A stretch of DNA of 64,000 bases, from positions 6,924 to 70,923 of the forward strand of contig SBAW01000011.1 in assembly GCA_005239955.1 (NCBI GenBank), given 5' to 3'. Source of the DNA: a bacterium. Lineage in GTDB: Bacteria > Patescibacteriota > Minisyncoccia > Phycocordibacterales > SBAW01. A model generated the notes under the pieces. The model was not told where the DNA came from, searched no databases, and saw nothing but the letters and a program-made list of their open reading frames with translations. This document shows, in pieces, positions 1-64,000 of the stretch. Both the position numbers and the translations under genes were made by a program. How positions within the stretch are numbered: the first letter of the stretch is position 1; each line of letters opens with the position of its first letter.

Positions 1-36
1 GGCCGCACCATGTAGCGGCAACGCTCTCGAAGACCA

Positions 37-70
37 AGCGGCGCCTCCCCCGAGGCGCCGCTTTTGCTTT
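37..70 (+). terminator. rho-independent terminator (11-bp GC stem AGCGGCGCCTC/GAGGCGCCGCT, loop CCCC, T-run)
   Basis: Perfect inverted repeat followed by CTTTTGCTTTT, read directly from the sequence. Confidence 0.7.
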
Positions 71-112
71 TCTGTACTCGCTGCTTCGATTTGGCGAGTG
101 TATGCTTAAGGC

Positions 113-2425
113 ATGAAAACTGAGGGCCCAAAATTTTGGCAGCCTAACGACAAGGGATCGAAGCGTCGTTCGAAAAAACAAAATCCAGTAGTGCGTCCAT
201 CATACAATCCGCCTTTTGTATCAAAAAAGACAACCGTCGTATCAACCTCCGTTACCGACGAGAAGACGCCTTCAGTTTCAGCAGAGCCACACTCAAAATA
301 TGTTAACCCCTATAAGTGGGCAGATGATTTTAATACTCGTACAAAAGCCATCGAGGTAAGACAGCCGACAAAAACTCAAAATACTGAGGCCAAGGCGGCG
401 ATTCCTGGCGATTCACGCGCACACATGTCAGAAAGCGAAAGGATTGAAGAATTTACTGAAACTGGAAATTTTTCGTATCTCACACCAGCTCTCGCACGCA
501 AATTAGGCTTTGCTGTTGATGAAAACGGGGTCATCTCACTCTCTACCGAAGACGAAGATACTTTTCGGCATAACGAACTTCTTAAGCTCGGCATTGACAC
601 TGGCGCCCTTCGCAACACGTCTCCAGAATCTGCTCTCGTACAGCTCATTCCACTTGCGGCGACGCGACAAAGTTCGCACGACGATGATGGTGTCGAAAAC
701 AGAAAGTATATTGCGGAGGGTGAAATCCTCGCGCTCATCAGAGAACATCCGGAGAAATATGTCCACGCACTCTTTCGCCTCATTGATCTTAGGCATACCG
801 CTGGGCTGCAGACCATTGCGCTTGTAGATCATCTGACACACTTGATAAAGGATCACGTAACACAACTGCAGGAAGATCAGCAGAATCCGCATCTTCCAAA
901 AGCGCCTTATTATCGTAATCTTTTGAAATCGCTTGATTACATTATGAGTTCCGCAGAAGAGCTGAAAGGAAGATCTTCTTCGGAGCCGGGGGCACTGTAC
1001 TTCGTGAGTGCGAGAGCACAGGTGCTTGCTGATGAGATATTAGCGCTCGAACCTGTCAAACAAGATGTGGATCAAGTCATCCCTTTCGAACTCATAAAAG
1101 GAACATACGCGTTGTTTAGCGGCGACAAAAACCGAATCTATGTTGCTTCGCGTAGCGTATCGAAGAATGTTGCTCAAGCAATACGGACGGGGTGGACGTC
1201 GGAATTCGTAACGCGTGGCCACGACATCCCCTCTTATGATTATGAGTTTGTACCTGAGGCCGTCATCGATCTGCTCGATGATGTCCTCGACTCCGGGACA
1301 CCCATTGATCAGTATCTTGCCAGCATCCCCGCTCTTTCCGAGAAACTTACGCAGGACATGGTTGACGAATATGTTCTCATGCTTGATTCACGTATGCGAA
1401 AGATTATCGAAACTGACCTCAACATCCGGCTGCGCGATCTGTCCATTCCTGAACAACTCTATTTTCTCGAATATGCCAAAACTACGAGCCTGGGTTCGTT
1501 CGCACAACTTTCAGTATTTGTTCAAATTTACGAATCTCTTGGCCTCAGAACCTTTTTAGCCCTTGAACATTTTGATAAAAATTTTGGTGCAGACATTATT
1601 GAATATGGTAATTGGAAAGATGCTCTTGGCAATCGGGACCATGCCGATGAAGTATTCCATCGTTTCGGGAAGTTACAGGATAAAGTCAATGAAGTAAAAG
1701 AATTTCTCGTCGGACATTTTCATAAGAGTGCCGATAAAAAACTGATTTTCGATGTTCAAGAATATGTCCGTAAGCGAGCCGCGCAGTTTTTGGATGATGT
1801 GTTGAGTCATGGGCCTAGTTGGGAATCGTTCGGTAAGACAATCGAGCTGCTTAAAAAGGCCGATGAAGAAGTGGTTTTATTTACCAGTGCGACTAAATTG
1901 TTACAGAAGCGAGGTGAACTCTCACTTGAAGAAATCCAAGGAGTGTCACTTGAACAATATGAGGGTCAAACTATCTCAGAAAAAGATCGTGCCGAGATGC
2001 TTCGCATTCACGCCGAGCGATATCGCGAAAAATATCCCGCGGATCTCTATGAAACGTTGCATGGCCAACTCACCAAAGCTCTTTCGGATGATTCGTCACG
2101 TTTTTATCTCTTACGGCGCAAAGGAGAAATTGTAACCTATGTGAGGTTTGACAGTGCTGAAGAACATAAGAAAGGTGCACATGTTGCTTCCTTCATGACC
2201 GAGTCACGATTTGCGGGCGGTAATTTGGGCGAAGCGCTCTTTGAAGTCGCTCTTCAGCGCGAGCTCGCTCAAGGAAAAACGATATATGGCGAATGTGATC
2301 CACCACTCGCATCGCTCTATGAGCGGCATGGTTTCAAAGTTGTGCGAAAGTATGTCGATGCTCATGGCGTTCCGACGTCTGATATCGAATTAGCTCCCCC
2401 GTCCTCTTCTTCTGCCGCCGTTTGA
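113..2425 (+). CDS. large hypothetical protein (770 aa) with C-terminal GNAT-like acetyltransferase-fold region
   Basis: Long uninterrupted ORF. C-terminus (…GNLGEALFEVALQRELAQGKTIYGECDPPLASLYERHGFKV) resembles the GNAT acyl-CoA binding core. N-terminal two-thirds has no recognisable family. Confidence 0.55.
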   Translation: MKTEGPKFWQPNDKGSKRRSKKQNPVVRPSYNPPFVSKKTTVVSTSVTDEKTPSVSAEPHSKYVNPYKWADDFNTRTKAIEVRQPTKTQNTEAKAAIPGDSRAHMSESERIEEFTETGNFSYLTPALARKLGFAVDENGVISLSTEDEDTFRHNELLKLGIDTGALRNTSPESALVQLIPLAATRQSSHDDDGVENRKYIAEGEILALIREHPEKYVHALFRLIDLRHTAGLQTIALVDHLTHLIKDHVTQLQEDQQNPHLPKAPYYRNLLKSLDYIMSSAEELKGRSSSEPGALYFVSARAQVLADEILALEPVKQDVDQVIPFELIKGTYALFSGDKNRIYVASRSVSKNVAQAIRTGWTSEFVTRGHDIPSYDYEFVPEAVIDLLDDVLDSGTPIDQYLASIPALSEKLTQDMVDEYVLMLDSRMRKIIETDLNIRLRDLSIPEQLYFLEYAKTTSLGSFAQLSVFVQIYESLGLRTFLALEHFDKNFGADIIEYGNWKDALGNRDHADEVFHRFGKLQDKVNEVKEFLVGHFHKSADKKLIFDVQEYVRKRAAQFLDDVLSHGPSWESFGKTIELLKKADEEVVLFTSATKLLQKRGELSLEEIQGVSLEQYEGQTISEKDRAEMLRIHAERYREKYPADLYETLHGQLTKALSDDSSRFYLLRRKGEIVTYVRFDSAEEHKKGAHVASFMTESRFAGGNLGEALFEVALQRELAQGKTIYGECDPPLASLYERHGFKVVRKYVDAHGVPTSDIELAPPSSSSAAV

Positions 2426-3203
2426 ACTTTTTTCGGAATATACGCGAGAGGATTTTGCCACGTGAACTCAAAGAGCGAGCGATGCATTTCATAAATATGC
2501 TTGTCGGCGATAACGACGCCGATCATGCGGTCTCCCAAGGTGAAATAAGACACCTTGCCGTCATAAATTTGCATAACCGTACCAAATGACTGCGTCGGCC
2601 AGGGAATAAGTCGCTCTTCCGTAACGTCAGCAAAATAGTTTTCAATGGCTTTGCGGTTTTCCGGCGTATCAACGCCAATATTTTTCTTTCTGAGTCCAAG
2701 TTTGCGGCGGGCTTTTGCGAAGTCGCGACTGATTTCTGGAATCTCTCGCTCGACGGCATCGATGTCGACATATGAGTAAATATCGGTCTTCGATGTGAGT
2801 GCGTCATTCATAACTTCACGGACTCCTTCCTTATCCTCAAAAAAACGAATACCCGGTTTGCCGCCGGCGAGATTGAAGTCGCCGGTCAGCTTGTCGACAA
2901 TACCCGAGAGCGCGATGTCCGCTTGCTTGGCACGCCCCAGTCGTTTCTCGATGAGTTCCTTAAGTTTGAGCGGATGAGCTGCGGCGAAGATCGCCACTTT
3001 CTGCGGCTCTTCTTTTTTCTCAACCAGCCCCTCCGTCATCAATTGTTCGAGCACCTTATAGACAAGGGGACGCGAAATTTGGAGGCCGCCTCGGCGCGGA
3101 ATCAGGCTTGCCGGAAGCGGGCCCGTTTTTACGAGCGTTTCGTAGACACCTGCTTGATCGCTGGTGAGTCCTGTCTGAACCAATGTTTGTTCATATGCCA
3201 TAG
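2362..3203 (-). CDS. TrmB-family HTH transcriptional regulator
   Basis: N-terminal wHTH (MAYEQTLVQTGLTSDQAGVYETLVKTGPLPASLI…RPLVYKVLEQLMTEGLV) plus C-terminal TrmB-like domain. Likely start MAYEQ at 3203. Confidence 0.6.
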
Positions 3204-3322
3204 ATGGAGGATAGCAAGAATCGGACATTTTGTCAATACTGTGTGACAGTTATATCCAGTATTTCCATTCTATGCTTTACTAAAAGGCTTAAATATGGTG
3301 ACAATATAATAAATTTCTGTCA

Positions 3323-3351
3323 CCATGATATTGACATTAAGTCAAATAGCT
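3323..3351 (+). promoter_or_regulatory. sigma70-like promoter TTGACA-17bp-TATCAT
   Basis: Consensus -35 with 17-bp spacer to TATCAT in an AT-rich region. Flanked upstream by palindromes ACTGTgtgACAGT and TGGTGACA…TGTCACCA. Confidence 0.5.
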
Positions 3352-3962
3352 GCTATCATGTGTGCAGAATCAAGTTCGTTAAAGGGAGGTAATGAACGGA
3401 TCGCCCCCCATTCTCTAGGTCCTTAATTAGGACGGGCACTGCGGCCCTTCGCGAAAGCGAGCTAAGCGCAGAAAGAGGAGAGAGTGGGGATGAGAGGCAA
3501 TCCAATCAATATCTCGTTTGCCGATAACGCGCTCTGGTTTCGATGGGCCGCAAACTTCTCGAGACTATCGAGCTCTGTCTATAAGGCGAGCGTTATCACC
3601 CGTGTCCTGAAGGAGCGACAGACTTTCATGCTTCTTCGGGGAGACATCGGCGGGAGAGGAGGGACTAACCACCTCTCGTCTTCCGGAATGTCTCTACTGC
3701 TTTGGGATGCCAAAGAATGGGAGAGAGGTTTTTTGAAAACTGAATAGTGAACTAGGAATGATCGCAGAACAATAGTTTCTGTCTTATACACAGAACGACT
3801 GCATTGTTGTTCCTCGTCACCGTACTGCGGCGATAGCGTAAGAAACTTATAGCTCGGTTCGGTACGAGGGATCGCATAGCGCGATTCCAAAGAGGAGAAG
3901 AGAAACAAAAACATTACGTCACAGCTCTTCACTCCTCATGAGTTTTTGATTCAAACTTTTTA

Positions 3963-3990
3963 TTCTAGTGTTTTGCAAAACACTAGAATA
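3963..3990. promoter_or_regulatory. perfect 28-bp palindrome ATTCTAGTGTTTTGCAAAACACTAGAAT (putative operator)
   Basis: Exact inverted repeat about 100 bp upstream of the first gene of the GC-rich cassette. Confidence 0.5.
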
Positions 3991-4089
3991 AGGAGAGAAG
4001 CCGAAGTAATTTCGAAAATTCATGAGGGGCGTGTCGCTCCAGCCCATCTCGCGAGGGGGTCGCGAGCATCGAGCCATAAGGAGGGCACG

Positions 4090-4488
4090 ATGGACCAGTT
4101 TTTCGACCTACTCGGCAAAGTCGCTGACTTTGCCGGAGCCGTCGGCGGGATCATCTCCGCCGTCGGCGTACTGAAACTCCTGGCCCGGCAGGGCCAGGAA
4201 AAGCAGGACGTGCGCGTCCTGCTGACGATTCAGGGCGAGGGGAGGAGCGTCGAGCTCCCTCTCGTCTTGAAGCGGCGCGACGTGAGTCGCGCCGAGTTGC
4301 TTGGCCGCATCGGGATGCTCCCGATGCGGCAAAAGGGGGCGAGGTTTTCCCTTCGCGCCCTCTCAACCGCCGCCTTCATGGCGGCGGTCAACGAGGTCGT
4401 GGACGGGAAGTCCACCACGCTCGTCATTCCCGCCTCGCGAGAGGAGGTCGAGCAATTCGATCTTCCCGCGGGCGGGACGGCGGCCTAG
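4090..4488 (+). CDS. hypothetical protein (132 aa), N-terminal hydrophobic helix, GC-rich
   Basis: Strong RBS AAGGAGGG before the ATG. About 65% GC against roughly 50% in the flanks. No family recognised. Confidence 0.5.
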   Translation: MDQFFDLLGKVADFAGAVGGIISAVGVLKLLARQGQEKQDVRVLLTIQGEGRSVELPLVLKRRDVSRAELLGRIGMLPMRQKGARFSLRALSTAAFMAAVNEVVDGKSTTLVIPASREEVEQFDLPAGGTAA

Positions 4489-4737
4489 CGCATAGGGCCG
4501 CCGCGGAGATGTGGGGACTCCGTATTGATTCCTCACTTGGGCGACGCGCGCGTCGAGCGCGTTGTCCGTTGGAAGCTTCGGGGTCTCACGAAGGCCTCGT
4601 AGCTTCCCGAGAGTTTGCAGGTTCTCTCGCTGGTTAAAAACCTGCAACGGTTTGGGGTGAGCGTGGCTTGGTCGCTGCGCTCGCCTCCTTTTTCGAGAGC
4701 GTGGAATGGTTCGCGCACTCGAACAGAGGAGAGAGTA

Positions 4738-5130
4738 ATGATCAAAATAAAAATCCTCTCCGGACCTTACGCGGGGAAGGAGAGGGAGATAACTGAAGAG
4801 ATGGGGGTGGATCCGCACCCGCTCTTTATGGAGTTCGTGCGGTTCGGCTATCGCTGGCATGTGGACTACTCGCGCGCCAACGAGAGCGAGAAGTTCCAGT
4901 GGTGGCGAGAAGATCTCGCGGCACGCATCGTTCGCGCGCTGCGGGAAGGTCGCCCTGTATTCTTCCAAGACGTCGAATACCGCTCATCGTCCAGCAGGGA
5001 CGAGGTGTTCGAGGTCGCCGGCAAGATTGAGGATGCCATCGTCGGCAGCGGCTACTTCGTCACGGTCGGCTACGACGACGAGCGTGGCGTTCTCATCGCG
5101 ACCGGTCCGCGCGAGCACAAACTCCAATGA
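4738..5130 (+). CDS. hypothetical protein (130 aa), GC-rich cassette gene 2
   Basis: RBS AGAGGAGAGAG before the ATG. ORF MIKIKILSGPYAGKEREITEE…. No family recognised. Confidence 0.5.
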   Translation: MIKIKILSGPYAGKEREITEEMGVDPHPLFMEFVRFGYRWHVDYSRANESEKFQWWREDLAARIVRALREGRPVFFQDVEYRSSSSRDEVFEVAGKIEDAIVGSGYFVTVGYDDERGVLIATGPREHKLQ

Positions 5131-5208
5131 AAGGAGGAATAGTTTGTGCTCGCGCTTTCTATTCAGAACGCGAATGGTCGCGTCCTGATTGAAAGAAGGA
5201 GAAGAAAA

Positions 5209-5421
5209 ATGAGATCGAAATCCTCTCGCGTCGTCTTCGGCCTCGTGTTGATCGCCACAGGGGTCGCATATGCCGAATACGCGTGGCCCAAAATGGCCCA
5301 CCTCGGTTGGCTCCAGCCGACATGGATTATCCCGCCAGCCCTCATTCTGTGCGGGATCGCCCTCGGCATTTCCGCCTTCTGGAAACGCAGGGGCCCCAAA
5401 GACCCCGCCAATGATGTGTGA
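5209..5421 (+). CDS. small two-TM membrane protein (70 aa), GC-rich cassette gene 3
   Basis: RBS GAAGGAGAAG. Two hydrophobic segments (VVFGLVLIATGVAYA; IIPPALILCGIALGISAFW). Confidence 0.45.
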   Translation: MRSKSSRVVFGLVLIATGVAYAEYAWPKMAHLGWLQPTWIIPPALILCGIALGISAFWKRRGPKDPANDV

Positions 5422-5534
5422 AAGGAGTATATTCAGGACGAGCCGCAAACTGTGCGGCTCGTCCACCATATCGAGTTTTTATCCTGAGCGTAGTCGAAGG
5501 ATGAAGATTCGTCAGGGATTGCGAAAAAGAAAGT

Positions 5535-5579
5535 CCTTATTCTTATGTTCTGCAGAACTACAGAGCATCAGAATAAGGA
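5535..5579. repeat. stem-loop CCTTATTCT…(27 nt)…AGAATAAGG sharing the AGAATAAGGA motif with the 3963-3995 palindrome
   Basis: 9-bp inverted repeat. The same decamer sits at the downstream edge of the upstream palindrome, so both may mark the cassette boundaries. Confidence 0.4.
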
Positions 5580-5858
5580 TAAGGCGCGCAAATGGTTGTC
5601 AGGGCGCCTGGTGTGATATCGGAGAGAGCCGCGTTTTGGATATGTTCACGTTAGTGGAGATATTCAAAAACTCTCTCCTCGAGCCGAGCACTAAATTTTG
5701 AAAGATTTTAGTGCTCGGTAAACGCGGGTTTCTCCCCGCTGTCGCACCCGGCGTTTTGATCGCCCTATAACCATTCTCTTATTCGCACGAATAGGGGAAT
5801 GGTCTTAAGAATCTAAAAATGTTCGATAGTTTTCGCGCACCATACCGTCTGCTATAGT

Positions 5859-6074
5859 ATGCTCATGTATACAGCGATATATAAAAAAGCTCGAAGCGGC
5901 TATGTTGCTTGGATCGAGGAAATTCCTGGCGTAAACACGCAAGGTGAGACTAAGCGAGAAGCGCAAGAGAATTTGCGTGATGCGTTGAAGGAATTTCTTG
6001 TCGCACGACGCGAAATTACTCGTCGCGCACAGCAGAGCGGTACTATTTCGCGGGGGCGTCTTGCGGTCGCCTAG
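5859..6074 (+). CDS. hicB: HicB-family antitoxin
   Basis: YTAIYKKARSGYVAWIEEIPGVNTQGETKREAQENLRDALKEFL matches the HicB/UPF0150 fold. Immediately followed by hicA. Confidence 0.7.
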   Translation: MLMYTAIYKKARSGYVAWIEEIPGVNTQGETKREAQENLRDALKEFLVARREITRRAQQSGTISRGRLAVA

Positions 6075-6082
6075 CTCGTCTC

Positions 6083-6277
6083 ATGAGACGTCGGGACCTT
6101 GAGCGCCATCTGCGCTTCAACGGCTGTCGGTTCTTTCGTGAAGGCGCAAAGCACAGCGTTTACTACAACCCAAAGAATGGTTTACTCACTACCGTGCCAC
6201 GCCATGCAGAACTTAAAACCTTCCTGACGCGAAAGATATGTAAAGATCTGGGAATTCCTCCTCCAACCAGAAGATAG
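6083..6277 (+). CDS. hicA: HicA-family mRNA interferase toxin
   Basis: LRFNGCRFFREGAKHSVYYNPKNGLLTTVPRHAELKTFLTRKICKDLGI matches the YcfA/HicA motif pattern. Confidence 0.7.
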   Translation: MRRRDLERHLRFNGCRFFREGAKHSVYYNPKNGLLTTVPRHAELKTFLTRKICKDLGIPPPTRR

Positions 6278-7291
6278 TCACTGGTCCTCCAATAGCTGCA
6301 GCGTTTTTTCGTTGCGAAGCACCGATTCAACATAAATAGTTACTCGTTCGCGGTCGGCGTCTTTAAACTGCGTGAGGATGTGGTCGGCTTCGCGTTTGAT
6401 GTCCTCCGCTGGGACTTCCACTTTTTCTTCCTCGGCAATTTTGTTGAGTACCAGTTGGAGTCGCGCACGTTTCTCCGCCCCAGAGCGCCACTCTTTACGC
6501 ATCTCTTCTTCGGTTTTCTTGACGTTTTTGAGGTAATCTTCAAGCGATGAGCCGAGGTGCTTGAGGTCTTCGCGAAGCTGCCCAATCATTTTCTCCAGTT
6601 CGCTTTCAATGAAAAGATTCGGGACTTCAAGCCTCGTTTTCTCAAGGATGGCATCAGTTATGGCCGCGCGACGTTTCTCTTTACTCTCTTGCGCGCGGCG
6701 CTCGGTCAGTCCCTTTTTCGTTGTTTCTTTGAGTTCCGCCAAAGTTTTGAAGTTGCCGAGTTGCATCGCAAATGCGTCATCAATTGGCGGCACTATTTCC
6801 TTGCCCTCGGCGTCTTTGCTCTTGAGTTGCCCCTGAAACTCAACCAAGAGTTTCTCAACATCGGCGTCAATAACCGCATCGGGCTCCTTTTTCTCATGTT
6901 TTTTTGCGATCGATTTGTAATCGGGGAGTTTAATCTCGGGCATGACCGCGGTTGTTGCCGTAAATCCGACCGGATTTCCTGGCGCGAGTTTGGTGAGGGT
7001 AACGGTGGGCCGCCCGACCGCTTCAATGCTCTCTTCTTTGACGGCTTCAAGATAGAGTTCGGGGAACGCGTGCTTCACCGCTTCTTCAAGAACGCCTACT
7101 TCGCCGATGCGCTCTAAGATCATATGCTCGGGCACATGGCCTTTCCGAAACCCCGGAAGCTCGGTTTTCTCCTGCAGTTCCTTCATCGCCTTCGCGCGAA
7201 AGGGGAGGAGAACACCAAAGGGAATTTCTCCTTTGATTTCTACTTCCGAGGCAGGGAGTTTTTTTATGGAAATATTCGTTATGCGAGCCAT
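6278..7291 (-). CDS. tig: trigger factor (short form)
   Basis: N-terminal ribosome-binding domain with GFRKGHVP signature, then PPIase-like and C-terminal arm regions. Confidence 0.75.
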   Translation of the reverse strand: MARITNISIKKLPASEVEIKGEIPFGVLLPFRAKAMKELQEKTELPGFRKGHVPEHMILERIGEVGVLEEAVKHAFPELYLEAVKEESIEAVGRPTVTLTKLAPGNPVGFTATTAVMPEIKLPDYKSIAKKHEKKEPDAVIDADVEKLLVEFQGQLKSKDAEGKEIVPPIDDAFAMQLGNFKTLAELKETTKKGLTERRAQESKEKRRAAITDAILEKTRLEVPNLFIESELEKMIGQLREDLKHLGSSLEDYLKNVKKTEEEMRKEWRSGAEKRARLQLVLNKIAEEEKVEVPAEDIKREADHILTQFKDADRERVTIYVESVLRNEKTLQLLEDQ

Positions 7292-7317
7292 AAGGAAGAA
7301 AGTTTAGCACAAGGAGT

Positions 7318-7420
7318 TAGGAATTAGGAAGTTAGGATATAGTGAAACAAAATACAAAACCGGCCGCGAGAGCGGCCGGTTTTGTATCTAACTCCTATCT
7401 CCTAAATCCTATTTCCTATT
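7318..7420. repeat. symmetric array: 3× TTAGGA repeats, then hairpin AAACCGGCCGC-GAGA-GCGGCCGGTTT (7357-7383), then 4× TCCTA repeats
   Basis: Read directly. GC hairpin with flanking A/T runs (bidirectional terminator) sits inside inverted short tandem repeats. Confidence 0.6.
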
Positions 7421-7422
7421 TC

Positions 7423-7764
7423 TTACTGCAGCTCTGCTTCAGCTTGAGTTGTCCCTTCGTCAAGATTATTGAGATCGGTTGCCGAGAGGTCCGCTTCAAT
7501 GGCGCTTGCGGCGTCTGATGACCCTTGGGCGCTCAAGCGATCAGTTTTGCTATCGGGCGCATTTTCAATTTGCGCCGCCTCTTGTCGTGCTTTTTCAAGT
7601 TCGTCCTCCTTTTTCAGTTGTTCGCCCCAGAAGTAGAGGCCGCCAAGGAGAAGCACAATAATAATGATGGCGATACCGACAATAGGACCAATGCTCCCGG
7701 ATTTTTTCGGCGGCATGCCCCCGCTCACTTGAGCGGGATTCATAACAGGTTGCTGATCGTTCAT
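7423..7764 (-). CDS. hypothetical small membrane protein
   Basis: One TM segment (IGPIVGIAIIIIVLLLGGLYFW), then acidic/coiled tail. Confidence 0.45.
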   Translation of the reverse strand: MNDQQPVMNPAQVSGGMPPKKSGSIGPIVGIAIIIIVLLLGGLYFWGEQLKKEDELEKARQEAAQIENAPDSKTDRLSAQGSSDAASAIEADLSATDLNNLDEGTTQAEAELQ

Positions 7765-7782
7765 AGGAGGTTTGTAGGGTAA

Positions 7783-8508
7783 TTATGGATTCACTTGAAC
7801 ATTCATGTCAACAGAGGCATTTGCGTCAACCGAAGCGGCGTCCGCGTTTGCTTTGGCACCCCCGGCTGCTTTTACTTCGCGGATCGTAGCAACGAGCGCG
7901 GCATGCGCTTCTTTTATAGCCTCAATCGCGAGGCGGATCTTTTCCTTTACTTCCTTAAATATCTCCCCCGGTCGGTCGGCGGAAATCGTGATATCAATTG
8001 AGGCTTTGAGGGCAAGGACGGCCGCATCAGCTTCCGCAATCTCTACTTCAGCCTTCGCGAGAAGCTCTTTTGCCTTGGTCATATCAACGCCCATGTCCTC
8101 GAGTTTTTCGATACGTGCTTCAATGCGCTCCGCAAGTTTCTCAAAACGCAGGACAGCTGCAGAGAGCCGACGCACTATTTTTGCCAGATATGCTTTTGCG
8201 CGCTCCTTTGCCGCTTCGGCGATTTTTTCTCGGCGCTCAGCAGTTGTTGACGCAATTGTTTCTTTTCGTTCCTCGCGTCTCTCCTCTATTTGTTCTTTTG
8301 TTGTCGTTGAGCGGGGTCCCAACGGATTAATAAATGGTTTGGGGCGGACTTTTACGTCAGTTGAACTCGTAGCATTTACGTCTACCTGCGCCGTATCCTC
8401 CGCGCGCACAACGTTACTTGAAATGCTAAAAACCAAAATCAGCACTGCCGAGGTGACGAGAGCGACAAACAGGGCTTTTTTCTTCTGCGGGTTCACGGTA
8501 GTAACCAT
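7783..8508 (-). CDS. hypothetical secreted coiled-coil protein
   Basis: N-terminal signal/TM segment, then long Ala/Glu/Lys/Arg-rich helical repeats. Confidence 0.45.
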   Translation of the reverse strand: MVTTVNPQKKKALFVALVTSAVLILVFSISSNVVRAEDTAQVDVNATSSTDVKVRPKPFINPLGPRSTTTKEQIEERREERKETIASTTAERREKIAEAAKERAKAYLAKIVRRLSAAVLRFEKLAERIEARIEKLEDMGVDMTKAKELLAKAEVEIAEADAAVLALKASIDITISADRPGEIFKEVKEKIRLAIEAIKEAHAALVATIREVKAAGGAKANADAASVDANASVDMNVQVNP

Positions 8509-8633
8509 ACGATACTACTAATAGGTAGCGGTTAGTATATCCCTTCTTCGTCGACATGAAGAGGGGAGGTGTTCACAGACAAGGCAAAACCTTTCTTCAT
8601 GAACCCCTCACCTATGAAGACGTCAAAGGCTCC

Positions 8634-9167
8634 CTACTTCTTACCGAACTTTTCGCTATAGAGTTTTTGCGAGTGTTCCAAGGCTTTTTTGCCTTCAGCC
8701 GCCCCTTCAAAACCAGTTACTTTAACCTCCACGGGCTTGCCTTTCAGGAGTTTGATGGTTTCAAAGAAGAGCTTTATTTCGCGAAGCGTGTGTTGGTTGA
8801 GATCGGCAACATCTTTTACGTCTTCATAGCGTCGGTCATCTGCGGGAACGCCAAGGATTTTATCGTCCGACTCTCCTCCATCAATCATGCGCATAACGCC
8901 GATGATGCGGGTCGGCACAAGAACGCCGGGGAAAAACGGAAAATGCGAAAAGAGAAGCACGTCAACTGCGTCGCCGTCATCCCAGAGCGTCTGGGGTACA
9001 AAACCGTAATTGGTAGGGTAGTGCGTCGGCCCGTAATTCACGCGGTCAAGCCTCATAAGCCCCGTCTCTTTGTCGAGTTCATATTTATTCGATGAACCAG
9101 CGGGGATTTCAACAATAACGTTCAGTTCTTCAGCAGACCCAGCCTGTATGTCGTGCCACAAATTCAT
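8634..9167 (-). CDS. ppa: inorganic pyrophosphatase (family I)
   Basis: MNLWHDIQAGS…EIPAGSSNKYELDKETG…DGDAVDVL… are classic PPase active-site motifs. Confidence 0.9.
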   Translation of the reverse strand: MNLWHDIQAGSAEELNVIVEIPAGSSNKYELDKETGLMRLDRVNYGPTHYPTNYGFVPQTLWDDGDAVDVLLFSHFPFFPGVLVPTRIIGVMRMIDGGESDDKILGVPADDRRYEDVKDVADLNQHTLREIKLFFETIKLLKGKPVEVKVTGFEGAAEGKKALEHSQKLYSEKFGKK

Positions 9168-9183
9168 ATATTTATAATAACCC

Positions 9184-10398
9184 TTATTCAGCCTTTTTAG
9201 GTTTCGCCTCCTCAGCTGCCTCATGGACTTCACCAGACTCATCGGTTTGCGCAAGCTCTTTTCCTCTAATAGAGCGGATGTCTATTTTCCAGCCAGTGAG
9301 TTTTGCCGCAAGACGCACATTCTGCCCGCCTTTGCCGATTGCCAAGGACTGCTGATCTTCCGACACTTCAACCGTCGCTTTATGCTCCGCCTCGTCGAGG
9401 CTCACGGAGACGACACGCGCTGGAGAGAGCGCATCTTCAATAAACTGCGCTTGGTTGTCGGACCACTCAATGACGTCAATTTTCTCGCCGCCGAGCTCTG
9501 ACATCACGGTTGAAACGCGCACGCCGCGCTGACCCACAAGCGATCCCACCGGATCAATGTGCTGGTCAACCGAGGCAACCGCAATTTTGCTACGAGAGCC
9601 TGCTTCGCGCGCGATGGCTTTCACGAGTACTGCGCCACTCGCGATTTCCGGAGCCTCAAGCGCGAAGAGTTTTGCCAAAAATTGCGGATGGGAGCGGGAA
9701 AGACGAAGGTAAATGCCGCGCGGGGACTCTTCAACTTGGTAGAGATAGGCGCGAATGCGCTCGCCTTGGCGATAGCGTTCCCCGGGAATTTGTTCTTCAT
9801 AAGGCAAAATACCGGTCGCGCGGCCGAGGTCAACGTAGAGGTTGCCGCGCTCAACACGCTGCACCGTACCGGAGACAATATCGCCTTCGCGCTTGCCGAA
9901 CTCGGCGACAACTGACACTTTTTCGGCTTCGCGGATCTTTTGAATGATGACCTGCTTTGCGGTTTGCGCCGCAATGCGGCCGTAGGCGTCCTGCCCCCCG
10001 GCGGGCGGTTCAAGCGGGAAGATAATCTCATCATCAAGTTGCGCGTCTTTTTTGATGCGCCGCGCATCACTCATCATGATGTGGTGCTCGGGGTTAAAAC
10101 GCACCCGTTCATCCGCGGGGTCCACTTCCGCCGGCGCTTCGCCTTCAGCAAGATCGGTACGGACCATCGTCTCATCCACCACAATCTTTACTTGAGAGAA
10201 TTCAATGGTGCCGGTTGCGATATCAAACTTTGCGCGAACAATTTGTCCTTTTTTGCCGTATTCCTTTTTGTAGGCGGTTGCAAGCGCCGTTTCGATCGCT
10301 TCGATAATTTTTTCACGCGGAATACCGCGCTCCTGCTCGAGCTGATCGAGTACCGAATGAATAACTTTTAAATCCATCATGGTGGTGAGGACTGCCAT
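9184..10398 (-). CDS. nusA: transcription termination/antitermination factor NusA
   Basis: N-terminal domain (LDQLEQERGIPREKIIEAIETALATAYKK), S1 domain and KH domains. Confidence 0.9.
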   Translation of the reverse strand: MAVLTTMMDLKVIHSVLDQLEQERGIPREKIIEAIETALATAYKKEYGKKGQIVRAKFDIATGTIEFSQVKIVVDETMVRTDLAEGEAPAEVDPADERVRFNPEHHIMMSDARRIKKDAQLDDEIIFPLEPPAGGQDAYGRIAAQTAKQVIIQKIREAEKVSVVAEFGKREGDIVSGTVQRVERGNLYVDLGRATGILPYEEQIPGERYRQGERIRAYLYQVEESPRGIYLRLSRSHPQFLAKLFALEAPEIASGAVLVKAIAREAGSRSKIAVASVDQHIDPVGSLVGQRGVRVSTVMSELGGEKIDVIEWSDNQAQFIEDALSPARVVSVSLDEAEHKATVEVSEDQQSLAIGKGGQNVRLAAKLTGWKIDIRSIRGKELAQTDESGEVHEAAEEAKPKKAE

Positions 10399-10651
10399 AT
10401 GCGGCGCATACCTTTGTCGAAGCCTTCCGCTTCGCGCTCGCCGTATACACTCGATACGTCTCGCGCGGTGCTCGGCTTCTTCGCGGCCTGCATCCGCCTC
10501 TGTCAGTCCTTGTTGTTAATGAATCGCTGGTGGTTAAAAAGATATCCGCCCACTCGGGGCGGATATCAGATGATGCAACTGTAGCAAGGCGCTTCATGGT
10601 GGTCAAGTGTGTGTTGAAATCACGTAAAAATCTCAACAAAGCGCGATATAC

Positions 10652-12409
10652 TTGATTCATATGCACATTGAGGAGAAGCAGTTGCGCGTATTCCTCATCG
10701 ACTCACGGCTCGTTTCTGGCAGTGATTTTGATTCGGCGAAGAAAGAGGCGGAAGAAAAAGGGCAGGGTGTCGGCAAGATCCTCGTTTCGCGAGGGTTTTT
10801 AAGCGATGATGATTTGCGCCGCGCGGAGGCCTATGTGCTCGGCATCCCCTTCGTCTCCCTCAAGAATGAGAAGATTCCGTTTGAGGTGCTCTCGCTCATT
10901 CCGGAACCGATCGCCCGCAATCACAACATCGTTGCCTTCAGAAAAAGCGACAGCGGCCTTGAAGTTGCGATGCTCGATACCGAGGACCTCGAGGCAATCG
11001 ACTTCGTTAAGAAAAAAACAAGGCTGAAAATCTTGCCGCGCCTTACCGACAATGAATCAATGAAGGCAGTACTCCTCCAGTATCAAAAAAGTCTCAAAGC
11101 AGAATTTGGGGAACTCATTGAAAAAGAAACGGCCTCGCTCAAAATGGTCACAGAGGCGGGGGCGGAGGGCGCCTCCGAAGCCGAACTTAAAAAGCTCGCC
11201 GAGGATCTCCCCGTTGTCCGTATTGTGGACGCACTGCTGCGCCACGCCATTATTCAAAGCGCTTCCGATATTCACATTGAACCGCAGGAGAAAGAACTCC
11301 TCGTGCGCTACCGCATCGACGGACTCCTTCACGACGCCGTGACCCTTCCCAAAGGTGCGGCGGACTCTTTGACTGCACGCATCAAAGTGCTCTCGAGCCT
11401 CAAACTCGACGAAAAACGCCTTCCCCAAGACGGCCGCTTTAAGGTTGAGTCGGGGGAACAAAAAGTATCGTTTCGCGTGTCAATTCTCCCGACCTACTAT
11501 GGCGAAAAAACCGTGATGCGCTTGCTGCGGGAGAGTGGCGGCGGCTTTACGCTTGAGGGATTGGGGTTTCATGGCGAAGGCTTAGAGCGCATCCACCAGG
11601 CGACGAAACAAACGACCGGCATGATCTTAACGACGGGTCCGACCGGCTCCGGTAAGTCAACAACGCTCTACACCATCCTCGATCTTCTCAATCAGCCTGA
11701 CGTCAATATCTCCACTATTGAAGACCCGATTGAGTACCAAATGCCACGCATCAACCAAACGCAGGTGCGACCTGACATCGGGTTTAGCTTCGCCAAAGGC
11801 ATTCGGACACTTGTGCGCCAAGACCCGGACATCATTATGGTTGGTGAAATTCGCGACGGAGAAACAGCAGGGCTCGCCATTAACGCAGCCCTTACGGGCC
11901 ATCTCGTTCTCTCTACCCTCCATACCAATTCCGCCGCAGGAGCCATTCCGCGCCTTATCGACATGGGCGCGGAGCCGTTCCTCATTGTCTCGACCATTAA
12001 AGTAATCATTGGCCAGCGCCTCGTACGAAAACTTGTCGGGAAAGAAAAATATTTTCTCACGAAGGCCGAGCTTATGAAGCTCGGAGAGACGGTTGAATTG
12101 CCGAAAGTTCTCGAAGCGCTCAAGTCGGAGAAAATTGTTGAGAAAAACGCGACCTGGGACAAGATTCCGTTTTATAAACCAAAGAAAACTCCCGACTCGG
12201 AAGATGGGTACGGCGGACGGATTGGTATTCACGAAATAATGAAAATGTCGCTCACGATCAAAGAGCTTGTGATGAAAAATGCGACCTCTGACGACATTGA
12301 AAAACAAGCACGCTCCGAAGGCATGCTTACTATGCTTGAGGATGGCATATATAAATGTGTGCAGGGCGTGACGACGATTGAAGAAGTGTTGCGAGTCGTA
12401 TCGGAATAA
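10652..12409 (+). CDS. pilB: type IV pilus assembly ATPase PilB/GspE family
   Basis: GSPII_E N-terminal domains, Walker A GPTGSGKSTT, Asp box, His box. Confidence 0.9.
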   Translation: MIHMHIEEKQLRVFLIDSRLVSGSDFDSAKKEAEEKGQGVGKILVSRGFLSDDDLRRAEAYVLGIPFVSLKNEKIPFEVLSLIPEPIARNHNIVAFRKSDSGLEVAMLDTEDLEAIDFVKKKTRLKILPRLTDNESMKAVLLQYQKSLKAEFGELIEKETASLKMVTEAGAEGASEAELKKLAEDLPVVRIVDALLRHAIIQSASDIHIEPQEKELLVRYRIDGLLHDAVTLPKGAADSLTARIKVLSSLKLDEKRLPQDGRFKVESGEQKVSFRVSILPTYYGEKTVMRLLRESGGGFTLEGLGFHGEGLERIHQATKQTTGMILTTGPTGSGKSTTLYTILDLLNQPDVNISTIEDPIEYQMPRINQTQVRPDIGFSFAKGIRTLVRQDPDIIMVGEIRDGETAGLAINAALTGHLVLSTLHTNSAAGAIPRLIDMGAEPFLIVSTIKVIIGQRLVRKLVGKEKYFLTKAELMKLGETVELPKVLEALKSEKIVEKNATWDKIPFYKPKKTPDSEDGYGGRIGIHEIMKMSLTIKELVMKNATSDDIEKQARSEGMLTMLEDGIYKCVQGVTTIEEVLRVVSE

Positions 12410-12411
12410 CT

Positions 12412-13629
12412 ATGCCGCTCTTCAAATACCGCGCGCTTCGGAAAGATGGCACCTCCTACCTCGGGGAAGCAACGGTTGCCGACCGCTTTGCGGTCTATAC
12501 GCACATTCGCCAAGAAGGAGCGACCGCCCTTTCGGTTGAAGAAGTACATTCTTCCCACTGGCTTTCCTGGCAAGGCCTCAACCGACTCCTTTCAACGGTT
12601 CGATTGCAAGACAAGATTGTCTTCACGCGAAATCTTGCGGCGATGATTGAATCAGGACTCGCACTTTCCCGGGCACTCTCGATTCTCGAACGTCAAACAG
12701 GGAATCCGAAACTGAAAAGTGTTCTCGCGGAAATTGGCGCTGACATACGAAAAGGCTCTACGCTTCATGACGCGCTCGCAAAATTCCCCCGTGTCTTTTC
12801 ATCGCTGTTTGTTTCTATGGTGAAGGCGGGCGAAGAGTCTGGGTCTCTTGCTAAATCACTCCATGTTGTTGCAACACAAATGGAGCGTGCGTACCAACTA
12901 TCGCGAAAAGTGCGCGGCGCCCTTATTTATCCTGCCATTATTGTTACCGCGATGGTTGTCATTGGGATCCTTATGATGATTTACGTCGTGCCCACACTCT
13001 CCTCAACCTTTAAAGAACTTGGCATGGAACTTCCCACGTCAACGACCGTCATCATCACGGTAAGCGATTTTTTGGTCGCGAACACCTTCGTCGCACTTCT
13101 GCTCCTTCTTATCGTTGCCGGCGGACTCGTCCTCGCTTCGCGCACTAACAGAGGGAAACGTGTTCTTGAATGGGTCATCCTCCATATCCCCATCATTGGT
13201 GGAATTGTGAAAGAGGTAAATGCGGCGCGCACGGCGCGCACCCTCTCTTCGCTCCTCTCGGCAGGGGTTGAGGTTGTCTCGGCACTCCTTATCACCGAAG
13301 AAGTGCTCCAGAACTCATATTATAAAGACGTGCTTAAAGCCGCGCGCGAACTGGTGCAAAAAGGTACGCCCATTTCGGATCAATTTCTCCAGCACACCGA
13401 CATCTACCCGCTTATGTTTGGCGAAATGGTGGCGGTGGGGGAGGAAACGGGAGAATTGACTGCCATGCTGACGAAGATTGCTGATTTCTATGAAGGAGAA
13501 GTTGAACAAAAAACGAAAGATATTTCAACGGTCATTGAGCCGTTCCTCATGATTGTCATTGGCGCGGGGGTCGGATTCTTTGCCTACGCCATGGTTGTGC
13601 CGATTTACTCCATAAGTAGTGGCATCTAG
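12412..13629 (+). CDS. pilC: type IV pilus platform protein PilC/GspF family
   Basis: Two GspF repeats and a polytopic membrane domain. Starts directly after pilB. Confidence 0.85.
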   Translation: MPLFKYRALRKDGTSYLGEATVADRFAVYTHIRQEGATALSVEEVHSSHWLSWQGLNRLLSTVRLQDKIVFTRNLAAMIESGLALSRALSILERQTGNPKLKSVLAEIGADIRKGSTLHDALAKFPRVFSSLFVSMVKAGEESGSLAKSLHVVATQMERAYQLSRKVRGALIYPAIIVTAMVVIGILMMIYVVPTLSSTFKELGMELPTSTTVIITVSDFLVANTFVALLLLLIVAGGLVLASRTNRGKRVLEWVILHIPIIGGIVKEVNAARTARTLSSLLSAGVEVVSALLITEEVLQNSYYKDVLKAARELVQKGTPISDQFLQHTDIYPLMFGEMVAVGEETGELTAMLTKIADFYEGEVEQKTKDISTVIEPFLMIVIGAGVGFFAYAMVVPIYSISSGI

Positions 13630-14086
13630 TATGACGAGCTCTACACGCGGCTTTACTCTCATAGAGGTCATCATCGCAGTCCTCATTGTAGTTTTGGTCA
13701 CTGGAGTTTTTGTAGCGTCGTTTCGGTCTTTTTCTGCTCGTCGCGCACTTGATGGCGCCTCTGCCCATGTGATATCAGCCCTTGAAGTGGCACGCACACA
13801 AACACTCGATTCACTCTCCGATTCGCAGTATGGCGTCCATATTGAAGCGACACGCGTTACCATTTTTAAAGGCGCGACCTATACGCAAGGCCACGTCGAT
13901 AACCGAATCATAAATCTCTCTCCACAGGTTAGGGTCACCTCATCTCTTACCGGTGGAGTAACTGATGTTACCTTTATGCGCCTTACCGGTAAGGCAAGCG
14001 TGACCGGAACGGTTACTATTACCCTCGTGGCGGATACCTCACAAACGCGGGTTATTACTATCGCCCCCGGCGGCATAAGCTCATGA
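13619..14086 (+). CDS. type IV pilin-like protein (prepilin N-terminal cleavage/methylation domain)
   Basis: N-terminus …RGFTLIEVIIAVLIVVLVTGVF is a class III signal peptide. Confidence 0.8.
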   Translation: MASSMTSSTRGFTLIEVIIAVLIVVLVTGVFVASFRSFSARRALDGASAHVISALEVARTQTLDSLSDSQYGVHIEATRVTIFKGATYTQGHVDNRIINLSPQVRVTSSLTGGVTDVTFMRLTGKASVTGTVTITLVADTSQTRVITIAPGGISS

Positions 14087-14304
14087 ACGGATTTGATGAA
14101 AATCGCGATCTGCTTTGTTGTAGCCTCCGGCGCTCCCTCACCTTATGTTTCCATAAGGCTCAGTTCATTTCTTACAGAAACCGTACACCTTTCGGCAATC
14201 TTCTTCGCACAACTCGAACATTGCTCGAAAGGTCTTGCGAAGCTTCAGGTATTCGCTTCTCACATCGGCTACGTCGCGCATCTCATCGATTTTCATCAAA
14301 TCCG

Positions 14305-15327
14305 GTGACTCGTAGTATAACGAATCAGCGCGGTGTCACCCTTATTGAAGTTGTTATCGGCGTCGCCATTATTGCGCTTTCGTTTGTCGGCATTCTCATT
14401 GCCTCGCGCCAATATGTTGTGGTTGGCCTCGGCAATACCGAAAAACTCCAAGCCGCTTATTTTGCCGAAGAAGGGATAGAAATTGTGCGGGCACTACGCG
14501 ATCGCAGCTGGAATACGTTCGCCGCGCTCGGGACGTCAACGACCTATTACCTTGCACCGGTTGCGGGAGTGTGGGAAGCAACCACGACGCCAACTACCAC
14601 ACTTGTTGGCTTTACACGTACCGTTGCATTAGGAAGTGTCTATCGCAACAGCACGTCGCATGACATTGTTTCTGCGACATCGTCCAATAATTATCTGGAC
14701 CCCTTGGGCCGTTTCGTGAGGGTAACCGTTTCCTGGGGTGGAGGCCTTCAGACAAGTGCTGTTTCTTATGAAGGCGGTACCACTGACTCCAATCTGGCGA
14801 GCTTCCCGTCAAATAATGCGGGCGACGGTGACCCCGCGCAGAGTTTTACCACGGGGAGCGAAAGTGTCTCGGCGGGAAGTGTCGCGCTTCTTCTCAAACG
14901 AGTCGGCAGTCCCTCGAACGTGTATCTTGAAATCCGGAGTGGCAGTACGGTCGGAGTGGTCCTTGGCACTTCAGGAACGGTGGCGAGTTCGTCTATCCCC
15001 ACGTCGGCCCTCACGTGGACCTCTTTTACCTTTTCCTCACCCGTCCCTCTTGCGGCAAACACCACATACTATCTGCGACTGCGGAGCACCCCCGATTCAA
15101 CGATCGTCTTTTCGGGTTCCGCCGGCACGCTCAACTGGGGCTACCTTCAAACGGCGCAAAGCCCCTATGCAGGAGGGACGGCGTATCGCTATGTGGGGCG
15201 CCAAGGAAACCAAAGCGACCAAGGTCAGTCACTAACGCAGTATGACTTCTCATTTCGCGTTATAACTGCTGGCGGAGGAAACACAACAGAGGTACAGACG
15301 TACCTTATGCGCCTTTTCAATAACTAG
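14305..15327 (+). CDS. large minor pilin-like protein (prepilin-type N-terminus)
   Basis: QRGVTLIEVVIGVAIIALSFVGIL motif. Start uncertain: in-frame GTG at 14305, ORF open from 14083. Confidence 0.6.
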   Translation: MTRSITNQRGVTLIEVVIGVAIIALSFVGILIASRQYVVVGLGNTEKLQAAYFAEEGIEIVRALRDRSWNTFAALGTSTTYYLAPVAGVWEATTTPTTTLVGFTRTVALGSVYRNSTSHDIVSATSSNNYLDPLGRFVRVTVSWGGGLQTSAVSYEGGTTDSNLASFPSNNAGDGDPAQSFTTGSESVSAGSVALLLKRVGSPSNVYLEIRSGSTVGVVLGTSGTVASSSIPTSALTWTSFTFSSPVPLAANTTYYLRLRSTPDSTIVFSGSAGTLNWGYLQTAQSPYAGGTAYRYVGRQGNQSDQGQSLTQYDFSFRVITAGGGNTTEVQTYLMRLFNN

Positions 15328-15329
15328 AC

Positions 15330-15845
15330 ATGAGACCCCATCACTCACAACGTGGTTTCTCCCTTCTCGAAATGCTTATCTATATCAGCATTCTTGCGGT
15401 CATATCGGCGGTTGTGGTGGGGTCGCTTATTCCTCTTGCACGCTCGTATCGCCAGGTCGTGATGGCCTTGGCGATTAATAACTCCGGTTCTGCGGCGCTT
15501 GAGCGGATGGTCCGCGAAGTGCGACAGGCGACTGATGTCGGAGCAGGAAGTGTTCTCAACTCTTCACCAGGGACCCTCGTCCTTTCCTCGCTTGATAGCA
15601 CGGGCAACCCGATAACCATCACGTTTGATGTCTCGGGGGGAGCGGTGCGTATTACGGAGGGGGCGGGAACTCCCTACGCACTTACCGGCAGCGGTGTTGC
15701 GGTTTCGTCGCTCATCTTTACCTCGCAAACCAACGCGACCACCTCAAAGTTGGTTGGCATTGATCTCACATTAACGTCGACGGTTGGAGCACTTACGCGG
15801 TCGACACGATTTAAAGCAGGGGGCACGCTGCGCAATAGCTACTAA
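15330..15845 (+). CDS. pilin/pseudopilin-like protein
   Basis: SQRGFSLLEMLIYISILAVISAVVVG prepilin motif. Confidence 0.75.
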   Translation: MRPHHSQRGFSLLEMLIYISILAVISAVVVGSLIPLARSYRQVVMALAINNSGSAALERMVREVRQATDVGAGSVLNSSPGTLVLSSLDSTGNPITITFDVSGGAVRITEGAGTPYALTGSGVAVSSLIFTSQTNATTSKLVGIDLTLTSTVGALTRSTRFKAGGTLRNSY

Positions 15846-15846
15846 T

Positions 15847-17130
15847 ATGATGCACCATTCACCGTTCGAGCGAGGCCAGGCCGTTATAGGCGGCGTTCTG
15901 TTTTTCTTGGGGACTGCACTTGTGGTGGTGGGGGCTATCGCGGCACCCGTCATCAGTGGCAGTGTATCTGCACGAAGCCTCGTAACGTCAAAAGCAACCT
16001 ATGCGGGTTCGGAGGGGCTTCTTGAAGATGGGGTTTACCGCGTCATAACGGGCAAAGCACTCACGAACCCTCTGGTCATGACGGTCGGCGGTTCAACCGT
16101 CACGGTCTCTTCGCAGGATGTGGGGAGCGAGAAGGTCATTACCGCATCTGCAACGACCGATAATCGTGTGCGAAAGACGCAGGCGCGCCTGTTTCAAGGA
16201 ACCGGCGTGTCATTTTTCTATGGCGTACAAACTGATACGGGCGGCATCACCATGGTGAACTCCGCAACCGTTGAGGGAAATGTCTTTAGCAATGGTCCTG
16301 TAACAGGCGCAAACTCGAATCTGGTAAAAGGCTCGGTCGTTTCTGCCGGTCCTACCGGTCTTATCGATGGCATTAATGCGACGAGCTCCGCTTATGCCCA
16401 CACCATCCGCAATTCCGATGTTGACGGCAATGCCTACTACACGACGATTTCAAATACTTCGGTTGGCGGAACCTCTTATCCCAGTAGCCCCGATCAAGCA
16501 ACATCCACGCTCCCCATAACCGATGAAGAGATTGAGACATGGAAAACGGAAGCTGCGGCCGGCGGCACACACACCAGTCCCTGCCCCTACTCGATTACTG
16601 GCTCGGTGACACTGGGGCCACGGAAAATTAACTGCGATCTCATTATTTCAGGGAGCGCCATCATCACGCTTACTGGGCCTCTGTGGGTTGTTGGCAACAT
16701 CTCGTTTGCGAATTCTTCCGTTATCAACATCAGCTCTTCGGTGGGGAATAAAAGTATCGCGATTGTCGCCGACAATCCTAGTGATCAACTTGGTGGCAGT
16801 AGAATTACCATTTCAAACAGCACGGATTTTAATGGCAATGGCGGCGATCGCTCATACGTGCTCCTCGTCTCTCAAAATAGAAGTGCGCAGTCGGGTGGCG
16901 GCACCAAAGCAATTACGATTTCAAACAGTGCAAACGGCGATCTACTTCTCTATGCGGGTCACGGAGAGATTGAACTCAGTAACAGCATAAATCTTGCCGA
17001 AGTGAGCGCGTGGCGCATTCGCATCTCCAATAGTGCGAAGGTGATTTATAAAAGCGGACTCAGCAATCTCCTCTTTTCCTCCGGTCCATCGGGCGGTTAC
17101 AGCATCAGTAGTTGGCAAGAAACGCAGTGA
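15847..17130 (+). CDS. pilus-associated large exported protein (possible tip/minor pilin)
   Basis: N-terminal TM segment (AVIGGVLFFLGTALVVVGAIAAP), Thr/Ser/Gly-rich beta-type body. Last gene of the pilus cluster. Confidence 0.5.
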   Translation: MMHHSPFERGQAVIGGVLFFLGTALVVVGAIAAPVISGSVSARSLVTSKATYAGSEGLLEDGVYRVITGKALTNPLVMTVGGSTVTVSSQDVGSEKVITASATTDNRVRKTQARLFQGTGVSFFYGVQTDTGGITMVNSATVEGNVFSNGPVTGANSNLVKGSVVSAGPTGLIDGINATSSAYAHTIRNSDVDGNAYYTTISNTSVGGTSYPSSPDQATSTLPITDEEIETWKTEAAAGGTHTSPCPYSITGSVTLGPRKINCDLIISGSAIITLTGPLWVVGNISFANSSVINISSSVGNKSIAIVADNPSDQLGGSRITISNSTDFNGNGGDRSYVLLVSQNRSAQSGGGTKAITISNSANGDLLLYAGHGEIELSNSINLAEVSAWRIRISNSAKVIYKSGLSNLLFSSGPSGGYSISSWQETQ

Positions 17131-17191
17131 TTATTGTTGACTTTAGGTAGCGCGGGGCGTTTCATGGAGAGAACGAGTTCACCTCAACTTT

Positions 17192-17656
17192 TTGGGAAGG
17201 GAGGGGACCATGTCCCTCGAGAGAGAGTTCGATCGCATTGATGGCGACGGCAGCGACTGTGCGCCACCCTATCATGCCGCGCTATGGTCTCGTCTGGCCT
17301 CGCGCGAGGTACCGGATGCCACGTGGCAGATCATGGTGTCCGTTGGCGACGTAGCGACGTTTCATATCAGCCGGCGCCCGCATCGCGGATTTCTTCGCTT
17401 GAAGCAGAGTGGGTCAATTCGGGTGAAGAGGGGCGTTCTTGCTGAGGCGTTGCGTAATGGTAGAAGTGCGCAGCATCTTTCGAAGACTCAGCGACTGAAC
17501 GAAGTGGCCGGAAGCTGGCGTCTCAACGCGAAGATTCTGCATAGGACACTCACCCTCGTCGTCGAGCACAAACCCTTCTTCGGTCGCACGCGGTCGACAG
17601 TCTTCCACTGCAGCGAAGAGGAACAACGTCGACTATTCGAGCTGATGGAAATCTAG
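17192..17656 (+). CDS. hypothetical protein, GC-rich islet
   Basis: ORF in a roughly 58% GC stretch. Followed by hairpin GGGCGCCC-N12-GGGCGCCC at 17659-17690. Confidence 0.35.
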   Translation: MGREGTMSLEREFDRIDGDGSDCAPPYHAALWSRLASREVPDATWQIMVSVGDVATFHISRRPHRGFLRLKQSGSIRVKRGVLAEALRNGRSAQHLSKTQRLNEVAGSWRLNAKILHRTLTLVVEHKPFFGRTRSTVFHCSEEEQRRLFELMEI

Positions 17657-17890
17657 CGAGAGGGGCGCCCGATCTCCGGATTGGGCGCCCGCTTCGTGCT
17701 AATATTTCGCCATGGCGAAGCGACTGATCGTAGCTAACTGTCCCACAACGCCTGCGCTTCTGCGCAGCTGCGATGTGTGGATCCCGTCATGCTCGCAACT
17801 TCGTGCTGTACTGTCTCTCTCGCGCCGAGGCGCAGTCGAAGGGATCCGCCAACCCGCAATCGCATGTTGTGCGAGCGTGTTGGGGAGAAA

Positions 17891-18658
17891 ATGAATCGTA
17901 TGAAAAAGACACGACTTATAGTGGCTAACTGGAAGATGAATCCAGTTACATTCACGGAAGCAAAGAAAATTGTGGAAGCAACAAAGCGCGCGGCAAGCCG
18001 CGCGCGAGGCGTCTCTGTTGTTGTTTGTCCACCGGCAATCTATCTTGCCGCACTTAGGAAAGGGTCACGGGCGATGGCGTTTGGAGTCCAAGATATTGGA
18101 GCGCATGAGGCTGGGGCATTTACCGGAGAAATTTCGGCCGAGATGGCACGAAATAGTGGTGCAACCGTTGCTATAGTGGGGCATTCAGAACGTCGTCGTC
18201 TTGGCGAATCAAATGCCGTCGTTGCGAAAAAGGTGGCGGCAGCCCTTGCCGCCAAACTCACCCCCATCCTCTGTATCGGAGAGAATATACGCGACGCGGG
18301 GGGAGACTATTTAAGTGTTGTTCGTGCACAAATTATGGAAGGGCTTGCTGAAGTGTCGACTCCTCTCGTCCCCAAAGTCATCATTGCGTATGAACCGGTC
18401 TGGGCCATCGGGAAGAAAGCAGGCGATGCTATTTTGCCTGCCGACCTCCACGAGATGTCTATTTTTATAAAAAAAGTTATTGCGGAGCGTATTGATCGAG
18501 CGAAGGCGCTTAACGTCACGATTCTCTATGGCGGTTCGGTTGAGCCTGAAAACGCTCATGCGTTGTTGACGAGTGGTGATGTTGATGGATTTCTTGTTGG
18601 TCACACAAGTCTCGACACAACCGAATTCCCACTCGTCATCAAAGCCGCGGCATCATGA
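17891..18658 (+). CDS. tpiA: triosephosphate isomerase
   Basis: VANWKMN…, …GHSERR…, …GGSV… are canonical TIM motifs. Confidence 0.9.
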   Translation: MNRMKKTRLIVANWKMNPVTFTEAKKIVEATKRAASRARGVSVVVCPPAIYLAALRKGSRAMAFGVQDIGAHEAGAFTGEISAEMARNSGATVAIVGHSERRRLGESNAVVAKKVAAALAAKLTPILCIGENIRDAGGDYLSVVRAQIMEGLAEVSTPLVPKVIIAYEPVWAIGKKAGDAILPADLHEMSIFIKKVIAERIDRAKALNVTILYGGSVEPENAHALLTSGDVDGFLVGHTSLDTTEFPLVIKAAAS

Positions 18659-19803
18659 GACTCCGAAGCATCGAGGAGGCAGGAGATCTTAAAGGTAAAC
18701 GTGTACTCGTCCGTGCGGGTTTTGATTTTGATCTCGACGAAGGTGAGGTTCCGGATGACTTTCGCATGCGCGCGGTCATCCCCACAATGAAATTCATACT
18801 CGCTCGCGGCGGCTCGCTCATTGTTATCGCCCATGAAGGTCGTCCCAAAGGCTCCGTTGTCTCACAGATGAGTCAACAGCCGCTCGTGCCAATTCTCTCA
18901 GAGCTTCTCGGTACAAAAGTGACATTCATGTCATCATCCACCGGCACAGACGTGCGTGCCGCAGCGAAGGTGCTCAACAGCGGTGACGTACTTCTTCTTG
19001 AAAACCTTCGTTTTGATTCACGAGAGGAAGAAAATGACAATGGTTTTTCGAAAGAGCTCGCTTCCCTTGCCGATCTCTATGTAAACGAAGCGTTTGCCAA
19101 CATCCACCGTCCCCACGCCTCAATTATCGGTATTCCGAAATTTCTTCCGGCCTATGCAGGACTGCAGGTTGTTAAAGAAATCGCAGTGCTTGAAGAAGCG
19201 CTTTCACCTATGCACCCAGCTATTGCATTAATCGGGGGAGCAAAATTTGAGACTAAAGTTCCCCTCATGACTCGCCTCATCGAGACTTACGATGAACTGT
19301 GTGTTGCCGGAGCGCTCGCAAACGATTTTTTCAAAGTAAACGGACATGAGACAGGCATTTCGCGCATATCGGAAGAGCTTCCGTCTGGACCATTGATAAC
19401 CAACCCAAAGCTCTCACTCCCCGTCGATATTGTGACTGAGAAAGGAGAGGAATCACGAACGGCCCACATATCGGACGTGCATCCCGACGAGCGCATTGCC
19501 GACATCGGTCCCGATACCATTGCGCTTTGGCAGGAAAAAATTCGCCACGCGAAGTTCGTATTGTGGAACGGCAACGTCGGAATCTACGAGCGTGGATTTT
19601 TTACCGGCGACAGGGCAATCGCCGAGATTATCAAGAAAACGGGTGTGCGCGCCGTCATCGGAGGCGGCAATACTCTCGCATCCCTTCGGGGGATCGCGTT
19701 TGACGAAGAAAAGGTTTTTCTCTCAACGGGCGGCGGCGCGATGCTCGAATTTCTCGCGAAAGGCACGCTCCCAGGACTTGAGCCGCTCAAGAGGAGGGGT
19801 TAG
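18655..19803 (+). CDS. pgk: phosphoglycerate kinase
   Basis: N-terminal RVLVRAGFD… substrate-binding region, C-terminal GGGA nucleotide-binding motif. Overlaps the tpiA stop. Confidence 0.9.
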   Translation: MRLRSIEEAGDLKGKRVLVRAGFDFDLDEGEVPDDFRMRAVIPTMKFILARGGSLIVIAHEGRPKGSVVSQMSQQPLVPILSELLGTKVTFMSSSTGTDVRAAAKVLNSGDVLLLENLRFDSREEENDNGFSKELASLADLYVNEAFANIHRPHASIIGIPKFLPAYAGLQVVKEIAVLEEALSPMHPAIALIGGAKFETKVPLMTRLIETYDELCVAGALANDFFKVNGHETGISRISEELPSGPLITNPKLSLPVDIVTEKGEESRTAHISDVHPDERIADIGPDTIALWQEKIRHAKFVLWNGNVGIYERGFFTGDRAIAEIIKKTGVRAVIGGGNTLASLRGIAFDEEKVFLSTGGGAMLEFLAKGTLPGLEPLKRRG

Positions 19804-19821
19804 GAGCTCCCAATAGAGGAC

Positions 19822-19862
19822 GGGTTACTATTCCTATCCTATAGGATTAAAATAGTAACCTT
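19822..19862. terminator. bidirectional hairpin GTTACTATT…(ATCCTATAGGAT)…AATAGTAAC between convergent pgk and HIT
   Basis: Nested inverted repeats read directly. Confidence 0.5.
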
Positions 19863-19885
19863 CTTTCGCAACTGTACCCACTCGA

Positions 19886-20266
19886 TTATCTGAGAGCTGC
19901 ACGCAACTTTTCGGCGTTTCTGGCGAAATCTTTTTTGTCACCAACGTCGCCCTTCGTCCACGGAGAGGGGAAGAGCCACACATGCGCATGGTGGACTTCG
20001 TCGCCCATGATGCGGCTTACCACTGACTCGTTATCAAATGCCTTCTGCTGTGCTCTCGCTATTCTTTGCACAACCCTAAAATAGTCGCCAATATCCGGGT
20101 AGTCCCATACCCATCGGTAATGTTCCTTCGGGATCACTTGTACGTGGCCAGCCGATTGTGGATTGATATCGAGGAATGCCACAAAACGCTCATCTTCGTA
20201 AACCTTGTAAGAAGGTAGATCGCCTCGAACGATCTGACAAAATACGCAGTTCGTTTCGCTCGTCAT
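19886..20266 (-). CDS. HIT-family (histidine triad) hydrolase
   Basis: HVQVIP… and C-terminal HHAHVWLFP histidine triad. Confidence 0.85.
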   Translation of the reverse strand: MTSETNCVFCQIVRGDLPSYKVYEDERFVAFLDINPQSAGHVQVIPKEHYRWVWDYPDIGDYFRVVQRIARAQQKAFDNESVVSRIMGDEVHHAHVWLFPSPWTKGDVGDKKDFARNAEKLRAALR

Positions 20267-20280
20267 GCTACGATTTTAGC

Positions 20281-21999
20281 ATGGCAACCTATCAGCTTCG
20301 CGACGCGCCTTCAATTGATGCACTCGCGGAGCTTCAAGAGTACCCACCGCTTCTTGCGCACCTCCTTGCGATACGCGGTGTCAACAAAAAGACAGACGCC
20401 GAGGATTTCCTCAATCCTTCCTACGAGTCGCATATTCACGACCCATTCCTTATGCCGGACATGGAAAAGGCGGTGGAGCGAATTCTTTCTGCGATGGAGA
20501 AGCGGGAGCGCATCGTTATCTGGAGCGACTACGACTGTGACGGCATTCCCGGCGGGGCGCTTCTCCATGACTTTTTTAAGAAGGTCGGTTATCTCAATTT
20601 CCGCAACTACATCCCGCATCGCCACACGGAAGGCTATGGACTCAATGTCGCGGGATTAGAAAAACTTGCGGAAGAAGAAACGAAGCTCATCATCACCGTT
20701 GATTCAGGCATTACCGATGTTACCCCGGTTGAGCGTGCACACGAACTCGATATCGATGTGATCGTGACCGACCATCACCTTCCTGGCCCCACCCTTCCTG
20801 ACGCGTATGCGGTCATTAATGTGAAGCGTACCGATAGTACGTATCCGTTTGATGGACTCTGTGGCGCGGCAACCGCATGGAAGCTTGTCGTTGCGCTCGT
20901 CATGCGCGGAAAGGATCGGATGGGATGGAATATCCCCGTTGGTTGGGAGAAATGGCTTCTCGATTTAGCAGGGCTCGCGACCATCGCCGACATGATGCCG
21001 CTTGTTGGCGAGAATCGCGCGCTCGCGCATTTCGGACTCAAGGTAATGCGGAAAGGCCGTCGGGCGGGGTTACGAGAACTCCTCGGTGTTACCCGGACAA
21101 ATGTCCCCAATCTCTCGGAAGATGATATTGGTTTTACGGTTGCGCCACGCATCAATGCGGCCTCGCGCATGGATACGCCGGAAGATGCGTTCGAACTTTT
21201 AACAACCACTGATAGTGTACGCGCAAAGACGCTCGCCACGCACCTCAATAAAATCAACGATCAGCGTAAAGGTGTGGTCGCAGCAACCGTCAAAGAGATC
21301 AAGCACAAAGTCCGCGCTGGAGAAGAGAAGCCGCTCATCGTGATGGGGAACCCCGCGTGGCGTCCCGGCCTTTTGGGACTTGCCGCGAACTCAGTCGTTG
21401 AAGAATTCAACCGCCCCGTGTGTCTCTGGGGCAGGGAAGGCGGGGATATTATCAAAGGCTCATGTCGTTCGGACGGAAGTGTAAATGTCGTTGAACTGAT
21501 GAGTGTTGCGCGCGATGTCTTCATTGATTTTGGTGGCCACAAATTCTCTGGAGGCTTTTCCGTAACGCACGAGAATGTGCACCTCCTTGAAGAGCGGCTC
21601 ACGATAGCCTATGCGGAGGTAAAAATGCGCGAATCAGTCGAAGAGCCAACACCGATTGATGCCACGATGACGCTCGATGAGGTAACTGACGCGACCTATC
21701 GCTCCATTGAGAAGCTCGCACCCTTCGGCGAAGGAAATCCAAAACCACTCTTTCTCTTTGAAAATGTCACCGTTGAATCAGTGCGACAATTTGGAAAAGA
21801 CAATAATCACCTCGAACTTATCTTCGCTCGCGAGAATAGTCGACCAGTAAAAGCCATCGCATTTTTCGCGACGCCAGGTACCTACGACGTTGAGCTTCTG
21901 CCGGGGAAGAAAGTAAATCTTATTGCCAACTTCGAACGGTCGTTCTTTATGAATCGTCCGGAACTCCGGTTGCGGATCGTTGATATGATGGCCCCATGA
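20281..21999 (+). CDS. recJ: single-stranded-DNA-specific exonuclease RecJ (DHH/DHHA1)
   Basis: DHH motifs (DYDCDGI, DHH at …VTDHHLPG), DHHA1 C-terminal domain. Confidence 0.8.
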   Translation: MATYQLRDAPSIDALAELQEYPPLLAHLLAIRGVNKKTDAEDFLNPSYESHIHDPFLMPDMEKAVERILSAMEKRERIVIWSDYDCDGIPGGALLHDFFKKVGYLNFRNYIPHRHTEGYGLNVAGLEKLAEEETKLIITVDSGITDVTPVERAHELDIDVIVTDHHLPGPTLPDAYAVINVKRTDSTYPFDGLCGAATAWKLVVALVMRGKDRMGWNIPVGWEKWLLDLAGLATIADMMPLVGENRALAHFGLKVMRKGRRAGLRELLGVTRTNVPNLSEDDIGFTVAPRINAASRMDTPEDAFELLTTTDSVRAKTLATHLNKINDQRKGVVAATVKEIKHKVRAGEEKPLIVMGNPAWRPGLLGLAANSVVEEFNRPVCLWGREGGDIIKGSCRSDGSVNVVELMSVARDVFIDFGGHKFSGGFSVTHENVHLLEERLTIAYAEVKMRESVEEPTPIDATMTLDEVTDATYRSIEKLAPFGEGNPKPLFLFENVTVESVRQFGKDNNHLELIFARENSRPVKAIAFFATPGTYDVELLPGKKVNLIANFERSFFMNRPELRLRIVDMMAP

Positions 22000-22421
22000 A
22001 ACGCGTAACGATTTATGCGGACGGGGGGGCGAGAGGCAATCCAGGGCCAGCGGGGGCAGGAGCAGTCATTCTTGATGAAAAAGGGAAAGTGTTAAAGGAA
22101 GTCTCTTCTTATTTGGGGGAGCAGACAAACAATTTTGCGGAATACGAAGCAGTGATACAGTCTCTTACTACACTCAAAAAACTCATTCCAGAAAAAGCAC
22201 GTAAAGATCTTCCTGTTGAAGTAAAGATGGATTCAGAGCTTGTTGTCCGGCAACTCAACGGCCTCTATCAAATAAAAGAAGAGACACTCTTTCCAAAATT
22301 TATTGCCGTGCACAACATGCGGGTGAAAGATTTCCCGCGCGTCACGTTCACCCATGTGCGCCGAGAAGAAAACAAAGAAGCTGACCGGCTCGTCAACGAC
22401 GCGATTGATCGCGGATCATGA
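21996..22421 (+). CDS. rnhA: ribonuclease HI
   Basis: IYADGGARGNPGPAG…NNFAEYEAV…KEADRL carries the DEDD catalytic residues. Confidence 0.8.
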   Translation: MKRVTIYADGGARGNPGPAGAGAVILDEKGKVLKEVSSYLGEQTNNFAEYEAVIQSLTTLKKLIPEKARKDLPVEVKMDSELVVRQLNGLYQIKEETLFPKFIAVHNMRVKDFPRVTFTHVRREENKEADRLVNDAIDRGS

Positions 22422-22777
22422 ACACACCCGTCAAATCATTTGTCACAGCAACCACTTTGGCAATCGTCGCGCTTCTCGGCGTTTCGATGTGGTGGCACAA
22501 CACATGGCTTCTCATTCCGTTTCTTATCCTCTGCGGCACCCTCCTCTGGCTCCTTCGGCGTTCGCGCGAAGACATTTACCTCTATTTTTTTGTTGCTGTT
22601 ATCGGACCGCTGTTTGAAATGATCGGCATTGCCGGAGGCGCGTGGCAGTACGCGGAGCCGTCGCTCTTTACCGTTCCGCTCTGGCTCCCGTTCTTGTGGG
22701 GCGCGGCGGCGCTCTATGTACGAAACTTTCTCGCGCTCATTGAACGCCGCGCCCCATCGAAATTCCTGAAGCAATGA
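22418..22777 (+). CDS. small polytopic membrane protein (paralog A)
   Basis: 3-4 TM segments. Similar to the next ORF (…IGPLFEMIGIAGG…SLFTVPLWLPFLWGAAALY vs …IGPLIDVVSGSAG…LLSLPLWSPLLGGLAVLY). Confidence 0.5.
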   Translation: MNTPVKSFVTATTLAIVALLGVSMWWHNTWLLIPFLILCGTLLWLLRRSREDIYLYFFVAVIGPLFEMIGIAGGAWQYAEPSLFTVPLWLPFLWGAAALYVRNFLALIERRAPSKFLKQ

Positions 22778-23091
22778 AAAGAGAAACATACTTGTTTGCC
22801 GGCGCCACAGGCATCCTTGTCCTGGGGCTCACTGTGGCTTTTCTTTTTTCAAGTAACACAACAATCGTCATCGGGGCGCTTCTTCTCACCGCACTTTTTA
22901 TGTGGCTTCTTCAGCCAACGCTTGATGGACTCGCATTTTATCTTCTCATCGTCATTATTGGGCCACTCATTGATGTGGTTTCAGGCTCCGCAGGTGAAAC
23001 GCGCGAAGGGCTCCTTAGTCTTCCACTGTGGTCACCGCTTCTCGGAGGTCTTGCAGTTCTCTATCTCAAAAGCTTTCTCTTGATTCTCTAA
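22774..23091 (+). CDS. small polytopic membrane protein (paralog B, tandem duplicate)
   Basis: See paralog A. Tandem, overlapping stop/start. Confidence 0.5.
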   Translation: MKRETYLFAGATGILVLGLTVAFLFSSNTTIVIGALLLTALFMWLLQPTLDGLAFYLLIVIIGPLIDVVSGSAGETREGLLSLPLWSPLLGGLAVLYLKSFLLIL

Positions 23092-23095
23092 GCCC

Positions 23096-24604
23096 ATGGC
23101 ATCCCGTGGTGTCGGCTTATTCTACGGAGCGGCACTGGGGTTTACCCTCGGCATATTCTTCCGCTCATTTGTTGATGGAGGATTTGCACTTGGAGTTCTG
23201 GTCCTCTTTCTGGGAGCGATTATTGGCCTTCTCTCGTTTCGTGAAAAGCGTGTATTTATCATCGCATTCGTGTTGGTGGGTATAGGAGGAGGGTTCTTGC
23301 GTCTTGATATTGCTGAGTTGCGCGCACCACAAGTTCTTGAGAATCGTGTCGGTGCACGCACCGTCCTTACCGGTATTGTTACCGATGAACCCGACGAGCG
23401 AGGGAATCACACGAAGCTTGCGGTGACCATTGTAAACAATGACGGCAAAAAAGAAGGCAGGGTTCTTGTTACGACCGATGTACATCCGCGCTACGCATAC
23501 GGTGATCGGTTACGCATCGTAGGGGGAATACAACTGCCAAAAACGTTTGAAGAAGAGGGTCGCGTCTTCGATTACCCCATGTATCTGCGAAAGGAGGGGA
23601 TTTGCTGTGTGATGTACTATCCGCAGGTTGAAAAAATCGCCGAAAGTAAAGGGAATGTAATCGTCGCAACACTTTTTAACCTCAAAGATGCATTCCTTGA
23701 GCGAGTCTCTCGTGTGATCCCTGAGCCGCAAAACGCTCTTCTCGCGGGACTTGTGGTTGGGGCAAAACAATCGCTCGGCGAACAATATCTTGAGCTCTTT
23801 CGGCGGGTCGGCATCATTCATATTGTCGTGCTGTCGGGCTACAACCTTCTTGTGGTTGCCCGATTCCTCATGGGGCTACTTGAGAAACTGCGCCCCCCCG
23901 TCAAAACAGGAGTCGGTATGGTAGGAATTGTGCTTTTTGCGATCATGACTGGCGCATCAGCAACAACGGTACGAGCAAGCGCTATGGCGCTCCTCTCGCT
24001 TGCGGCACAAGCAACGTCCCGCCTTTATTTGGTGACGCGTGCGTTAGTTGTCGCAGGCCTCCTCATGCTTATCGTCAATCCGTATCTCCTCGTCTTTGAT
24101 GCATCATTTCAACTATCATTTCTCGCAACGGTGGGGCTCATTTATTTCTCGCCTTATTTTGAACGCGTCTTTTCGTGGGTCCCAAAGCGATTTGCGCTCC
24201 GCGAAATTGCGGCAGCTACTGTTGCAACACAACTTGCGGTCTTGCCGCTTCTCCTCTATCAAACCGGACTTTTTTCGCTCGTTTCGCTTCCGGTCAATCT
24301 CCTCATTCTCCCTATCATCCCCCTCACCATGTTTCTCGGATTTCTCACCGGTATGCTCGGATTTATAAGTGTGTGGCTCTCACTTCCTTTTGCTTATCTC
24401 TCGCACCTCCTCCTTTCATACATCTTTCTTATTTCGCAGTGGTTCAACAAACTGCCATTTGCAGCCTACGATCTTGGGGAATTTCCTCTTTGGGCACTCG
24501 CACTTTCATACGGCGCTCTTGTGGCGCTTGTCGTCTGGAAGCGGAAAATAGTAAGACCAACTACGAGAGCGTCAGAAAACGTTGCTCTGCCACATCCCAA
24601 TTGA
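23096..24604 (+). CDS. comEC: ComEC/Rec2 DNA internalisation channel (DUF4131 + competence domain only)
   Basis: Many TM helices. Core IIHIVVLSGYNLLVVARFLMG corresponds to the ComEC HxxxSGxH region. No C-terminal MBL domain in this ORF. Confidence 0.75.
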   Translation: MASRGVGLFYGAALGFTLGIFFRSFVDGGFALGVLVLFLGAIIGLLSFREKRVFIIAFVLVGIGGGFLRLDIAELRAPQVLENRVGARTVLTGIVTDEPDERGNHTKLAVTIVNNDGKKEGRVLVTTDVHPRYAYGDRLRIVGGIQLPKTFEEEGRVFDYPMYLRKEGICCVMYYPQVEKIAESKGNVIVATLFNLKDAFLERVSRVIPEPQNALLAGLVVGAKQSLGEQYLELFRRVGIIHIVVLSGYNLLVVARFLMGLLEKLRPPVKTGVGMVGIVLFAIMTGASATTVRASAMALLSLAAQATSRLYLVTRALVVAGLLMLIVNPYLLVFDASFQLSFLATVGLIYFSPYFERVFSWVPKRFALREIAAATVATQLAVLPLLLYQTGLFSLVSLPVNLLILPIIPLTMFLGFLTGMLGFISVWLSLPFAYLSHLLLSYIFLISQWFNKLPFAAYDLGEFPLWALALSYGALVALVVWKRKIVRPTTRASENVALPHPN

Positions 24605-25142
24605 GGTTTTTGAAAAATGCCTCAATATAATTTTTCTTTTCTGCCGGCGTGTAGTCAACCATGTAGGCATGCTCCCACATGTCCATGGCAAGGATGACGG
24701 GAAGCCCGGCGAGCTGTCCAAGTTCGTGATCACCCACCCACGCGCTATGAAATTTTTTTACCTTGGGGTCGAAATACAAAATTGTCCATCCAATGCCGCG
24801 CGTCATGCCCACTGCTTTAAAGTGTCCGAGCCACGTTTCAAACGAGCCGTGTTGGGCGCCAAGCGCCGCCTGGAGACGTGATGCATCGGGGTTCACCCCT
24901 TTCTCCCACTGCGAGAAGTAATATTCGTGCATGCGCATACCATCAAATTCAAACGGGAGACGGCGGTGCACCTCGCCAAGCGCGTAGGCATTTTTCTCGG
25001 CATCTTTCATGAGATCTTTCTCAACATCAAGAAGGGTGTTGAGAAATTTCACGTAGCCGCCATAGAGCTTGAGGTGTACGTCGAGCTGCTTTTGCGAGAT
25101 ACCCTCAAGCGCCGGAAGATCGAATTTTTGTTCCTGGTACAT
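24561..25142 (-). CDS. sodA: Fe/Mn-family superoxide dismutase (divergent)
   Basis: C-terminal DMWEHAYMVDY metal-ligand motif, N-terminal LPALEGIS…VHLKLY. The usual first His pair is partly diverged. Confidence 0.7.
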   Translation of the reverse strand: MYQEQKFDLPALEGISQKQLDVHLKLYGGYVKFLNTLLDVEKDLMKDAEKNAYALGEVHRRLPFEFDGMRMHEYYFSQWEKGVNPDASRLQAALGAQHGSFETWLGHFKAVGMTRGIGWTILYFDPKVKKFHSAWVGDHELGQLAGLPVILAMDMWEHAYMVDYTPAEKKNYIEAFFKNLNWDVAEQRFLTLS

Positions 25143-25169
25143 AGTCTCGTAGAAGGTGATAGGTTATAG

Positions 25170-26069
25170 GTGTTAGCAGTATATCAAATGGTCCGAATTA
25201 GGCGTTTCCTGAAAACTTTTGAGTCCTATGCCGCGCTTGTTATTTTCATTATCTTATTCTGTGCCGCTTTTATTATCGCGGTTCACGCATTCGGAAATGC
25301 GGGAAGTGGGAGGCTCGCCGTTGCCTTCCTCGACGTGGGGCAGGGGGACGCGATCTATATTGAATCGCCGACCGGAGTACAGGTGCTTATTGATGGCGGT
25401 CCCGACAAATCAGTGCTCGCGGAACTAAGCAGCGTGATGCCATTCTTTGACCGCTCGCTCGACGCTCTTGTTGTCACGAATCCGGATCAGGATCATTTTG
25501 CGGGATTTATTGATGTGCTCAATCGCTACGATGTCAGCACATTCATTGAGCCGGGCGTAGAAAAACTGTCGGGGAGCTGGGAAGATTTAGAGCGTCGTGT
25601 TGGTGAGGAGGGCGCGGCGCGCGTTGTTGCGCGCCGCGGGCAATCGATTGATATCGGTGGGGGAGCGGTCATTGATATTTTGTTTCCCGACCGAGATGTT
25701 GCGGGTGTCGAGTCAAATACCGGCTCCATCATCGCGCGACTGCGCTATGGCGCGAGCAGTGTTCTACTTATGGGCGATTCGGTGAAAGGGGTTGAGGAAT
25801 ATCTGGTGTCACTTGATGGTCCGCATCTTCGAAGCGATATCCTTAAAATCGGCCATCACGGTTCGCGCACATCGACCTCCGACGCGCTTCTCTTTGCCGC
25901 GACACCCGCAATTGCGATCATCTCTGCCGGCAAAGACAACCGCTACGGCCATCCGCACCAAGAAGTCATAGATACACTCAGACGTTTCAACGTTGAAACA
26001 CTTATTACCGCGAACGAAAACACCGTCCTCTTTGAGAGCGATGGTGTTTTGTTTCGAAGAATCGATTGA
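25170..26069 (+). CDS. metallo-beta-lactamase domain protein, ComEC C-terminal domain-like (separate gene)
   Basis: AVAFLDVGQGDAIYIE…DALVVTNPDQDHFAG…LKIGHHGSRTSTS matches the ComEC MBL domain. Confidence 0.75.
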   Translation: MLAVYQMVRIRRFLKTFESYAALVIFIILFCAAFIIAVHAFGNAGSGRLAVAFLDVGQGDAIYIESPTGVQVLIDGGPDKSVLAELSSVMPFFDRSLDALVVTNPDQDHFAGFIDVLNRYDVSTFIEPGVEKLSGSWEDLERRVGEEGAARVVARRGQSIDIGGGAVIDILFPDRDVAGVESNTGSIIARLRYGASSVLLMGDSVKGVEEYLVSLDGPHLRSDILKIGHHGSRTSTSDALLFAATPAIAIISAGKDNRYGHPHQEVIDTLRRFNVETLITANENTVLFESDGVLFRRID

Positions 26070-26072
26070 GGC

Positions 26073-26315
26073 CTAGATAACCCCCGCCTCTTTGAGTGCG
26101 CGATAGGCACCCTTCTTGTTGATGGTCTTAATCCCGCGGGCAGAGAGCGTCAACGTAAAGGTACGCTTTAACTCCGGCACATAAATGCGCTTTTTTTGGA
26201 AATTGGCATGCTTCCGAAGATTGCCGCCAGGGTTAAATTTCGTGGCGCGGATACGGTTGCTGTAGCGACCGCCGACCATCGAGCTTTGTTTGGTGATGGG
26301 ACAGATTTTGGCCAT
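26073..26315 (-). CDS. rpmB: 50S ribosomal protein L28
   Basis: MAKICPITKQSSMVGGRYSNRIRATKF…RTFTLTLSARGIKTINKKG. Confidence 0.85.
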   Translation of the reverse strand: MAKICPITKQSSMVGGRYSNRIRATKFNPGGNLRKHANFQKKRIYVPELKRTFTLTLSARGIKTINKKGAYRALKEAGVI

Positions 26316-26378
26316 AGAAAGTACCGCGCATGGTATCATCCTTAAGTACGGTGCGCAACGTTTGTAGAATCCTGCTCT

Positions 26379-27014
26379 ATGGAAATTATTTTTATCGTTG
26401 TCGTCCTCGTCCTCTCGGTCATCATTCACGAAGTCTCACACGGCTACGCGGCTGCGCTTCTTGGTGACCCCACTGCCCGCCTCGCGGGGCGCCTCACCCT
26501 TAACCCCATCCCACATATCGACCTGTTCGGATCAATCCTTCTTCCGGCACTCCTCCTTTTTACGAACTCCGGATTTCTCATTGGGTGGGCAAAACCGGTT
26601 CCCTATAACCCGCACAACCTAAGGTGGCCACACATGGGCGAGGCGGTCGTTGCCGCGGCAGGGCCTTTGGTTAATCTTGCGATCGCGCTTATCTCAGGGC
26701 TCCTTATTCGTGCGAGCGACAGCCTTGCGTTTATTACCCCGGGCACGATTGAGCTTCTTTCAACCATTGTCTCGATCAACATCATTCTCGCGCTCTTTAA
26801 CCTCGTCCCCATTCCACCCCTTGATGGTTCAAAAGTCCTTGCGGCAATCCTCCCGTACTCCCTCGCGAGGGTTTACAACAATTTCCTTCGGTTTGTTGAG
26901 GGGTACGGCTTTTTTGCCGCCATTGCGTTCGTTCTGCTTTTTCTCTACCTTTTTTCGGCTCCTTTTACCGCACTCATTCGTTCCATATTTACCCTCTTTA
27001 CGGGTCTACCTTAG
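26379..27014 (+). CDS. site-2 protease family (peptidase M50) membrane metalloprotease
   Basis: HEVSH zinc motif in the first TM helix, multiple TM segments, LDGS-type second motif (PPLDGSKVL). Confidence 0.75.
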   Translation: MEIIFIVVVLVLSVIIHEVSHGYAAALLGDPTARLAGRLTLNPIPHIDLFGSILLPALLLFTNSGFLIGWAKPVPYNPHNLRWPHMGEAVVAAAGPLVNLAIALISGLLIRASDSLAFITPGTIELLSTIVSINIILALFNLVPIPPLDGSKVLAAILPYSLARVYNNFLRFVEGYGFFAAIAFVLLFLYLFSAPFTALIRSIFTLFTGLP

Positions 27015-27142
27015 AAGTTGCGCCACAGAAGGCTCATATAGTAGAGTAAGCGAGCGCGAGAGCGCGTTTTTCGTTGAAGATTAAGAAGCCGAGAGGCGAC
27101 TATAATCTTCACGACCCTGTTAAATCCTTTCAAATTTGGCAA

Positions 27143-27412
27143 ATGTATCACTATACGTATGTGCTCTTGTCGAGGAAAGACGGCAAGTTCTATACGGGGT
27201 ATACCAAAGATTTGAAAGGACGATTTGAGGAACATCACCGTGGTGGAGTGAAGTCGACTAAAGATCGACGTCCACTCGAGCTTATATACTACGAGGCGTG
27301 TCGAGATCGCAACGACGCTCGACATCGCGAACAGTATTTGAAGACTCATCACGGCAAGATGTTCTTGCATAATCGTCTCAAATCGTATTTAACAGGGTCT
27401 AAGAGCTTCTAA
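27143..27412 (+). CDS. GIY-YIG nuclease superfamily protein
   Basis: YTYVLLSRKDGKFYTGYTKDLKGRFEEHHRGG…YYEAC…ARHREQYLK is the GIY-YIG core. The ORF could extend to 27074. Confidence 0.75.
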   Translation: MYHYTYVLLSRKDGKFYTGYTKDLKGRFEEHHRGGVKSTKDRRPLELIYYEACRDRNDARHREQYLKTHHGKMFLHNRLKSYLTGSKSF

Positions 27413-27442
27413 GCTCGTTTTCGCTCGCAAAGAATCTCTAAG

Positions 27443-27850
27443 ATGGCAACACTCAATCAACTCGTACGGAAGGGACGCAGGTTGGTCCCGACCAAATCAA
27501 AAGCGGTGGCTCTTAGCCGCGGTTTTAACGTGCTTACCAACCGCCCGACGTTTTACCCTAGCCCCTTTAAGCGTGGGGTCTGTACGAAGGTAACAACCAC
27601 AACTCCCCGCAAACCAAACTCTGCTATTCGAAAAATTGCTCGTGTCCGCCTCACCAATGGTCAAGAAATCACGGCCTACATTCCGGGCATTGGGCACAAC
27701 CTTCAGGAACACTCGGTCGTCGTCGTGCGCGGTGGTCGCGTGAAGGATATTAACGTTCGCTACCAAATCGTTCGCGGCAAACTGGACGCCGCACCTGTTG
27801 AGAACCGCAAGAAGGGTCGCAGCAATTACGGCGTGAAAAGAGCTAAATAG
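27443..27850 (+). CDS. rpsL: 30S ribosomal protein S12
   Basis: [12 protein letters not shown]…[45 protein letters not shown]. Confidence 0.95.
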
Positions 27851-27853
27851 CCC

Positions 27854-28330
27854 ATGCGACGCAAACTCAAAGAAAAAGAAAAGCGACGCGCCGAGCCTGA
27901 CTTTAAATACGGCTCCGACAAGCTCGAGAAATTTATTAATACCGTCATGAAAGACGGCAAAAAGCACACCGCGCGCATGGTGGTGTATCGCGCACTCGAC
28001 TCTATTAAAGAGAAAGAGAAAACAGAAAATCCGATCGAGGTATTTGATAATGCGCTCAAAAATGTGGGGCCGGTCATGGAAGTTCGCTCACGCCGTGTTG
28101 GTGGCGCAAACTATCAGGTGCCACGCGAAGTGCGCCCCGAGCGTCGCCAAGCCCTTTCCATGAAATGGATTATTGACGCCGCATTCGCAAAGAAAGGTGT
28201 CCCCATGCACGAGCGTCTGGCAGAAGAACTTATCGCCGCCAGCAAAAACGAAGGGGTGGCAGTCAAGAAACGCGAGGATACGCACAAGATGGCAGAGTCA
28301 AACAAAGCTTTTGCGCACTTTGCGTGGTAG
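27854..28330 (+). CDS. rpsG: 30S ribosomal protein S7
   Basis: Follows rpsL. FINTVMKDGKKHTARMVVYRALD… signature. Confidence 0.95.
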   Translation: MRRKLKEKEKRRAEPDFKYGSDKLEKFINTVMKDGKKHTARMVVYRALDSIKEKEKTENPIEVFDNALKNVGPVMEVRSRRVGGANYQVPREVRPERRQALSMKWIIDAAFAKKGVPMHERLAEELIAASKNEGVAVKKREDTHKMAESNKAFAHFAW

Positions 28331-28336
28331 TTATCT

Positions 28337-30484
28337 ATGGAGCGTGATTATCCTCTTGAACGAGTAAGGAATTTCGGCATTATCGCCCACATCGACGCGG
28401 GGAAGACGACGACGTCTGAGCGCGTTCTTTTCTATACCGGCATGACCCATAAGATCGGCGAGGTCCATGAAGGTGAGACGGTGACCGACTGGATGGAGCA
28501 GGAGCGCGAGCGCGGCATTACGATTACTGCCGCTGCCATTACCTGTTTTTGGACACCGACCTATGAAGCCAATAAGACCGACAAGAGCAAAAAATATCGC
28601 TTCAATATTATCGATACTCCCGGACACATCGACTTTACCGTTGAAGTAAAACGCTCACTTCGGGTGCTCGACGGGGCGGTGGTGGTGTTTGACGGCGTTG
28701 CGGGTGTTGAGCCACAGTCGGAAACGAACTGGCGCTACGCCGACGAAGCGCAGGTGCCACGCATCTGCTTCATCAACAAGCTTGACCGCACGGGCGCCTC
28801 ATTTGAAAAATCCTACGCCTCAATTCTTGACCGCCTTTCCAAATACGCGGTTCGCCTCCAGATTCCGATTGGCGCCGAAGACAAACTTGAAGGCGTTATT
28901 GATCTTTTGACGCGCAAAGCCTACAAATTTGAAGGAAACATGGGCCAAGAAGTAATACCCTACGACGTTCCGGAATCCCACAAAGCCGAAATGGAGAAAT
29001 ATCGTGCGGAACTTGTCGAAAAAATTGTCGAACACGACGACAAGATGATGAACGAGTACCTCGAGGGCAAGGAAGCGTCGGTTGAAGATCTCAAAAAAAT
29101 TCTTCGCAAAGCAGTTATCGCCAACAAGATTTTCCCGGTCATGACCGGCTCCGCGCTCAAAAACAAAGGCGTGCAGCTCGTTTTGGATGCGGTTGTCGAC
29201 TACCTGCCGAGCCCGCTTGATATTGCCGCAGTCAAAGGTACTGATCCCAAGACCGGTCTCCAGATTGAGCGCCATCCGTCGGATTCGGAACCTTTTGCGG
29301 CACTTGCCTTTAAACTCCAAGCGGATCCTTTTGTCGGACAGCTTACCTTCTTCCGTGTGTACTCCGGAACGGTAGAGGCGGGAAGCTATATCTACAACGC
29401 CACAACCGGAAGCAAAGAGCGTCTCGGCCGCATCGTGCGCCTTCAAGCTGATAAGCGCGAAGAAGTGAAGAAAGTATTTGCGGGAGAAATTGCTGCCGCG
29501 GTTGGCCTTAAGGACACCCGTACGTCGCACACCCTCTGCGATGAAAACAAACCGATTGTGCTCGAGCAGATTAAATTCCCCGAGCCGGTTATCTCAATGC
29601 GCATTGAGCCCAAGACCAAGGCCGACCAAGAGCGTATGGGCATGGCAATGAAAAAACTTGCTGACGAAGATCCCACTTTTAAAGTTTCAACGGATCAAGA
29701 AACTGCCGAGACCTTGATTGCGGGAATGGGTGAGCTCCACCTCGAGATCATTGTCGACCGTATGAAGCGTGAGTTTAACGTCGAGGCGAACGTCGGGAAA
29801 CCTCAAGTTGCCTACCGTGAGACCATTCAAGGTACTGCGGAGGCGGAAGGAAAGTACATCAAGCAAACCGGCGGGCGCGGCCAGTACGGCCATGTGCGCA
29901 TTCGCATGAAGCCGCTTGAACCAGTGGTAGAAGGAAAGAAAATTGCGAAGAATACGACGCGCGAAGACCACTTCGAATTCATCAACAGCATTAAAGGTGG
30001 CGTGGTCCCGCAGGAATTCATTCCCGCCGTTGAAAAAGGAGTGCGTGAAGCCATGGAGCGCGGCATTGTGGCGGGCTTTAAGATGGTCGATATTTCAATC
30101 GAACTTTACGACGGCTCCTACCACGACGTCGACTCCTCTGAAATCGCCTTTAAGATCGCAGCGTCAATGGCGTTTCAAGATGCTGCTAAAGCGTCGCGCC
30201 CCGTTCTCCTTGAGCCCATTATGAAAGTTGAGATTGTCACACCCGAAAAATTCATGGGGGATGTGAACGGCTCCATTAACGGGAAACGTGGCCTTATTGA
30301 AGGTATGGAAGAGCGCGGACTTGCCCGTGCCATTAAGGCGAAAGTTCCGCTCTCTGAAATGTTCGGCTACACGACGCAACTCCGGAGTATGACCGAGGGC
30401 CGAGCCTCCTTCACCATGGAATTTGACCACTACGAGGTTGTACCACCCAATGTGGCAAAAGATATTATTGAGTCTCGAAAGTAA
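28337..30484 (+). CDS. fusA: elongation factor G
   Basis: G-domain motifs [21 protein letters not shown]. Domains II-V. Confidence 0.95.
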
Positions 30485-30545
30485 TCAGGGTACCCTGTTG
30501 CCGAACGCCTGCCCCGTAGTAAGTCCGAAGGATTTTCCTACTGGG

Positions 30546-30578
30546 GTCGCGAAGGAAATCATTGAGTCTCGCAAATAA
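30546..30578. repeat. diverged duplicate of the fusA 3' coding end (encodes VAKEIIESRK* vs genuine [10 protein letters not shown])
   Basis: 33-nt segment 61 bp downstream of the fusA stop aligns to fusA 30452-30484 with about 8 mismatches, same reading frame and stop. Confidence 0.6.
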
Positions 30579-30735
30579 GAATATCCTCGCTGCCGGCACG
30601 GGAATATTCTTTTTGCCGTCGCTCGCTCGAAAAAGAACACGGGTGCTCTTTTCCCTCGCTTCACTAGGCAATAGTCTTTGACTTCAGGGAGTAAAGCGCT
30701 TCAATAGAGAAAGTGGGCAACCGGAGGAGGCGACT

Positions 30736-31254
30736 ATGTACGCCGCAAATCCGCTTTCTACAATTGTCGCGACCCTCAAACAGGTGTGGGACATCGCCCC
30801 CTCGCAGTGGGGGGAGACGCGGTTTGTTTCAGAGTTCAGCGGCAGGTGGGGTGAGTTCTACACGCTTGAAGCAAGTTGGTACCAGTATTTCGCAGACAAA
30901 AAGAAGGGCCGACTTGTCCTCGAATACTACCTCCCGTTCTGTCTCATGCCGCGGAGCGATTCCGCGAAGATTGCACGCTTCATGCGGGTCATGAACGAAG
31001 GGGTGCGTCGCTACAAACTCATGACACTGGCTTTTCGGACGGCGCGCCGGCAATTCTGTTTTTCGCGAGAGCGTGAGACTGAGGCGCCTTATGTGGAAGG
31101 GCCAAGCGAAAGCGTGAAAGAGTCGCTGTACCACGAGATATGCTTTACGCAGCTCTCTTACCCCTTGTGGACGAGATTTCTCCGGGAGGAAGAACTTGTT
31201 GCGGCCTTCGTCGATTTCGCCTATATGGCGGCGGCAAGCGACTACAATATGTGA
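30736..31254 (+). CDS. hypothetical protein (172 aa), GC-rich insert between fusA and tuf
   Basis: ORF preceded by GGAGGAGG RBS. About 58% GC. No family recognised. Confidence 0.45.
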   Translation: MYAANPLSTIVATLKQVWDIAPSQWGETRFVSEFSGRWGEFYTLEASWYQYFADKKKGRLVLEYYLPFCLMPRSDSAKIARFMRVMNEGVRRYKLMTLAFRTARRQFCFSRERETEAPYVEGPSESVKESLYHEICFTQLSYPLWTRFLREEELVAAFVDFAYMAAASDYNM

Positions 31255-31263
31255 AGGAAGAAC

Positions 31264-31290
31264 CCGGCCGCTGCCAAGCGGCCGGGTCTT
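31264..31290. terminator. GC hairpin ACCCGGCCGC-TGCCAA-GCGGCCGGGT
   Basis: Inverted repeat right after the 30736..31254 ORF. Confidence 0.5.
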
Positions 31291-31383
31291 CGCGTTTGTT
31301 GACACGTCGCGGAAAGAGTGTAGAACAATGATTAGAGAATTGCGCGCAGAAACAGTTTTTGAAAGGGAAGGAACCCCGACCAT

Positions 31384-31768
31384 GACAGCCACTACAGTGC
31401 CGTTCGGCTTCGACTACCTCGCCGCTTTCGACGCGGCGAAGGACGCTTTGCGGCGAACGCTCGGTGACCTCGGCCCGCGCACCAGAGCGATCCTCAATGC
31501 CGGGGCTGGCGACTACCAGATGGTTTTCGCTGCGGCGGCCGAGGAATCGCCAGACACCATGGTCGCTTCGATCGAGGCGACCAATGCTGACGAACGTGCC
31601 GAGTGGGCGTACTGGGGAGCTCGTTTTCTTCGCCCCGGCCCGCTTCGCGACCGACTCCTCACCGTCATCGCCAGGTCCCCCAGTCCGATGGTGAAATGGT
31701 GGGCATTGACGACGATCGACGGCATCTCCCCCGAGATTGCGGCCCTGTTCCAGAAAGAGGCCCGCTGA
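31384..31768 (+). CDS. hypothetical protein (128 aa), GC-rich insert between fusA and tuf
   Basis: ORF MTATTVPFGFDYLAAFDAAKDALRR…. Ala/Arg-rich, no family recognised. Confidence 0.4.
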
Positions 31769-31777
31769 AAGGAATGA

Positions 31778-31803
31778 CCCGGCCGCACCCTGCGGCCGGG
31801 TCA
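31778..31803. terminator. GC hairpin ACCCGGCCGC-ACCCT-GCGGCCGGGT (near-copy of the 31264 hairpin)
   Basis: Same 10-bp stem as the 31264 hairpin. Directly after the ORF stop. Confidence 0.5.
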
Positions 31804-32005
31804 TGATACTTTTCGCCTTCATTCATTGACTGTTTTTAACCTTCGCAGTAGGATAACTGCTACGCAGAAATGCGTCGTTTTTATTCTGGGATAGTCCTCC
31901 CGAATAAAAACCATCTGTGCGAGCATCGACAGGGGGTGCACGCAAAATTATTTATAACGATTATAAAAAACGGAGACGTCCCTGGTCCGCTCCGGAAGAA
32001 TTATT

Positions 32006-33196
32006 ATGGCAACATTTGATCGCAGTAAGCCCCACGTCAACGTCGGCACTATTGGTCACGTCGACCACGGCAAGACGACGCTCACGGCAGCAATTCTTAA
32101 TGTGCTTAACCTCGCTGGTCAGGAGGTGAAGCTCAAAAAAGTCGACGAGATCGACAGCGCACCGGAAGAGAAGGCACGCGGTATTACGATTGCGCTCTCG
32201 CACAACGAATACTCAACAGCAAATCGTCACTACGCACACATTGACGCACCGGGACATGCGGACTACATCAAAAACATGATCACCGGTGCCGCACAGATGG
32301 ACGGCGCAATCCTCGTGGTCGCGGCAACTGACGGCGTCATGCCCCAGACCCGCGAGCACATTCTCCTCGCCAAGCAAGTTGGCGTTCCAAAAGTCATCGT
32401 CTTCCTCAACAAGGTAGACATGGTTGACGACAAAGACCTCGTGGACCTCGTTGAAGAGGAAGTCCGCGAACTCCTCACGAAGCAAGGCTACGACGGCAAA
32501 GAAGCCCCGGTTATTCGCGGCTCAGGGCTTAAGGCCCTTGAAGCAAAAGACGTCAACGATGAGTGGGCGAAGAAAGTCCTCGAGCTTGCCAAAGCACTCG
32601 ATGAATACATTCCGCTTCCGCAGCGCGAAACCGACAAGCCCTTCATCATGCCAATTGAAGACATCTTCTCGATTGAAGGTCGTGGCACTGTTGTGACCGG
32701 CCGTATTGAGCGCGGCAAGGTGAAAGTCGGTGAGGAAGTTGAAATTGTTGGCCTGAAGCCTACCGCAAAGACCACCATCACCGGTATCGAAATGTTCAAC
32801 AAGCAGCTTGACGAAGGCCTCGCTGGCGACAACGCAGGCATCCTTCTTCGCGGTACCAAGAAAGAAGACGTCACCCGCGGCCAAGTTATCGCAAAACCTG
32901 GCTCCGTCACTCCTCACACTGATTTTGAGTCGGAAGTCTACATCCTCAACAAAGACGAAGGCGGCCGTCACACGCCGTTCTTCACCGGCTACAAGCCGCA
33001 ATTCTACGTCCGCACCACCGACGTGACCGGCGAAGTAACCCTTCCTACGGGAACCGAGATGGTTATGCCGGGCGATACGATTACCTTCAAGGTAAAGCTC
33101 GTTGCTCCGGTTGCACTTGAAGAGAAGCAGCGCTTCGCGATCCGCGAGGGCGGCAAGACCGTTGGCGCGGGTGTGGTTACGAAAATTGTGGCGTAG
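32006..33196 (+). CDS. tuf: elongation factor Tu
   Basis: [22 protein letters not shown] motifs. 396 aa. Confidence 0.97.
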
Positions 33197-33230
33197 AATC
33201 TTGTGAGCGTAGCGAGTTAGATTCCTACGC

Positions 33231-33286
33231 CACCCTGTTAAATCCCGCCTTCAGCGGGTCGGCCAAAGGCCGAATTTAACAGGGTG
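33231..33286. promoter_or_regulatory. three-way-junction-like element: outer stem CACCCTGTTAAAT/ATTTAACAGGGTG enclosing hairpins CCCGC…GCGGG and CGGCC…GGCCG
   Basis: Nested inverted repeats between the tuf stop and the rpsJ start. Could be a terminator, attenuator or S10-leader-like element. Confidence 0.45.
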
Positions 33287-33320
33287 AGATTCCTCAGTCA
33301 CCTCGTTCCTTCGAAATCTC

Positions 33321-33707
33321 ATGGTCACTAAAGAAAAAACAAAGCCAGTAAAAAAGACTATCGCACCAAAGCGTAAAGCTGCGGTAGCGAAAGAAGAGCC
33401 AGTCCAGAAGCTGCGCATCAAAGTCCGTGCGTACGAGCACAAAATTCTCGACGCCTCGGTGCGCCAGATTATGGACACCGCGCTTCGCTATGACGCCACG
33501 ATTGTGGGGCCGGTGCCGCTTCCAACTGAAATCAAAAAATATACCGTCAACCGCTCGGCATTTATCTATAAAGATGCACGCGAGCAGTTCGAGATGCGCG
33601 TCCATAAACGTGTTATCGACATCGTAAATCCTGCCCCCAAGGTCATTGAAGCGCTGACCAATTTGTCACTGCCTTCTGGTGTCACTATCGACGTCAAGAT
33701 GATGTAG
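33321..33707 (+). CDS. rpsJ: 30S ribosomal protein S10 (with ~27-aa Lys-rich N-terminal extension)
   Basis: Core [16 protein letters not shown]…[10 protein letters not shown]…. Confidence 0.9.
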
Positions 33708-33734
33708 AAGTGGCAAGCAGCGGGAATGCGAAAA

Positions 33735-33763
33735 ACTGCCCATCATAAATGGGCAGTTTTTTG
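33735..33763 (+). terminator. rho-independent terminator ACTGCCCAT-CATAA-ATGGGCAGT + T6
   Basis: Perfect 9-bp stem and U-run 28 bp after the rpsJ stop, inside the S10 operon. Confidence 0.65.
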
Positions 33764-34002
33764 TTATGGAAATGAAATCCTGTGGAAATCGTTGAGAAAT
33801 GCCAATCTGAACCGAATCTAGATGCCATTGGGGGGCGATGGCAAAAGGACATCAAATCAGAGGACCTCCTTGCTTTTATTAATCCAATCCAGTAAGGTGT
33901 TTCCACGCTACGTTCCGCCGGAATACCGGAGAGGAACCAATGGCATGAATCCTCGAATTGAAGCGAGGACGCGCCATTGATGGCGCAATTTTCATTTAAA
34001 CC

Positions 34003-34614
34003 GTGAAGTTTATCCTCGGCACAAAGGAATACATGACGCAGATCTTCGATAAGGAAGGTCGTGTTCACGCAGCTACGGTCATTGCCGCAGGCCCGCTTGT
34101 CGTGACGCAGGTCAAATCGAAAGATAAGGACGGCTACGAGGCGGTCCAGGTTGGTTTTGGGGAGCGCAAACTCACGCGTATCAATAAAGCGCAGCAGGGA
34201 CACAATAAAGATCTCGGCAATTTCCGCTTCACACGAGAATTCCGCACCCTTCCCGCAAACACCGAGCGTGGCACAAAAATTGATGTTTCAGCATTTGCGC
34301 CAGGTGACGTGGTTACCGTCTCCTCAATTTCAAAAGGCAAGGGATTCCAAGGTGTGGTGAAGCGCCACAAATTTAAAGGCGATTCTCGCACGCACGGCCG
34401 CAAACATTCTGAGCGCGCCCCAGGATCAATTGGCGGCGGCGGACGTGCCGGTGGTCGCGTTATTAAAGGCATGCGCATGGCCGGCCGCATGGGTGGTGAG
34501 CGTGTGACAGTGAAGAATCTCAAAGTACTTCAGGTTGACTCGGCACAGCATCTTTTGGTAATCAAAGGAGCAATTCCTGGTCGCCAAGGAACGCTCGTCG
34601 AAGTTGTTGCATAA
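34003..34614 (+). CDS. rplC: 50S ribosomal protein L3
   Basis: MKFILGTKEYMTQIFDKEG… parallels MKGLIGRKVGMTRIF. Confidence 0.95.
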   Translation: MKFILGTKEYMTQIFDKEGRVHAATVIAAGPLVVTQVKSKDKDGYEAVQVGFGERKLTRINKAQQGHNKDLGNFRFTREFRTLPANTERGTKIDVSAFAPGDVVTVSSISKGKGFQGVVKRHKFKGDSRTHGRKHSERAPGSIGGGGRAGGRVIKGMRMAGRMGGERVTVKNLKVLQVDSAQHLLVIKGAIPGRQGTLVEVVA

Positions 34615-34635
34615 CGCGGTACGGAGTAACGAATT

Positions 34636-35298
34636 ATGGAAGCCAAAATTTACAACACAAAAGGTTCGGCGGTCGGGGAAGTGAAGCTTCCTGACTCGGT
34701 CTTTGGCGTGGCGTTTAAATCTGACGTCGTACATCAAGTGGTGATGGCCATTCGCGAAAATATGCGCCCGGCTGTGGCGCACACTAAAGACCGCGGTGAG
34801 GTTCGCGGTGGCGGCCGAAAGCCATGGCAGCAAAAAGGTACCGGTCGCGCACGCCACGGCTCATCTCGCTCCCCAATTTGGGTAGGCGGCGGTATCACCC
34901 ACGGGCCTCGAAGCGAAAAGCGCTATGCACACAAAGCAAATCGCTCCATGAAAGCGAAAGCATTGGCGATGGTGCTTTCACGAAAGATGAAAGACGGTGA
35001 GATGCTCTTTGTTGACGAACTCATCATTGGTACTCCGAAGACCAAAGACGCCAAAGCGGCACTCCTCGGCCTCGGAAAAATCAAAGGCTACGAGGGAGTT
35101 GCAACAAAGACACGTAATGCCACTCTCATTGCCGTACCGACGCGCACCCCAGCACTCGTTAAAAGTTTTCAGAATTTCGGCAACGTTGCGGTTGAAGAAG
35201 TCCGTAACCTCAACCCTCTTGACGTCCTCACTTACCGCCACGTGGTGGTTGTCGACCCCGAAAAATCAGTCGAGATGCTTGCGTCTCGCATGAATTAA
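34636..35298 (+). CDS. rplD: 50S ribosomal protein L4
   Basis: Position and motifs (…RGGGRKPWQQKGTGRARHGS…). Confidence 0.95.
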   Translation: MEAKIYNTKGSAVGEVKLPDSVFGVAFKSDVVHQVVMAIRENMRPAVAHTKDRGEVRGGGRKPWQQKGTGRARHGSSRSPIWVGGGITHGPRSEKRYAHKANRSMKAKALAMVLSRKMKDGEMLFVDELIIGTPKTKDAKAALLGLGKIKGYEGVATKTRNATLIAVPTRTPALVKSFQNFGNVAVEEVRNLNPLDVLTYRHVVVVDPEKSVEMLASRMN

Positions 35299-35303
35299 CT
35301 ACC

Positions 35304-35717
35304 ATGGCGCTTTTCTCAAGAAAAAAGAAAGAAACTACTGCTCAAGCTACTGTTGCTCCCGCTAAGGTAGCAAAGAAGGAAGAGAAGGTAGACACAAAGG
35401 AAGCAAAGATTTCCAAAGCCTTGGTGGTTCGCAAACGCGGACTCGACTCAGTGCTTCTCTCGCCGCGCATTACAGAGAAGGCAACGGGGGGAAACGCCAT
35501 TGGGTGCTATGTTTTCGATATTCCCCGCGGGGCTGGAAAGCGTGATGTCCGTGAAGCTGTTATCGCGCGCTATGGGGTGACTCCGCGACAAATCCGCACA
35601 ACGAAAGTAATGGCAAAGAATGTCCTGACACGCGGTTCCCGCAAATCGGGAGTTAAAGCAGGCGGAAAGAAAGCGTACGTGTACCTCAAAGCAGGCGACA
35701 AGATTGAGCTCGTATAA
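35304..35717 (+). CDS. rplW: 50S ribosomal protein L23 (N-terminal Ala/Lys-rich extension)
   Basis: Core …LLSPRITEKAT…YVFDI… after a ~45-aa extension. Confidence 0.9.
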   Translation: MALFSRKKKETTAQATVAPAKVAKKEEKVDTKEAKISKALVVRKRGLDSVLLSPRITEKATGGNAIGCYVFDIPRGAGKRDVREAVIARYGVTPRQIRTTKVMAKNVLTRGSRKSGVKAGGKKAYVYLKAGDKIELV

Positions 35718-35745
35718 ATCACAACGTCACAAGATCAGAAAAGAT

Positions 35746-36597
35746 ATGAAACACTTTAAACCATACACCAAGTCTCGCCGGCACATGTCGACCATTGAGT
35801 TCGGCAAGTATCTCTCCGGTGACCGACCGTTTAAGGCGCTCACTGTCGGCGGCAAGCGTGATGTCGGCCGCAATAACGCAGGCCGCATCACCATGCGCCA
35901 CAAAGGGGGTGGTCATAAGCGCCGCAACCGCCTTGTCGACTTTCTGTTTGACAAAAAGGATGTTCCCGCACGCGTTGAGACGATTGAGTACGACCCCAAT
36001 CGCTCTGCATTTATCGCGCTCGTCGTATATCGAGACGGTGAACGCCGCTACGTACTTGTCCCCTCAACTCTCAAAGTCGGTAGCACATTCCTCGTTTCGG
36101 AAAAAGCACCCGTGACTCCCGGCAACCGTCTCCCGCTTCGCAGTATTCCGGTTGGTACCTTCATCTACAACATTGAACTAAAGCCCGGTGGCGGTGCAAA
36201 AATCGGCCGCTCGGCAGGAAACTATGCTGAAGTCGTGGCGCACGATGCGGGGTACGTTGATATCAAACTTCCGTCAACCGAAATTCGAAAAGTTCCCGAG
36301 AATTGCTGGGCATCAGTTGGTACCGTTTCAAACGACGAGCACAAACTCGTCACGATTGGCAAAGCGGGGCGCTCTCGCTGGATGGGCATTCGCCCGACCG
36401 TTCGTGGTTCTGCCATGAACCCCGTTGACCACCCGTACGGCGGTGGAGAAGGGCGTCAAGGACGAGGAACGAGGCGCGCGAAGACCAAGTGGGGCAAGCC
36501 CTCCGGCAAAGGCCAGAAGACACGCCGCCGTAAAAAGTACTCCAACCGCCTTATTGTATCTCGCCGCTGGGTCGGCAAACGCAAACAAGCCCAATAG
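35746..36597 (+). CDS. rplB: 50S ribosomal protein L2
   Basis: MKHFKPYTKSRRHM…, GGGHKRR, …MNPVDHPYGGGEG…. Confidence 0.95.
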   Translation: MKHFKPYTKSRRHMSTIEFGKYLSGDRPFKALTVGGKRDVGRNNAGRITMRHKGGGHKRRNRLVDFLFDKKDVPARVETIEYDPNRSAFIALVVYRDGERRYVLVPSTLKVGSTFLVSEKAPVTPGNRLPLRSIPVGTFIYNIELKPGGGAKIGRSAGNYAEVVAHDAGYVDIKLPSTEIRKVPENCWASVGTVSNDEHKLVTIGKAGRSRWMGIRPTVRGSAMNPVDHPYGGGEGRQGRGTRRAKTKWGKPSGKGQKTRRRKKYSNRLIVSRRWVGKRKQAQ

Positions 36598-36615
36598 ACT
36601 TTCGCTCCCGCCTTT

Positions 36616-37345
36616 ATGTGCTCAACCCGGGTTGAGCACATTTAGTGTATGCTGAGAGCGTGACAAAACTTCGCAGTGTAGAGTCGGGAGAGTATTACCA
36701 CCTCTTCAATCGTGGAGCTTTGCGTGGGAATATTTTTCGAGAAAAAAACGATTGGTTGCGTTTTCTTTTTCTTGTTTTGTATAGCCAGTCACCTGTTTCG
36801 TTTAAGAATGTGAAGCGAGTTATTCAACCTACCGCTACCGATGAAGGCTTTGCAGTTCCTCTTGAACAGCAAAGTGAGATTATTGCAAATCGTTTCGTTG
36901 GGCTTACCGCGTTTTGTTTTATGCCAAACCATTTTCATCTCCTTGTGCGACAGATTGAGGACCATGGTATCGCACGGTACATGCAGCGGGTAATTAAAGG
37001 ATACACAGAATATTTCAACACTAAGTACGAGACATCAGGTCATTTGTTCCAAGGCCGATATAAAAGTACGCATGTCTCCGATAACCGTCAGTTACTCTAT
37101 CTCTCTGCGTACATCCATCGAAATTCTCGCGAGCTTCGAAACTGGACAGGAAAGGAAGAACACTACCCTTACTCTTCGTTGCAGGATTATGTTAATAAAA
37201 ATCGTTGGGGAAGCGTCCTTGAAACGGACCTTATTTCTAATCAATTCGACCAATCAGAATCATTAAGTTATCGGGAATTTGTTCGAACCAGCACGGCAAA
37301 AGACTTTAAACGGGAAAATGTGCTCAACCCGGGTTGAGCACATTT
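36616..37345 (+). mobile_element. IS200/IS605-family or RAYT-like minimal element: Y1 (HUH) transposase gene bounded by identical 28-bp palindromes ATGTGCTCAACCCGGGTTGAGCACATTT (36616-36643, 37318-37345)
   Basis: Identical hairpin-forming repeats flank a single ORF with HUH and catalytic-Tyr motifs. Located between rplB and rpsS. Confidence 0.75.
36645..37337 (+). CDS. tnpA: IS200-like / REP-associated tyrosine (Y1, HUH) transposase
   Basis: [14 protein letters not shown]…DWLRFLFL (Y1_Tnp N-term), …[11 protein letters not shown] (HUH), …[10 protein letters not shown] (catalytic Tyr region). GTG start. Stop codon lies inside the right-end hairpin. Confidence 0.75.
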
Positions 37346-37426
37346 GACACTCGAACAAAGGTTGACAGAGGGAGTAGTGGGAGAGTAGGATGCGGGCACG
37401 CTCGGAATCGGGCGTTTTCATTTCTC

Positions 37427-37786
37427 ATGTCACGATCGCTTAAAAAAGGACCCTACGTCGACCAAAAGTTGATGAAGAAAATTACCGGCAAACGGCCGGC
37501 TTCTACCCCTGTTATTAATACCTGGGCGCGCCGGAGCCAAATTGCTCCTGAAATGGTTGGGTTTAAATTTGGGGTTTATAACGGTAAGAGCCATATTGAG
37601 GTCCTCGTTTCAGAAGACATGGTGGGGCATAGGCTCGGGGAATTTTCTCCAACTAAAAAATTCCAGCGCCACGGCGGTAAGATGCAGAAGGAACTCGAGC
37701 AAAAAAAGAAAGAGGCCGAAATTGCAGCCGCACAAGCGGCAAAAGCTGCTTCGAGTGAAGGCGCTGCGAAACCGCCGGCAAAATAA
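37427..37786 (+). CDS. rpsS: 30S ribosomal protein S19 (C-terminal Lys/Ala-rich extension)
   Basis: [19 protein letters not shown]…[10 protein letters not shown]…. Confidence 0.95.
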
Positions 37787-37801
37787 TCATTTCTGTCATT
37801 T

Positions 37802-38137
37802 TTGAATATGAAAGCCTCTCTCTCACACTATCGACAATCGCCGCGCAAGGTCCGTTTGGTAACTGACCTTGTCAAAGGCAAGAGTGTTCGAGAGGCGCTT
37901 GCCATTCTTTCGGTGATGCCCAAGCGAGCGGTACTGCCGCTTGAACGCCTCATTAGGTCGGCAGTTGCCAATAGCGGCGTCTCAAAAGAAGAGGGTGATC
38001 GCCTCATCATCAAGAGCATTACGGTCAATAAAGGGCTTGTTTTCAAGCGTTTCAATCCGGTTTCGCGCGGTCGCGCACACCCAATCAAGAAACGCACCAG
38101 TCACGTGGACATCATGCTTTCCAAGCTTTCAAAATAG
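37802..38137 (+). CDS. rplV: 50S ribosomal protein L22
   Basis: …SPRKVRLVTDLVKGKSVREALAIL…. Confidence 0.95.
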   Translation: MNMKASLSHYRQSPRKVRLVTDLVKGKSVREALAILSVMPKRAVLPLERLIRSAVANSGVSKEEGDRLIIKSITVNKGLVFKRFNPVSRGRAHPIKKRTSHVDIMLSKLSK

Positions 38138-38807
38138 TATGTCGCATACCGTACATCCATACGCACATAGGCTAGGTATTCTCCGCGATTGGAAAAGTCG
38201 TTGGTTTGCGCGTGACGCAAAGTTCCGCGAGTTCCTCAAGACCGACGTCCTCCTTCGCCGCTATCTCCAGATGCGACTTCGTGGCATGTACGTCAGCGGG
38301 ATTGAATTTGAACGAAACGAAAAGAATCTCCGCGTCATCATCAAGACGTCTCGCCCGGGCGTCATTATTGGTCGCTCAGGTGAAGGCTCCACACGCCTCA
38401 AGAACGATATTGCAGAATTTTTGCGCCGCAAGGCAAAAATGAAAGTTCCTGAAATTCGCCTCGATATTGAAGAGGTGCGCTCTCCGGAGAGTAATGCCGC
38501 AATCATCGGTCACATGGTGGTGGAGGCTCTCGAGAAACGTCTGCCGTTTCGTCGCGTTCTTAAACAAACGGTTGAGAAGGCAATGGCCAATCGCGACGTG
38601 AAAGGAGTGCGCATTGCACTTGCGGGGCGCCTGGGGGGCGCTGACATGGCTCGCAAAGAGGAACTAAAGAAAGGACGCATTCCACTCCAAACCTTCCGCG
38701 CCGATATCGATTTTGCACGCGTTGAGGCCCGACTGCCCTTGGGGATCATTGGCATCAAAGTATGGGTCTACCGCGGAGACGTCTTTGAAGACGAAAAGAA
38801 AAAATAG
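38138..38807 (+). CDS. rpsC: 30S ribosomal protein S3
   Basis: KH domain …GVIIGRSGEGSTRL…, C-terminal domain. Confidence 0.95.
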
Positions 38808-38810
38808 CGT

Positions 38811-39242
38811 ATGTCGATGCTTTTCCCAAAAAAAGTAAAGTTCCGCAAATCCTTCACGTTCCGCCGGAACCCCAATAAAGTGCGCATCGCAACGCGCGGC
38901 ATTGAGCTGTCGTTTGGCTCATTTGGACTGAAGGCCATGAGTGAAGCGCGCGTGCGAAGCAACCAGCTTGAATCGGCACGTAAAGTTATTTCTCGCACGC
39001 TCGGGAAAACCGGCAAAGTGTGGATTCGTGTGTTTCCGGACAAACCATTCACCAAGAAACCGCCCGAAGTGAAAATGGGAAAGGGGAAAGGGGATCCCGT
39101 TGGCTACGAAGTGGAAGTACTTCCGGGCCGCATCATGTTTGAAATTGATGGTATTGAAGAGGTAATGGCACGCGAGGCGCTTCGCAAGGCAGGCACCAAA
39201 CTGCCGCTTAAGACCAAAGTCGTCGCGCGCAACGTACACTAA
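38811..39242 (+). CDS. rplP: 50S ribosomal protein L16
   Basis: …KFRKSF…RGIELSFGSFGLKA…. Confidence 0.95.
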   Translation: MSMLFPKKVKFRKSFTFRRNPNKVRIATRGIELSFGSFGLKAMSEARVRSNQLESARKVISRTLGKTGKVWIRVFPDKPFTKKPPEVKMGKGKGDPVGYEVEVLPGRIMFEIDGIEEVMAREALRKAGTKLPLKTKVVARNVH

Positions 39243-39243
39243 T

Positions 39244-39441
39244 ATGGCCTCAGAATACAAGGACAAAACAGTTTCTGACCTCACGGGGCTTCTTGCAGAG
39301 AAGCGCAAGGCCTTCGCGAATTTCCGTTTCGCGATTGCCGGAAGCAAAACCCGCAACACGAAAGAGGGCAAGGGACTTCGCCGCGAAATTGCGCGCATTC
39401 AAACAGAGCTTGCAAAGCGAGAGGGTAATAAGGCACGATAG
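39244..39441 (+). CDS. rpmC: 50S ribosomal protein L29
   Basis: 65 aa, position between L16 and S17. Confidence 0.9.
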   Translation: MASEYKDKTVSDLTGLLAEKRKAFANFRFAIAGSKTRNTKEGKGLRREIARIQTELAKREGNKAR

Positions 39442-39450
39442 GAAACTTCT

Positions 39451-39699
39451 ATGGCAGACGCAACCACAAAACGAAAAACACTCACCGGAACGGTCGTATC
39501 GACCAAGATGAAAGACACCGTGGTTGTTAAAGTTGACCGCTACGTGAAGCACTCCAAGTACGAGAAATTTATGAGGCGAAGCAAGCGTTTTCTCGCGCAT
39601 GACCCTGGCAATACCGCAAAAGAAGGCGAGAAAGTAACATTGCGCTCGATACGCCCCAAGTCGAAGAATAAAGTCTTCGAGATCGTTCGTACGGCATAA
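39451..39699 (+). CDS. rpsQ: 30S ribosomal protein S17
   Basis: …RKTLTGTVVSTKMKDTVVVKVDR…. Confidence 0.95.
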   Translation: MADATTKRKTLTGTVVSTKMKDTVVVKVDRYVKHSKYEKFMRRSKRFLAHDPGNTAKEGEKVTLRSIRPKSKNKVFEIVRTA

Positions 39700-39708
39700 A
39701 CCACCTCT

Positions 39709-40080
39709 ATGATTCAACCACGCACCATTGTAAAGATTTGTGACAACACCGGCGGCAAAATTGGCCGCATCTTCAAAGTGCTTGGCGGTTCAAAGAAGCG
39801 CTACGCGGAAATCGGCGACATTGTCGTCCTTTCCGTACAAACCGCAGAGCCCAGGAAGCAGGTCAAGAAAAAGGATGTCCTCCACGCGATTGTGGTACGC
39901 ACCAGGAAGCCTCTCCGTCGCAAAGATGGTTCCTATGTACGTTTTGATGAGAACGCCGTGGTGATTATCGACAAAGATAAGATGGAGCCTCGTGGCGCCC
40001 GTGTGTTCGGCCCTATTCCTCGCGAAATCGGCGAGCGCGGCTACCAGAAGATTATTTCGCTTGCCCCCGAAGTCGTTTAA
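39709..40080 (+). CDS. rplN: 50S ribosomal protein L14
   Basis: MIQPRTIVKICDNTGGK…. Confidence 0.95.
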   Translation: MIQPRTIVKICDNTGGKIGRIFKVLGGSKKRYAEIGDIVVLSVQTAEPRKQVKKKDVLHAIVVRTRKPLRRKDGSYVRFDENAVVIIDKDKMEPRGARVFGPIPREIGERGYQKIISLAPEVV

Positions 40081-40089
40081 ATTACTCTC

Positions 40090-40311
40090 ATGCATGTAAA
40101 GAAGGGAGACATGGTGGTCGTTACCACCGGCAAAGATAAGGGAAAAAGCGGAAAAATAATTCGCGCGTTCCCGCGTAAAGACCTCGTCCTTGTTGAGGGC
40201 ATCAATCTTCGCAAGAAGCATGAGCGCCCCCGCAAAACGAACCAGAAAGGACAGATTGTGGAGAAGGTAATGCCGATTCACGTCTCAAACGTTCGCAAGA
40301 AGAAAGAATAG
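40090..40311 (+). CDS. rplX: 50S ribosomal protein L24
   Basis: [23 protein letters not shown]… (KOW). Confidence 0.95.
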
Positions 40312-40324
40312 ACCGAAAATAGAT

Positions 40325-40864
40325 ATGGAACTCATTCAAGACAAACAAAAAAAAGCATTCGAAGCTCTCAAAGATCGCTTCCACTACCGCAACCCTATGC
40401 AAACCCCGCGCCTCCTCAAAGCGGTGGTGGCTGTCGGTGTGGGGTCCCTTCGCGATAAAAAGAAAATTGAACTCGTGGAAGACCGTCTTGCCAAGATTAC
40501 GGGGCAAAAAGCAGCGCCGCGCGGAGCCAAGAAAGCAATCGCAACATTTAAAACGCGTCAGGGAGACATTGTGGGGCTTCAGGTCACTCTTCGCGGCAAG
40601 CGCATGGAAGATTTCGTAAACAAACTCCTTCATATCGCACTGCCGCGCACTAAAGACTTCAAAGGGATAACTCCCGATATTGTGGACGTGGTTGGTAATG
40701 CAACGGTGGGCATCAAGGAGCACATCGTTTTCCCCGAAACCTCTGATGAAGAGCTTAAAGACGTCTTTGGCATGGGGGTCACGATTGTAACGACCGCCAA
40801 AAAACCAGAGGAAGCAAAAGCGTATCTCGAATACCTCGGGTTCCCCTTCAAAAAGAAGCAATAA
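40325..40864 (+). CDS. rplE: 50S ribosomal protein L5
   Basis: …NPMQTPRLLKAVVAVGVG…. Confidence 0.95.
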   Translation: MELIQDKQKKAFEALKDRFHYRNPMQTPRLLKAVVAVGVGSLRDKKKIELVEDRLAKITGQKAAPRGAKKAIATFKTRQGDIVGLQVTLRGKRMEDFVNKLLHIALPRTKDFKGITPDIVDVVGNATVGIKEHIVFPETSDEELKDVFGMGVTIVTTAKKPEEAKAYLEYLGFPFKKKQ

Positions 40865-40868
40865 TCGC

Positions 40869-40896
40869 AAAAAACGGCCCCAGGCCGTTTTTTGTT
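40869..40896 (+). terminator. terminator hairpin AACGGCC-CCA-GGCCGTT + T6 immediately after rplE
   Basis: 7-bp GC stem flanked by A5 and T6. Lies inside the spc operon before rpsZ. Confidence 0.55.
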
Positions 40897-41070
40897 TGAC
40901 AAGGGAGAAGCGAAAAAGTAGTATGAGCGCCAAGCACAGCGAGTGCTTTTTTGTTTGAACTGCGTAGTGTGGGTACGGGTATCTCGCCCTCCCGAAGCGT
41001 GCAGCTCAGACAAGTTCGCGGCAGGTAAGAATAGAACCCGAGGGAAACTTCCGGCGGGTTCACATCCATC

Positions 41071-41256
41071 ATGGCAAAGACATCTGTCATAGTTCGCAGT
41101 AAACGCAAACCCAAATTTAAATCGCGGGTTGTTCGCCGCTGCTTTAAGTGTGGGAGGAAGCGTAGCTACATGCGCGACTTTGATATGTGCCGCATTTGTT
41201 TCCGTGAACTCGCAAACGAAGGCATGATACCGGGTATTAAGAAATCCTCATGGTAA
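41071..41256 (+). CDS. rpsZ: 30S ribosomal protein S14 type Z (zinc-binding)
   Basis: 61 aa, CxxC…CxxC ([23 protein letters not shown]). Confidence 0.95.
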
Positions 41257-41642
41257 GCGATACGATTGGAGATCTCATAAACCACCTTAAAACTGCGAAC
41301 CGCGCGGGGAAGCAGATGGTTTCCGTACCCTACTCCGGCCATCGTCTTGCCGTGGTGAAACTTCTCGCGAAAGAAAAATATATCGCGAGCGCCACGAAGC
41401 GTGGCAAAAAGGTGCGCAAATACATTGACGTTGAACTCGCCTACGATGGTGAGTCGCCCCGCATCAATGGTGCGCGTCGCATTTCACGCCCCTCACGCCG
41501 TCTCTACCGCTCTGCGCGAGAGCTTCGACCAGCTGCCGGAGCTCATCGCATTACAGTACTCTCAACACCAAAAGGCATTCTCACTGACCGCGACGCCAAA
41601 AAGCAAAGTGTCGGCGGCGAAGTTATGTTTGAAATGTGGTAA
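41250..41642 (+). CDS. rpsH: 30S ribosomal protein S8
   Basis: [16 protein letters not shown]…. Confidence 0.95.
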
Positions 41643-41644
41643 CC

Positions 41645-42178
41645 ATGAGTCGTATCGCAAAAAAACCTATTGTAGTCCCTCAAGGCGTAACGGTGACCGT
41701 TGCGGGAGGAAATGTTTCGGTGAAAGGACCGCAAGGAGAACTCTCGCGCCCCCTTCACCCCGATATGGCTGTCGCGGTTGCCGAGGGAGCCGTTTCGGTA
41801 ACGCCTCATGTTGAGACGAAGCGCACCAAAGCACTCTGGGGAACGACAGCCGCTCATATCAAAAATATGCTGGAGGGTGTTGTGAAGCCCTATGAAAAGC
41901 GCCTCCTCATCGAGGGCGTGGGGTATCGCTGGGAAGTGGCGGGCACGAAGATGAATCTTTCGCTCGGTTTCTCTCACCCCGTCTCAGTTGAAATTCCGAA
42001 AGGACTTAAGGTAACGATTGAGAAGGGAGTTTTGGTTATTGCAGGCATCGACAAAGATGTGGTCGGACAATTTGCCGCAAACATTCGCGCCCTCAAAAAG
42101 CCGGAGCCGTATAAGGGCAAGGGTATTCGCTACAGCGACGAGGTCATTCGCCGCAAGCAAGGTAAGAAGACAGCCTAG
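41645..42178 (+). CDS. rplF: 50S ribosomal protein L6
   Basis: MSRIAKKPIVVPQGVTV…. Confidence 0.95.
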   Translation: MSRIAKKPIVVPQGVTVTVAGGNVSVKGPQGELSRPLHPDMAVAVAEGAVSVTPHVETKRTKALWGTTAAHIKNMLEGVVKPYEKRLLIEGVGYRWEVAGTKMNLSLGFSHPVSVEIPKGLKVTIEKGVLVIAGIDKDVVGQFAANIRALKKPEPYKGKGIRYSDEVIRRKQGKKTA

Positions 42179-42192
42179 CTGTCAAAATTGAT

Positions 42193-42549
42193 ATGGCACA
42201 AACAATTTCACAAAAAAAGAAGGCCTCGAGGGAGCGACGACACAAGAAAATTCGCACGCGTGTCCGTGGTACAGCCGAAAAACCTCGTTTGTCAGTATTT
42301 AAATCCAATCGTCGCATCGTCGCACAGCTCATTGACGATGAACGGGGAGCAACGATTGTCGCCACCCACGTGGCAGGGGCGAAAGGCAAAAATAAAACGC
42401 AGGCAGCCAAGGATGCAGGGATGGAGCTTGCGAAACAAGCACTTGCGAAGGGCATCAAGGTGGCAGCGTTTGATCGGGGCGGCTTTCGCTACACCGGTCG
42501 CATTGCCGCATTTGCCGATGGTGCGCGAGAAGGAGGGCTCAAAGTATAA
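42193..42549 (+). CDS. rplR: 50S ribosomal protein L18
   Basis: …RKKIRTRVRGTAEKPRLSVFKSNRRIVAQLIDD…. Confidence 0.95.
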   Translation: MAQTISQKKKASRERRHKKIRTRVRGTAEKPRLSVFKSNRRIVAQLIDDERGATIVATHVAGAKGKNKTQAAKDAGMELAKQALAKGIKVAAFDRGGFRYTGRIAAFADGAREGGLKV

Positions 42550-42555
42550 ACGTAT

Positions 42556-43125
42556 ATGAACGACACAGCACAAAACACACCAAAGCCGGTAGAGACGAAA
42601 GAGGCTCCTCGTACTCGTTCAGACGGGCGTGGAGGAGAGCGCCGTGGTGGACGCCCCGAGCGCGGCCGCCGTACGCCTCGCCCTGAGCGCGCGAGAAGCG
42701 AGTACGATCAAAAGATGATTTCTATTCGTCGCGTTGCCCGCGTGGTTGCCGGCGGCCGCCGCTTCAGTTTCTCTGTCGCGATGGTGCTTGGTGACCGCAA
42801 GGGGAAGGTAGGGGTAGGCTTAGGGAAAGGGGGCGACACCGCGCTCGCAATTGAAAAAGCAACTCGCGATGCAAAGAAAAATATGATCAAAGTGCGTCTC
42901 ACCAAAGACAGCTCCATCGCACATTCGGTCTACGCAAAATACGCCGCTTCGGAACTTTCCATGCTCCCGGTCAGGGGTCGCGGACTTGTTGCGGGAAGCT
43001 CGGTGCGCACTGTCCTCGATCTGGCTGGCATCACCAACATCTCAGCGAAACTCCTTACGCGCAGCAAGAACCCCGTCAATAATGCGCACGCTACCATCAA
43101 GGCACTTCGCGGCCTTAAAGCGTAA
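42556..43125 (+). CDS. rpsE: 30S ribosomal protein S5 (Arg/Gly/Glu-rich N-terminal extension)
   Basis: Core …ISIRRVARVVAGGRRFSFSVAMVLGD… Followed directly by rplO; no rpmD (L30) in between. Confidence 0.95.
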   Translation: MNDTAQNTPKPVETKEAPRTRSDGRGGERRGGRPERGRRTPRPERARSEYDQKMISIRRVARVVAGGRRFSFSVAMVLGDRKGKVGVGLGKGGDTALAIEKATRDAKKNMIKVRLTKDSSIAHSVYAKYAASELSMLPVRGRGLVAGSSVRTVLDLAGITNISAKLLTRSKNPVNNAHATIKALRGLKA

Positions 43126-43137
43126 TTAATTACTTCC

Positions 43138-43608
43138 ATGCAGCTTCACGAACTCAAACGAACACACCCTCTCACCAAAAAGGTCCGTGTAGGCCGTGGT
43201 GGGAAGCGCGGGAAGACCTCCGGACGAGGCGGCAAGGGGCAGAGCGCGCGTGCCGGTAATAAAATTCGTCCCGCTATCCGCGACGTCATTAAGAAACTTC
43301 CGAAACTGCGAGGCTACCGTTTCAAGAGTTTCCGCTCTAAACCAGTAGTGGTCAATATTGCGGCACTGGAGAAGAAATACACGGCAGGAGAAGTCGTAAG
43401 CCCGCAGACGCTCGCAGCGAAAGGAATCATTGATATGCGAAAAGGGAGCACGTTCTCGGTGAAACTCCTCGGGGATGGGGAACTCACGAAGAAACTAAGC
43501 GTAGAAGGATGTTTTGTTTCTGGAAGCGCTCTGCAAAAAATAACCGCAGCCGGTGGAACCATAACCCCTCTCAATGGATCGGGTAGTAGAATTTCGGCTC
43601 GCACATAG
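43138..43608 (+). CDS. rplO: 50S ribosomal protein L15
   Basis: MQLHELKRTHPLTKKVRVGRGGKRGKTSGRGGKGQ…. Confidence 0.95.
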   Translation: MQLHELKRTHPLTKKVRVGRGGKRGKTSGRGGKGQSARAGNKIRPAIRDVIKKLPKLRGYRFKSFRSKPVVVNIAALEKKYTAGEVVSPQTLAAKGIIDMRKGSTFSVKLLGDGELTKKLSVEGCFVSGSALQKITAAGGTITPLNGSGSRISART

Positions 43609-43704
43609 TGCTGTTTAGTGTGAATCTGACCGAAGTCACCATCATGAACTTACACCACGAAACCGAATCAAGTAGAATCAACAAGCCGAAATTTCACTAA
43701 CCCG

Positions 43705-44976
43705 ATGGATACATTTCTCACCAAACTGAAGCTTCTTGTTACCGATACGACGCTCCGCAATCGGATCCTGTTTGTGCTCGGTGCCTTGGCGCTCTTTCGT
43801 GTGCTCGCGGCAATTCCCATTCCTGGCGTTAACGTTGCTCAGCTTGAACAATTCTTCGCCAATAACCAATTCCTGGGACTTCTTAATATTTTCTCGGGCG
43901 GCGGGCTCTCAAATCTCTCCATCGTCCTTCTCGGCGTTGGTCCCTACATCACCGCCTCCATCATCATGCAGCTTCTCACCATCATGATCCCGAAGCTCAA
44001 AGCGCTCTACCAAGAGGAGGGAGAAGCGGGACGCAAACGCTTTGCACAGTACTCGCGCCTCCTCACCCTTCCCATGGCGCTTCTCCAGGGGTTTGGATTC
44101 TTGGTTCTCTTTGAACGCCAAGGACTCGTGGATTCACTCGGGACATTTAACTTTGTCGTAAATCTCGGCATCATTACGGCAGGCTCACTTCTCCTTATGT
44201 GGATTGGTGAACTTATTTCGGAATTTGGTATTGGAAACGGCGTCTCGCTTCTCATCTTTGCTGGTATCGTGGCGAGCTTCCCACAAACCATAAGTCGGCT
44301 CGTCTTTTCCTTCGATGTTTCCCAAGTCCCGCTTTACCTCGGATTCCTCGTGGTGGGGCTCATTATTATTGGGGGGGTCGTTACCATGACCGAGGCTGAG
44401 CGCCCGGTTCCCGTGACCTACGCCAAGCGGGTGCGTGGCATGAGGGTGTATGGAGGTACTGCAACGTATCTTCCCCTTCGCGTCAATCAGGCGGGCGTTA
44501 TCCCGATCATCTTCGCACTCTCCATTCTTCTGTTTCCACAAATGATTTTCAACTTCCTTGCAGGCCTCAATATTCCGGCCATTAACGCCATTGCGACGAC
44601 CGTTCTCGCCGGACTCCAAAATAGCCTCGTCTATGGGCTCATCTACTTCATTCTGGTCTTCCTCTTTACCTACTTCTACACGGCAGTGACGTTTGATCCC
44701 GACACGATTGCCAATAATCTCCAGAAAAGTGGGGCATTTATTCCCGGCGTTCGTCCTGGTCCCTCAACTTCGCAGTATCTGGGGAACGTTCTTACGCGCA
44801 TTACGCTTGTGGGCGCGCTTTTCCTTGGCTTCATTGCGGTCCTGCCGATTGTGATGCAGTCCATAACCGGTATTCAAGCGCTGGCACTTGGTGGTACCGC
44901 GCTCCTCATCGTGGTGTCAGTGGTCTTGGACTTGGTACGAAGAATCGACGCTCAGATTTCGATCAGAGAATACTAG
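43705..44976 (+). CDS. secY: preprotein translocase subunit SecY
   Basis: 10-TM profile, conserved …LGVGPYITASIIMQLL… and …IPGVRPG… motifs. Confidence 0.95.
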   Translation: MDTFLTKLKLLVTDTTLRNRILFVLGALALFRVLAAIPIPGVNVAQLEQFFANNQFLGLLNIFSGGGLSNLSIVLLGVGPYITASIIMQLLTIMIPKLKALYQEEGEAGRKRFAQYSRLLTLPMALLQGFGFLVLFERQGLVDSLGTFNFVVNLGIITAGSLLLMWIGELISEFGIGNGVSLLIFAGIVASFPQTISRLVFSFDVSQVPLYLGFLVVGLIIIGGVVTMTEAERPVPVTYAKRVRGMRVYGGTATYLPLRVNQAGVIPIIFALSILLFPQMIFNFLAGLNIPAINAIATTVLAGLQNSLVYGLIYFILVFLFTYFYTAVTFDPDTIANNLQKSGAFIPGVRPGPSTSQYLGNVLTRITLVGALFLGFIAVLPIVMQSITGIQALALGGTALLIVVSVVLDLVRRIDAQISIREY

Positions 44977-45539
44977 GCTGCCCACTTTTTGTAGGAATCC
45001 AGGACAATAGCAATAACCTGCGCTAAATTGTTTTTCTTCGTGTCAACGAGGAGATCAAATGGCGAAGTGTCGGTGGTGTCGATACCATAAAGATTCATAT
45101 AGCGCTTGCGCTCACTGGTGACTCGAATATCAATATTCTTTCGAACTTCTTCGACTGATTGTGCCTCCTGACTCACACGGCCCTCCGTCACAATGTGATT
45201 ATAAATTCGCTCTGCCGCCGTATCGGGGTCAAGCGATAGATAAACCTTAAATGACTCAGGCATCCAATGGAAAGCGAGTCGTGAATCAATAACAAACTCA
45301 CTCTCTTCTCGCCCCATTTTTTGAAGCAGTTCGTCGACTTGATGATCGATCTCTTTCTGCTCTTCTGCGGTGAGATTAATCGCTTCAATGGAGAGCCCGC
45401 GCTCCTTTGCGATTTTCCGAAAAAGGTCCCCTGAAGAAAAATGACGAAACCCCAGTTTTTGTGCGACACCTTTGGCAGTTGATGATTTACCACTACCGAC
45501 CGCCCCCGCGAGCGTAATAATGCGCTTTTGATTTTCCAT
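44973..45539 (-). CDS. cmk: cytidylate kinase
   Basis: P-loop GAVGSGKSST, NMP-binding …FSSGDLFR…. Opposite strand between secY and adk. Confidence 0.75.
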   Translation of the reverse strand: MENQKRIITLAGAVGSGKSSTAKGVAQKLGFRHFSSGDLFRKIAKERGLSIEAINLTAEEQKEIDHQVDELLQKMGREESEFVIDSRLAFHWMPESFKVYLSLDPDTAAERIYNHIVTEGRVSQEAQSVEEVRKNIDIRVTSERKRYMNLYGIDTTDTSPFDLLVDTKKNNLAQVIAIVLDSYKKWAA

Positions 45540-45612
45540 AGACGTCGCGATTGTACCACGCTTCATCGTAAAAAACCTTGTTATTCTTAGGTTTCTTAGC
45601 TATAGTACCGCC

Positions 45613-46215
45613 GTGAACGCGCGAACCATCATCTTTATTGGCTCTCAAGGATCGGGGAAAGGAACCCAAGCGGATCTTCTCAAAGCCGCACTTGAAAAAT
45701 CATCTCCGAATTTTGCTGTTATGAAGCACGACACTGGTGCATCCTTCCGCGCCTTTTGTAAGGAACATCCCGGAAATTACACGGTGAAGATGGTTGAAGA
45801 GTCGCTCAATAAAGGCAATCTTCAGCCCTCTTTTCTTCCGATTTATCTCTGGACGAAAGATTTTATCGATCACCTGCGCGGAGAAAAAACACACGTTGTT
45901 ATCGACGGCTCGCCGCGCACCACGCTTCAAGCAGATACCCTTGATGAGGCTCTCACCTTCTATGGCCGAGAGAATGTCTCGGTCATATATCTGGTGCTAT
46001 CTCCAGATTTATCGGTAAAACGACTACTCTTGAGAGGTCGCGCCGATGACACCGAAGTCTCCATTCGTCGTCGTCTCGCGCTCTATGAGAAGCAAACCAA
46101 ACCAATCCTCGATTATTTCAAATCGCATCCGCGCTACGACATTCTTGAAATAAACGGCGATCAGACTGTCGAAGCAATTCACGCCGAAATCAAACAAAAA
46201 CTGGCACTGCCGTAA
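45613..46215 (+). CDS. adk: adenylate kinase
   Basis: P-loop GSQGSGKGTQ. LID and NMP regions recognisable. Confidence 0.85.
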   Translation: MNARTIIFIGSQGSGKGTQADLLKAALEKSSPNFAVMKHDTGASFRAFCKEHPGNYTVKMVEESLNKGNLQPSFLPIYLWTKDFIDHLRGEKTHVVIDGSPRTTLQADTLDEALTFYGRENVSVIYLVLSPDLSVKRLLLRGRADDTEVSIRRRLALYEKQTKPILDYFKSHPRYDILEINGDQTVEAIHAEIKQKLALP

Positions 46216-46275
46216 GAATGTTGTTAGTACGATATATCGTACTAATTCCACTTCTCAACTGGTGACACTAACACA

Positions 46276-47046
46276 ATGAGTATTCTCACGAAGAAAGAAG
46301 ATATTGCTGCCTTGCGTGAGGCGGGTCGGCGACTCGCACGCATTCTTGATGTGCTTGCGGGAGAAGTGAAACCGGGAGTGCGTGCCGTAGATCTTGATCG
46401 CAAAGCGCAGGCGCTTATTGAAGCAGGAGGCGATACGCCCGCCTTTTTAGGCTACACACCCTGGGGCGCAAAGCGCCCGTACCCGGCAACCCTCTGCGTT
46501 TCGATAAACGATGAAGTAGTGCATGGTATTCCCAACGAATCGGAAAAAATTCTCAAAGAGGGTGACATTGTTGCCCTCGACGTCGGTCTCGTCCATAAAG
46601 GCCTTTACGCAGATATGGCCACCTCGGTAGCGGTTGGGCATGTTGATGCGAAGAGTAAGAAGCTTATACAAGCGACAAAAGAAGCGCTTGATAAAGGCAT
46701 TGCCGCAGCAGGTCCGGGTGCCTACCTCGGCGATATTGGGGCGGCAATTGAGGCGGTCGCCAAGTCGTATGGTTTTCGTGTTGTTGAAGAGCTTGGCGGG
46801 CATGGCATTGGCAAAGTGCTTCACGATGAGCCGCATGTCCCCAATTACGGAGTGAAGGGAGAGGGAGTTGAGCTTGTGCCGGGTATGGCGCTTGCGCTTG
46901 AGCCGATTTTTAACGCGGGGAAGAAAGACGTGAAACTCATGCGCGATGGCTACACCTATAAAACAGTAGACGGTTCGCGTAGTGCCCATGTCGAGCATAC
47001 GATCCTCATAACTCCAAACGGTTCGGAAGTCGTCACAAAAATCTGA
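46276..47046 (+). CDS. map: type I methionine aminopeptidase
   Basis: Pita-bread fold motifs …DIVALDVG…, …GHGIG…HDEP…, …LEPIF…. Confidence 0.9.
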   Translation: MSILTKKEDIAALREAGRRLARILDVLAGEVKPGVRAVDLDRKAQALIEAGGDTPAFLGYTPWGAKRPYPATLCVSINDEVVHGIPNESEKILKEGDIVALDVGLVHKGLYADMATSVAVGHVDAKSKKLIQATKEALDKGIAAAGPGAYLGDIGAAIEAVAKSYGFRVVEELGGHGIGKVLHDEPHVPNYGVKGEGVELVPGMALALEPIFNAGKKDVKLMRDGYTYKTVDGSRSAHVEHTILITPNGSEVVTKI

Positions 47047-47060
47047 GATATAATTAGAGA

Positions 47061-49829
47061 ATGGAAAAACGGGAGCGACTTCTCCCCACATCTCCTGAAG
47101 CGCGTGCGGAGCTTGAGGCTCTTCGCGCTGAAGTAAAACGGCGCGAAGAGGCGCTCCGTCTTGAGGGTGAACGGGAACCACGCTCTCAAGCAGTAAAAGA
47201 GACCGTTGCGGCTGTACGCGAACCTATCGCAAAGGATATCCCCGCGCCGGAGGGTATTGTGCTCAAACTCTCTCCGGAGGTACATGATACCCGCATGGGA
47301 GAACTTATCGGAGTGCTCCAGGAAAAGGGTATCAAAAAAGCATTCGAGGAAGTACTCTCAACCCGAAATCCGCATCTTATCGACGACTTCCATCGCGTCC
47401 TCGTAGAGTATCTCCACGAAGGGCACCCATCAGATATCGCGCCGCGAAGTAGGGCGGGCCGGGAACTCGCCATGGTCCTCTACGAAGTGTCGCTTCCTGA
47501 AGTTGCGAAGAAAGAAGAGCAGGAGAAAAAGCCCCTCAAAGAGCTCGTCTCCTCTATGGAGCAGTTTTATCAAGGCATGATTGCGGTTGGGGGAGGAGGG
47601 GGCTCGCACCACTTTTCCATTGAACTTGCGGTCCCCAACAGCGGCGAGCGCCTCTCCTTTTACGTCGCCGTTCCTCGGGAGAAAGTAGAGCTCTTTGAAA
47701 AGCAGATTGTATCCATTTTCCCGCACGCAAAAATTCGCGTCCATCAAGACGATTACAACATTTTCAATGAAGAGGGAAGTACGGTTGGCGCTGAAGCAAC
47801 GTACGGGAAGCGCATGATTTTTTCACTCAAAGGCTACGACGAGTTTGATTACGATCCCCTCAACGCCATTCTCTCCTCGTTTGCCAAACTCGCGAAGGTA
47901 GGTGAAGGGGCTGCCATACAACTCGTCGTAAGCCCGCGGCGCGGCGACTGGTATTTACGCAAATTCCAGCACGCGCTCCACCGCATCCATCGGGGAGTTA
48001 TCTTCCAGCGTGCAACCGATGTTCGGACCTCTTTCCTCGGGCAATTGTGGGTTGGTTTTAAGGATTTCTTCTTTAACGATAAACGCAAACGCCACAGCCA
48101 GTATGAGGAGGGCATGGATCAGGCTGATAAAAAGAAAGCGGAGAACATTGAGAAAAAAACCAGTAGCCCCATCGTTCTCGCAAACCTCCGCATTCTTGTC
48201 TCAACGTCCTCAGTTGGCCGCAGCCGCGCCGTCCTTGCCGATCTTGCCGCAAGCTTCAACCAATTTGAGGACACTTTTGGCAACAAGCTCTATTTCAACG
48301 AGTACTCGGGCGGGAGGCTGCGAAAACTTGCGCAAGATTTTATCTTTCGGCGGTTCACGAGGGGTTCTGCGCTTCCGCTTTCAACCAAAGAAGCGACGAC
48401 CATGATCCACTTCCCGCCGATTGGCATTGAAACTGCGCCTGAGCTCAAACAAGCAAAAGCGGGAGTCGCAGCAGCTCCTGTTGAGATTCCTCAAGAAGGG
48501 GTGCATCTTGGCGTCAATAAGTTTCGCGCAAAAGACACGCAAATTTATCTCACACCCCCCGATCGCCTGCGGCATTTTTATGTTATTGGTCAAACCGGTA
48601 CCGGCAAATCGACACTTCTTAAAAATATGGTTATTCAAGATATCGAGGCAGGGAAGGGGGTGTGCATGATTGATCCTCACGGCACCGATATTGTGGAAGT
48701 GCTCTCGCGCGTCCCCAAAGAGCGCTACGAGGATGTTATTTACTTTGATCCAGCGGCAACGGAGCGTCCCATGGGACTTAACATGCTCGAGTACGACACG
48801 CGCTTCCCTGACCTCAAGACGTTTGTGGTGAACGAAATGTTCGGCATCTTTAAGAAGCTCTACAAAGATGTGCCCGAGAGCATGGGTCCCCTCTTTGAGC
48901 AGTATTTCCGGAACGCTACGATGCTCGTCATTGAAGATCCCGAAACAGGCTCAACCCTTCTTGATATTTCTCGCGTCATGGCAGACGCGGATTTCCGTGC
49001 GCTGAAACTTTCCCGCTGCAAAAATCCCATTGTCATTCAGTTTTGGCGCGACATTGCTGAAAAAACGGGCGGCGAACACGCGCTTCAGAATATGGTGCCG
49101 TGGATCACCTCAAAGTTTGATGTGTTCCTCAGTAACGACATCATGCGCCCGATTGTGGTTCAAGAAAAATCAGCCTTCAACTTCCGCGAGATTATGGATG
49201 ACAAGAAAATCCTCTTAGTAAATCTTGCCAAAGGACGCCTCGGTGATATTAATGCCAACCTCCTTGGTCTCATTATTGTGGGGAAGATCCTTATGGCGGC
49301 GCTGTCGCGCGTTGATTCCTTTGGGAAAGAGTTGCCGCCGTTTTATCTCTACATCGACGAGTTCCAGAACTTTACGACTGATTCCATTGCTACCATTTTC
49401 TCTGAAGCCAGAAAGTACGGCCTCTCGCTTACCGTGGCGCATCAGTTTATCGCGCAGCTTGAGGAAAAAATTCGCGATGCGGTATTTGGGAACGTGGGGT
49501 CGCTCTGTTCCTTTCGTGTTGGTCCCGAGGATGCCGAGTTTCTGGAAAAACAATTCGGACCGACCTTTACAAAAAACGACATTATGAATCTTGATAACCA
49601 CAACGCATATGTACGTCTCCTGGTTCGCGGCAGACCCGAGAAACCATTTAACTTCGAAACACTTCCTTTCTCGGTGGGGAACCTCGCGACTGTTGACAGC
49701 CTCAAAGAGTTGTCGTATCTTAAATACGGCCGAAGTCGGAGCGAAATCGAAGCTGAAATCTCTGCTCGATACGAAGATCGATCAGTGCTTGATGAGCTCG
49801 ACGAGACACCTGCCATGGGCATTCAGTAA
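47061..49829 (+). CDS. TraD/VirD4/TraG-type coupling-protein-like AAA (DUF87/HerA-like) ATPase, 922 aa
   Basis: Walker A FYVIGQTGTGKSTLLKNMVIQDIEAGKGVCMIDPHGT (DUF87/TrwB pattern), Walker B …LYIDEFQNF…, …EARKYGLSLTVAHQFIAQL… (TraG-D_C-like). Long unique N-terminal half. Confidence 0.6.
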   Translation: MEKRERLLPTSPEARAELEALRAEVKRREEALRLEGEREPRSQAVKETVAAVREPIAKDIPAPEGIVLKLSPEVHDTRMGELIGVLQEKGIKKAFEEVLSTRNPHLIDDFHRVLVEYLHEGHPSDIAPRSRAGRELAMVLYEVSLPEVAKKEEQEKKPLKELVSSMEQFYQGMIAVGGGGGSHHFSIELAVPNSGERLSFYVAVPREKVELFEKQIVSIFPHAKIRVHQDDYNIFNEEGSTVGAEATYGKRMIFSLKGYDEFDYDPLNAILSSFAKLAKVGEGAAIQLVVSPRRGDWYLRKFQHALHRIHRGVIFQRATDVRTSFLGQLWVGFKDFFFNDKRKRHSQYEEGMDQADKKKAENIEKKTSSPIVLANLRILVSTSSVGRSRAVLADLAASFNQFEDTFGNKLYFNEYSGGRLRKLAQDFIFRRFTRGSALPLSTKEATTMIHFPPIGIETAPELKQAKAGVAAAPVEIPQEGVHLGVNKFRAKDTQIYLTPPDRLRHFYVIGQTGTGKSTLLKNMVIQDIEAGKGVCMIDPHGTDIVEVLSRVPKERYEDVIYFDPAATERPMGLNMLEYDTRFPDLKTFVVNEMFGIFKKLYKDVPESMGPLFEQYFRNATMLVIEDPETGSTLLDISRVMADADFRALKLSRCKNPIVIQFWRDIAEKTGGEHALQNMVPWITSKFDVFLSNDIMRPIVVQEKSAFNFREIMDDKKILLVNLAKGRLGDINANLLGLIIVGKILMAALSRVDSFGKELPPFYLYIDEFQNFTTDSIATIFSEARKYGLSLTVAHQFIAQLEEKIRDAVFGNVGSLCSFRVGPEDAEFLEKQFGPTFTKNDIMNLDNHNAYVRLLVRGRPEKPFNFETLPFSVGNLATVDSLKELSYLKYGRSRSEIEAEISARYEDRSVLDELDETPAMGIQ

Positions 49830-50000
49830 ATCCGCTCGGCAATTTCCCTCAAAAGCACACATATTTCGTTGCTACGAAATTGCTCCGCTCGCGCCGTCGC
49901 GCTCCGCGAGGCTTTTTAGTGAAACAGCCTCACTCTGGTGTGAAGACAAGAGATGCCTGATAAACTAAGCTAATTAACCTCTCCACTGTTTGAAACGAAT

Positions 50001-50594
50001 ATGCCCAAAATACATAATCCGAAAGAAGAAAAAACGTTTTTGATCATTAAGCCTGATGGCGTTCGTAAAGGACTCATTGGCGAAGTTATTAAACGACTTG
50101 AACAGCGCGACCTCAAAGTAGTCGCGCTTGAGATGTTTCATCCCAACCGCGCGGAGATGGACAATCACTATCCGAAAGACGAGAAATGGATTCGTCGCCT
50201 CGGAGAAAAGACCATGGCGACCTACGTGAAGTACGGTTATGACATTAAGAAAGATTTTGGTACGAGCGATCTTCTGCGTGTCGGGAAAACCGTTCGCGGG
50301 TGGCTTGTGGAGTTCATGATTTCGGCCCCGATGGTGAAGATGGTTGTCCAGGGCGTTCACGCAGTCGATATTGTGCGAAAAATTGTCGGTAAAACCATGC
50401 CATATGAAGCGGAAATGGGCACGATTCGTGGGGATTTCTCGGCCGATTCTCCGGCGCTCGCGAATACCGAGCGACGTGCCGTCTTTAACCTTGTTCATGC
50501 ATCAGAAACGCCGGAAGAGGCCAAGTACGAAATTAAACACTGGTTCCCCGGGCAGAAAATCTTTTCCTATAAACGCTTCGGGGTTGACGAATAA
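50001..50594 (+). CDS. ndk: nucleoside diphosphate kinase (with insertion)
   Basis: EKTFLIIKPDGVRKGLIGEVIKRLE…, active-site region …NLVHASET…. Confidence 0.85.
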   Translation: MPKIHNPKEEKTFLIIKPDGVRKGLIGEVIKRLEQRDLKVVALEMFHPNRAEMDNHYPKDEKWIRRLGEKTMATYVKYGYDIKKDFGTSDLLRVGKTVRGWLVEFMISAPMVKMVVQGVHAVDIVRKIVGKTMPYEAEMGTIRGDFSADSPALANTERRAVFNLVHASETPEEAKYEIKHWFPGQKIFSYKRFGVDE

Positions 50595-51042
50595 AAAGAT
50601 TCACTCTTGGGGCATGGGGTTTCAATGAAGCCAGGAAGCTTACCGTAGAAGCCTTTTCTCTCGGAGCCTATTGACGCGAGTGTCGCTTTTGTTTCTCATT
50701 TGCAAATAACGCTACTCAACTACGCACCTCTTGCTATACTTTTTGTAGGGTTACGTGGGGTTAAGTCTACTTTAACCCTTAGTCAGGGAGCTCTATATTT
50801 GGCAGTTGCTGACACTGGCGATTGCCGTGCGGGCACCCACCTGGTAATAATCGGGGACTAACTTCAGGTAACCCACCACAAGAACTTCTGGCTAGCGCCA
50901 GGAGTTTTTGTTTCTCCGGTCACTGATTTTGGCGTTTGATATTCTGCGGCGCCATCAATGTTCATGAGGGTCGAGTACTGCGTATAACTCCTTTATACAT
51001 CTGAACACGAACAGGCCATTTGCGCCGTTACGGCAAAATCCT

Positions 51043-51474
51043 GTGCACGGGATTTTTCTGATACACTCAATTCGCATGCTGCGAACACCGTACTTCAAAC
51101 TATTCTTTTCGGCTATGGTTCTCTGGGGCGTTCTCAATCAGTTTGCTATTGAACTGCATTGGTACTGGACATTCTGGTGGTTCGATATCCTCATGCATGC
51201 CATGGGTGGGTTTATTGTGGCACTCGGCGGCCTCATCTTTTTTATTTCCTCTCCTCTTGTTGACCGACTGCTCCTGCGCCGCTCGCCACTTTTTGCTGCG
51301 GTCATCGGTTCTGGAGGCATGGGGCTCCTGTGGGAAGCGTACGAAGCGATGGTCGGCATTATTGATCTTCCGGAATATCTCCCCGACAGTGTTTTTGATG
51401 TCAGCGCAGGACTTGCCGGTGGTCTTGTTGCCTATCTCCTCATTGTTCACCACCGTCGCGCCGTATCGCCATGA
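51043..51474 (+). CDS. hypothetical polytopic membrane protein
   Basis: 4 predicted TM helices. Overlaps the start of the next gene. Confidence 0.45.
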   Translation: MHGIFLIHSIRMLRTPYFKLFFSAMVLWGVLNQFAIELHWYWTFWWFDILMHAMGGFIVALGGLIFFISSPLVDRLLLRRSPLFAAVIGSGGMGLLWEAYEAMVGIIDLPEYLPDSVFDVSAGLAGGLVAYLLIVHHRRAVSP

Positions 51475-52817
51475 AACTTACTTTCGTAAGTGGCGCAGGA
51501 ACCGTTACGGGGGCTAATTTTCTTCTTGAAGATGGAGCGGAAAAGTACCTCGTTGATTGCGGACTACTGCAGGGGTGTGCGTACTGCGAACCGCATAACT
51601 ACGATCCCTTCCCCTATGATCCTGCATCCATTACCGCCCTCTTTGTCACCCATGCACATGTCGATCATATTGGCAGGATTCCCAAGCTCGTGCGGGATGG
51701 TTTCCGCGGTACCATTTACTCAACTGCGGCAACGCGCGACCTCGCCACGCTTATGCTTGCCGATACACTCGACATTCTCGGAATGGAGGCACGCCAGTCT
51801 CATCGCCCACCGCTCTTTCATCGGACGGATATTGATATGGCTCTCTCGCTCTGGAAAGAAATAGAATATGACAAGCTCATTGCACTTCATAACAATCTTT
51901 TGGCGACATTTCTCGACGCGGGACATATTCTCGGCTCCGCCATGGTCCGTATAGCGCGCGGGAAGCGCTCAATCCTTTTTTCTGGCGATATCGGGAACCA
52001 CCATGCGGCACTCCTCCCTGAAGCCGACGTTGTCTCTGATGCAACCTATCTGGTGATGGAAAGTGTGTATGGCAATCGCTCACACGACACGAGCGCTTCA
52101 CGAACCGAGCGGCTTTTGCGTGCAGTAAAGGGCGGGATTTCGCGCGGGGGCACCATTCTTATCCCTGCATTTTCTATGGAGCGTACCCAAGATATCCTCT
52201 TTGATCTCCGCACGCTCATTGAATCGAAAAATCTTCCGCCCATTCCGGTATACGTCGATTCACCGCTTGCAGCCGCCGTAACGGAAGTCTTCGAGCATCA
52301 TCGGACCCTGCTGCGACCCGACATTGCCTCCCGAAAAGGGCCTCTTTTTTCGTTTCCTGGCCTCACCATAGTAGGGGATAACGATAAATCGCACGCGATC
52401 CGTACACGCGGAAATCCCAAAATAATTCTCGCCGGGTCAGGGATGTCTCAGGGTGGGCGGGTGCTTTCTCATGAAGCAGCACTTCTGCCACACCAGGAGA
52501 ATTCACTCGTACTGGTTGGGTACCAGGCCGCCGGAAGTCTCGGGCGAACCCTTGAAGAGGGAGCAAAACGAGTCTCTATTTTGGGGAGGGATGTTCGGGT
52601 AAAAGCTCATGTCGAGCGTATTACCGGCTATTCCGGCCATCGCGATCAACACGGCCTCGTTGAATTTGTTGAACCTCTCACAAAAAGCCTTGAGCGGGTA
52701 TTTGTGGTCATGGGAGAGCCGGGAGCGTCACTCCATCTCGCGCAACGACTCCATGATTACCTCGGCATGAATGTCCATGTCCCCGAAAAAGGGGGAAGCG
52801 TTGATATCGATCTCTAG
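51471..52817 (+). CDS. MBL-fold beta-CASP family RNA-metabolising hydrolase
   Basis: HAHVDHIG zinc motif, beta-CASP motifs, …ITGYSGHRDQHGLVEFVE… C-terminal signature. Confidence 0.75.
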   Translation: MKLTFVSGAGTVTGANFLLEDGAEKYLVDCGLLQGCAYCEPHNYDPFPYDPASITALFVTHAHVDHIGRIPKLVRDGFRGTIYSTAATRDLATLMLADTLDILGMEARQSHRPPLFHRTDIDMALSLWKEIEYDKLIALHNNLLATFLDAGHILGSAMVRIARGKRSILFSGDIGNHHAALLPEADVVSDATYLVMESVYGNRSHDTSASRTERLLRAVKGGISRGGTILIPAFSMERTQDILFDLRTLIESKNLPPIPVYVDSPLAAAVTEVFEHHRTLLRPDIASRKGPLFSFPGLTIVGDNDKSHAIRTRGNPKIILAGSGMSQGGRVLSHEAALLPHQENSLVLVGYQAAGSLGRTLEEGAKRVSILGRDVRVKAHVERITGYSGHRDQHGLVEFVEPLTKSLERVFVVMGEPGASLHLAQRLHDYLGMNVHVPEKGGSVDIDL

Positions 52818-52844
52818 TTTTGTGGTACGATTGTTGCCATTGGT

Positions 52845-53459
52845 ATGGCTGAAGGGAAAAGAGAACACCGAAAAATTAAACTGTGCGTTTCTGGTGCGGC
52901 GTCAACCGGCCACTGCGGCCTCAATGCGTATGAAAAAGGAAAGGAACTTGGGCGCGAAATTGTGCGCCAGGGCGGCATTCTCATTACCGGCGCCACGACC
53001 GGCTTCCCCCTGTGGTCCGCGATAGGCGCGAAGGAAGAGGGCGGCTTTAGCTTAGGTTTTTCACCGGCGGTTTCTGAGCGCGAGCATCTTGAAGTCTACA
53101 ATCTGCCACTCGATTACCTCGATGTGGTGGTCTATACCGGCTCGGGATTTGCCGGGCGTGACCTTCTCTTGGTGCGAAGCTCGGATGCCGTGCTGTTTGG
53201 CTGCGGCAGAATCGGGACACTCCATGAATTTTTGGTTTCCTACGTTGATAAAAAGCCGATCGGTATCCTTGAAGCGGAATGGGAGACTGACGAAGTTATC
53301 AAAACAATCGTGAAAAGCGGTCACTACGAAACGTCAAATATTATTTTTGATACCGACCCGAAAAAACTCGTCGAGCGTGTCACCGCGCTTGTGGAGGACA
53401 ATCGGAGGAAGGAGAAGCCGCTTGCGGCGCGACGCCTGCCCGGGCTTGTAGAAGCCTGA
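52845..53459 (+). CDS. LOG/TIGR00725-family (SLOG) Rossmann-fold protein
   Basis: …VSGAASTGHCG…GGILITGATTG…VVYTGSGFAGRD…LFGCGRIGTLHE… matches the PF03641-like pattern. Confidence 0.6.
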   Translation: MAEGKREHRKIKLCVSGAASTGHCGLNAYEKGKELGREIVRQGGILITGATTGFPLWSAIGAKEEGGFSLGFSPAVSEREHLEVYNLPLDYLDVVVYTGSGFAGRDLLLVRSSDAVLFGCGRIGTLHEFLVSYVDKKPIGILEAEWETDEVIKTIVKSGHYETSNIIFDTDPKKLVERVTALVEDNRRKEKPLAARRLPGLVEA

Positions 53460-53478
53460 CGCGGAGCTTAATGGACCA

Positions 53479-53521
53479 CAAACGCCGCCCTTCGACTATG
53501 CTCAGGGCGGCGTTTGTGTTT
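53479..53521. terminator. bidirectional terminator: 13-bp stem ACAAACGCCGCCC/GGGCGGCGTTTGT, then T-run
   Basis: Between the convergent LOG-like gene and rplT. Confidence 0.7.
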
Positions 53522-53526
53522 TTTGG

Positions 53527-53871
53527 TTAACGAACAGCCGCGAGAACTGCCTTAAAAGATGAGGGTGAGACTTCGGCGAGTTCTGAAAGCATCTTTCGAT
53601 TGAGCGCAATCTTATGCTTTTTTAGTGCGCCAATGAATTTGCTGTAGTTCATGCCTTCCGTTCGAAGGGCGGCATTGAGACGGATGTTCCACAGTGTACG
53701 AAAATCATTCTTTTTGACGCGTCGATGGGCGAACGCGTATTTACCCGCATGGACGATAGCCTCCTTTGCCGCGCGTTCTTTCTTTGAACGGGCAAAGCGA
53801 TAGCCTTTTACCTGTCGCAGAACATTGCGACGACGTTTTTGTGATGTGACTCCTCCTTTGACGCGTGCCAT
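53527..53871 (-). CDS. rplT: 50S ribosomal protein L20
   Basis: MARVKGGVTSQKRRRNVLRQVKGYRF…. Confidence 0.95.
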   Translation of the reverse strand: MARVKGGVTSQKRRRNVLRQVKGYRFARSKKERAAKEAIVHAGKYAFAHRRVKKNDFRTLWNIRLNAALRTEGMNYSKFIGALKKHKIALNRKMLSELAEVSPSSFKAVLAAVR

Positions 53872-53907
53872 AAAAGCTAGGTGTTAGGTAATAGGTAATG
53901 GGCAGAA

Positions 53908-54096
53908 CTAAAATTGACTAGGAAGAAAGCGGCGTTTCCGTTTGCCGGTCATGACAAGATGCACCGTCTTTTTCTTCCCCAGACGGTTGGTTTGTGAATC
54001 CTTGGCATTGAAATGGTTTTGGCCAGCCTTTCTGGCAATGATCTTGCCACGGCGGGTTACCTTGAGCCTTTTGGTGAATGATTTGTTTGTTTTCAT
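53908..54096 (-). CDS. rpmI: 50S ribosomal protein L35
   Basis: MKTNKSFTKRLKVTRRGKIIARKAGQNHFNAK…. Confidence 0.9.
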   Translation of the reverse strand: MKTNKSFTKRLKVTRRGKIIARKAGQNHFNAKDSQTNRLGKKKTVHLVMTGKRKRRFLPSQF

Positions 54097-54100
54097 GGCT

Positions 54101-54610
54101 TTATTTCGCCGCTTTCTCGATGATGGTCATGTAGCCCTTGAGGCTCTTCTCGGCGGGTGTGGCAATCTTATATGGCGCAGGGATTATTTTCAAGAACCGC
54201 TCCAATCGCTCCTTAAGAAAAGCCGGCTCCATGTATTTGTAGCGACCCCACAAGAAAAGGTCGATTTTTACCCGGTGACCTTCCCCAAGCCACTCTGACG
54301 CCCGTTTTGCTTTAAGCGCGAGATCATGTTCTCCCGTCCCGATCTTAATCTGGACGCTCTTGGTCTCAGTTACATGCGCTTTGGCTTTGGCCGCCTTTGC
54401 TTTTTTGTTCTCCGCATACTGATATTTCCCAAAATCCATGATTTTGGCGATCGGAGGAACCGCTGTTGGCGAGATTTCAATGAGATCGAGACCTGCGTCC
54501 TCCGCTTTTTGGAGCGCGTCGGAGAGGGATATCACACCGAAATTGGCGCCGTCAGCGCCAATAACCCGGAGTTCCCGTGCTCGTATTTGGTGATTTACTC
54601 GTACTCTATC
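54101..54610 (-). CDS. infC: translation initiation factor IF-3
   Basis: …IRARELRVIGADGANFGVISLSDALQKAEDAGLDLIEI… Start probably non-ATG (typical for infC); the ORF is open to 54679. Confidence 0.85.
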   Translation of the reverse strand, partial: DRVRVNHQIRARELRVIGADGANFGVISLSDALQKAEDAGLDLIEISPTAVPPIAKIMDFGKYQYAENKKAKAAKAKAHVTETKSVQIKIGTGEHDLALKAKRASEWLGEGHRVKIDLFLWGRYKYMEPAFLKERLERFLKIIPAPYKIATPAEKSLKGYMTIIEKAAK

Positions 54611-54831
54611 TGCCAACGCGCAAAAACTATAGCACCCCGCCCCACATTTTGCCAGCAAAATGTGGGGCGGGGTTGACACCGTTTCACTTTTTTATCTTTA
54701 TGTTATCCCCATTGTCGAGAGTATCTTTTTATGCGACGGTTGCCTATAGGGGACCGTTCCTCCCGGTCCCGGACGTGCGTTGAACTTTTTATAACGTGCA
54801 TTAGAGGAACCTCAAACAAAAGGGGCAAGTC

Positions 54832-55296
54832 ATGAGGCACATGCTTCGACTACTACTGCTTGTCGCCGTGGCGGTCTGCGCGTCGATGGGCCCGACCCCG
54901 GCCAATGCCCACAAGGAGTGGAACTGGATCGCCGAGGGCGACTGGCGTAACGAGGTGGAAAACAAAGGCTGCTGTACGCCGGACAACTGCCACGCTGGCG
55001 AGATTCTCGGTTGGCGGTGCGTTACCGAGAATGATGCCCGGGTCTGCTTCGTCACGATGCAGATGAAGGAAGGGCCGTTCGCGGGGAAGGATCCGGTCAG
55101 GATCCGCGTCGACGAAAGCGGCTTCCATAGGTATTCGGAAGACCGCGACCGGGTCTGCCACCTCGATCAGGCCATGGACGCGACCAAGTACTTCAGCCAC
55201 TATGGCACCTGCGTGTTCCGGATTCCGCGCATCGGCGAGAAACCGGATTCGCCACCGAATGGCCGCCCGATGCAAACCAAGTGGCACCACAACTAG
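54832..55296 (+). CDS. hypothetical secreted Cys-rich protein (154 aa), GC-rich islet
   Basis: Signal peptide MRHMLRLLLLVAVAVCASMGPTPANA, 8 Cys, about 62% GC. No family recognised. Confidence 0.45.
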   Translation: MRHMLRLLLLVAVAVCASMGPTPANAHKEWNWIAEGDWRNEVENKGCCTPDNCHAGEILGWRCVTENDARVCFVTMQMKEGPFAGKDPVRIRVDESGFHRYSEDRDRVCHLDQAMDATKYFSHYGTCVFRIPRIGEKPDSPPNGRPMQTKWHHN

Positions 55297-55406
55297 GCGT
55301 CAACGAGGAAGTGCCATGACCACTATTGGACACCGACCGGGCCCGCTCCGCGATCAACTTGATCGCATCGACAAAGGAGCGGGCCCGTATCGTTTTTTTA
55401 AATAAC

Positions 55407-55437
55407 AAAAGAACTCCGCGAGCGGAGTTCTTTTGTT
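55407..55437. terminator. bidirectional terminator AAAAGAACTCCGC-GA-GCGGAGTTCTTTT
   Basis: 9-bp stem flanked by A- and T-runs. Confidence 0.65.
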
Positions 55438-55439
55438 TC

Positions 55440-55461
55440 TGGTGGAGATGGGCGGAATCGA
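55440..55461 (-). repeat. 22-nt exact direct copy of the tmRNA 3' end (TCGATTCCGCCCATCTCCACCA on the minus strand)
   Basis: Identical to 55616-55637. Lies 154 bp downstream (minus sense) of the genuine tmRNA terminus. Confidence 0.7.
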
Positions 55462-55615
55462 CATACCAAGTCGCTAATTCACTCCGCTCATAAGCGCTTG
55501 CCGGCCCGCCTCGCGGTCGCGGTGCGACCTCGCTGCGGCCGTTCGATTCCAACGAATGCGTCGCATTCTCCCATCGACAAATGAAAAAGCCCCCAGAAGG
55601 GAGCTTTTTCATTTG

Positions 55616-56010
55616 TGGTGGAGATGGGCGGAATCGAACCGCCGTTCAATGATGATTACCAGTGCGATCTTCAGTGTATAGATTGTCTTATATCTTTCAG
55701 CCTATCCTGTGAGAGACAATCAGAACCAGGATAGGCTAAAGTCCTTAGTCTCGACGCCGTGCGCGGACAACACGGTTCGCAGCCTCATGATATTACGCCC
55801 AGTCAAAGCTATGAGGCGTTGCCTTGATAGACGTCACTTAGGCCGTAGCGTAAGCGAAAGCAAAGCTGTTCCCCGAGAAATACGGAGAAACAAGTGATTT
55901 TGCCCGTGAAACTAGATTGTTTGCACGTGTGGTTTCCGGATTTTTACGAAGTTCCGGACTTCGACACTGCACGCAGGAGGTGCACGTCATTGTCTAGGCC
56001 GATCATCCCC
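55616..56010 (-). ncRNA. ssrA: tmRNA (SsrA), about 395 nt
   Basis: Minus strand: 5' GGGGAUG pairs with 3' CAUCUCC-A-CCA (G3·U70). Canonical T-arm GGCGG-UUCGAUU-CCGCC, encoded CCA. In-frame tag-like segment …GGG AAC AGC UUU GCU UUC GCU UAC GCU ACG GCC UAA (G N S F A F A Y A T A *) at about 55838-55873. smpB lies 120 bp away. Terminator hairpin AGCUCCC-UUCU-GGGGGCU + U-run follows the 3' end. Confidence 0.7.
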
Positions 56011-56132
56011 CGAGCGGGATCGACGATCAATGCTATTGATGATTCTCGCGATTCTTGTTCTGTCAGAAATGATCAGTTGTTCAGAATAATCGGAGAGTGA
56101 ATCCCACTCGGCGAACGGCCGGCCTAGATAAT

Positions 56133-56579
56133 TTAGTATTTCGTTTTCAACGAACGCTCCATAGATCGCTTTTCTTCCCGCGCCGCAATAGTCTGACGTT
56201 TGTCGTGCTTTTTCTTTCCTCGCACAACCGCGATCTGGAGTTTCAACTTGTGCCCCTTATTATACACCGAAACAGGGATAATTGTCAATCCCTTTTGGTG
56301 CTCATAGCCCCCCAGCTCCCCAATCTCCTTTTTGGTAAGGAGGAGGCGCCTGGGACGCGCCTCATCATAACTCTGCGGAGTGTTTTTCGGCTGATAGGGG
56401 GGAATGGCCATTCCCACAACAAACACCTCACCGCCGCGCACGAGTACCCGGCCACCTTCAAGTTTTCCATGCTTGTCTCGGAGTGCTTTCACCTCAAAGC
56501 CAAAAAGCTCTACACCGGCATCGTACTCGGCGAGAAATTCGTAGTTAAGGCGCGCTTTCTTGTTTTCTATCAGGCTCAT
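56133..56579 (-). CDS. smpB: SsrA-binding protein SmpB
   Basis: …NKKARLNYEFLAEYDAGVELFGFEVKALR…RPRRLLLTKKEI…GKKKHDKRQ… canonical SmpB. Confidence 0.9.
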   Translation of the reverse strand: MSLIENKKARLNYEFLAEYDAGVELFGFEVKALRDKHGKLEGGRVLVRGGEVFVVGMAIPPYQPKNTPQSYDEARPRRLLLTKKEIGELGGYEHQKGLTIIPVSVYNKGHKLKLQIAVVRGKKKHDKRQTIAAREEKRSMERSLKTKY

Positions 56580-56744
56580 CCGGTAGTGAAATTTCTGCTT
56601 AGTAAATTAACGGCACTTCTGTGTACACGGAGTACCGGCGTACCTCTCAAAAATCGAGCTCAATCACTTACTGCACTTCGTGCGAGCCGAAATTCTACTA
56701 CCGGACTCACGCGCTGAATATAGCACGGCTTTTAAGACGGATGA

Positions 56745-57605
56745 CTAGCCGAGGAGACTGATCAACTCTTTCCGATATCGCATGGCGTCACTGATACCAG
56801 CACCAAACGAGAGCTGCAGTTTTTCTTTGTTACGTGTTGTGACATGAGCGGGCAGACGGTCGGCCGTCACACACAAAGTAGCGCCCGCTTCTTGGCACGG
56901 TGTTAAGGAAGCGAGGTCGTGCGAGATGGCGCGACGAAGACCTGGTGAAGAGAAAAGCCCATACAGGTGCAGCGCATACTGTACGAGCCGCCCTGCGTGG
57001 CGGTGGTCGTCAACAACCACAATTGAAGTTGCGCCGCGTCGCCTCGCTTCTCTGATATGGTCAGAAAGTGTGGGGCCGATTTCCCCATCGATATAGCGCC
57101 GTCCTTTCAATGTAATTTTTTTCCCGTAGAGATAAGGAATAGCTTTTGCTGCTCGCAAGAGTTCAAAGGGGTCGACAAGGCCGCTTCTCCAGTACTGCGT
57201 TTTCCCCGTTTTGGCGTTAGTGGTCGGGATGAGGCAGATGCTTTTTGTTTTCTCGAGCGCCGCAACGTCAAGTGGCAACCGTTTCTTGAATACCTCATCA
57301 ATCAAATAGTCGACGTCCATGATATGGCGAAGGCGGCGAAATGAAATAAAATCGGGCGCCCACGTGTCGTACTCCGTCCAAATCGAGCGCAAATAATCGT
57401 ACTGTCCGGCCGCAAAATAGAGAGCGTTCCCCGCATTCCCCGATGTTCCAATAAGGATATCGGGCGCCGTAATGCCAAGTTCCGCACCGAGGCAATAGAG
57501 GAATCCGGCGCCATGGGCGCTCCGCATGCCGCCCCCGGTGAGAATAAGCGCTGTCTTGCCGCGGTCAGAACCCATAATGGCGCAATGTACGGAAATTAAG
57601 GGCAC
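56745..57605 (-). CDS. patatin-like phospholipase family protein
   Basis: LTGGGMRSAHGAG oxyanion motif, GTSGN (GxSxG), catalytic Asp in YIDGEIG. Confidence 0.7.
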   Translation of the reverse strand: MPLISVHCAIMGSDRGKTALILTGGGMRSAHGAGFLYCLGAELGITAPDILIGTSGNAGNALYFAAGQYDYLRSIWTEYDTWAPDFISFRRLRHIMDVDYLIDEVFKKRLPLDVAALEKTKSICLIPTTNAKTGKTQYWRSGLVDPFELLRAAKAIPYLYGKKITLKGRRYIDGEIGPTLSDHIREARRRGATSIVVVDDHRHAGRLVQYALHLYGLFSSPGLRRAISHDLASLTPCQEAGATLCVTADRLPAHVTTRNKEKLQLSFGAGISDAMRYRKELISLLG

Positions 57606-57996
57606 TGTTGAGATAAAAACTCATGAACCCGGCGACAATGGATGCGGCAACGCGAGCGATATATACGTTTACCGCAAAAAATTCAACGAGTAGGGTGACA
57701 GTCGAAAGGACAAGAAGAAGGCTCGAGAAAAGGATAAGGAGAAAATATACATATCCAGTTCCAAGTGGTCGGGGACTGCCGCGAAACACCCATGCGCGGC
57801 ATAACCCATAGTGAGCCGTTGCCGCAATCACAAACGCGAGTGGTACCGCCACATAATAGGGAAGCGAGAGCAGGGTTATGAAAAAATATAAAAGGGTGAG
57901 ATCAAAAAGAAAGGATGAGATGCCGGAGGCTCCATAACGAACCAGCTGATGGAGAATTGAAAAAAGGTTACGAAGTGGCATTGCGGCGACTTTCAT
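57565..57996 (-). CDS. GtrA-family small membrane protein
   Basis: LVRYGASGISSFLFDLTLLYFF…, 4 TM helices, …RAWVF… motif. Confidence 0.6.
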   Translation of the reverse strand: MKVAAMPLRNLFSILHQLVRYGASGISSFLFDLTLLYFFITLLSLPYYVAVPLAFVIAATAHYGLCRAWVFRGSPRPLGTGYVYFLLILFSSLLLVLSTVTLLVEFFAVNVYIARVAASIVAGFMSFYLNSALNFRTLRHYGF

Positions 57997-58057
57997 CGTC
58001 GGTATTGGGCGAGACTGTTAAATGTAGAAAAATACGATATAGTACACTCCATTCTCT

Positions 58058-60001
58058 ATGGAAACTCCCCCAAATCATAGCCCGAAAAGCCCAAAAACAC
58101 CCCGCGGGAGGGGGAAGCTGTCCTTACCGCCCCGTCAACCCTTCTGGGTCAATTTTGGGTCAACCATCCTCATTTTCCTCCTTCTGGTGAGTCTCTACTC
58201 ATTCCTTTCCGACCGTGGTGAAGAGACGCAAGTCGTCCCTCTCTCGCAACTCGCGAGCGATATCACTTCCGGCTCTGTAACGAGCGTTAAAGTTTCAGGC
58301 GACGATCTCACCATTATCTACCAAGACGCCACCGAGAAGACATCAAAGAAGGAACCAGGGACGGCACTCTCCGACACGCTCTCAAACTATGGCGTAACGG
58401 CTGAATCACTGAAGAGTGTGGCGATCTCCATTGAAGAGGAAGGCGGTTTCCGGTTTTGGTTCCTGAGTCTAGCACCCTTCCTTCTGCCACTTCTTCTTAT
58501 TGGATTCTTTTTGTGGTTTCTCTCGCGGCAAGTGCGAGGTGCCGGCATGCAGGCGTTCACCTTCGGACAAAGCAAGGCGCGCGTCATTGACCCCAACGAC
58601 AAAAATCAGCGGGTGACCTTTAAAGATGTTGCGGGCGCAAAAGAAGCAAAAGAAGAACTCACCGAAATTGTTGACTTTCTCAAAAATCCTAAAAAATTTC
58701 TCGACATTGGTGCGCGGATCCCCAAAGGCATCCTTCTTATGGGTGCCCCGGGAACCGGAAAGACCTTGCTTGCGCGCGCGGTTGCGGGAGAGGCGGGTGT
58801 ACCATTCTTTTCTATCTCTGGTTCTGAGTTCGTTGAAATGTTTGTTGGTGTCGGCGCATCACGCGTCCGCGATCTCTTTAAACTCGCGAAAAAAGCCGCG
58901 CCCGCGATTATTTTCGTTGATGAAATTGACGCGGTGGGGCGCGTGCGCGGCACGGGAGTAGGGGGCGGCAACGATGAGCGTGAACAAACACTCAACCAAA
59001 TTCTCGTTGAGATGGACGGCTTTGAGCCCAATGAAAAAGTCATTGTCATGGCGGCAACGAACCGCCCCGACGTGCTTGACCCAGCACTCCTGCGGCCCGG
59101 CCGCTTTGACCGACGCGTCACGATTGACCTTCCTGACAGAGGTGACCGCGAAGAAATTCTCGCCATTCACACCCGCGAGAAGCCTTTGGGTGAAGATGTG
59201 AACCTTAAGGTTATTGCCGAGCGCACCCCCGGGTTCTCCGGCGCCGATCTTTACTCCCTTATGAACGAAGGAGCCATCCTTGCGGCACGCGAGAATCGCA
59301 AACAAGTGACGCAGTACGACCTCATTCGCTCAATTGAAAAGGTGATGCTCGGGCCCGAGCGCAAATCCCACGTCATGAATAAGAAGGAAAAGGAGATTAC
59401 CGCGTACCACGAAGGTGGGCACGCGCTCGTCTCCTCGGTTCTTTCCTATGCCGACCCGGTTCATAAAATTTCAATCATTTCTCGCGGCCGTGCTGCGGGG
59501 TATACGCTGAAGCTCCCCTTTGAAGACAAAAAAATGCAAAGCAAACGAGAGTTTCTCGACGACATTGCGTCTGCCTTGGGCGGCTACGTCGCCGAAGAGC
59601 TTACTTTTGGCGATATTACAACTGGTCCTCACAACGATCTTCAAGTTGCGACGGCGCTTGCGCGCGACATGGTGACGCGCTACGGCATGTCAGGAAAGGT
59701 GGGTGCCATGGCGCTTGAGGGAGAAGGGGGTCGCGCACTTTTTGGCCGTGGTATTCCCGAGCGCGGCGAATACTCAGAAAAAATGTCTGCGGAAATTGAC
59801 GGGGAAGTAAAGCGGATCATGGATGAAGCGCACAAGCGTGCAACAGACATCATCACGAAGCATCGCGATGCACTCAAAGCCATTGCCAGAAAACTTACTG
59901 AAGTAGAAACTATTGAACGCGAGGAATTCGAGAAGATTCTCGTGCTTCACGGCATTGAGCCGAAGCGTAAGTTAGACATCGAACACCAACCTATCGCTTG
60001 A
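58058..60001 (+). CDS. ftsH: ATP-dependent zinc metalloprotease FtsH
   Basis: Two N-terminal TM helices, AAA Walker [17 protein letters not shown] zinc motif. Confidence 0.95.
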
Positions 60002-60502
60002 TAAATACAAGCGCGGCCAGGACCCATAGGGTCCCGGCCGCTTGCGGCTTTCCCGCCTCGGTATCGTCACCCGAGGCGATGCAGGGCGTAGGCGGTGAAA
60101 AGAGCGTAGACGATCCCGGCGTAGGTGAGCACCTCCTTTGCCTCGGCACTCCCGACTGCCGCCCATCGGGCACCGGCGAGGCCAGCGGTCACGAGAGCGA
60201 GCAAGCCCGCAAAAGCGACAATCGTCCACCATATTCTGTTGCGCAGTTTCTTTTCGCCGACGAGCTGGACGACGCGAATCCACCACAGCAGAATGAGAAG
60301 GATGGGTGGCGGTTGCCACGAAGGTTGCCTGCCATCAGGCTCCTCTTCTCTCCGTCTGGTATCCACGAACAGGAACATCTCTCCTCTCCCTGTTTGACAC
60401 GTTATTCCTGACCATACCAACTTGATCCTCTTACCGTCAATCTTTGGTGTGCCCGCTTGGATTCGAACCATGGTATCATAGTCACTGATACTATTATTCA
60501 AC

Positions 60503-61186
60503 ATGGCACGGATCGAAGACAGAAACAAAGCTATCGCTCTTCGGCTGAAGGGGATGAGTTATTCCCAGATAAAGGAAAAGCTCGCTGCAAGTAAAAGCAC
60601 ACTGCATTACTGGCTTCGTGAGTATCCCTTACCGGAAGAGAGAATCAGACAGCTGAGAGATTGGAATGCGCAGCGGATAGAGCGTTTTCGTCAGACTATG
60701 GCTGAGAAACGAGAGTTGCGACAGTTAAATGTTCTAAAAGCAGTTGGGAGAAAAATTGGAGCTATTTCCCATCGCGAACTATTCATCGCAGGACTCTTCT
60801 TATATTGGGCTGAAGGAAGCAAGACTTCGCGCTATTCGATTTCGCTTACGAACACCGATCCTGCGATGCTCCGTTTTTTCATTCAATGGCTGAAAGCCCT
60901 TGGTGTCGACATTACGAGACTTCACGGGCGGCTTCATCTTTACACTGACATGGATGTCCGTAAACAAACTTTATTCTGGGCAAAACAACTCAATCTTCCC
61001 ATTTCAGCTTTTCGAAACCCATACATCAAACGGAGTGACTCAACTAAACGTCGCAATTACAAAGGACGTTTTGGCCAAGGAACCTGCTGTCTTCGTTTTT
61101 ATAGTCGAGACTTGGATGACCTCGTCTCTATGGGGGTAAAGGAACTACAGATGCGTTATTCCCTCAATACATTGAATATCAATTAA
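60503..61186 (+). CDS. HTH + degenerate LAGLIDADG homing-endonuclease-like protein
   Basis: N-terminal resolvase/Hin-type HTH (KAIALRLKGMSYSQIKEKLAASKSTLHYWL). …FIAGLFLYWAEGSKTSRYSISLTNTDPAMLRFFIQWLKALGV… parallels LAGLIDGDGS…SLT…L…L..G in I-CreI-type enzymes. Confidence 0.5.
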   Translation: MARIEDRNKAIALRLKGMSYSQIKEKLAASKSTLHYWLREYPLPEERIRQLRDWNAQRIERFRQTMAEKRELRQLNVLKAVGRKIGAISHRELFIAGLFLYWAEGSKTSRYSISLTNTDPAMLRFFIQWLKALGVDITRLHGRLHLYTDMDVRKQTLFWAKQLNLPISAFRNPYIKRSDSTKRRNYKGRFGQGTCCLRFYSRDLDDLVSMGVKELQMRYSLNTLNIN

Positions 61187-61206
61187 AGGGCGGGTAAAGT
61201 GTGAGT

Positions 61207-61279
61207 GCGCCCATAGCTCAATGGTAGAGCATCCGACTTATACTCGGACGGTTTGCAGGTTCGAGTCCTGCTGGGCGCA
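61207..61279 (+). tRNA. tRNA-Ile (anticodon UAU, decodes AUA)
   Basis: Cloverleaf: acceptor GCGCCCA/UGGGCGC, D-arm GCUC/GAGC, anticodon arm UCCGA-CUUAUAC-UCGGA, T-arm GCAGG-UUCGAGU-CCUGC, discriminator A. CCA not encoded. Confidence 0.8.
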
Positions 61280-61283
61280 CCCC

Positions 61284-63440
61284 TCATTCGAAATGAAGCG
61301 TTTTGCGCTTGCGAGACACCTCTTCCGCAAGGTGAGGATACGTTGAGAGATCCGCATCCTTCTCAAGGGCTTCGTGTGCTTCTTCGCGCGCGGCTTTGAC
61401 CATGGCCATGTTCTTTAAGGCTTCCATTGCAACGTCTGAGAGTCCCCATTGCTTCCTACCATAGAGCTCTCCCGCACCACGCAGTTCAAGATCTTTTTCC
61501 GCGAGTTCAAATCCGTTAGCACTTTTTTCAAACGCCTTGAGCCGGAGGCTTACTGACTTCGTATCAATAAACGCAAAGCAGTGGGGTTGGTAGGTTGAGC
61601 GTTGTACACGTCCGCGCAGCTGATGAAGCTGCGCAAGACCAAAGCGGTCGGCGCCCTCAATAATGATGACCGTTGCATTGGGGACATTGACACCCACTTC
61701 AACCACGGAAGTTGCAACCAGAATATCGATCTCGTGGGCAAGAAAGCGCGCCATAATATCGTCCTTTTCTTTGGGCTTCATTTTGCTGTGAAGAATGGCA
61801 ATCCGCTGCCCCGGGAATATCTCTTTTTTGAGTCGTTCTGCTTCTGCCTTTACTGACTTTGCTTGGAGTGCCAATTCTTTTGCCGGATCAGGTTCATCAA
61901 TACGCGGACAAATAACGTAGGCTTGTCTTCCGCTCTTTAATTCTTCGCGCACTTTTGCATACACCCGCTCGCGATCCTGGGGGAGCGTAATTTCTGTTGC
62001 CACAATGCGTCGCCCCGCCGGAAGTTCGTCAAGAAGCGAGAGATCAAGGTCGCCGTAAACGGTGAGCGCCAAGCTTCGAGGAATCGGGGTCGCAGTCATG
62101 GAGAGAAGGTGGGGCGCCACTGCATCTTTTCTGACAAGTTCTTTCCGTTGAAGAGTCCCAAAACGATGCTGCTCGTCAATAACCACGTAGGCGAGGTTTT
62201 TAAACTTTACAGACTTTTGTATAAGCGCATGGGTGCCGATAAGGATCGGGATCTCGCCACTTCCGATCCATTTAAGAAGCTGCGAACGTGATATATCCGT
62301 GGCTCCTCCCGGATTTACTTTGGAGGGAAATTTCTTGCAGCCAGCCCCAGTTAAAAGACCAATGTTGACGGGCATATGACGGAAAAAGCTAATGAAGGAT
62401 TCAAAGTGCTGCTTGGCGAGAATTTCGGTTGGTGCCATGTAGGCAACTTGGAGGCGTGCAGACGGTGCGTCCTTGGGGCTCGTAATAACCGTTGCATAGG
62501 CGGTTGCCGCCGCAACGGCGGTTTTACCACTCCCTACGTCTCCCTCAAGAAGCCGTGCCATAGGTTTTCCACTTCGCATGTCAGCGAAGATGTCTTCAAT
62601 TGAGCGCCGCTGCGCACCCGTTGGCTCAAACGGGAATCGTCCAATAAACGCTTCAACTTCCTCAGGGCTCGGATCAATGACGACTGATTTGTTTGCCTCA
62701 AACGCTCGCCGATCTTGGCCTTTGGCGAGCTGAATAAGAAACACTTCCTCAAACGCAAAACGTTTACGGGCCGCCACGGCATCGGTGTCTTTCCGTGGCG
62801 TGTGAACCCACACAAGCGCCGTTTTGAGTGACGGAAGATTGTAGCGCTTCCGAATCTCTTCCGGGATGGGATCTTCAAGATTGTCGAGTATGCCACTTTT
62901 AAACGCTTTTTGTATCGCATGAAAAAACCAAAGACTTGTTACACCACGACTTTCCGGGTATACGGGGGCGATCGTCGCCTCGCCGCTGCTGTTTTGATTG
63001 CCTTGAAAAAGAGATTCGGCGGGGAGCGAAGAAGCATCGCCTCTCTCAACCGATGGATTCGCGACGTAGAGTTTCCCTGGTGTGCCAGCAATTTTGCCAG
63101 TCACTTTCACTACTGCCCCATCAGAGAGCATCTTGGCAAGATACGGCTGGTTAAACCAAATAATTTTTATTTTTCCCGAGGCGTCCGTGAGATACCCCTC
63201 CGCAATCGGCGTTTTTCTCTTCCACGCTTTACGCATTTTAAGTCCTGAGAGCGTGCCCACGAGTATTGCCTCCGTACCTTTTTCGAGACTCGCGACACTT
63301 TTCATGTCGCTTGTTTTGTCATAGCGAACTGGCAGGTGATACAGAAGGTCGCGCACACTCTCTATACCCAATTTTTTAAGTGCTCGCCGATGGATTTCGG
63401 AGAGCCGAAAATGGTTGCCGAGAGCATCGTGAGGATTCAT
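61284..63440 (-). CDS. recG: ATP-dependent DNA helicase RecG
   Basis: Wedge domain, helicase motifs (GDVGSGKT, DEQHRFG, TATPIPR), 718 aa. Confidence 0.9.
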   Translation of the reverse strand: MNPHDALGNHFRLSEIHRRALKKLGIESVRDLLYHLPVRYDKTSDMKSVASLEKGTEAILVGTLSGLKMRKAWKRKTPIAEGYLTDASGKIKIIWFNQPYLAKMLSDGAVVKVTGKIAGTPGKLYVANPSVERGDASSLPAESLFQGNQNSSGEATIAPVYPESRGVTSLWFFHAIQKAFKSGILDNLEDPIPEEIRKRYNLPSLKTALVWVHTPRKDTDAVAARKRFAFEEVFLIQLAKGQDRRAFEANKSVVIDPSPEEVEAFIGRFPFEPTGAQRRSIEDIFADMRSGKPMARLLEGDVGSGKTAVAAATAYATVITSPKDAPSARLQVAYMAPTEILAKQHFESFISFFRHMPVNIGLLTGAGCKKFPSKVNPGGATDISRSQLLKWIGSGEIPILIGTHALIQKSVKFKNLAYVVIDEQHRFGTLQRKELVRKDAVAPHLLSMTATPIPRSLALTVYGDLDLSLLDELPAGRRIVATEITLPQDRERVYAKVREELKSGRQAYVICPRIDEPDPAKELALQAKSVKAEAERLKKEIFPGQRIAILHSKMKPKEKDDIMARFLAHEIDILVATSVVEVGVNVPNATVIIIEGADRFGLAQLHQLRGRVQRSTYQPHCFAFIDTKSVSLRLKAFEKSANGFELAEKDLELRGAGELYGRKQWGLSDVAMEALKNMAMVKAAREEAHEALEKDADLSTYPHLAEEVSRKRKTLHFE

Positions 63441-63477
63441 GTGCCACAGTATAGCCCGCTAGTGTATACTCTTTGCC

Positions 63478-64000
63478 ATGCCTGATTTTGGTAAACGCTC
63501 AATCGAGCTCCATCGGAAATTGCGCGGCAAGATTACCATTGAGAGTAAAGCGTCGATTCGCTCGCGCAAAGATCTCTCCCTCTTCTACACACCAGGTGTG
63601 GGAAGTGTGGCGAGTTACCTTGCGAAGCACAAAAAAGAAACAGACGCCCTGACGTGGCGGGGGAACACGGTTGCTATTGTGACTGATGGTTCGGCGGTAC
63701 TGGGGCTCGGTAACATTGGCCCCGAAGGAGCGCTTCCGGTTATGGAAGGGAAAGCGATGATCTTTCGGGAGTTCGCGGGAATAAACGGTGTTCCGATTGT
63801 GCTTTCAACACAAGACGTGGAGAAGATAGTGGTTGCGGTTAAAGCCATTGCTCCCTCTTTTGGTGCCATCAATCTTGAAGATATTGGTGCACCGCGCTGT
63901 TTTGAGATAGAAGAGCGCTTGAAACGCGAACTCAATATTCCCGTTATGCACGACGATCAGCATGGAACCGCCATTGTTATTCTTGCAGGACTTATGAACG
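63478..64000 (+). CDS. NAD(P)-dependent malic enzyme (N-terminal part, runs off the window)
   Basis: …LSLFYTPGVG…, …IVTDGSAVLGLGNIGPEGALPVMEGKAMIF… conserved malic-enzyme motifs. Confidence 0.85.
   Translation, partial: MPDFGKRSIELHRKLRGKITIESKASIRSRKDLSLFYTPGVGSVASYLAKHKKETDALTWRGNTVAIVTDGSAVLGLGNIGPEGALPVMEGKAMIFREFAGINGVPIVLSTQDVEKIVVAVKAIAPSFGAINLEDIGAPRCFEIEERLKRELNIPVMHDDQHGTAIVILAGLMN

Follow-up and report, generated by a model that had tools for sequence, protein, structure and literature searches.

The open reading frame at positions 47,061 to 49,829 (plus strand) of the window, by which we mean the entire analysed stretch of 64,000 nucleotides, is a full coding sequence for a DUF8128-type ATPase of the coupling-protein family, 922 residues in length. 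We interpret the gene as a domesticated coupling ATPase of the DetA/DUF8128 type, which would act with a Patescibacteria type IV secretion system (T4SS) encoded elsewhere, a reading to which we assign a probability of about 0.5. In a cultivated patescibacterium, T4SS genes belong to the small set of functions with demonstrated essentiality for epibiotic growth, and its T4SS appears to operate without a coupling protein and without a relaxase. Here a near-universal gene of Paceibacteria specifies a coupling-type motor with a predicted VirB4-like head, evolving at the pace of ribosomal-cluster genes, and it offers a specific candidate for the second T4SS ATPase that is missing, or for a clearly exapted one.

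Domain architecture of the ATPase

Translation bore out the frame and all motifs quoted for it in a first-pass annotation, and the following features were delineated:

47,061–47,450, plus strand: N-terminal helical extension, residues 1–130, charged helices and a small helical bundle in the secondary structure of the model
47,451–48,425, plus strand: DUF8128 domain, residues ~131–455, with the predicted fold of the VirB4 N-terminal domain
48,588–48,611, plus strand: Walker A (P-loop) GQTGTGKS, residues 510–517, from translation
48,810–49,160, plus strand: putative all-helical insertion separating Walker A from Walker B, residues ~584–700, seven consecutive predicted helices with pLDDT 55–66
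49,338–49,544, plus strand: TraG-D_C (PF12696) match, residues 760–828, including SEARKYGLSLTVAHQ, 27.4 bits (cut-off 22)
49,341–49,373, plus strand: Walker B region FYLYIDEFQNF with D766 and E767, from translation

The SEARKYGLSLTVAHQ motif is translated from 49,401–49,445, inside the TraG-D_C segment. The full length is conserved across homologues and the catalytic residues are invariant among 34 sequences, where neither M1 nor the Walker residues (G510, Q511, T512, G513, G515 and K516 of Walker A; D766, E767, F768, Q769 and N770 of Walker B) show any variation. Homologues number 2,821 at E<1e-5, and a database protein that is 100% identical carries the annotations PF26449, PF01935, PF02534 and PF12696. 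The architecture is DetA-like, a PF26449 (DUF8128) N-domain fused to a DUF87/TraG-D_C motor, and was not found among the five subfamilies in the consulted reviews on type IV coupling proteins (T4CPs); a literature search for 'DUF8128' returned no papers. Most T4CP subfamilies possess an N-terminal transmembrane domain, and a subfamily devoid of it is recognised. The present ATPase is soluble, without a transmembrane segment: no hydrophobic 19-mer precedes Walker A, either in the 922-residue protein or in 120 CPR homologues (0/120).

The C-terminal motor is assigned by sequence to the T4CP (VirD4/TraD/TrwB) family. In the Pfam scan PF01935, PF10412, PF12696 and PF02534 all pass their gathering cut-offs narrowly, at 22.8–29.4 bits, with PF02534 at 28.4 bits (cut-off 20.1) and PF10412 at 22.8 bits (cut-off 20.5), the latter spanning the P-loop only. 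The first three of these are the models by which the first-pass annotation proposed to check its assignment, and although they exceed the curated thresholds weakly, the TraD/VirD4-like motor it described holds: the T4CP models are above cut-off, TrwB is the best match in a profile search of PDB sequences (limited to the P-loop), and DetA is homologous. An equivalog-level match to TraD, TraG or VirD4 was not reached, the best NCBIfam model being SXT_TraD with 53.6 bits (cut-off 366). Structurally, the C-terminal half resembles TrwB (TM 0.59), Cagβ and DotL, in a model of only moderate confidence for this half (pLDDT about 55–70), and the putative helical insertion sits where TrwB-type coupling proteins have their all-alpha domain.

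The N-terminal half, previously described as long and unique, corresponds to PF26449 and is common to actinobacterial and staphylococcal relatives, and the structure prediction proposed for the first 450 residues yields a VirB4-type fold rather than a unique domain. All significant Foldseek matches of the N-domain (13/13) are TrwK chains, with no other P-loop ATPase among them, and thus the match is to the non-ATPase domain of VirB4. Comparison by hhalign of the ATPase family with the AAA_10 VirB4 of a pWBG4-family plasmid returned a probability of 2%, with no N-domain signal at the sequence level, so that the VirB4 link derives from predicted structure only. The preceding extension (residues 1–130) is lineage-specific and absent from a short form of ~790 residues; the alignment of a 792-residue Wolfebacteria homologue with the 922-residue ATPase begins only at residue 145, and in the actinobacterial branch a hydrophobic anchor takes the place of the extension.

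Three other identities were considered for the protein and rejected. The VirB4 families of Pfam (AAA_10, TraC_F_IV and CagE_TrbE_VirB) do not match, and TIGR00929 (VirB4) reaches 16.3 bits against 643 in NCBIfam, on the P-loop only; the whole protein is hence not a VirB4/TrwK, as the fold of the N-domain fits but the C-terminal ATPase has no VirB4 sequence-model match. FtsK, the family that the first-pass annotation had set against its own reading, fails with FtsK_SpoIIIE (PF01580) at 15.9 bits, under the cut-off of 24; with no transmembrane helices and no Pfam match to a gamma domain, an FtsK/SpoIIIE DNA translocase was dismissed. A HerA helicase, of HerA-NurA or defence type, was discarded in view of the helicase_HerA equivalog (16 bits against 970, NCBIfam), an N-domain modelled as VirB4-like rather than as a barrel, and the lack of a partner gene.

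Gene order and conservation in Paceibacteria

The genes and signals flanking the ATPase gene in the window are:

44,973–45,566, minus strand: convergent cytidylate-kinase/AAA_17-like gene (AAA_17 1.5e-16, Cytidylate_kin2 6.5e-16)
45,613–46,215, plus strand: adk (Pfam ADK)
46,276–47,046, plus strand: map (Pfam Peptidase_M24)
49,897–49,920, plus strand: terminator-like GC hairpin and then a T-run, 68 nt past the stop codon, from a consensus scan with a site count near that of shuffled sequence
50,001–50,594, plus strand: ndk (Pfam NDK 1.6e-35), a conserved downstream neighbour by synteny

The secY-adk-map order, taken for a canonical run, does precede the frame, but it is interrupted between secY and adk by the minus-strand gene, which was detected upstream in 7 of 35 map-linked related loci. 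The gap between adk and map is 60 nt and that from the map stop codon to the ATG of the ATPase gene 14 nt, and the three genes are probably co-transcribed in this genome; a consensus scan, with a site count no higher than in shuffled sequence, placed a promoter-like site at 45,578–45,606. Contrary to the broader proposal, the core translation operon does not show conserved co-transcription with the ATPase gene: the convergent gene parts secY from adk here, and in relatives variable genes spanning 63 bp to 7 kb keep map and the ATPase gene apart. The window is indeed free of alpha-operon genes, with infA, rpsM, rpsK, rpoA and rplQ absent from all ORFs scanned. The ATPase gene was moreover thought to occupy the slot where infA-rpmJ-rpsM-rpsK-rpoA-rplQ are expected, yet no locus variant examined has the alpha operon after it; thus nothing has been displaced, and we rejected an insertion at the expense of this operon.

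The placement, regarded at first as unusual, recurs widely. Of the 57 species loci whose upstream flank was long enough, 35 have map upstream, and ndk lies downstream in 32 of the 57 loci with sufficient downstream flank, none of the loci lacking an upstream map having ndk. This map…gene…ndk arrangement is scattered across the ATPase protein tree and looks ancestral. The location behind map would reflect ancestral gene order where the spc and infC-rpmI-rplT operons meet and does not point to a functional tie to translation; the ribosomal-cluster placement is ordinary inherited synteny. In one housekeeping context the gene is surrounded by adk, map, ndk, β-CASP nuclease and LOG-like genes, and the downstream variants comprise ndk/β-CASP/LOG, ndk with an rRNA operon, and engB/pilin/rbfA/infB. 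Other clades have it beside the dcw cluster, two of them directly after mraZ-rsmH-ftsL-ftsI-murF. Paralogues do not account for the two genomic contexts, which follow clades of one orthologous tree. The β-CASP nuclease, ndk and LOG were likewise rejected as functional partners, being missing from the dcw and other contexts; as no neighbour moves along with the ATPase gene, no functional partner is indicated, and the adjacency of adk and map is universal, hence uninformative on the function of the ATPase.

The gene is near-universal, single and slowly evolving in the lineage, with a median identity of 52.9%, as conserved as map and L15, and its GC content equals that of the flanks, the composition not being atypical. 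All named distant matches are Paceibacteria, Minisyncoccia or Wolfebacteria. The 'Saccharibacteria' labels of some metagenome-assembled genomes among the related loci look unreliable, because loci so labelled are among those giving 59.6–71.2% SecY identity.

The VirB4/VirB6-like partners that the first-pass annotation suggested locating were found neither in the 64-kb window nor within ±10 kb in 80 related species loci. Domain scans of the window ORFs detected no T4SS partner or relaxase, and no VirB4, relaxase, integrase or other transfer gene was seen near the ATPase gene in the window; similarly, none of the 80 loci has a T4SS gene within 10 kb. A Replic_Relax/MOB_C relaxase and a VirB4 are not adjacent at this locus, the neighbours being map upstream and ndk downstream. 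The window also carries genes associated with DNA uptake, namely type IV pilus genes, ComEC and RecJ.

Proposed role and alternative explanations

We propose that the ATPase represents, within the VirB4/VirD4 branch of the HerA-FtsK superfamily, the subtype of DetA and of an actinobacterial family of integrative conjugative elements (ICEs), in which an N-domain of predicted VirB4 type (DUF8128) is fused to a T4CP-type motor with a putative helical insertion and TraG-D_C; its relatives fill the coupling-protein slot of MPF_FATA conjugation modules. In Paceibacteria, domestication would have entailed loss of the relaxase neighbour and the membrane anchor as well as separation from the T4SS genes, leaving a single, vertically inherited core gene. 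Domestication is suggested by the N-terminal hydrophobic segment missing throughout the CPR members, the map- and L15-like identity, the contexts following one tree and the ordinary composition. Solved members of the VirB4/VirD4 branch are hexameric, and as the most likely mechanism we infer that a hexamer may assemble at the cytoplasmic face of the membrane, where the VirB4-like head, extrapolating from R388 VirB4, could dock on VirB3/VirB8-type subunits of the relaxase-less Patescibacteria T4SS; ATP hydrolysis would then power the delivery or intake of a substrate (DNA or protein) via the T4SS channel. The analysis itself establishes the architecture, homology, fold, missing transmembrane segment, conservation and synteny, and the hexamer, docking partner, substrate and dependence on a T4SS belong to the proposed mechanism.

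It is already known from Quiñonero-Coronel et al. 2025 (PMC12102498) that VirD4-type homologues are near-universal in Patescibacteria (matches in 2,918 of 3,035 genomes) and mostly distant from virB4, with VirB4 in 2,417 genomes against the 2,918 with t4cp homologues, and our protein almost certainly belongs to this T4CP homologue set. The Patescibacteria T4SS is described there as MPF_FATA-derived, pilin-bearing and relaxase-less, and in S. epibionticum the T4SS is essential and a separate t4cp homologue dispensable (PMC12102498). The essential T4SS cluster of Saccharibacteria has no recognisable coupling protein (PMC10633639). Considering the latter two observations, the argument from T4SS essentiality, by which the first-pass annotation linked the gene to an epibiotic lifestyle, does not transfer to this ATPase. 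Furthermore, the excess of t4cp homologues over VirB4 and their dispensability in S. epibionticum both fit a T4SS-independent role, against our preferred explanation, and the lack of T4SS genes in the window and within 10 kb at the 80 loci also counts against a T4SS-coupled role.

A possible but less probable explanation is an exapted housekeeping translocase independent of any T4SS, serving FtsK/HerA-like chromosome segregation or repair, or else handling imported nucleic acid so that nucleotides can be salvaged by an organism unable to make them. The housekeeping-grade conservation, the constant location in housekeeping contexts (dcw in two clades) and the DNA-uptake genes of the window are congruent with such a role, and exaptation of t4cp homologues has been suggested by the survey authors (PMC12102498). 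The genomic contexts nevertheless provide little direction, as no neighbour accompanies the relocated gene and the adk-map adjacency is uninformative; the FtsK_SpoIIIE and HerA scores fall below their cut-offs, the latter by far; no transmembrane or septum-targeting region is present; and those relatives that are characterised or informative in context all reside in T4SS modules.

Two further explanations are highly improbable. The nearest relatives outside the CPR lie on conjugative plasmids and ICEs, and weaker ones in Bacillus plasmids and phages, as would be expected of a remnant of an integrated element or plasmid landed after map by chance in this genome; this is however effectively refuted by the conserved synteny, 35 of the 57 species loci sharing the position despite a protein identity of only about 53%, with an apparently ancestral tree pattern, and disagrees with the conserved length, the invariant catalytic residues, the GC content equal to the flanks and the missing relaxase, integrase, VirB4 and other transfer genes nearby. 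An anti-phage defence ATPase of HerA or MADS type draws on a PADLOC mad8 match (50.7 bits, residues 504–807), weak matches to several HerA models and HerA defence complexes among the structural matches of the ATPase half, but these hits reach no further than the generic ATPase core, the locus has neither an effector nor a partner gene and is not in a variable defence island, and a near-universal, single, slowly evolving gene is unlike the patchy defence genes.

Returning to the domesticated coupling ATPase, a more far-reaching and rather doubtful extension is that DUF8128 ATPases might constitute a third VirB4/VirD4 lineage, with a VirB4-type head on a coupling motor, intermediate between both T4SS ATPases and in Paceibacteria an indispensable, relaxase-independent housekeeping component. 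If true, the protein could be a motor for uptake or exchange of host-derived macromolecules via the pilus-bearing Patescibacteria T4SS, and the actinobacterial ICE module (T4SS pilin, PrgI, VirB4, DUF8128, Replic_Relax) would be the closest living relative of the whole system. Taken with the near-universal coupling-type motor, its VirB4-like head and its slow evolution, the presence of the nearest relatives in pilin-bearing Gram-positive ICE modules offers a way to test where the Patescibacteria T4SS came from.

Comparison with known coupling ATPases

The survey of Patescibacteria (PMC12102498) does not describe the DUF8128/VirB4-like N-domain, the lack of transmembrane segments, the conserved map…ndk synteny or the relationship with DetA and actinobacterial ICEs. 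Canonical T4CPs such as TrwB, VirD4 and TraD share the Walker A/B motor and the TraG-D_C segment, and their helical insertion has a putative counterpart here, but they carry a transmembrane domain at the N-terminus and lack the VirB4-like one. TrwK/VirB4 of R388 shares the two-domain soluble architecture, whereas the VirB4 families AAA_10, TraC_F_IV and TIGR00929 give no match beyond the P-loop; the relatives of our protein co-occur with a bona fide VirB4 encoded separately within one module. TraJ of pIP501 (PMC7434980), compared by description, is also an anchorless coupling motor presumed to dock on a membrane partner, yet TraJ-type proteins are described as acting alongside a small membrane protein, TraI in the case of pIP501, and no large VirB4-type N-domain is described for them (PMC7434980).

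The closest relatives outside Patescibacteria occupy the coupling-protein slot of Gram-positive-type modules, together with a separate VirB4 and a Replic_Relax relaxase, and comprise DetA of the staphylococcal plasmid pWBG4 and an actinobacterial ICE family with >2,000 members carrying PF26449. DetA, a putative VirD4/MobB-type coupling protein with the MOB_C relaxase DetB, has the same DUF8128-like N-domain and DUF87/T4CP-type motor and no transmembrane helix. The alignment by hhalign with the DetA homologue of the pWBG4-family plasmid p12-02300 covers ~600 columns at a probability of 99% (E 9e-18, target residues 140–823), with an identity of only about 21% and with an additional helical N-terminal extension of 130 residues in our protein. 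On its plasmid, for which conjugation has been shown experimentally, DetA shares a module with Replic_Relax, TcpC, TcpE and an AAA_10 VirB4, neighbours that our ATPase does not have.

The actinobacterial ICE members (~800 residues, annotated as 'type IV secretory system conjugative DNA transfer family protein') combine the same PF26449 with PF10412, PF01935 and PF12696, and a Streptomyces member shows 27% identity over residues 181–870 (E 4e-53). Their module contains T4SS_pilin, PrgI, VirB4, the DUF8128 ATPase, Replic_Relax and SLT/NlpC_P60, with integrases on the flanks. Thus, while the actinobacterial ATPases are found between VirB4 and Replic_Relax in integrase-flanked elements with a T4SS pilin, and bear an N-terminal hydrophobic anchor, the Paceibacteria protein is stand-alone, anchorless and vertically inherited.

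A VirB4-type head on a coupling-protein motor

The gene directly after map encodes a coupling-type ATPase, and the reading frame and motifs quoted by the first-pass annotation were all recovered at verified coordinates:

47061-49829 (+): open reading frame, ATG to stop, 922 aa
48588-48611 (+): Walker A, GQTGTGKS
49341-49373 (+): FYLYIDEFQNF, holding the Walker B Asp-Glu
49401-49445 (+): motif SEARKYGLSLTVAHQ

The start codon is supported by the invariance of M1 in an alignment of 34 homologues, in which the catalytic residues are likewise invariant. All three Pfam families proposed at first pass, and also PF02534 (T4SS-DNA_transf), exceed their gathering cut-offs by small margins (scores of 22.8-29.4 bits), while FtsK_SpoIIIE stays under its own. 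No NCBIfam equivalog is close, the top one being SXT_TraD with 53.6 bits versus 366. The TraD/VirD4-like assignment of the motor was right. A hydrophobic segment before Walker A was found in none of 120 Patescibacteria homologues (the CPR family), and the sole hydrophobic stretch of the protein (residues 730-748) belongs to the ATPase core, immediately ahead of Walker B. The absence of an N-terminal hydrophobic segment predicts a soluble protein.

AlphaFold2 modeled the full-length protein with moderate confidence (pLDDT 71) and residues 125-480, modeled separately, with good confidence (pLDDT 81, pTM 0.80). Among solved structures the whole model best fits R388 TrwK/VirB4 chains, aligning over about 930 columns; TrwB (TM 0.59), Cagβ, DotL and HerA match its C-terminal half only. 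For the N-terminal domain, 13 of 13 significant Foldseek matches are TrwK chains. Since both fold-match lists of the N-domain are free of other P-loop ATPases, and since the Hcp1 tag in 7o42 has too few residues to explain a match of 250, the match must be to the non-ATPase N-terminal domain of VirB4. Judged by predicted structure, the N-terminal half, initially considered unique, is a VirB4-type N-domain. Neither VirB4 sequence models nor the AAA_10 VirB4 of a pWBG4-family plasmid match this half, thus the likeness is visible in structure only. Aggregated, the protein is a soluble two-domain ATPase that joins a VirB4-type head to a type IV coupling protein (T4CP) motor.

Genomic setting and inheritance

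Upstream, the gene follows the S10/spc ribosomal genes and these neighbors:

43705-44976: secY
44973-45566 (-): cytidylate-kinase/AAA_17-like gene, well supported
45613-46215: adk
46276-47046: map

The secY, adk and map genes of the supposedly canonical run are indeed present, but the run is broken by the minus-strand kinase-like gene, the 3' end of which overlaps the secY end by 4 nt. This gene was also detected in 7 of 35 map-linked related loci (L055, L064, L066, L067, L068, L074 and L076). As only 14 nt separate map from the ATPase gene, adk, map and the latter plausibly form one transcription unit. Sites resembling a promoter and a terminator lie on either side, but our scans found such sites no more often than in shuffled sequence. 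Downstream follow ndk, a DUF2238-like ORF, a β-CASP/RMMBL nuclease and a LOG/SLOG protein, and beyond these convergent rplT-rpmI-infC, tmRNA and smpB, then ftsH and recG. The ndk gene (50001-50594, +) is long, 197 aa against the 135 positions of the Pfam NDK model, and matches it in two stretches, which together suggest an insertion or N-terminal extension. The tmRNA (55616-56010, -, 107 bits) adjoins a 148-aa ORF (56133-56579, -) with an SmpB match in the near-identical contig L001. As first noted, alpha-operon genes are missing: rpsM, rpsK, rpoA and rplQ are not among the scanned window ORFs of at least 100 aa. The 64-kb window also has no VirB4, VirB6 or relaxase genes.

Elsewhere the window carries type IV pilus genes, recJ and comEC. 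The DNA-uptake genes cluster at 10652-17130 and 20176-26069, with PilB, PilC and at least three pilin-like ORFs with N_methyl motifs, then recJ and RNase H. ComEC may be split here, as its 'Competence' domain protein (23096-24604) and a stand-alone metallo-β-lactamase protein (25170-26069) have a minus-strand sodA-like gene between them. The fusA and tuf genes lie 1.5 kb apart (30485-32005), which is unusual inside a str operon, and the gap holds only ORFs 30736-31254 (+) and 31145-31822 (-), both without Pfam match. Positions 3200-6200 have elevated GC (0.56 versus about 0.51), ORFs without Pfam matches and no Rfam family at gathering score. Finally, the sole recognizable domain of a 770-aa ORF (113-2425, +) is a C-terminal GNAT acetyltransferase (aa 628-756), its first 600 aa being unannotated.

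Database searches returned 2,821 homologues of the ATPase (E<1e-5). The best 120 of these (840-999 aa, 91-100% query coverage, 54-100% identity) derive from Patescibacteria (Paceibacteria/Parcubacteria) wherever a source is named, and all bear the precomputed PF26449, DUF8128. The family is encoded in at least 589 genomes in a scan of one genome per species, from which 80 loci were fetched. Where the flank exceeds 4 kb, map lies upstream in 35 of 57 loci and ndk downstream in 32 of 57, and the recurring order is rplO-secY-adk-map-[63 bp to 7 kb of variable genes]-ATPase-ndk-(DUF2238)-β-CASP-LOG-rplT(-)-infC(-). A second recurrent context is mraZ-rsmH-ftsL-ftsI-(murF)-ATPase, then yqeY, rmuC, rplU, recR and dnaB. 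In a neighbor-joining protein tree the map/ndk context recurs throughout, loci with the dcw context group in two derived clades and those without recognized neighbors fall into a few small clades; the contexts follow the clades, so the genes are orthologues relocated in particular lineages. No neighbor was seen to co-migrate when the context changes. As the alpha operon follows the gene in none of the locus variants inspected, the end of the cluster at map is a lineage property, with nothing displaced. Median identity between the window protein and its relatives is 52.9% over full length, compared with 52.1% for map, 53.1% for L15, 65.2% for SecY, 37.5% for Adk, 41.6% for Ndk and 46.8% for the β-CASP nuclease, the pattern of a strongly constrained core gene and not of mobile-element cargo. 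In Paceibacteria the gene is lone, slowly evolving and vertically inherited, and its place after map, which had been taken as unusual, is ancestral synteny.

Relatives in conjugative systems

Beyond Patescibacteria, 592 plasmid records matched in tblastn, all with query coverage of at most 80%. Two matches reach into the N-domain, one on staphylococcal pWBG4-family plasmids over aa 197-835 and one on a Streptomyces replicon over aa 181-870 (27% identity, E 4e-53). The staphylococcal relative is DetA, the putative coupling protein of conjugative pWBG4, in the module order DetA, Replic_Relax, TcpC, TcpE, AAA_10 (VirB4) and a membrane protein; hhalign of our family against the DetA homologue of p12-02300 gave 99% probability (E 9e-18) over aa 140-823, spanning both domains. 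The Streptomyces relative is one of more than 2,000 actinobacterial family members that share the PF26449-plus-T4CP architecture; in three genomes the module runs in the order T4SS_pilin, PrgI (VirB3), VirB4, the DUF8128 ATPase, Replic_Relax and an SLT/NlpC-P60 hydrolase, and integrases and a resolvase lie close by. The ATPase is homologous to DetA and to these actinobacterial ICE coupling proteins. From both modules it follows that this protein type ancestrally filled the coupling-protein slot in Gram-positive-type conjugative T4SSs, with a separate VirB4 and a MOB_C-like relaxase as neighbors.

T4SS_pilin (PF18895, VirB2-like) occurs alongside the DUF8128 ATPase in two actinobacterial ICE loci (L088:3407-13587 and L089:3829-13367). 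VirB2-like pilins are held by a recent review to be unique, among monoderm systems, to the Patescibacteria T4SS, and the pilin-bearing ICEs may be the closest relatives of that whole system. A phage search found 45 records, Bacillus phages for the most part; distant relatives at 20-24% identity are present in large Bacillus-group phages (OP628075.1, NC_011421.1 (SPO1 gp27.4) and NC_023719.1 (phage G gp156)), some alignments beginning within the N-domain (aa 198-238).

Proposed role and comparison with known systems

We give a probability of roughly one half to a T4SS-coupled role, in which the protein would assemble as a hexamer, dock by its VirB4-like head onto membrane T4SS subunits, and energize or gate substrate passage through the relaxase-less Patescibacteria T4SS. 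The VirB4 N-domain of R388 is known to contact VirB3 and VirB8. The main rival, in our judgment the less probable, is a motor exapted to a T4SS-independent housekeeping task, e.g. segregation, repair or nucleic-acid salvage. Such exaptation would suit the housekeeping contexts of the gene, the published finding that t4cp outnumbers virB4 and the fact that one species can dispense with t4cp; however, no partner moves with the gene, and every informative relative has a T4SS setting. A mobile-element remnant is very unlikely given the core-gene conservation and a base composition that is not atypical, and a defense system is equally improbable.

VirD4-type T4CP homologues occur in 2,918 of 3,035 Patescibacteria genomes (5,713 copies), just 148 of them near virB4; the T4SSs are MPF_FATA-derived and mostly without relaxases, the t4cp homologue of S. 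epibionticum is not essential, and exaptation was proposed (Quiñonero-Coronel et al. 2025, PMC12102498). As, moreover, the essential T4SS cluster has no recognizable coupling and relaxase proteins (Wang et al. 2023, PMC10633639), the link to T4SS essentiality drawn by the first-pass annotation is not supported. In the literature searched, we found no mention of DUF8128 and no description of the architecture, relatives or synteny reported here; the presence of such genes in Patescibacteria is already reported, in aggregate. T4CPs comprise five architectural subfamilies, one TMD-less and none described with a VirB4-like N-domain (review PMC7434980). The Patescibacteria ATPase differs from canonical VirD4, TraD and TrwB in its predicted solubility, and from the actinobacterial DUF8128 ATPases, which possess an N-terminal hydrophobic anchor.

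Follow-up and report, generated by a model that had tools for sequence, protein, structure and literature searches.

For genomic islands and prophages in tRNA and tmRNA genes, the T-loop is a sublocation used by tyrosine integrases (Islander, PMC4383910), and in some Bacillota a group I intron occupies the tmRNA T-loop (cited in PMC13011429 and its reference PMC99078). We analysed a 64,000-nt stretch of DNA (the window) together with related loci, and report a previously undescribed family of 110–180-nt, ORF-less, folded units that adjoin tmRNA and tRNA genes at their 3' ends in Paceibacteria, which are ultra-small CPR bacteria. CPR bacteria (Patescibacteria) have tiny genomes, which are generally regarded as containing little mobile DNA. 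In tyrosine-integrase islands, as in our reading of the units, the T-loop is split, the 3' end is restored by the incoming DNA, a displaced 3' fragment forms the far border, and serial insertions stack beside the gene. The islands measure kilobases, whereas the insert in the window spans 176 bp with neither integrase nor cargo, and a unit has its own terminator, an inverted copy of the target and a conserved, covarying interior fold. Free-standing GIY-YIG homing-endonuclease cassettes and the tmRNA group I intron share with the units a highly conserved RNA gene as target, at or near the T-loop, and the life cycle of homing endonucleases resembles the unit family in that ORF-less copies occur beside ORF-bearing ones, some members carrying a small GIY-YIG gene. 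Unlike a gene holding the intron, the tmRNA gene of the window is complete and colinear to its CCA, is followed by a terminator (T1) and needs no splicing; Intron_gpI gave no match at the gathering threshold, at E ≤ 10 on positions 55380–55660, or in seven related loci. Classic homing leaves no target duplication, whereas the target of the units is duplicated.

CIMEs and MITE-like elements, like the units, are bounded by target repeats, lack an enzyme of their own and sometimes occur in tandem, but the units are not scattered, being confined to t(m)RNA 3' ends, have ends copied from each target in place of fixed terminal repeats, and show an RNA-like fold. The REP/BIME, ERIC and Rickettsia palindromic elements are likewise small, structured and non-coding, lie after genes or terminators, and alternate the orientation of their arms in arrays; the units differ in being site-specific, in having target-derived arms and in being present as one copy in the 64-kb window, and we know of no RAYT-type transposase for them. 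An element integrated through a folded single-stranded attP hairpin, as with CTX-phi and IMEX, resembles a unit in retaining at one border two copies of its target site in inverted orientation, about 40–60 nt apart. The target of the unit is the T-loop rather than dif, its length is about 176 nt, and a single-stranded stage or a role for Xer is hypothetical.

A sequence-only reading of the window had proposed a tmRNA gene beside smpB, and both genes were confirmed (Table 1). The Rfam tmRNA covariance model (RF00023) matched ssrA over its full length (model positions 1–374), scoring 107 bits (E = 7.9e-41) where the gathering score is 47, and ARAGORN called the same 395-nt gene with the tag ANNLVSRAKSLVSPYFSGNSFAFAYATA, which has an Ala-rich, hydrophobic C-terminus and ends at a UAA stop. 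Read from the sequence, the acceptor is Ala-like (GGGGAUG/CAUCUCC-A-CCA, with G3·U70) and the T-arm is GGCGG-UUCGAUU-CCGCC, both as proposed; similar tags were also present in relatives. The gap from the upstream smpB to ssrA was 122 nt, where 120 bp had been given.

The 3'-terminal 22-mer of ssrA (TCGATTCCGCCCATCTCCACCA) recurred exactly (22/22) 154 nt further on, just as the earlier reading had noticed; the spacer contains no real ORF, and no further copy was found in the window at up to three mismatches (0 expected, 100 shuffles). The identity begins within the T-loop UUCGAUU. A terminator-like hairpin comes after each copy, T1 behind the working 3' end and T2 behind the second copy, so that both terminators claimed for the locus were found. 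T2 has an A-tract before it and a T-tract after it and is bidirectional in form; its 2-nt loop lies outside the rules of the terminator scanner, and T2 was read from the sequence. We infer that T2 is the original ssrA terminator. T1 is the centre of a long palindrome formed by the tmRNA 3' end and its inverted copy, which pair across T1 in the predicted fold of 55395–55660 (z = −7.4), and it is near-identical in L099, a different host. That the right-hand 22-mer might be a second tRNA-like gene was considered and rejected, because the 5' strand of a T-stem is missing, so that the copy does not form such a gene by itself, and because neither ARAGORN nor Rfam called one. A Logan assembly of SRR6943130 (contig 34078, 18,980 bp) was 100% identical over window positions 50133–56694 and held both 22-mers, so at the assembly level the repeat is not an artefact of one assembler, a possibility that the earlier reading had raised against itself.

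Table 1. Features of the ssrA locus in the window (positions are those of the window).
Feature	Position	Strand	Evidence
Cys-rich gene, 154 aa, not part of the cassette	54832..55296	+	No Pfam match; convergent with ssrA
Terminator T2, GAAACAAAAGAACTCCGC-TC-GCGGAGTTCTTTTGTTATTT	55400..55439	−	Read in the sequence; 15-bp hairpin in the 55395–55660 fold
Right 22-mer copy	55440..55461	−	Exact repeat
Conserved structured core, helices P3 and P4, "type B" subtype, ...CGAGGCGGGCCGGCAAGCGCTTATGAGCGGAGTGAATTAGCGACTTGGTATG	55462..55544	−	Covariance model R1
Inverted copy of the ssrA 3' segment, two pieces	55541..55575	−	Local alignment and comparison of 16 units
Terminator T1, CAAATGAAAAAGCTCCC-TTCT-GGGGGCTTTTTCATTTG	55578..55615	−	Terminator scan
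Left 22-mer copy, second T-loop base to CCA, working tmRNA 3' end	55616..55637	−	Exact repeat
ssrA (tmRNA), one-piece, CCA encoded	55616..56010	−	ARAGORN and Rfam RF00023
smpB, protein partner of tmRNA	56133..56579	−	Pfam SmpB, 5.6e-44, 142/143 profile positions

The 176-bp cassette of the window corresponds to the spacer plus one 22-mer. It is made up of a substitute 3' end for the gene, which begins near T-loop position 55/56 and runs to CCA, of T1, of an inverted copy of this 3' segment and of a conserved multi-helix core. The inverted copy, which the earlier reading had overlooked, consists of GATGGG (55570–55575) and GGAATCGAAC (55541–55550), separated by hairpin P2 (GAATGCG-AC-GCATTC, 55554–55568). 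It is partly eroded, with the acceptor-complement GGAGA missing, and its local alignment score at +66 was 25, where the null reached at most 24, and is marginal when taken alone. Model R1 matched the window at 55450–55552 (−) over the full model (68 bits, E = 1.6e-14) as its sole match there, a match by construction because the window sequence is one of the 15 R1 seed sequences. A separate nhmmer profile, also window-seeded, gave E = 3.3e-18 for the window unit. The homology to non-window units is visible in alignments A2 and A3, and a near-invariant core block is common to the window, L019, L098 and L099. The sense strand of the window unit has a predicted folding energy of −62 kcal/mol (z = −3.0). 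Like the rest of the family, the unit lies 3' of the gene and its terminator on the same strand, with inverted and direct copies flanking its core.

Across the window and 157 loci (1.6 Mb), nhmmer and R1 identified 29 units at E < 0.1. All lie on the same strand directly 3' of their host gene (tmRNA, tRNA-Ser(GCU) or tRNA-Ile(UAU)) or of another unit, except two in L004 that come after a recombinase island. The order of parts is gene 3' end, T1, inverted copy of the T-loop-to-3'-end segment, core, direct copy starting in the T-loop, and a second terminator. A homologous core of 80–100 nt occurs at over 25 loci, which differ in host and in the gene that precedes the unit, and the distribution is patchy, with units at 18 of 58 tmRNA loci. 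The inverted copy is specific to the host gene: in 16 units, the 11 nt beside the core matched their own gene at 10.4/11 positions compared with 7.0/11 for other hosts, and the own-host match was equalled in none of 20,000 permutations. Behind tRNA-Ser in L006, both copies (GAGACGGAGGGATTCGAA inverted, CCTCCGTCTCCGC direct) derive from tRNA-Ser and not from tmRNA, and the direct copy behind tRNA-Ile in L008 (CGAGCCCCTCCACACGCA) matches tRNA-Ile from C56. The inverted arm also follows compensatory changes in the host T-stem, as in L097, where GCGGG/CCCGC is accompanied by the arm GGCGGGAATTGAA. The right-hand copies in L098 and L099 are not of the host's own T-stem type, and mixed subtypes occur within the tandem arrays of L019, L006, L097 and L099.

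Three close relatives differ in the units that they carry. L104 reads tmRNA-T-Ub, L015 reads tmRNA-Ta-Ua, and L097 reads tmRNA-Ta-Ua-(old 3' end)-T-Ub; the breakpoint is the T-loop, the newer unit adjoins the gene, and the L097 counterpart of the right copy is colinear with the 3' end of the L104 tmRNA. This comparison shows that a unit inserted into the T-loop and supplied a new 3' end. Insertion at this point leaves the tmRNA intact and moves its former 3' end, together with the former terminator (T2), downstream, and the repeat topology of the window fits such an event. The left 22-mer would then be cassette-supplied, as judged from the same three loci, and the right 22-mer would be the displaced original ssrA 3' end. 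A unit-free allele of the window would read ...CTCCACCA/GAAACAAAAG, with the tmRNA 3' end joined directly to T2. The collections searched contained no empty-site or same-genus relative of the window, and the insertion is therefore argued from other lineages rather than from the window locus; the nearest SmpB relatives were 66% (GTDB representatives) and 63% (metagenome contigs) identical, and the sole exact match to the locus was the Logan contig from the same sample.

The core was then assessed as a structure. On a plain MAFFT alignment, RNAalifold recovered helix P3a alone, and the structure was therefore written by hand and tested against shuffled and slid controls. In the core helices, 86.6% of cells were paired compared with 69.1% in shuffles and 26–47% in slid controls, although the structure was derived from the same, mutually related sequences used for these counts. 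Changes on both sides were seen in 12 of 17 core pairs, a number reached in 0 of 500 shuffles, and one G·U pair is conserved. Tandem G·A motifs and mini-hairpins with GNA triloops are also predicted in the unit. The sense strand folded better in 18 of 24 units. Conservation of the unit with T1 equals or exceeds that of the tmRNA (0.80 against 0.70 for the window and L099), on a crude measure of identity in which end gaps are free and matches are counted relative to the shorter sequence.

In relatives with the cassette topology that do bear an ORF, the product is a GIY-YIG nuclease of 88 aa (P0070 and P0077 are examples), which consists of the nuclease domain alone and lacks any recognisable DNA-binding domain. 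Such ORFs lie inside the cassettes of L030/L133, L293 and L283, and those of L030 (an 18-nt repeat) and L293 (TCCCGTAATCTCCAC plus a terminator) are flanked by ssrA 3' repeats. Five of the seven GIY-YIG homologues sampled were located directly 3' of smpB-ssrA, and the ORF of L283 terminates in the right end of a unit (AACTCGTGAC/CGAT). The window unit shares the layout of these cassettes (gene 3' region, displaced 3' copy and terminator) but has no GIY-YIG ORF. R1 found nothing in the GIY-YIG cassettes L284–L292, the ORF-less core having no detectable homology to their non-coding parts; the link consists of the common topology, one common right end (L283) and similar GA-capped hairpins. The window has a GIY-YIG gene of its own before rpsL (27143–27412), about 40% identical to the L030 nuclease, which falls in neither ssrA-cassette subfamily.

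The sequence-only reading had interpreted the repeat as the trace of a decayed or abortive integration, or else of a mini-element, with the Cys-rich gene as foreign cargo. The composition of that gene was as described (GC 0.615 compared with 0.515 for the window, and a signal-peptide-like N-terminus, with eight Cys), but its role as cargo was rejected: the repeats do not enclose the gene, and the single real homologue (P0002, 42% identity), from another lineage, is also adjacent to infC and has a GC of 0.61–0.65. No integrase or recombinase was found among the ORFs tested within about 12 kb on either side of ssrA or among the other window ORFs tested. Of the marks of a genomic island, the locus has the direct repeat of the 3' segment and lacks an integrase beside the gene and cargo between the repeats. 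Large serine-recombinase islands do sit at ssrA in L004 and L097; their junction differs (after ..CTCCAC), and no similarity was found between their ends and the units, nor does the spacer of the window have anything in common with those ends. The 22-mer repeat is the mark of a member of a small-cassette family and not the wreck of an integrase island, and of the two options in that reading the data favour the mini-element and speak against decay or abortion.

We favour, with a probability of roughly 0.55, the reading that the second 22-mer of the window is the displaced ssrA 3' end, that one cassette of the small, ORF-less, folded t(m)RNA-3' family lies between the two copies, and that the family spreads in a nuclease-driven, homing-like manner. 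Spread would proceed by nuclease-triggered gene conversion, the duplicated 3' end would serve as a portable right-hand homology arm, and the window copy would be a non-autonomous, ORF-less member, mobilised in trans or now fixed. Homing alone leaves the inverted copy and the conservation of the core unexplained, and a functional RNA fits these at least as well; both parts may work as structures in single-stranded RNA or DNA. A bolder version, which we hold only tentatively, is that viroid-sized (110–180 nt), ORF-less, RNA-like cassettes home into the T-loops of CPR tmRNA and tRNA genes, each supplying a new 3' end with a terminator, an arm complementary to the target that acts as guide or as hairpin attachment site, and a conserved K-turn-like core, and are mobilised in trans by the bare 88-aa GIY-YIG nucleases or via a single-stranded hairpin intermediate. 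It is rather improbable that the units are instead resident functional RNAs, that is, a vertically inherited, non-mobile 3'-trailer or small RNA, co-transcribed with or just after the t(m)RNA, whose arm pairs with the gene 3' end or its own 3' copy in processing, stability or termination control. The covarying helices with their conserved G·U pair, the better folding of the sense strand, sequence blocks better conserved than the tmRNA, the arm that tracks the T-stem of L097 and the strong hairpin of 3' end, T1 and inverted arm all argue for such a role. Presence and absence among close relatives with T-loop breakpoints, the patchy distribution, different subtypes in tandem arrays, one core with target-specific ends behind three different genes, right-hand copies that decay as relics would, and a position past a strong terminator with no space for a promoter argue against it. 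The resident-RNA and mobile readings are compatible, and both can hold.

Movement in trans by a site-specific recombinase, with the unit as an attP-only or CIME-like mini-element and a T-loop crossover, or in an exotic form as a single-stranded hairpin attP (direct copy, T1, inverted copy) as in CTX-phi/Xer, appears unlikely. The direct repeat does span the T-loop to the 3' end, the classic sublocation of t(m)DNA integrases (PMC4383910 for the general rule), new units enter beside the gene, with the older ones behind them, the serine islands of L004 and L097 mark ssrA as a genuine hot spot for recombinases in the clade, and the order direct copy, T1, inverted copy, core, direct copy, T2 would be expected if a hairpin attP had exchanged strands with a duplex attB. 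No unit and no tested window ORF contains a recombinase gene, however; the serine islands use another junction and have unlike ends, covarying hairpins do not resemble integrase arm sites, GIY-YIG is the only protein found within cassettes of this topology, and none of the phages and plasmids searched carries a unit. In the viral scans, the loose type-A pattern for a phage-borne attP gave 120 chance matches, none confirmed by nhmmer, the type-B pattern gave none, and BLAST of phage and plasmid collections returned 30-nt terminator-like matches or nothing. An island remnant with its interior deleted, or an abortive integration, carrying the Cys-rich gene as cargo, is very unlikely and largely refuted: the ssrA 3'-end repeat, the GC-rich neighbour and the entry of islands into ssrA in relatives would suit it, but the spacer is not random debris, being a conserved, structured, ORF-less unit that recurs in many Paceibacteria genomes, also behind tRNA genes, and unlike either end of the relatives' islands, while the supposed cargo lies outside the repeats with its infC synteny kept, and the ORFs tested included no integrase. 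The slightest probability falls to a local replication error, in which fold-back or template switching at the terminator hairpin produced the second 3' end on the spot, without any element. The palindrome centred on T1 and the known ability of template switching to extend quasi-palindromes speak for it, but it leaves the shared core of more than 25 loci unexplained and is therefore refuted as a complete explanation; template switching may still be a means of keeping the inverted arm matched to the gene.

The essential gene ssrA proves to be a layered landing pad in these CPR bacteria, occupied by ORF-less units, GIY-YIG cassettes and serine-recombinase islands. If mobile, the units would be among the smallest site-specific elements known, their spare 3' end and terminator making insertion into an essential RNA gene safe, and the target-matched inverted arm would hint at recognition by base-pairing or a hairpin, a potential targeting tool. 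The bolder version, if true, would mean that a minimal selfish element has a new means of surviving safely within an essential RNA gene of a minimal genome. If resident, the units would add a new family of structured RNAs, one linked to the 3' ends of tmRNA and tRNA. Either way, island finders that equate repeats of t(m)RNA 3' ends with integrase footprints will miscall such loci.

Searches for known RNAs and for associated genes completed the analysis. At the gathering threshold, Rfam contained no known RNA family for the spacer in the window and seven related loci, and at E ≤ 10 Rfam 15 gave only chance-level matches to terminator-like families (55380–55660). No recurrent protein gene was found downstream of units across 10 loci, save the serine recombinase in L097. 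A weak tmRNA_permuted match at the spacer was dismissed as merely the T-arm plus terminator. Hammerhead-like strings in L027 (CUGAUGAG) and in L006, L013 and L116 (UGAGUCC..GGACGAAAG) were also rejected, their cores being non-canonical and no Rfam hammerhead being found in L006, L013 or L027 at the gathering threshold. Across the unit array of L006, ARAGORN called a spurious permuted tmRNA.

The tmRNA gene that the sequence-only reading had placed beside smpB was confirmed by ARAGORN and by the Rfam tmRNA model, which matched it end to end at 107 bits (gathering score 47; E 7.9e-41), and an acceptor with G3.U70, a perfect T-arm and an encoded CCA could be read directly from its sequence. The 22-nt duplicate of its 3' end, also claimed there, proved exact at both sites, with a terminator-like hairpin behind each copy, and both copies were present in a second assembly, the Logan assembly of SRR6943130, which was 100% identical to the window across 6.5 kb. 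Allowing up to 3 mismatches revealed no further copy in the window (chance expectation, none). SmpB relatives placed the host in Paceibacteria/Parcubacteria (CPR); the nearest was 66% identical, so the comparisons are drawn from outside the genus.

Coordinates of features in the window and of two recombinase genes in loci from relatives (L numbers)
Feature	Position	Strand	Evidence or remark
GC-rich patch	3946-5469		GC about 0.58-0.61 vs 0.515
Free-standing GIY-YIG nuclease, 89 aa	27143-27412	(+)	Pfam 6.9e-16; intergenic, just upstream of rpsL (27443)
922-aa ATPase	47061-49829	(+)	Between map and ndk, 6 kb from ssrA
Cys-rich ORF	54832-55296	(+)	GC 0.615; 8 Cys; signal-like N-terminus
139-aa ORF	55193..55612	(-)	Called as gene in Logan annotation; overlaps unit and Cys-rich gene; probably spurious
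T2	55400-55439		Terminator-like hairpin after right 22-mer copy
22-mer TCGATTCCGCCCATCTCCACCA, right copy	55440-55461		
Match of R1 (unit-core model)	55450-55552		68 bits; only match in window
Inverted copy	GATGGG 55570-55575 and GGAATCGAAC 55541-55550		Around hairpin 55554-55568; partly eroded
T1	55578-55615		Terminator-like hairpin after left 22-mer copy
22-mer TCGATTCCGCCCATCTCCACCA, left copy	55616-55637		
ssrA (tmRNA)	55616..56010	(-)	ARAGORN, tag ANNLVSRAKSLVSPYFSGNSFAFAYATA*; Rfam tmRNA model
Weaker candidate promoter site	56039-56066		Immediately ahead of tmRNA
smpB	56133..56579	(-)	Pfam 5.6e-44; 122 nt upstream of ssrA
Perfect sigma-70 consensus	56259-56288	(-)	TTGACA, 18 nt, TATAAT (12/12); within smpB coding sequence, ~250 nt upstream of tmRNA 5' end
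227-aa ORF	60503-61186	(+)	MerR/HTH_23 motifs; weak LAGLIDADG_3 match
tRNA-Ile(UAU)	61206-61282	(+)	Within a few kb of smpB-ssrA
Large serine recombinase, 544 aa	L004 11216-12850	(-)	Resolvase + Recombinase + Zn_ribbon_recom
Large serine recombinase, 553 aa	L097 3498-5159	(-)	Resolvase + Recombinase + Zn_ribbon_recom

The spacer between the two 22-mers is a recurring unit, not debris. One order recurred 3' of tmRNA genes in the loci fetched with SmpB: the 3' end, T1, an inverted copy of the segment from T-loop to 3' end (often with a small hairpin splitting it precisely where acceptor meets T-stem), a core that measures about 70-120 nt, a repeat of the gene's 3' end in direct orientation starting within the T-loop, and a second terminator. 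We searched the window and 157 loci (1.6 Mb) with an nhmmer profile and then with R1, a covariance model of the core, at a cut-off of E < 0.1. The search returned 29 units, each on the same strand as, and immediately 3' of, either a tmRNA or tRNA gene or another unit, except for two in L004 that come after a serine-recombinase island. Units were present at 18 of the 58 tmRNA loci with sufficient downstream sequence (counted without de-duplication), and the closest SmpB relatives, L021 and L001, had none. No Rfam family covers the unit, and no description of it was found in Rfam or the literature searched. ARAGORN called a second, permuted 'tmRNA*' in L006 (10845-11271), across the 3' end of the real tmRNA and two units, an error that stems from the repetition of 3' ends.

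The ends of the unit varied with the gene it stands behind. A unit behind tRNA-Ser(GCU) in L006 had a homologous core, yet its inverted copy GAGACGGAGGGATTCGAA and direct copy CCTCCGTCTCCGC were tRNA-Ser sequence; similarly, the copies in the tRNA-Ile(UAU) units of L008 and L013 matched that tRNA, while a third such unit (L039) retained 4 nt of the inverted copy and no direct copy. Across 16 units, the core-adjacent 11 nt of the inverted copy matched their own host gene at 10.4 of 11 positions, compared to 7.0 of 11 for other hosts (0 of 20000 permutations as good). These comparisons point to ends copied from the target gene. The tRNA-Ile(UAU) gene, conserved in the clade, lies near smpB-ssrA in the window and in L004, L006, L008, L013, L015, L024, L039 and L110; L008, L013 and L039 carry units of the window unit's family behind it, and in the window its 3' end is abutted by the recG ORF, leaving no space for a unit. 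The 227-aa ORF that stops 20 nt before this tRNA is possibly a further homing-endonuclease-like gene next to a tRNA gene.

Three close relatives carried different sets of units: tmRNA-T-Ub in L104, tmRNA-Ta-Ua in L015, and tmRNA-Ta-Ua-CGATCCCCCCCATCTCCAC-T-Ub in L097 (Ua and Ub, units; Ta, the terminator of Ua; T, the terminator before Ub). From the internal copy CGATCCCCCCCATCTCCAC onward, L097 was colinear with L104 from the 3' end of its tmRNA through the terminator and Ub; Ua is therefore a T-loop insertion next to the gene and ahead of the older unit. The insertion supplied the 3' end anew, from about C56, along with Ta as terminator, the inverted copy and the core. Right-hand copies were decayed to varying extents, as expected of relics, and L019, L006 and L099 held tandem arrays of mixed subtypes. 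By analogy, the incoming cassette of the window probably spans 55462-55637 (55616-55637, T1, inverted copy and core), and the right-hand 22-mer with T2 would be the old ssrA 3' end and terminator.

We wrote helices P3a, P3b and P4 and a capped mini-hairpin by hand on A2, an alignment of 15 units, and then counted them. Standard pairs filled 86.6% of cells, compared to 69.1% in shuffles, and 12 of 17 pairs had changed on both sides (0 of 500 shuffles as high for either); the covariation score was 0.469 against 0.165 in shuffles, sliding the partners left 26-47% of cells paired, and a G.U pair was conserved in 11 sequences. The structure was drawn from the same related sequences on which it was counted, so these figures are supportive of a conserved fold, short of proof. 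The tmRNA-sense strand folded better in 18 of 24 units, and the window unit reached z = -3.0 sense and -2.0 antisense; with the tmRNA 3' end and T1 added, the minimum-energy fold paired the inverted copy to the tmRNA 3' end across T1 (z = -7.4). Recurrent loops of the form GA-GC-GNA-GC-GA and a 3x2 G/A internal loop are possibly K-turn-like or GNA-triloop motifs. The window unit belongs to subtype B, whose members share a near-invariant block of ~60 nt; the tmRNAs of the other three (L019, L098, L099) were 67-70% identical to that of the window, the T1 of L099 was near-identical, and by a crude measure the unit and T1 were conserved at least as well as the tmRNA.

We rate the unit as a non-autonomous site-specific insert at a t(m)RNA gene; that it forms a new class of element is less likely, yet a real prospect. 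It resembles t(m)DNA integrative elements in topology, homing cassettes in company and structured RNAs in sequence, and differs from a group I intron in that the gene is uninterrupted and there is no catalytic core. The sequence-only interpretation was supported in part. The integrase island proposed from the repeat did not hold up: the unit has no cargo, and no integrase was found among the window ORFs tested on both sides of ssrA, which were housekeeping genes (secY, adk, map, ndk, RNase J, infC-rpmI-rplT, patatin, GtrA, ftsH, recG). Large serine recombinase islands do occur at ssrA in L004 and L097, with the junction after ..CTCCAC and the recombinase gene on the opposite strand, its 3' end overlapping an ssrA 3' copy; L004 has ~8 kb of unknown genes between the tmRNA and its old units, and the L097 island used the distal, displaced 3' copy. 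The left ends of the two islands are homologous to each other, and the islands bear no resemblance to units. A mini-element moved by a recombinase in trans, including a version with a hairpin attP, is a live rival to homing-type spread, as is a resident functional RNA, which is compatible with mobility. The 922-aa ATPase of the window, with weak matches to T4SS-DNA_transf, TraG-D_C, TrwB and HerA, looks like a coupling protein; its surroundings hold no other conjugation genes.

For the spread of the unit, homing-type gene conversion is favoured, since a small GIY-YIG nuclease was the only protein found within cassettes of unit topology and 5 of the 7 homologues with context fetched stood directly 3' of smpB-ssrA. 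Its gene lies between 18-nt ssrA 3' repeats in L030, precedes a degenerate displaced 3' end and terminator in L293, and in L283 runs into AACTCGTGAC and then CGATTCAC, the right end of type-A units; in Patescibacteria, 278 proteins of about 88 aa are homologous to it. Under gene conversion, the duplicated 3' end would travel along as a right homology arm, and the unit in the window would be a non-autonomous member. This reading is weakened by the R1 search, which detected no unit core in the GIY-YIG cassettes, and by the window GIY-YIG gene, which belongs to a different subfamily (about 40% identity to that of L030); homing also accounts for neither the inverted arm nor the conservation of the core. 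A small GIY-YIG gene separates smpB from ssrA in seven related loci.

The Cys-rich gene, previously taken for foreign cargo, lies outside the repeats. A word-index search with its protein gave only the self-match, and an exhaustive search gave one real homologue, P0002 (42% identity), whose gene likewise follows infC(-) on the (+) strand at GC 0.61-0.65 against flanks of ~0.50; the gene is thus a conserved infC neighbour, and high GC is a trait of its family. A GIY-YIG cassette with a unit-type end adjoins the P0002 gene. The window has just one further GC-rich patch, whose overlapping ORFs (160-200 aa) matched no Pfam family and showed no similarity to the Cys-rich protein.

A near-identical pair of units in L029 (10914-11070 and 12909-13063), each with part of T1, brackets an opposite-strand gene for a 525-aa TPR-repeat protein, resembling a composite unit-gene-unit. 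Further repeated hairpin modules were seen 3' of tmRNA in L022 (10958-11110), L013 (12372-12450) and L034 (10853-11020); L022 carries AAAATTAAGGAGCGAAGCGACTATAATTTT with GTCGCC-GTAGCTTTGCGTA-GGCGAC twice, and capped mini-hairpins of GAGCGAAGCGA type seem to be building blocks in common use across the intergenic DNA of these genomes.
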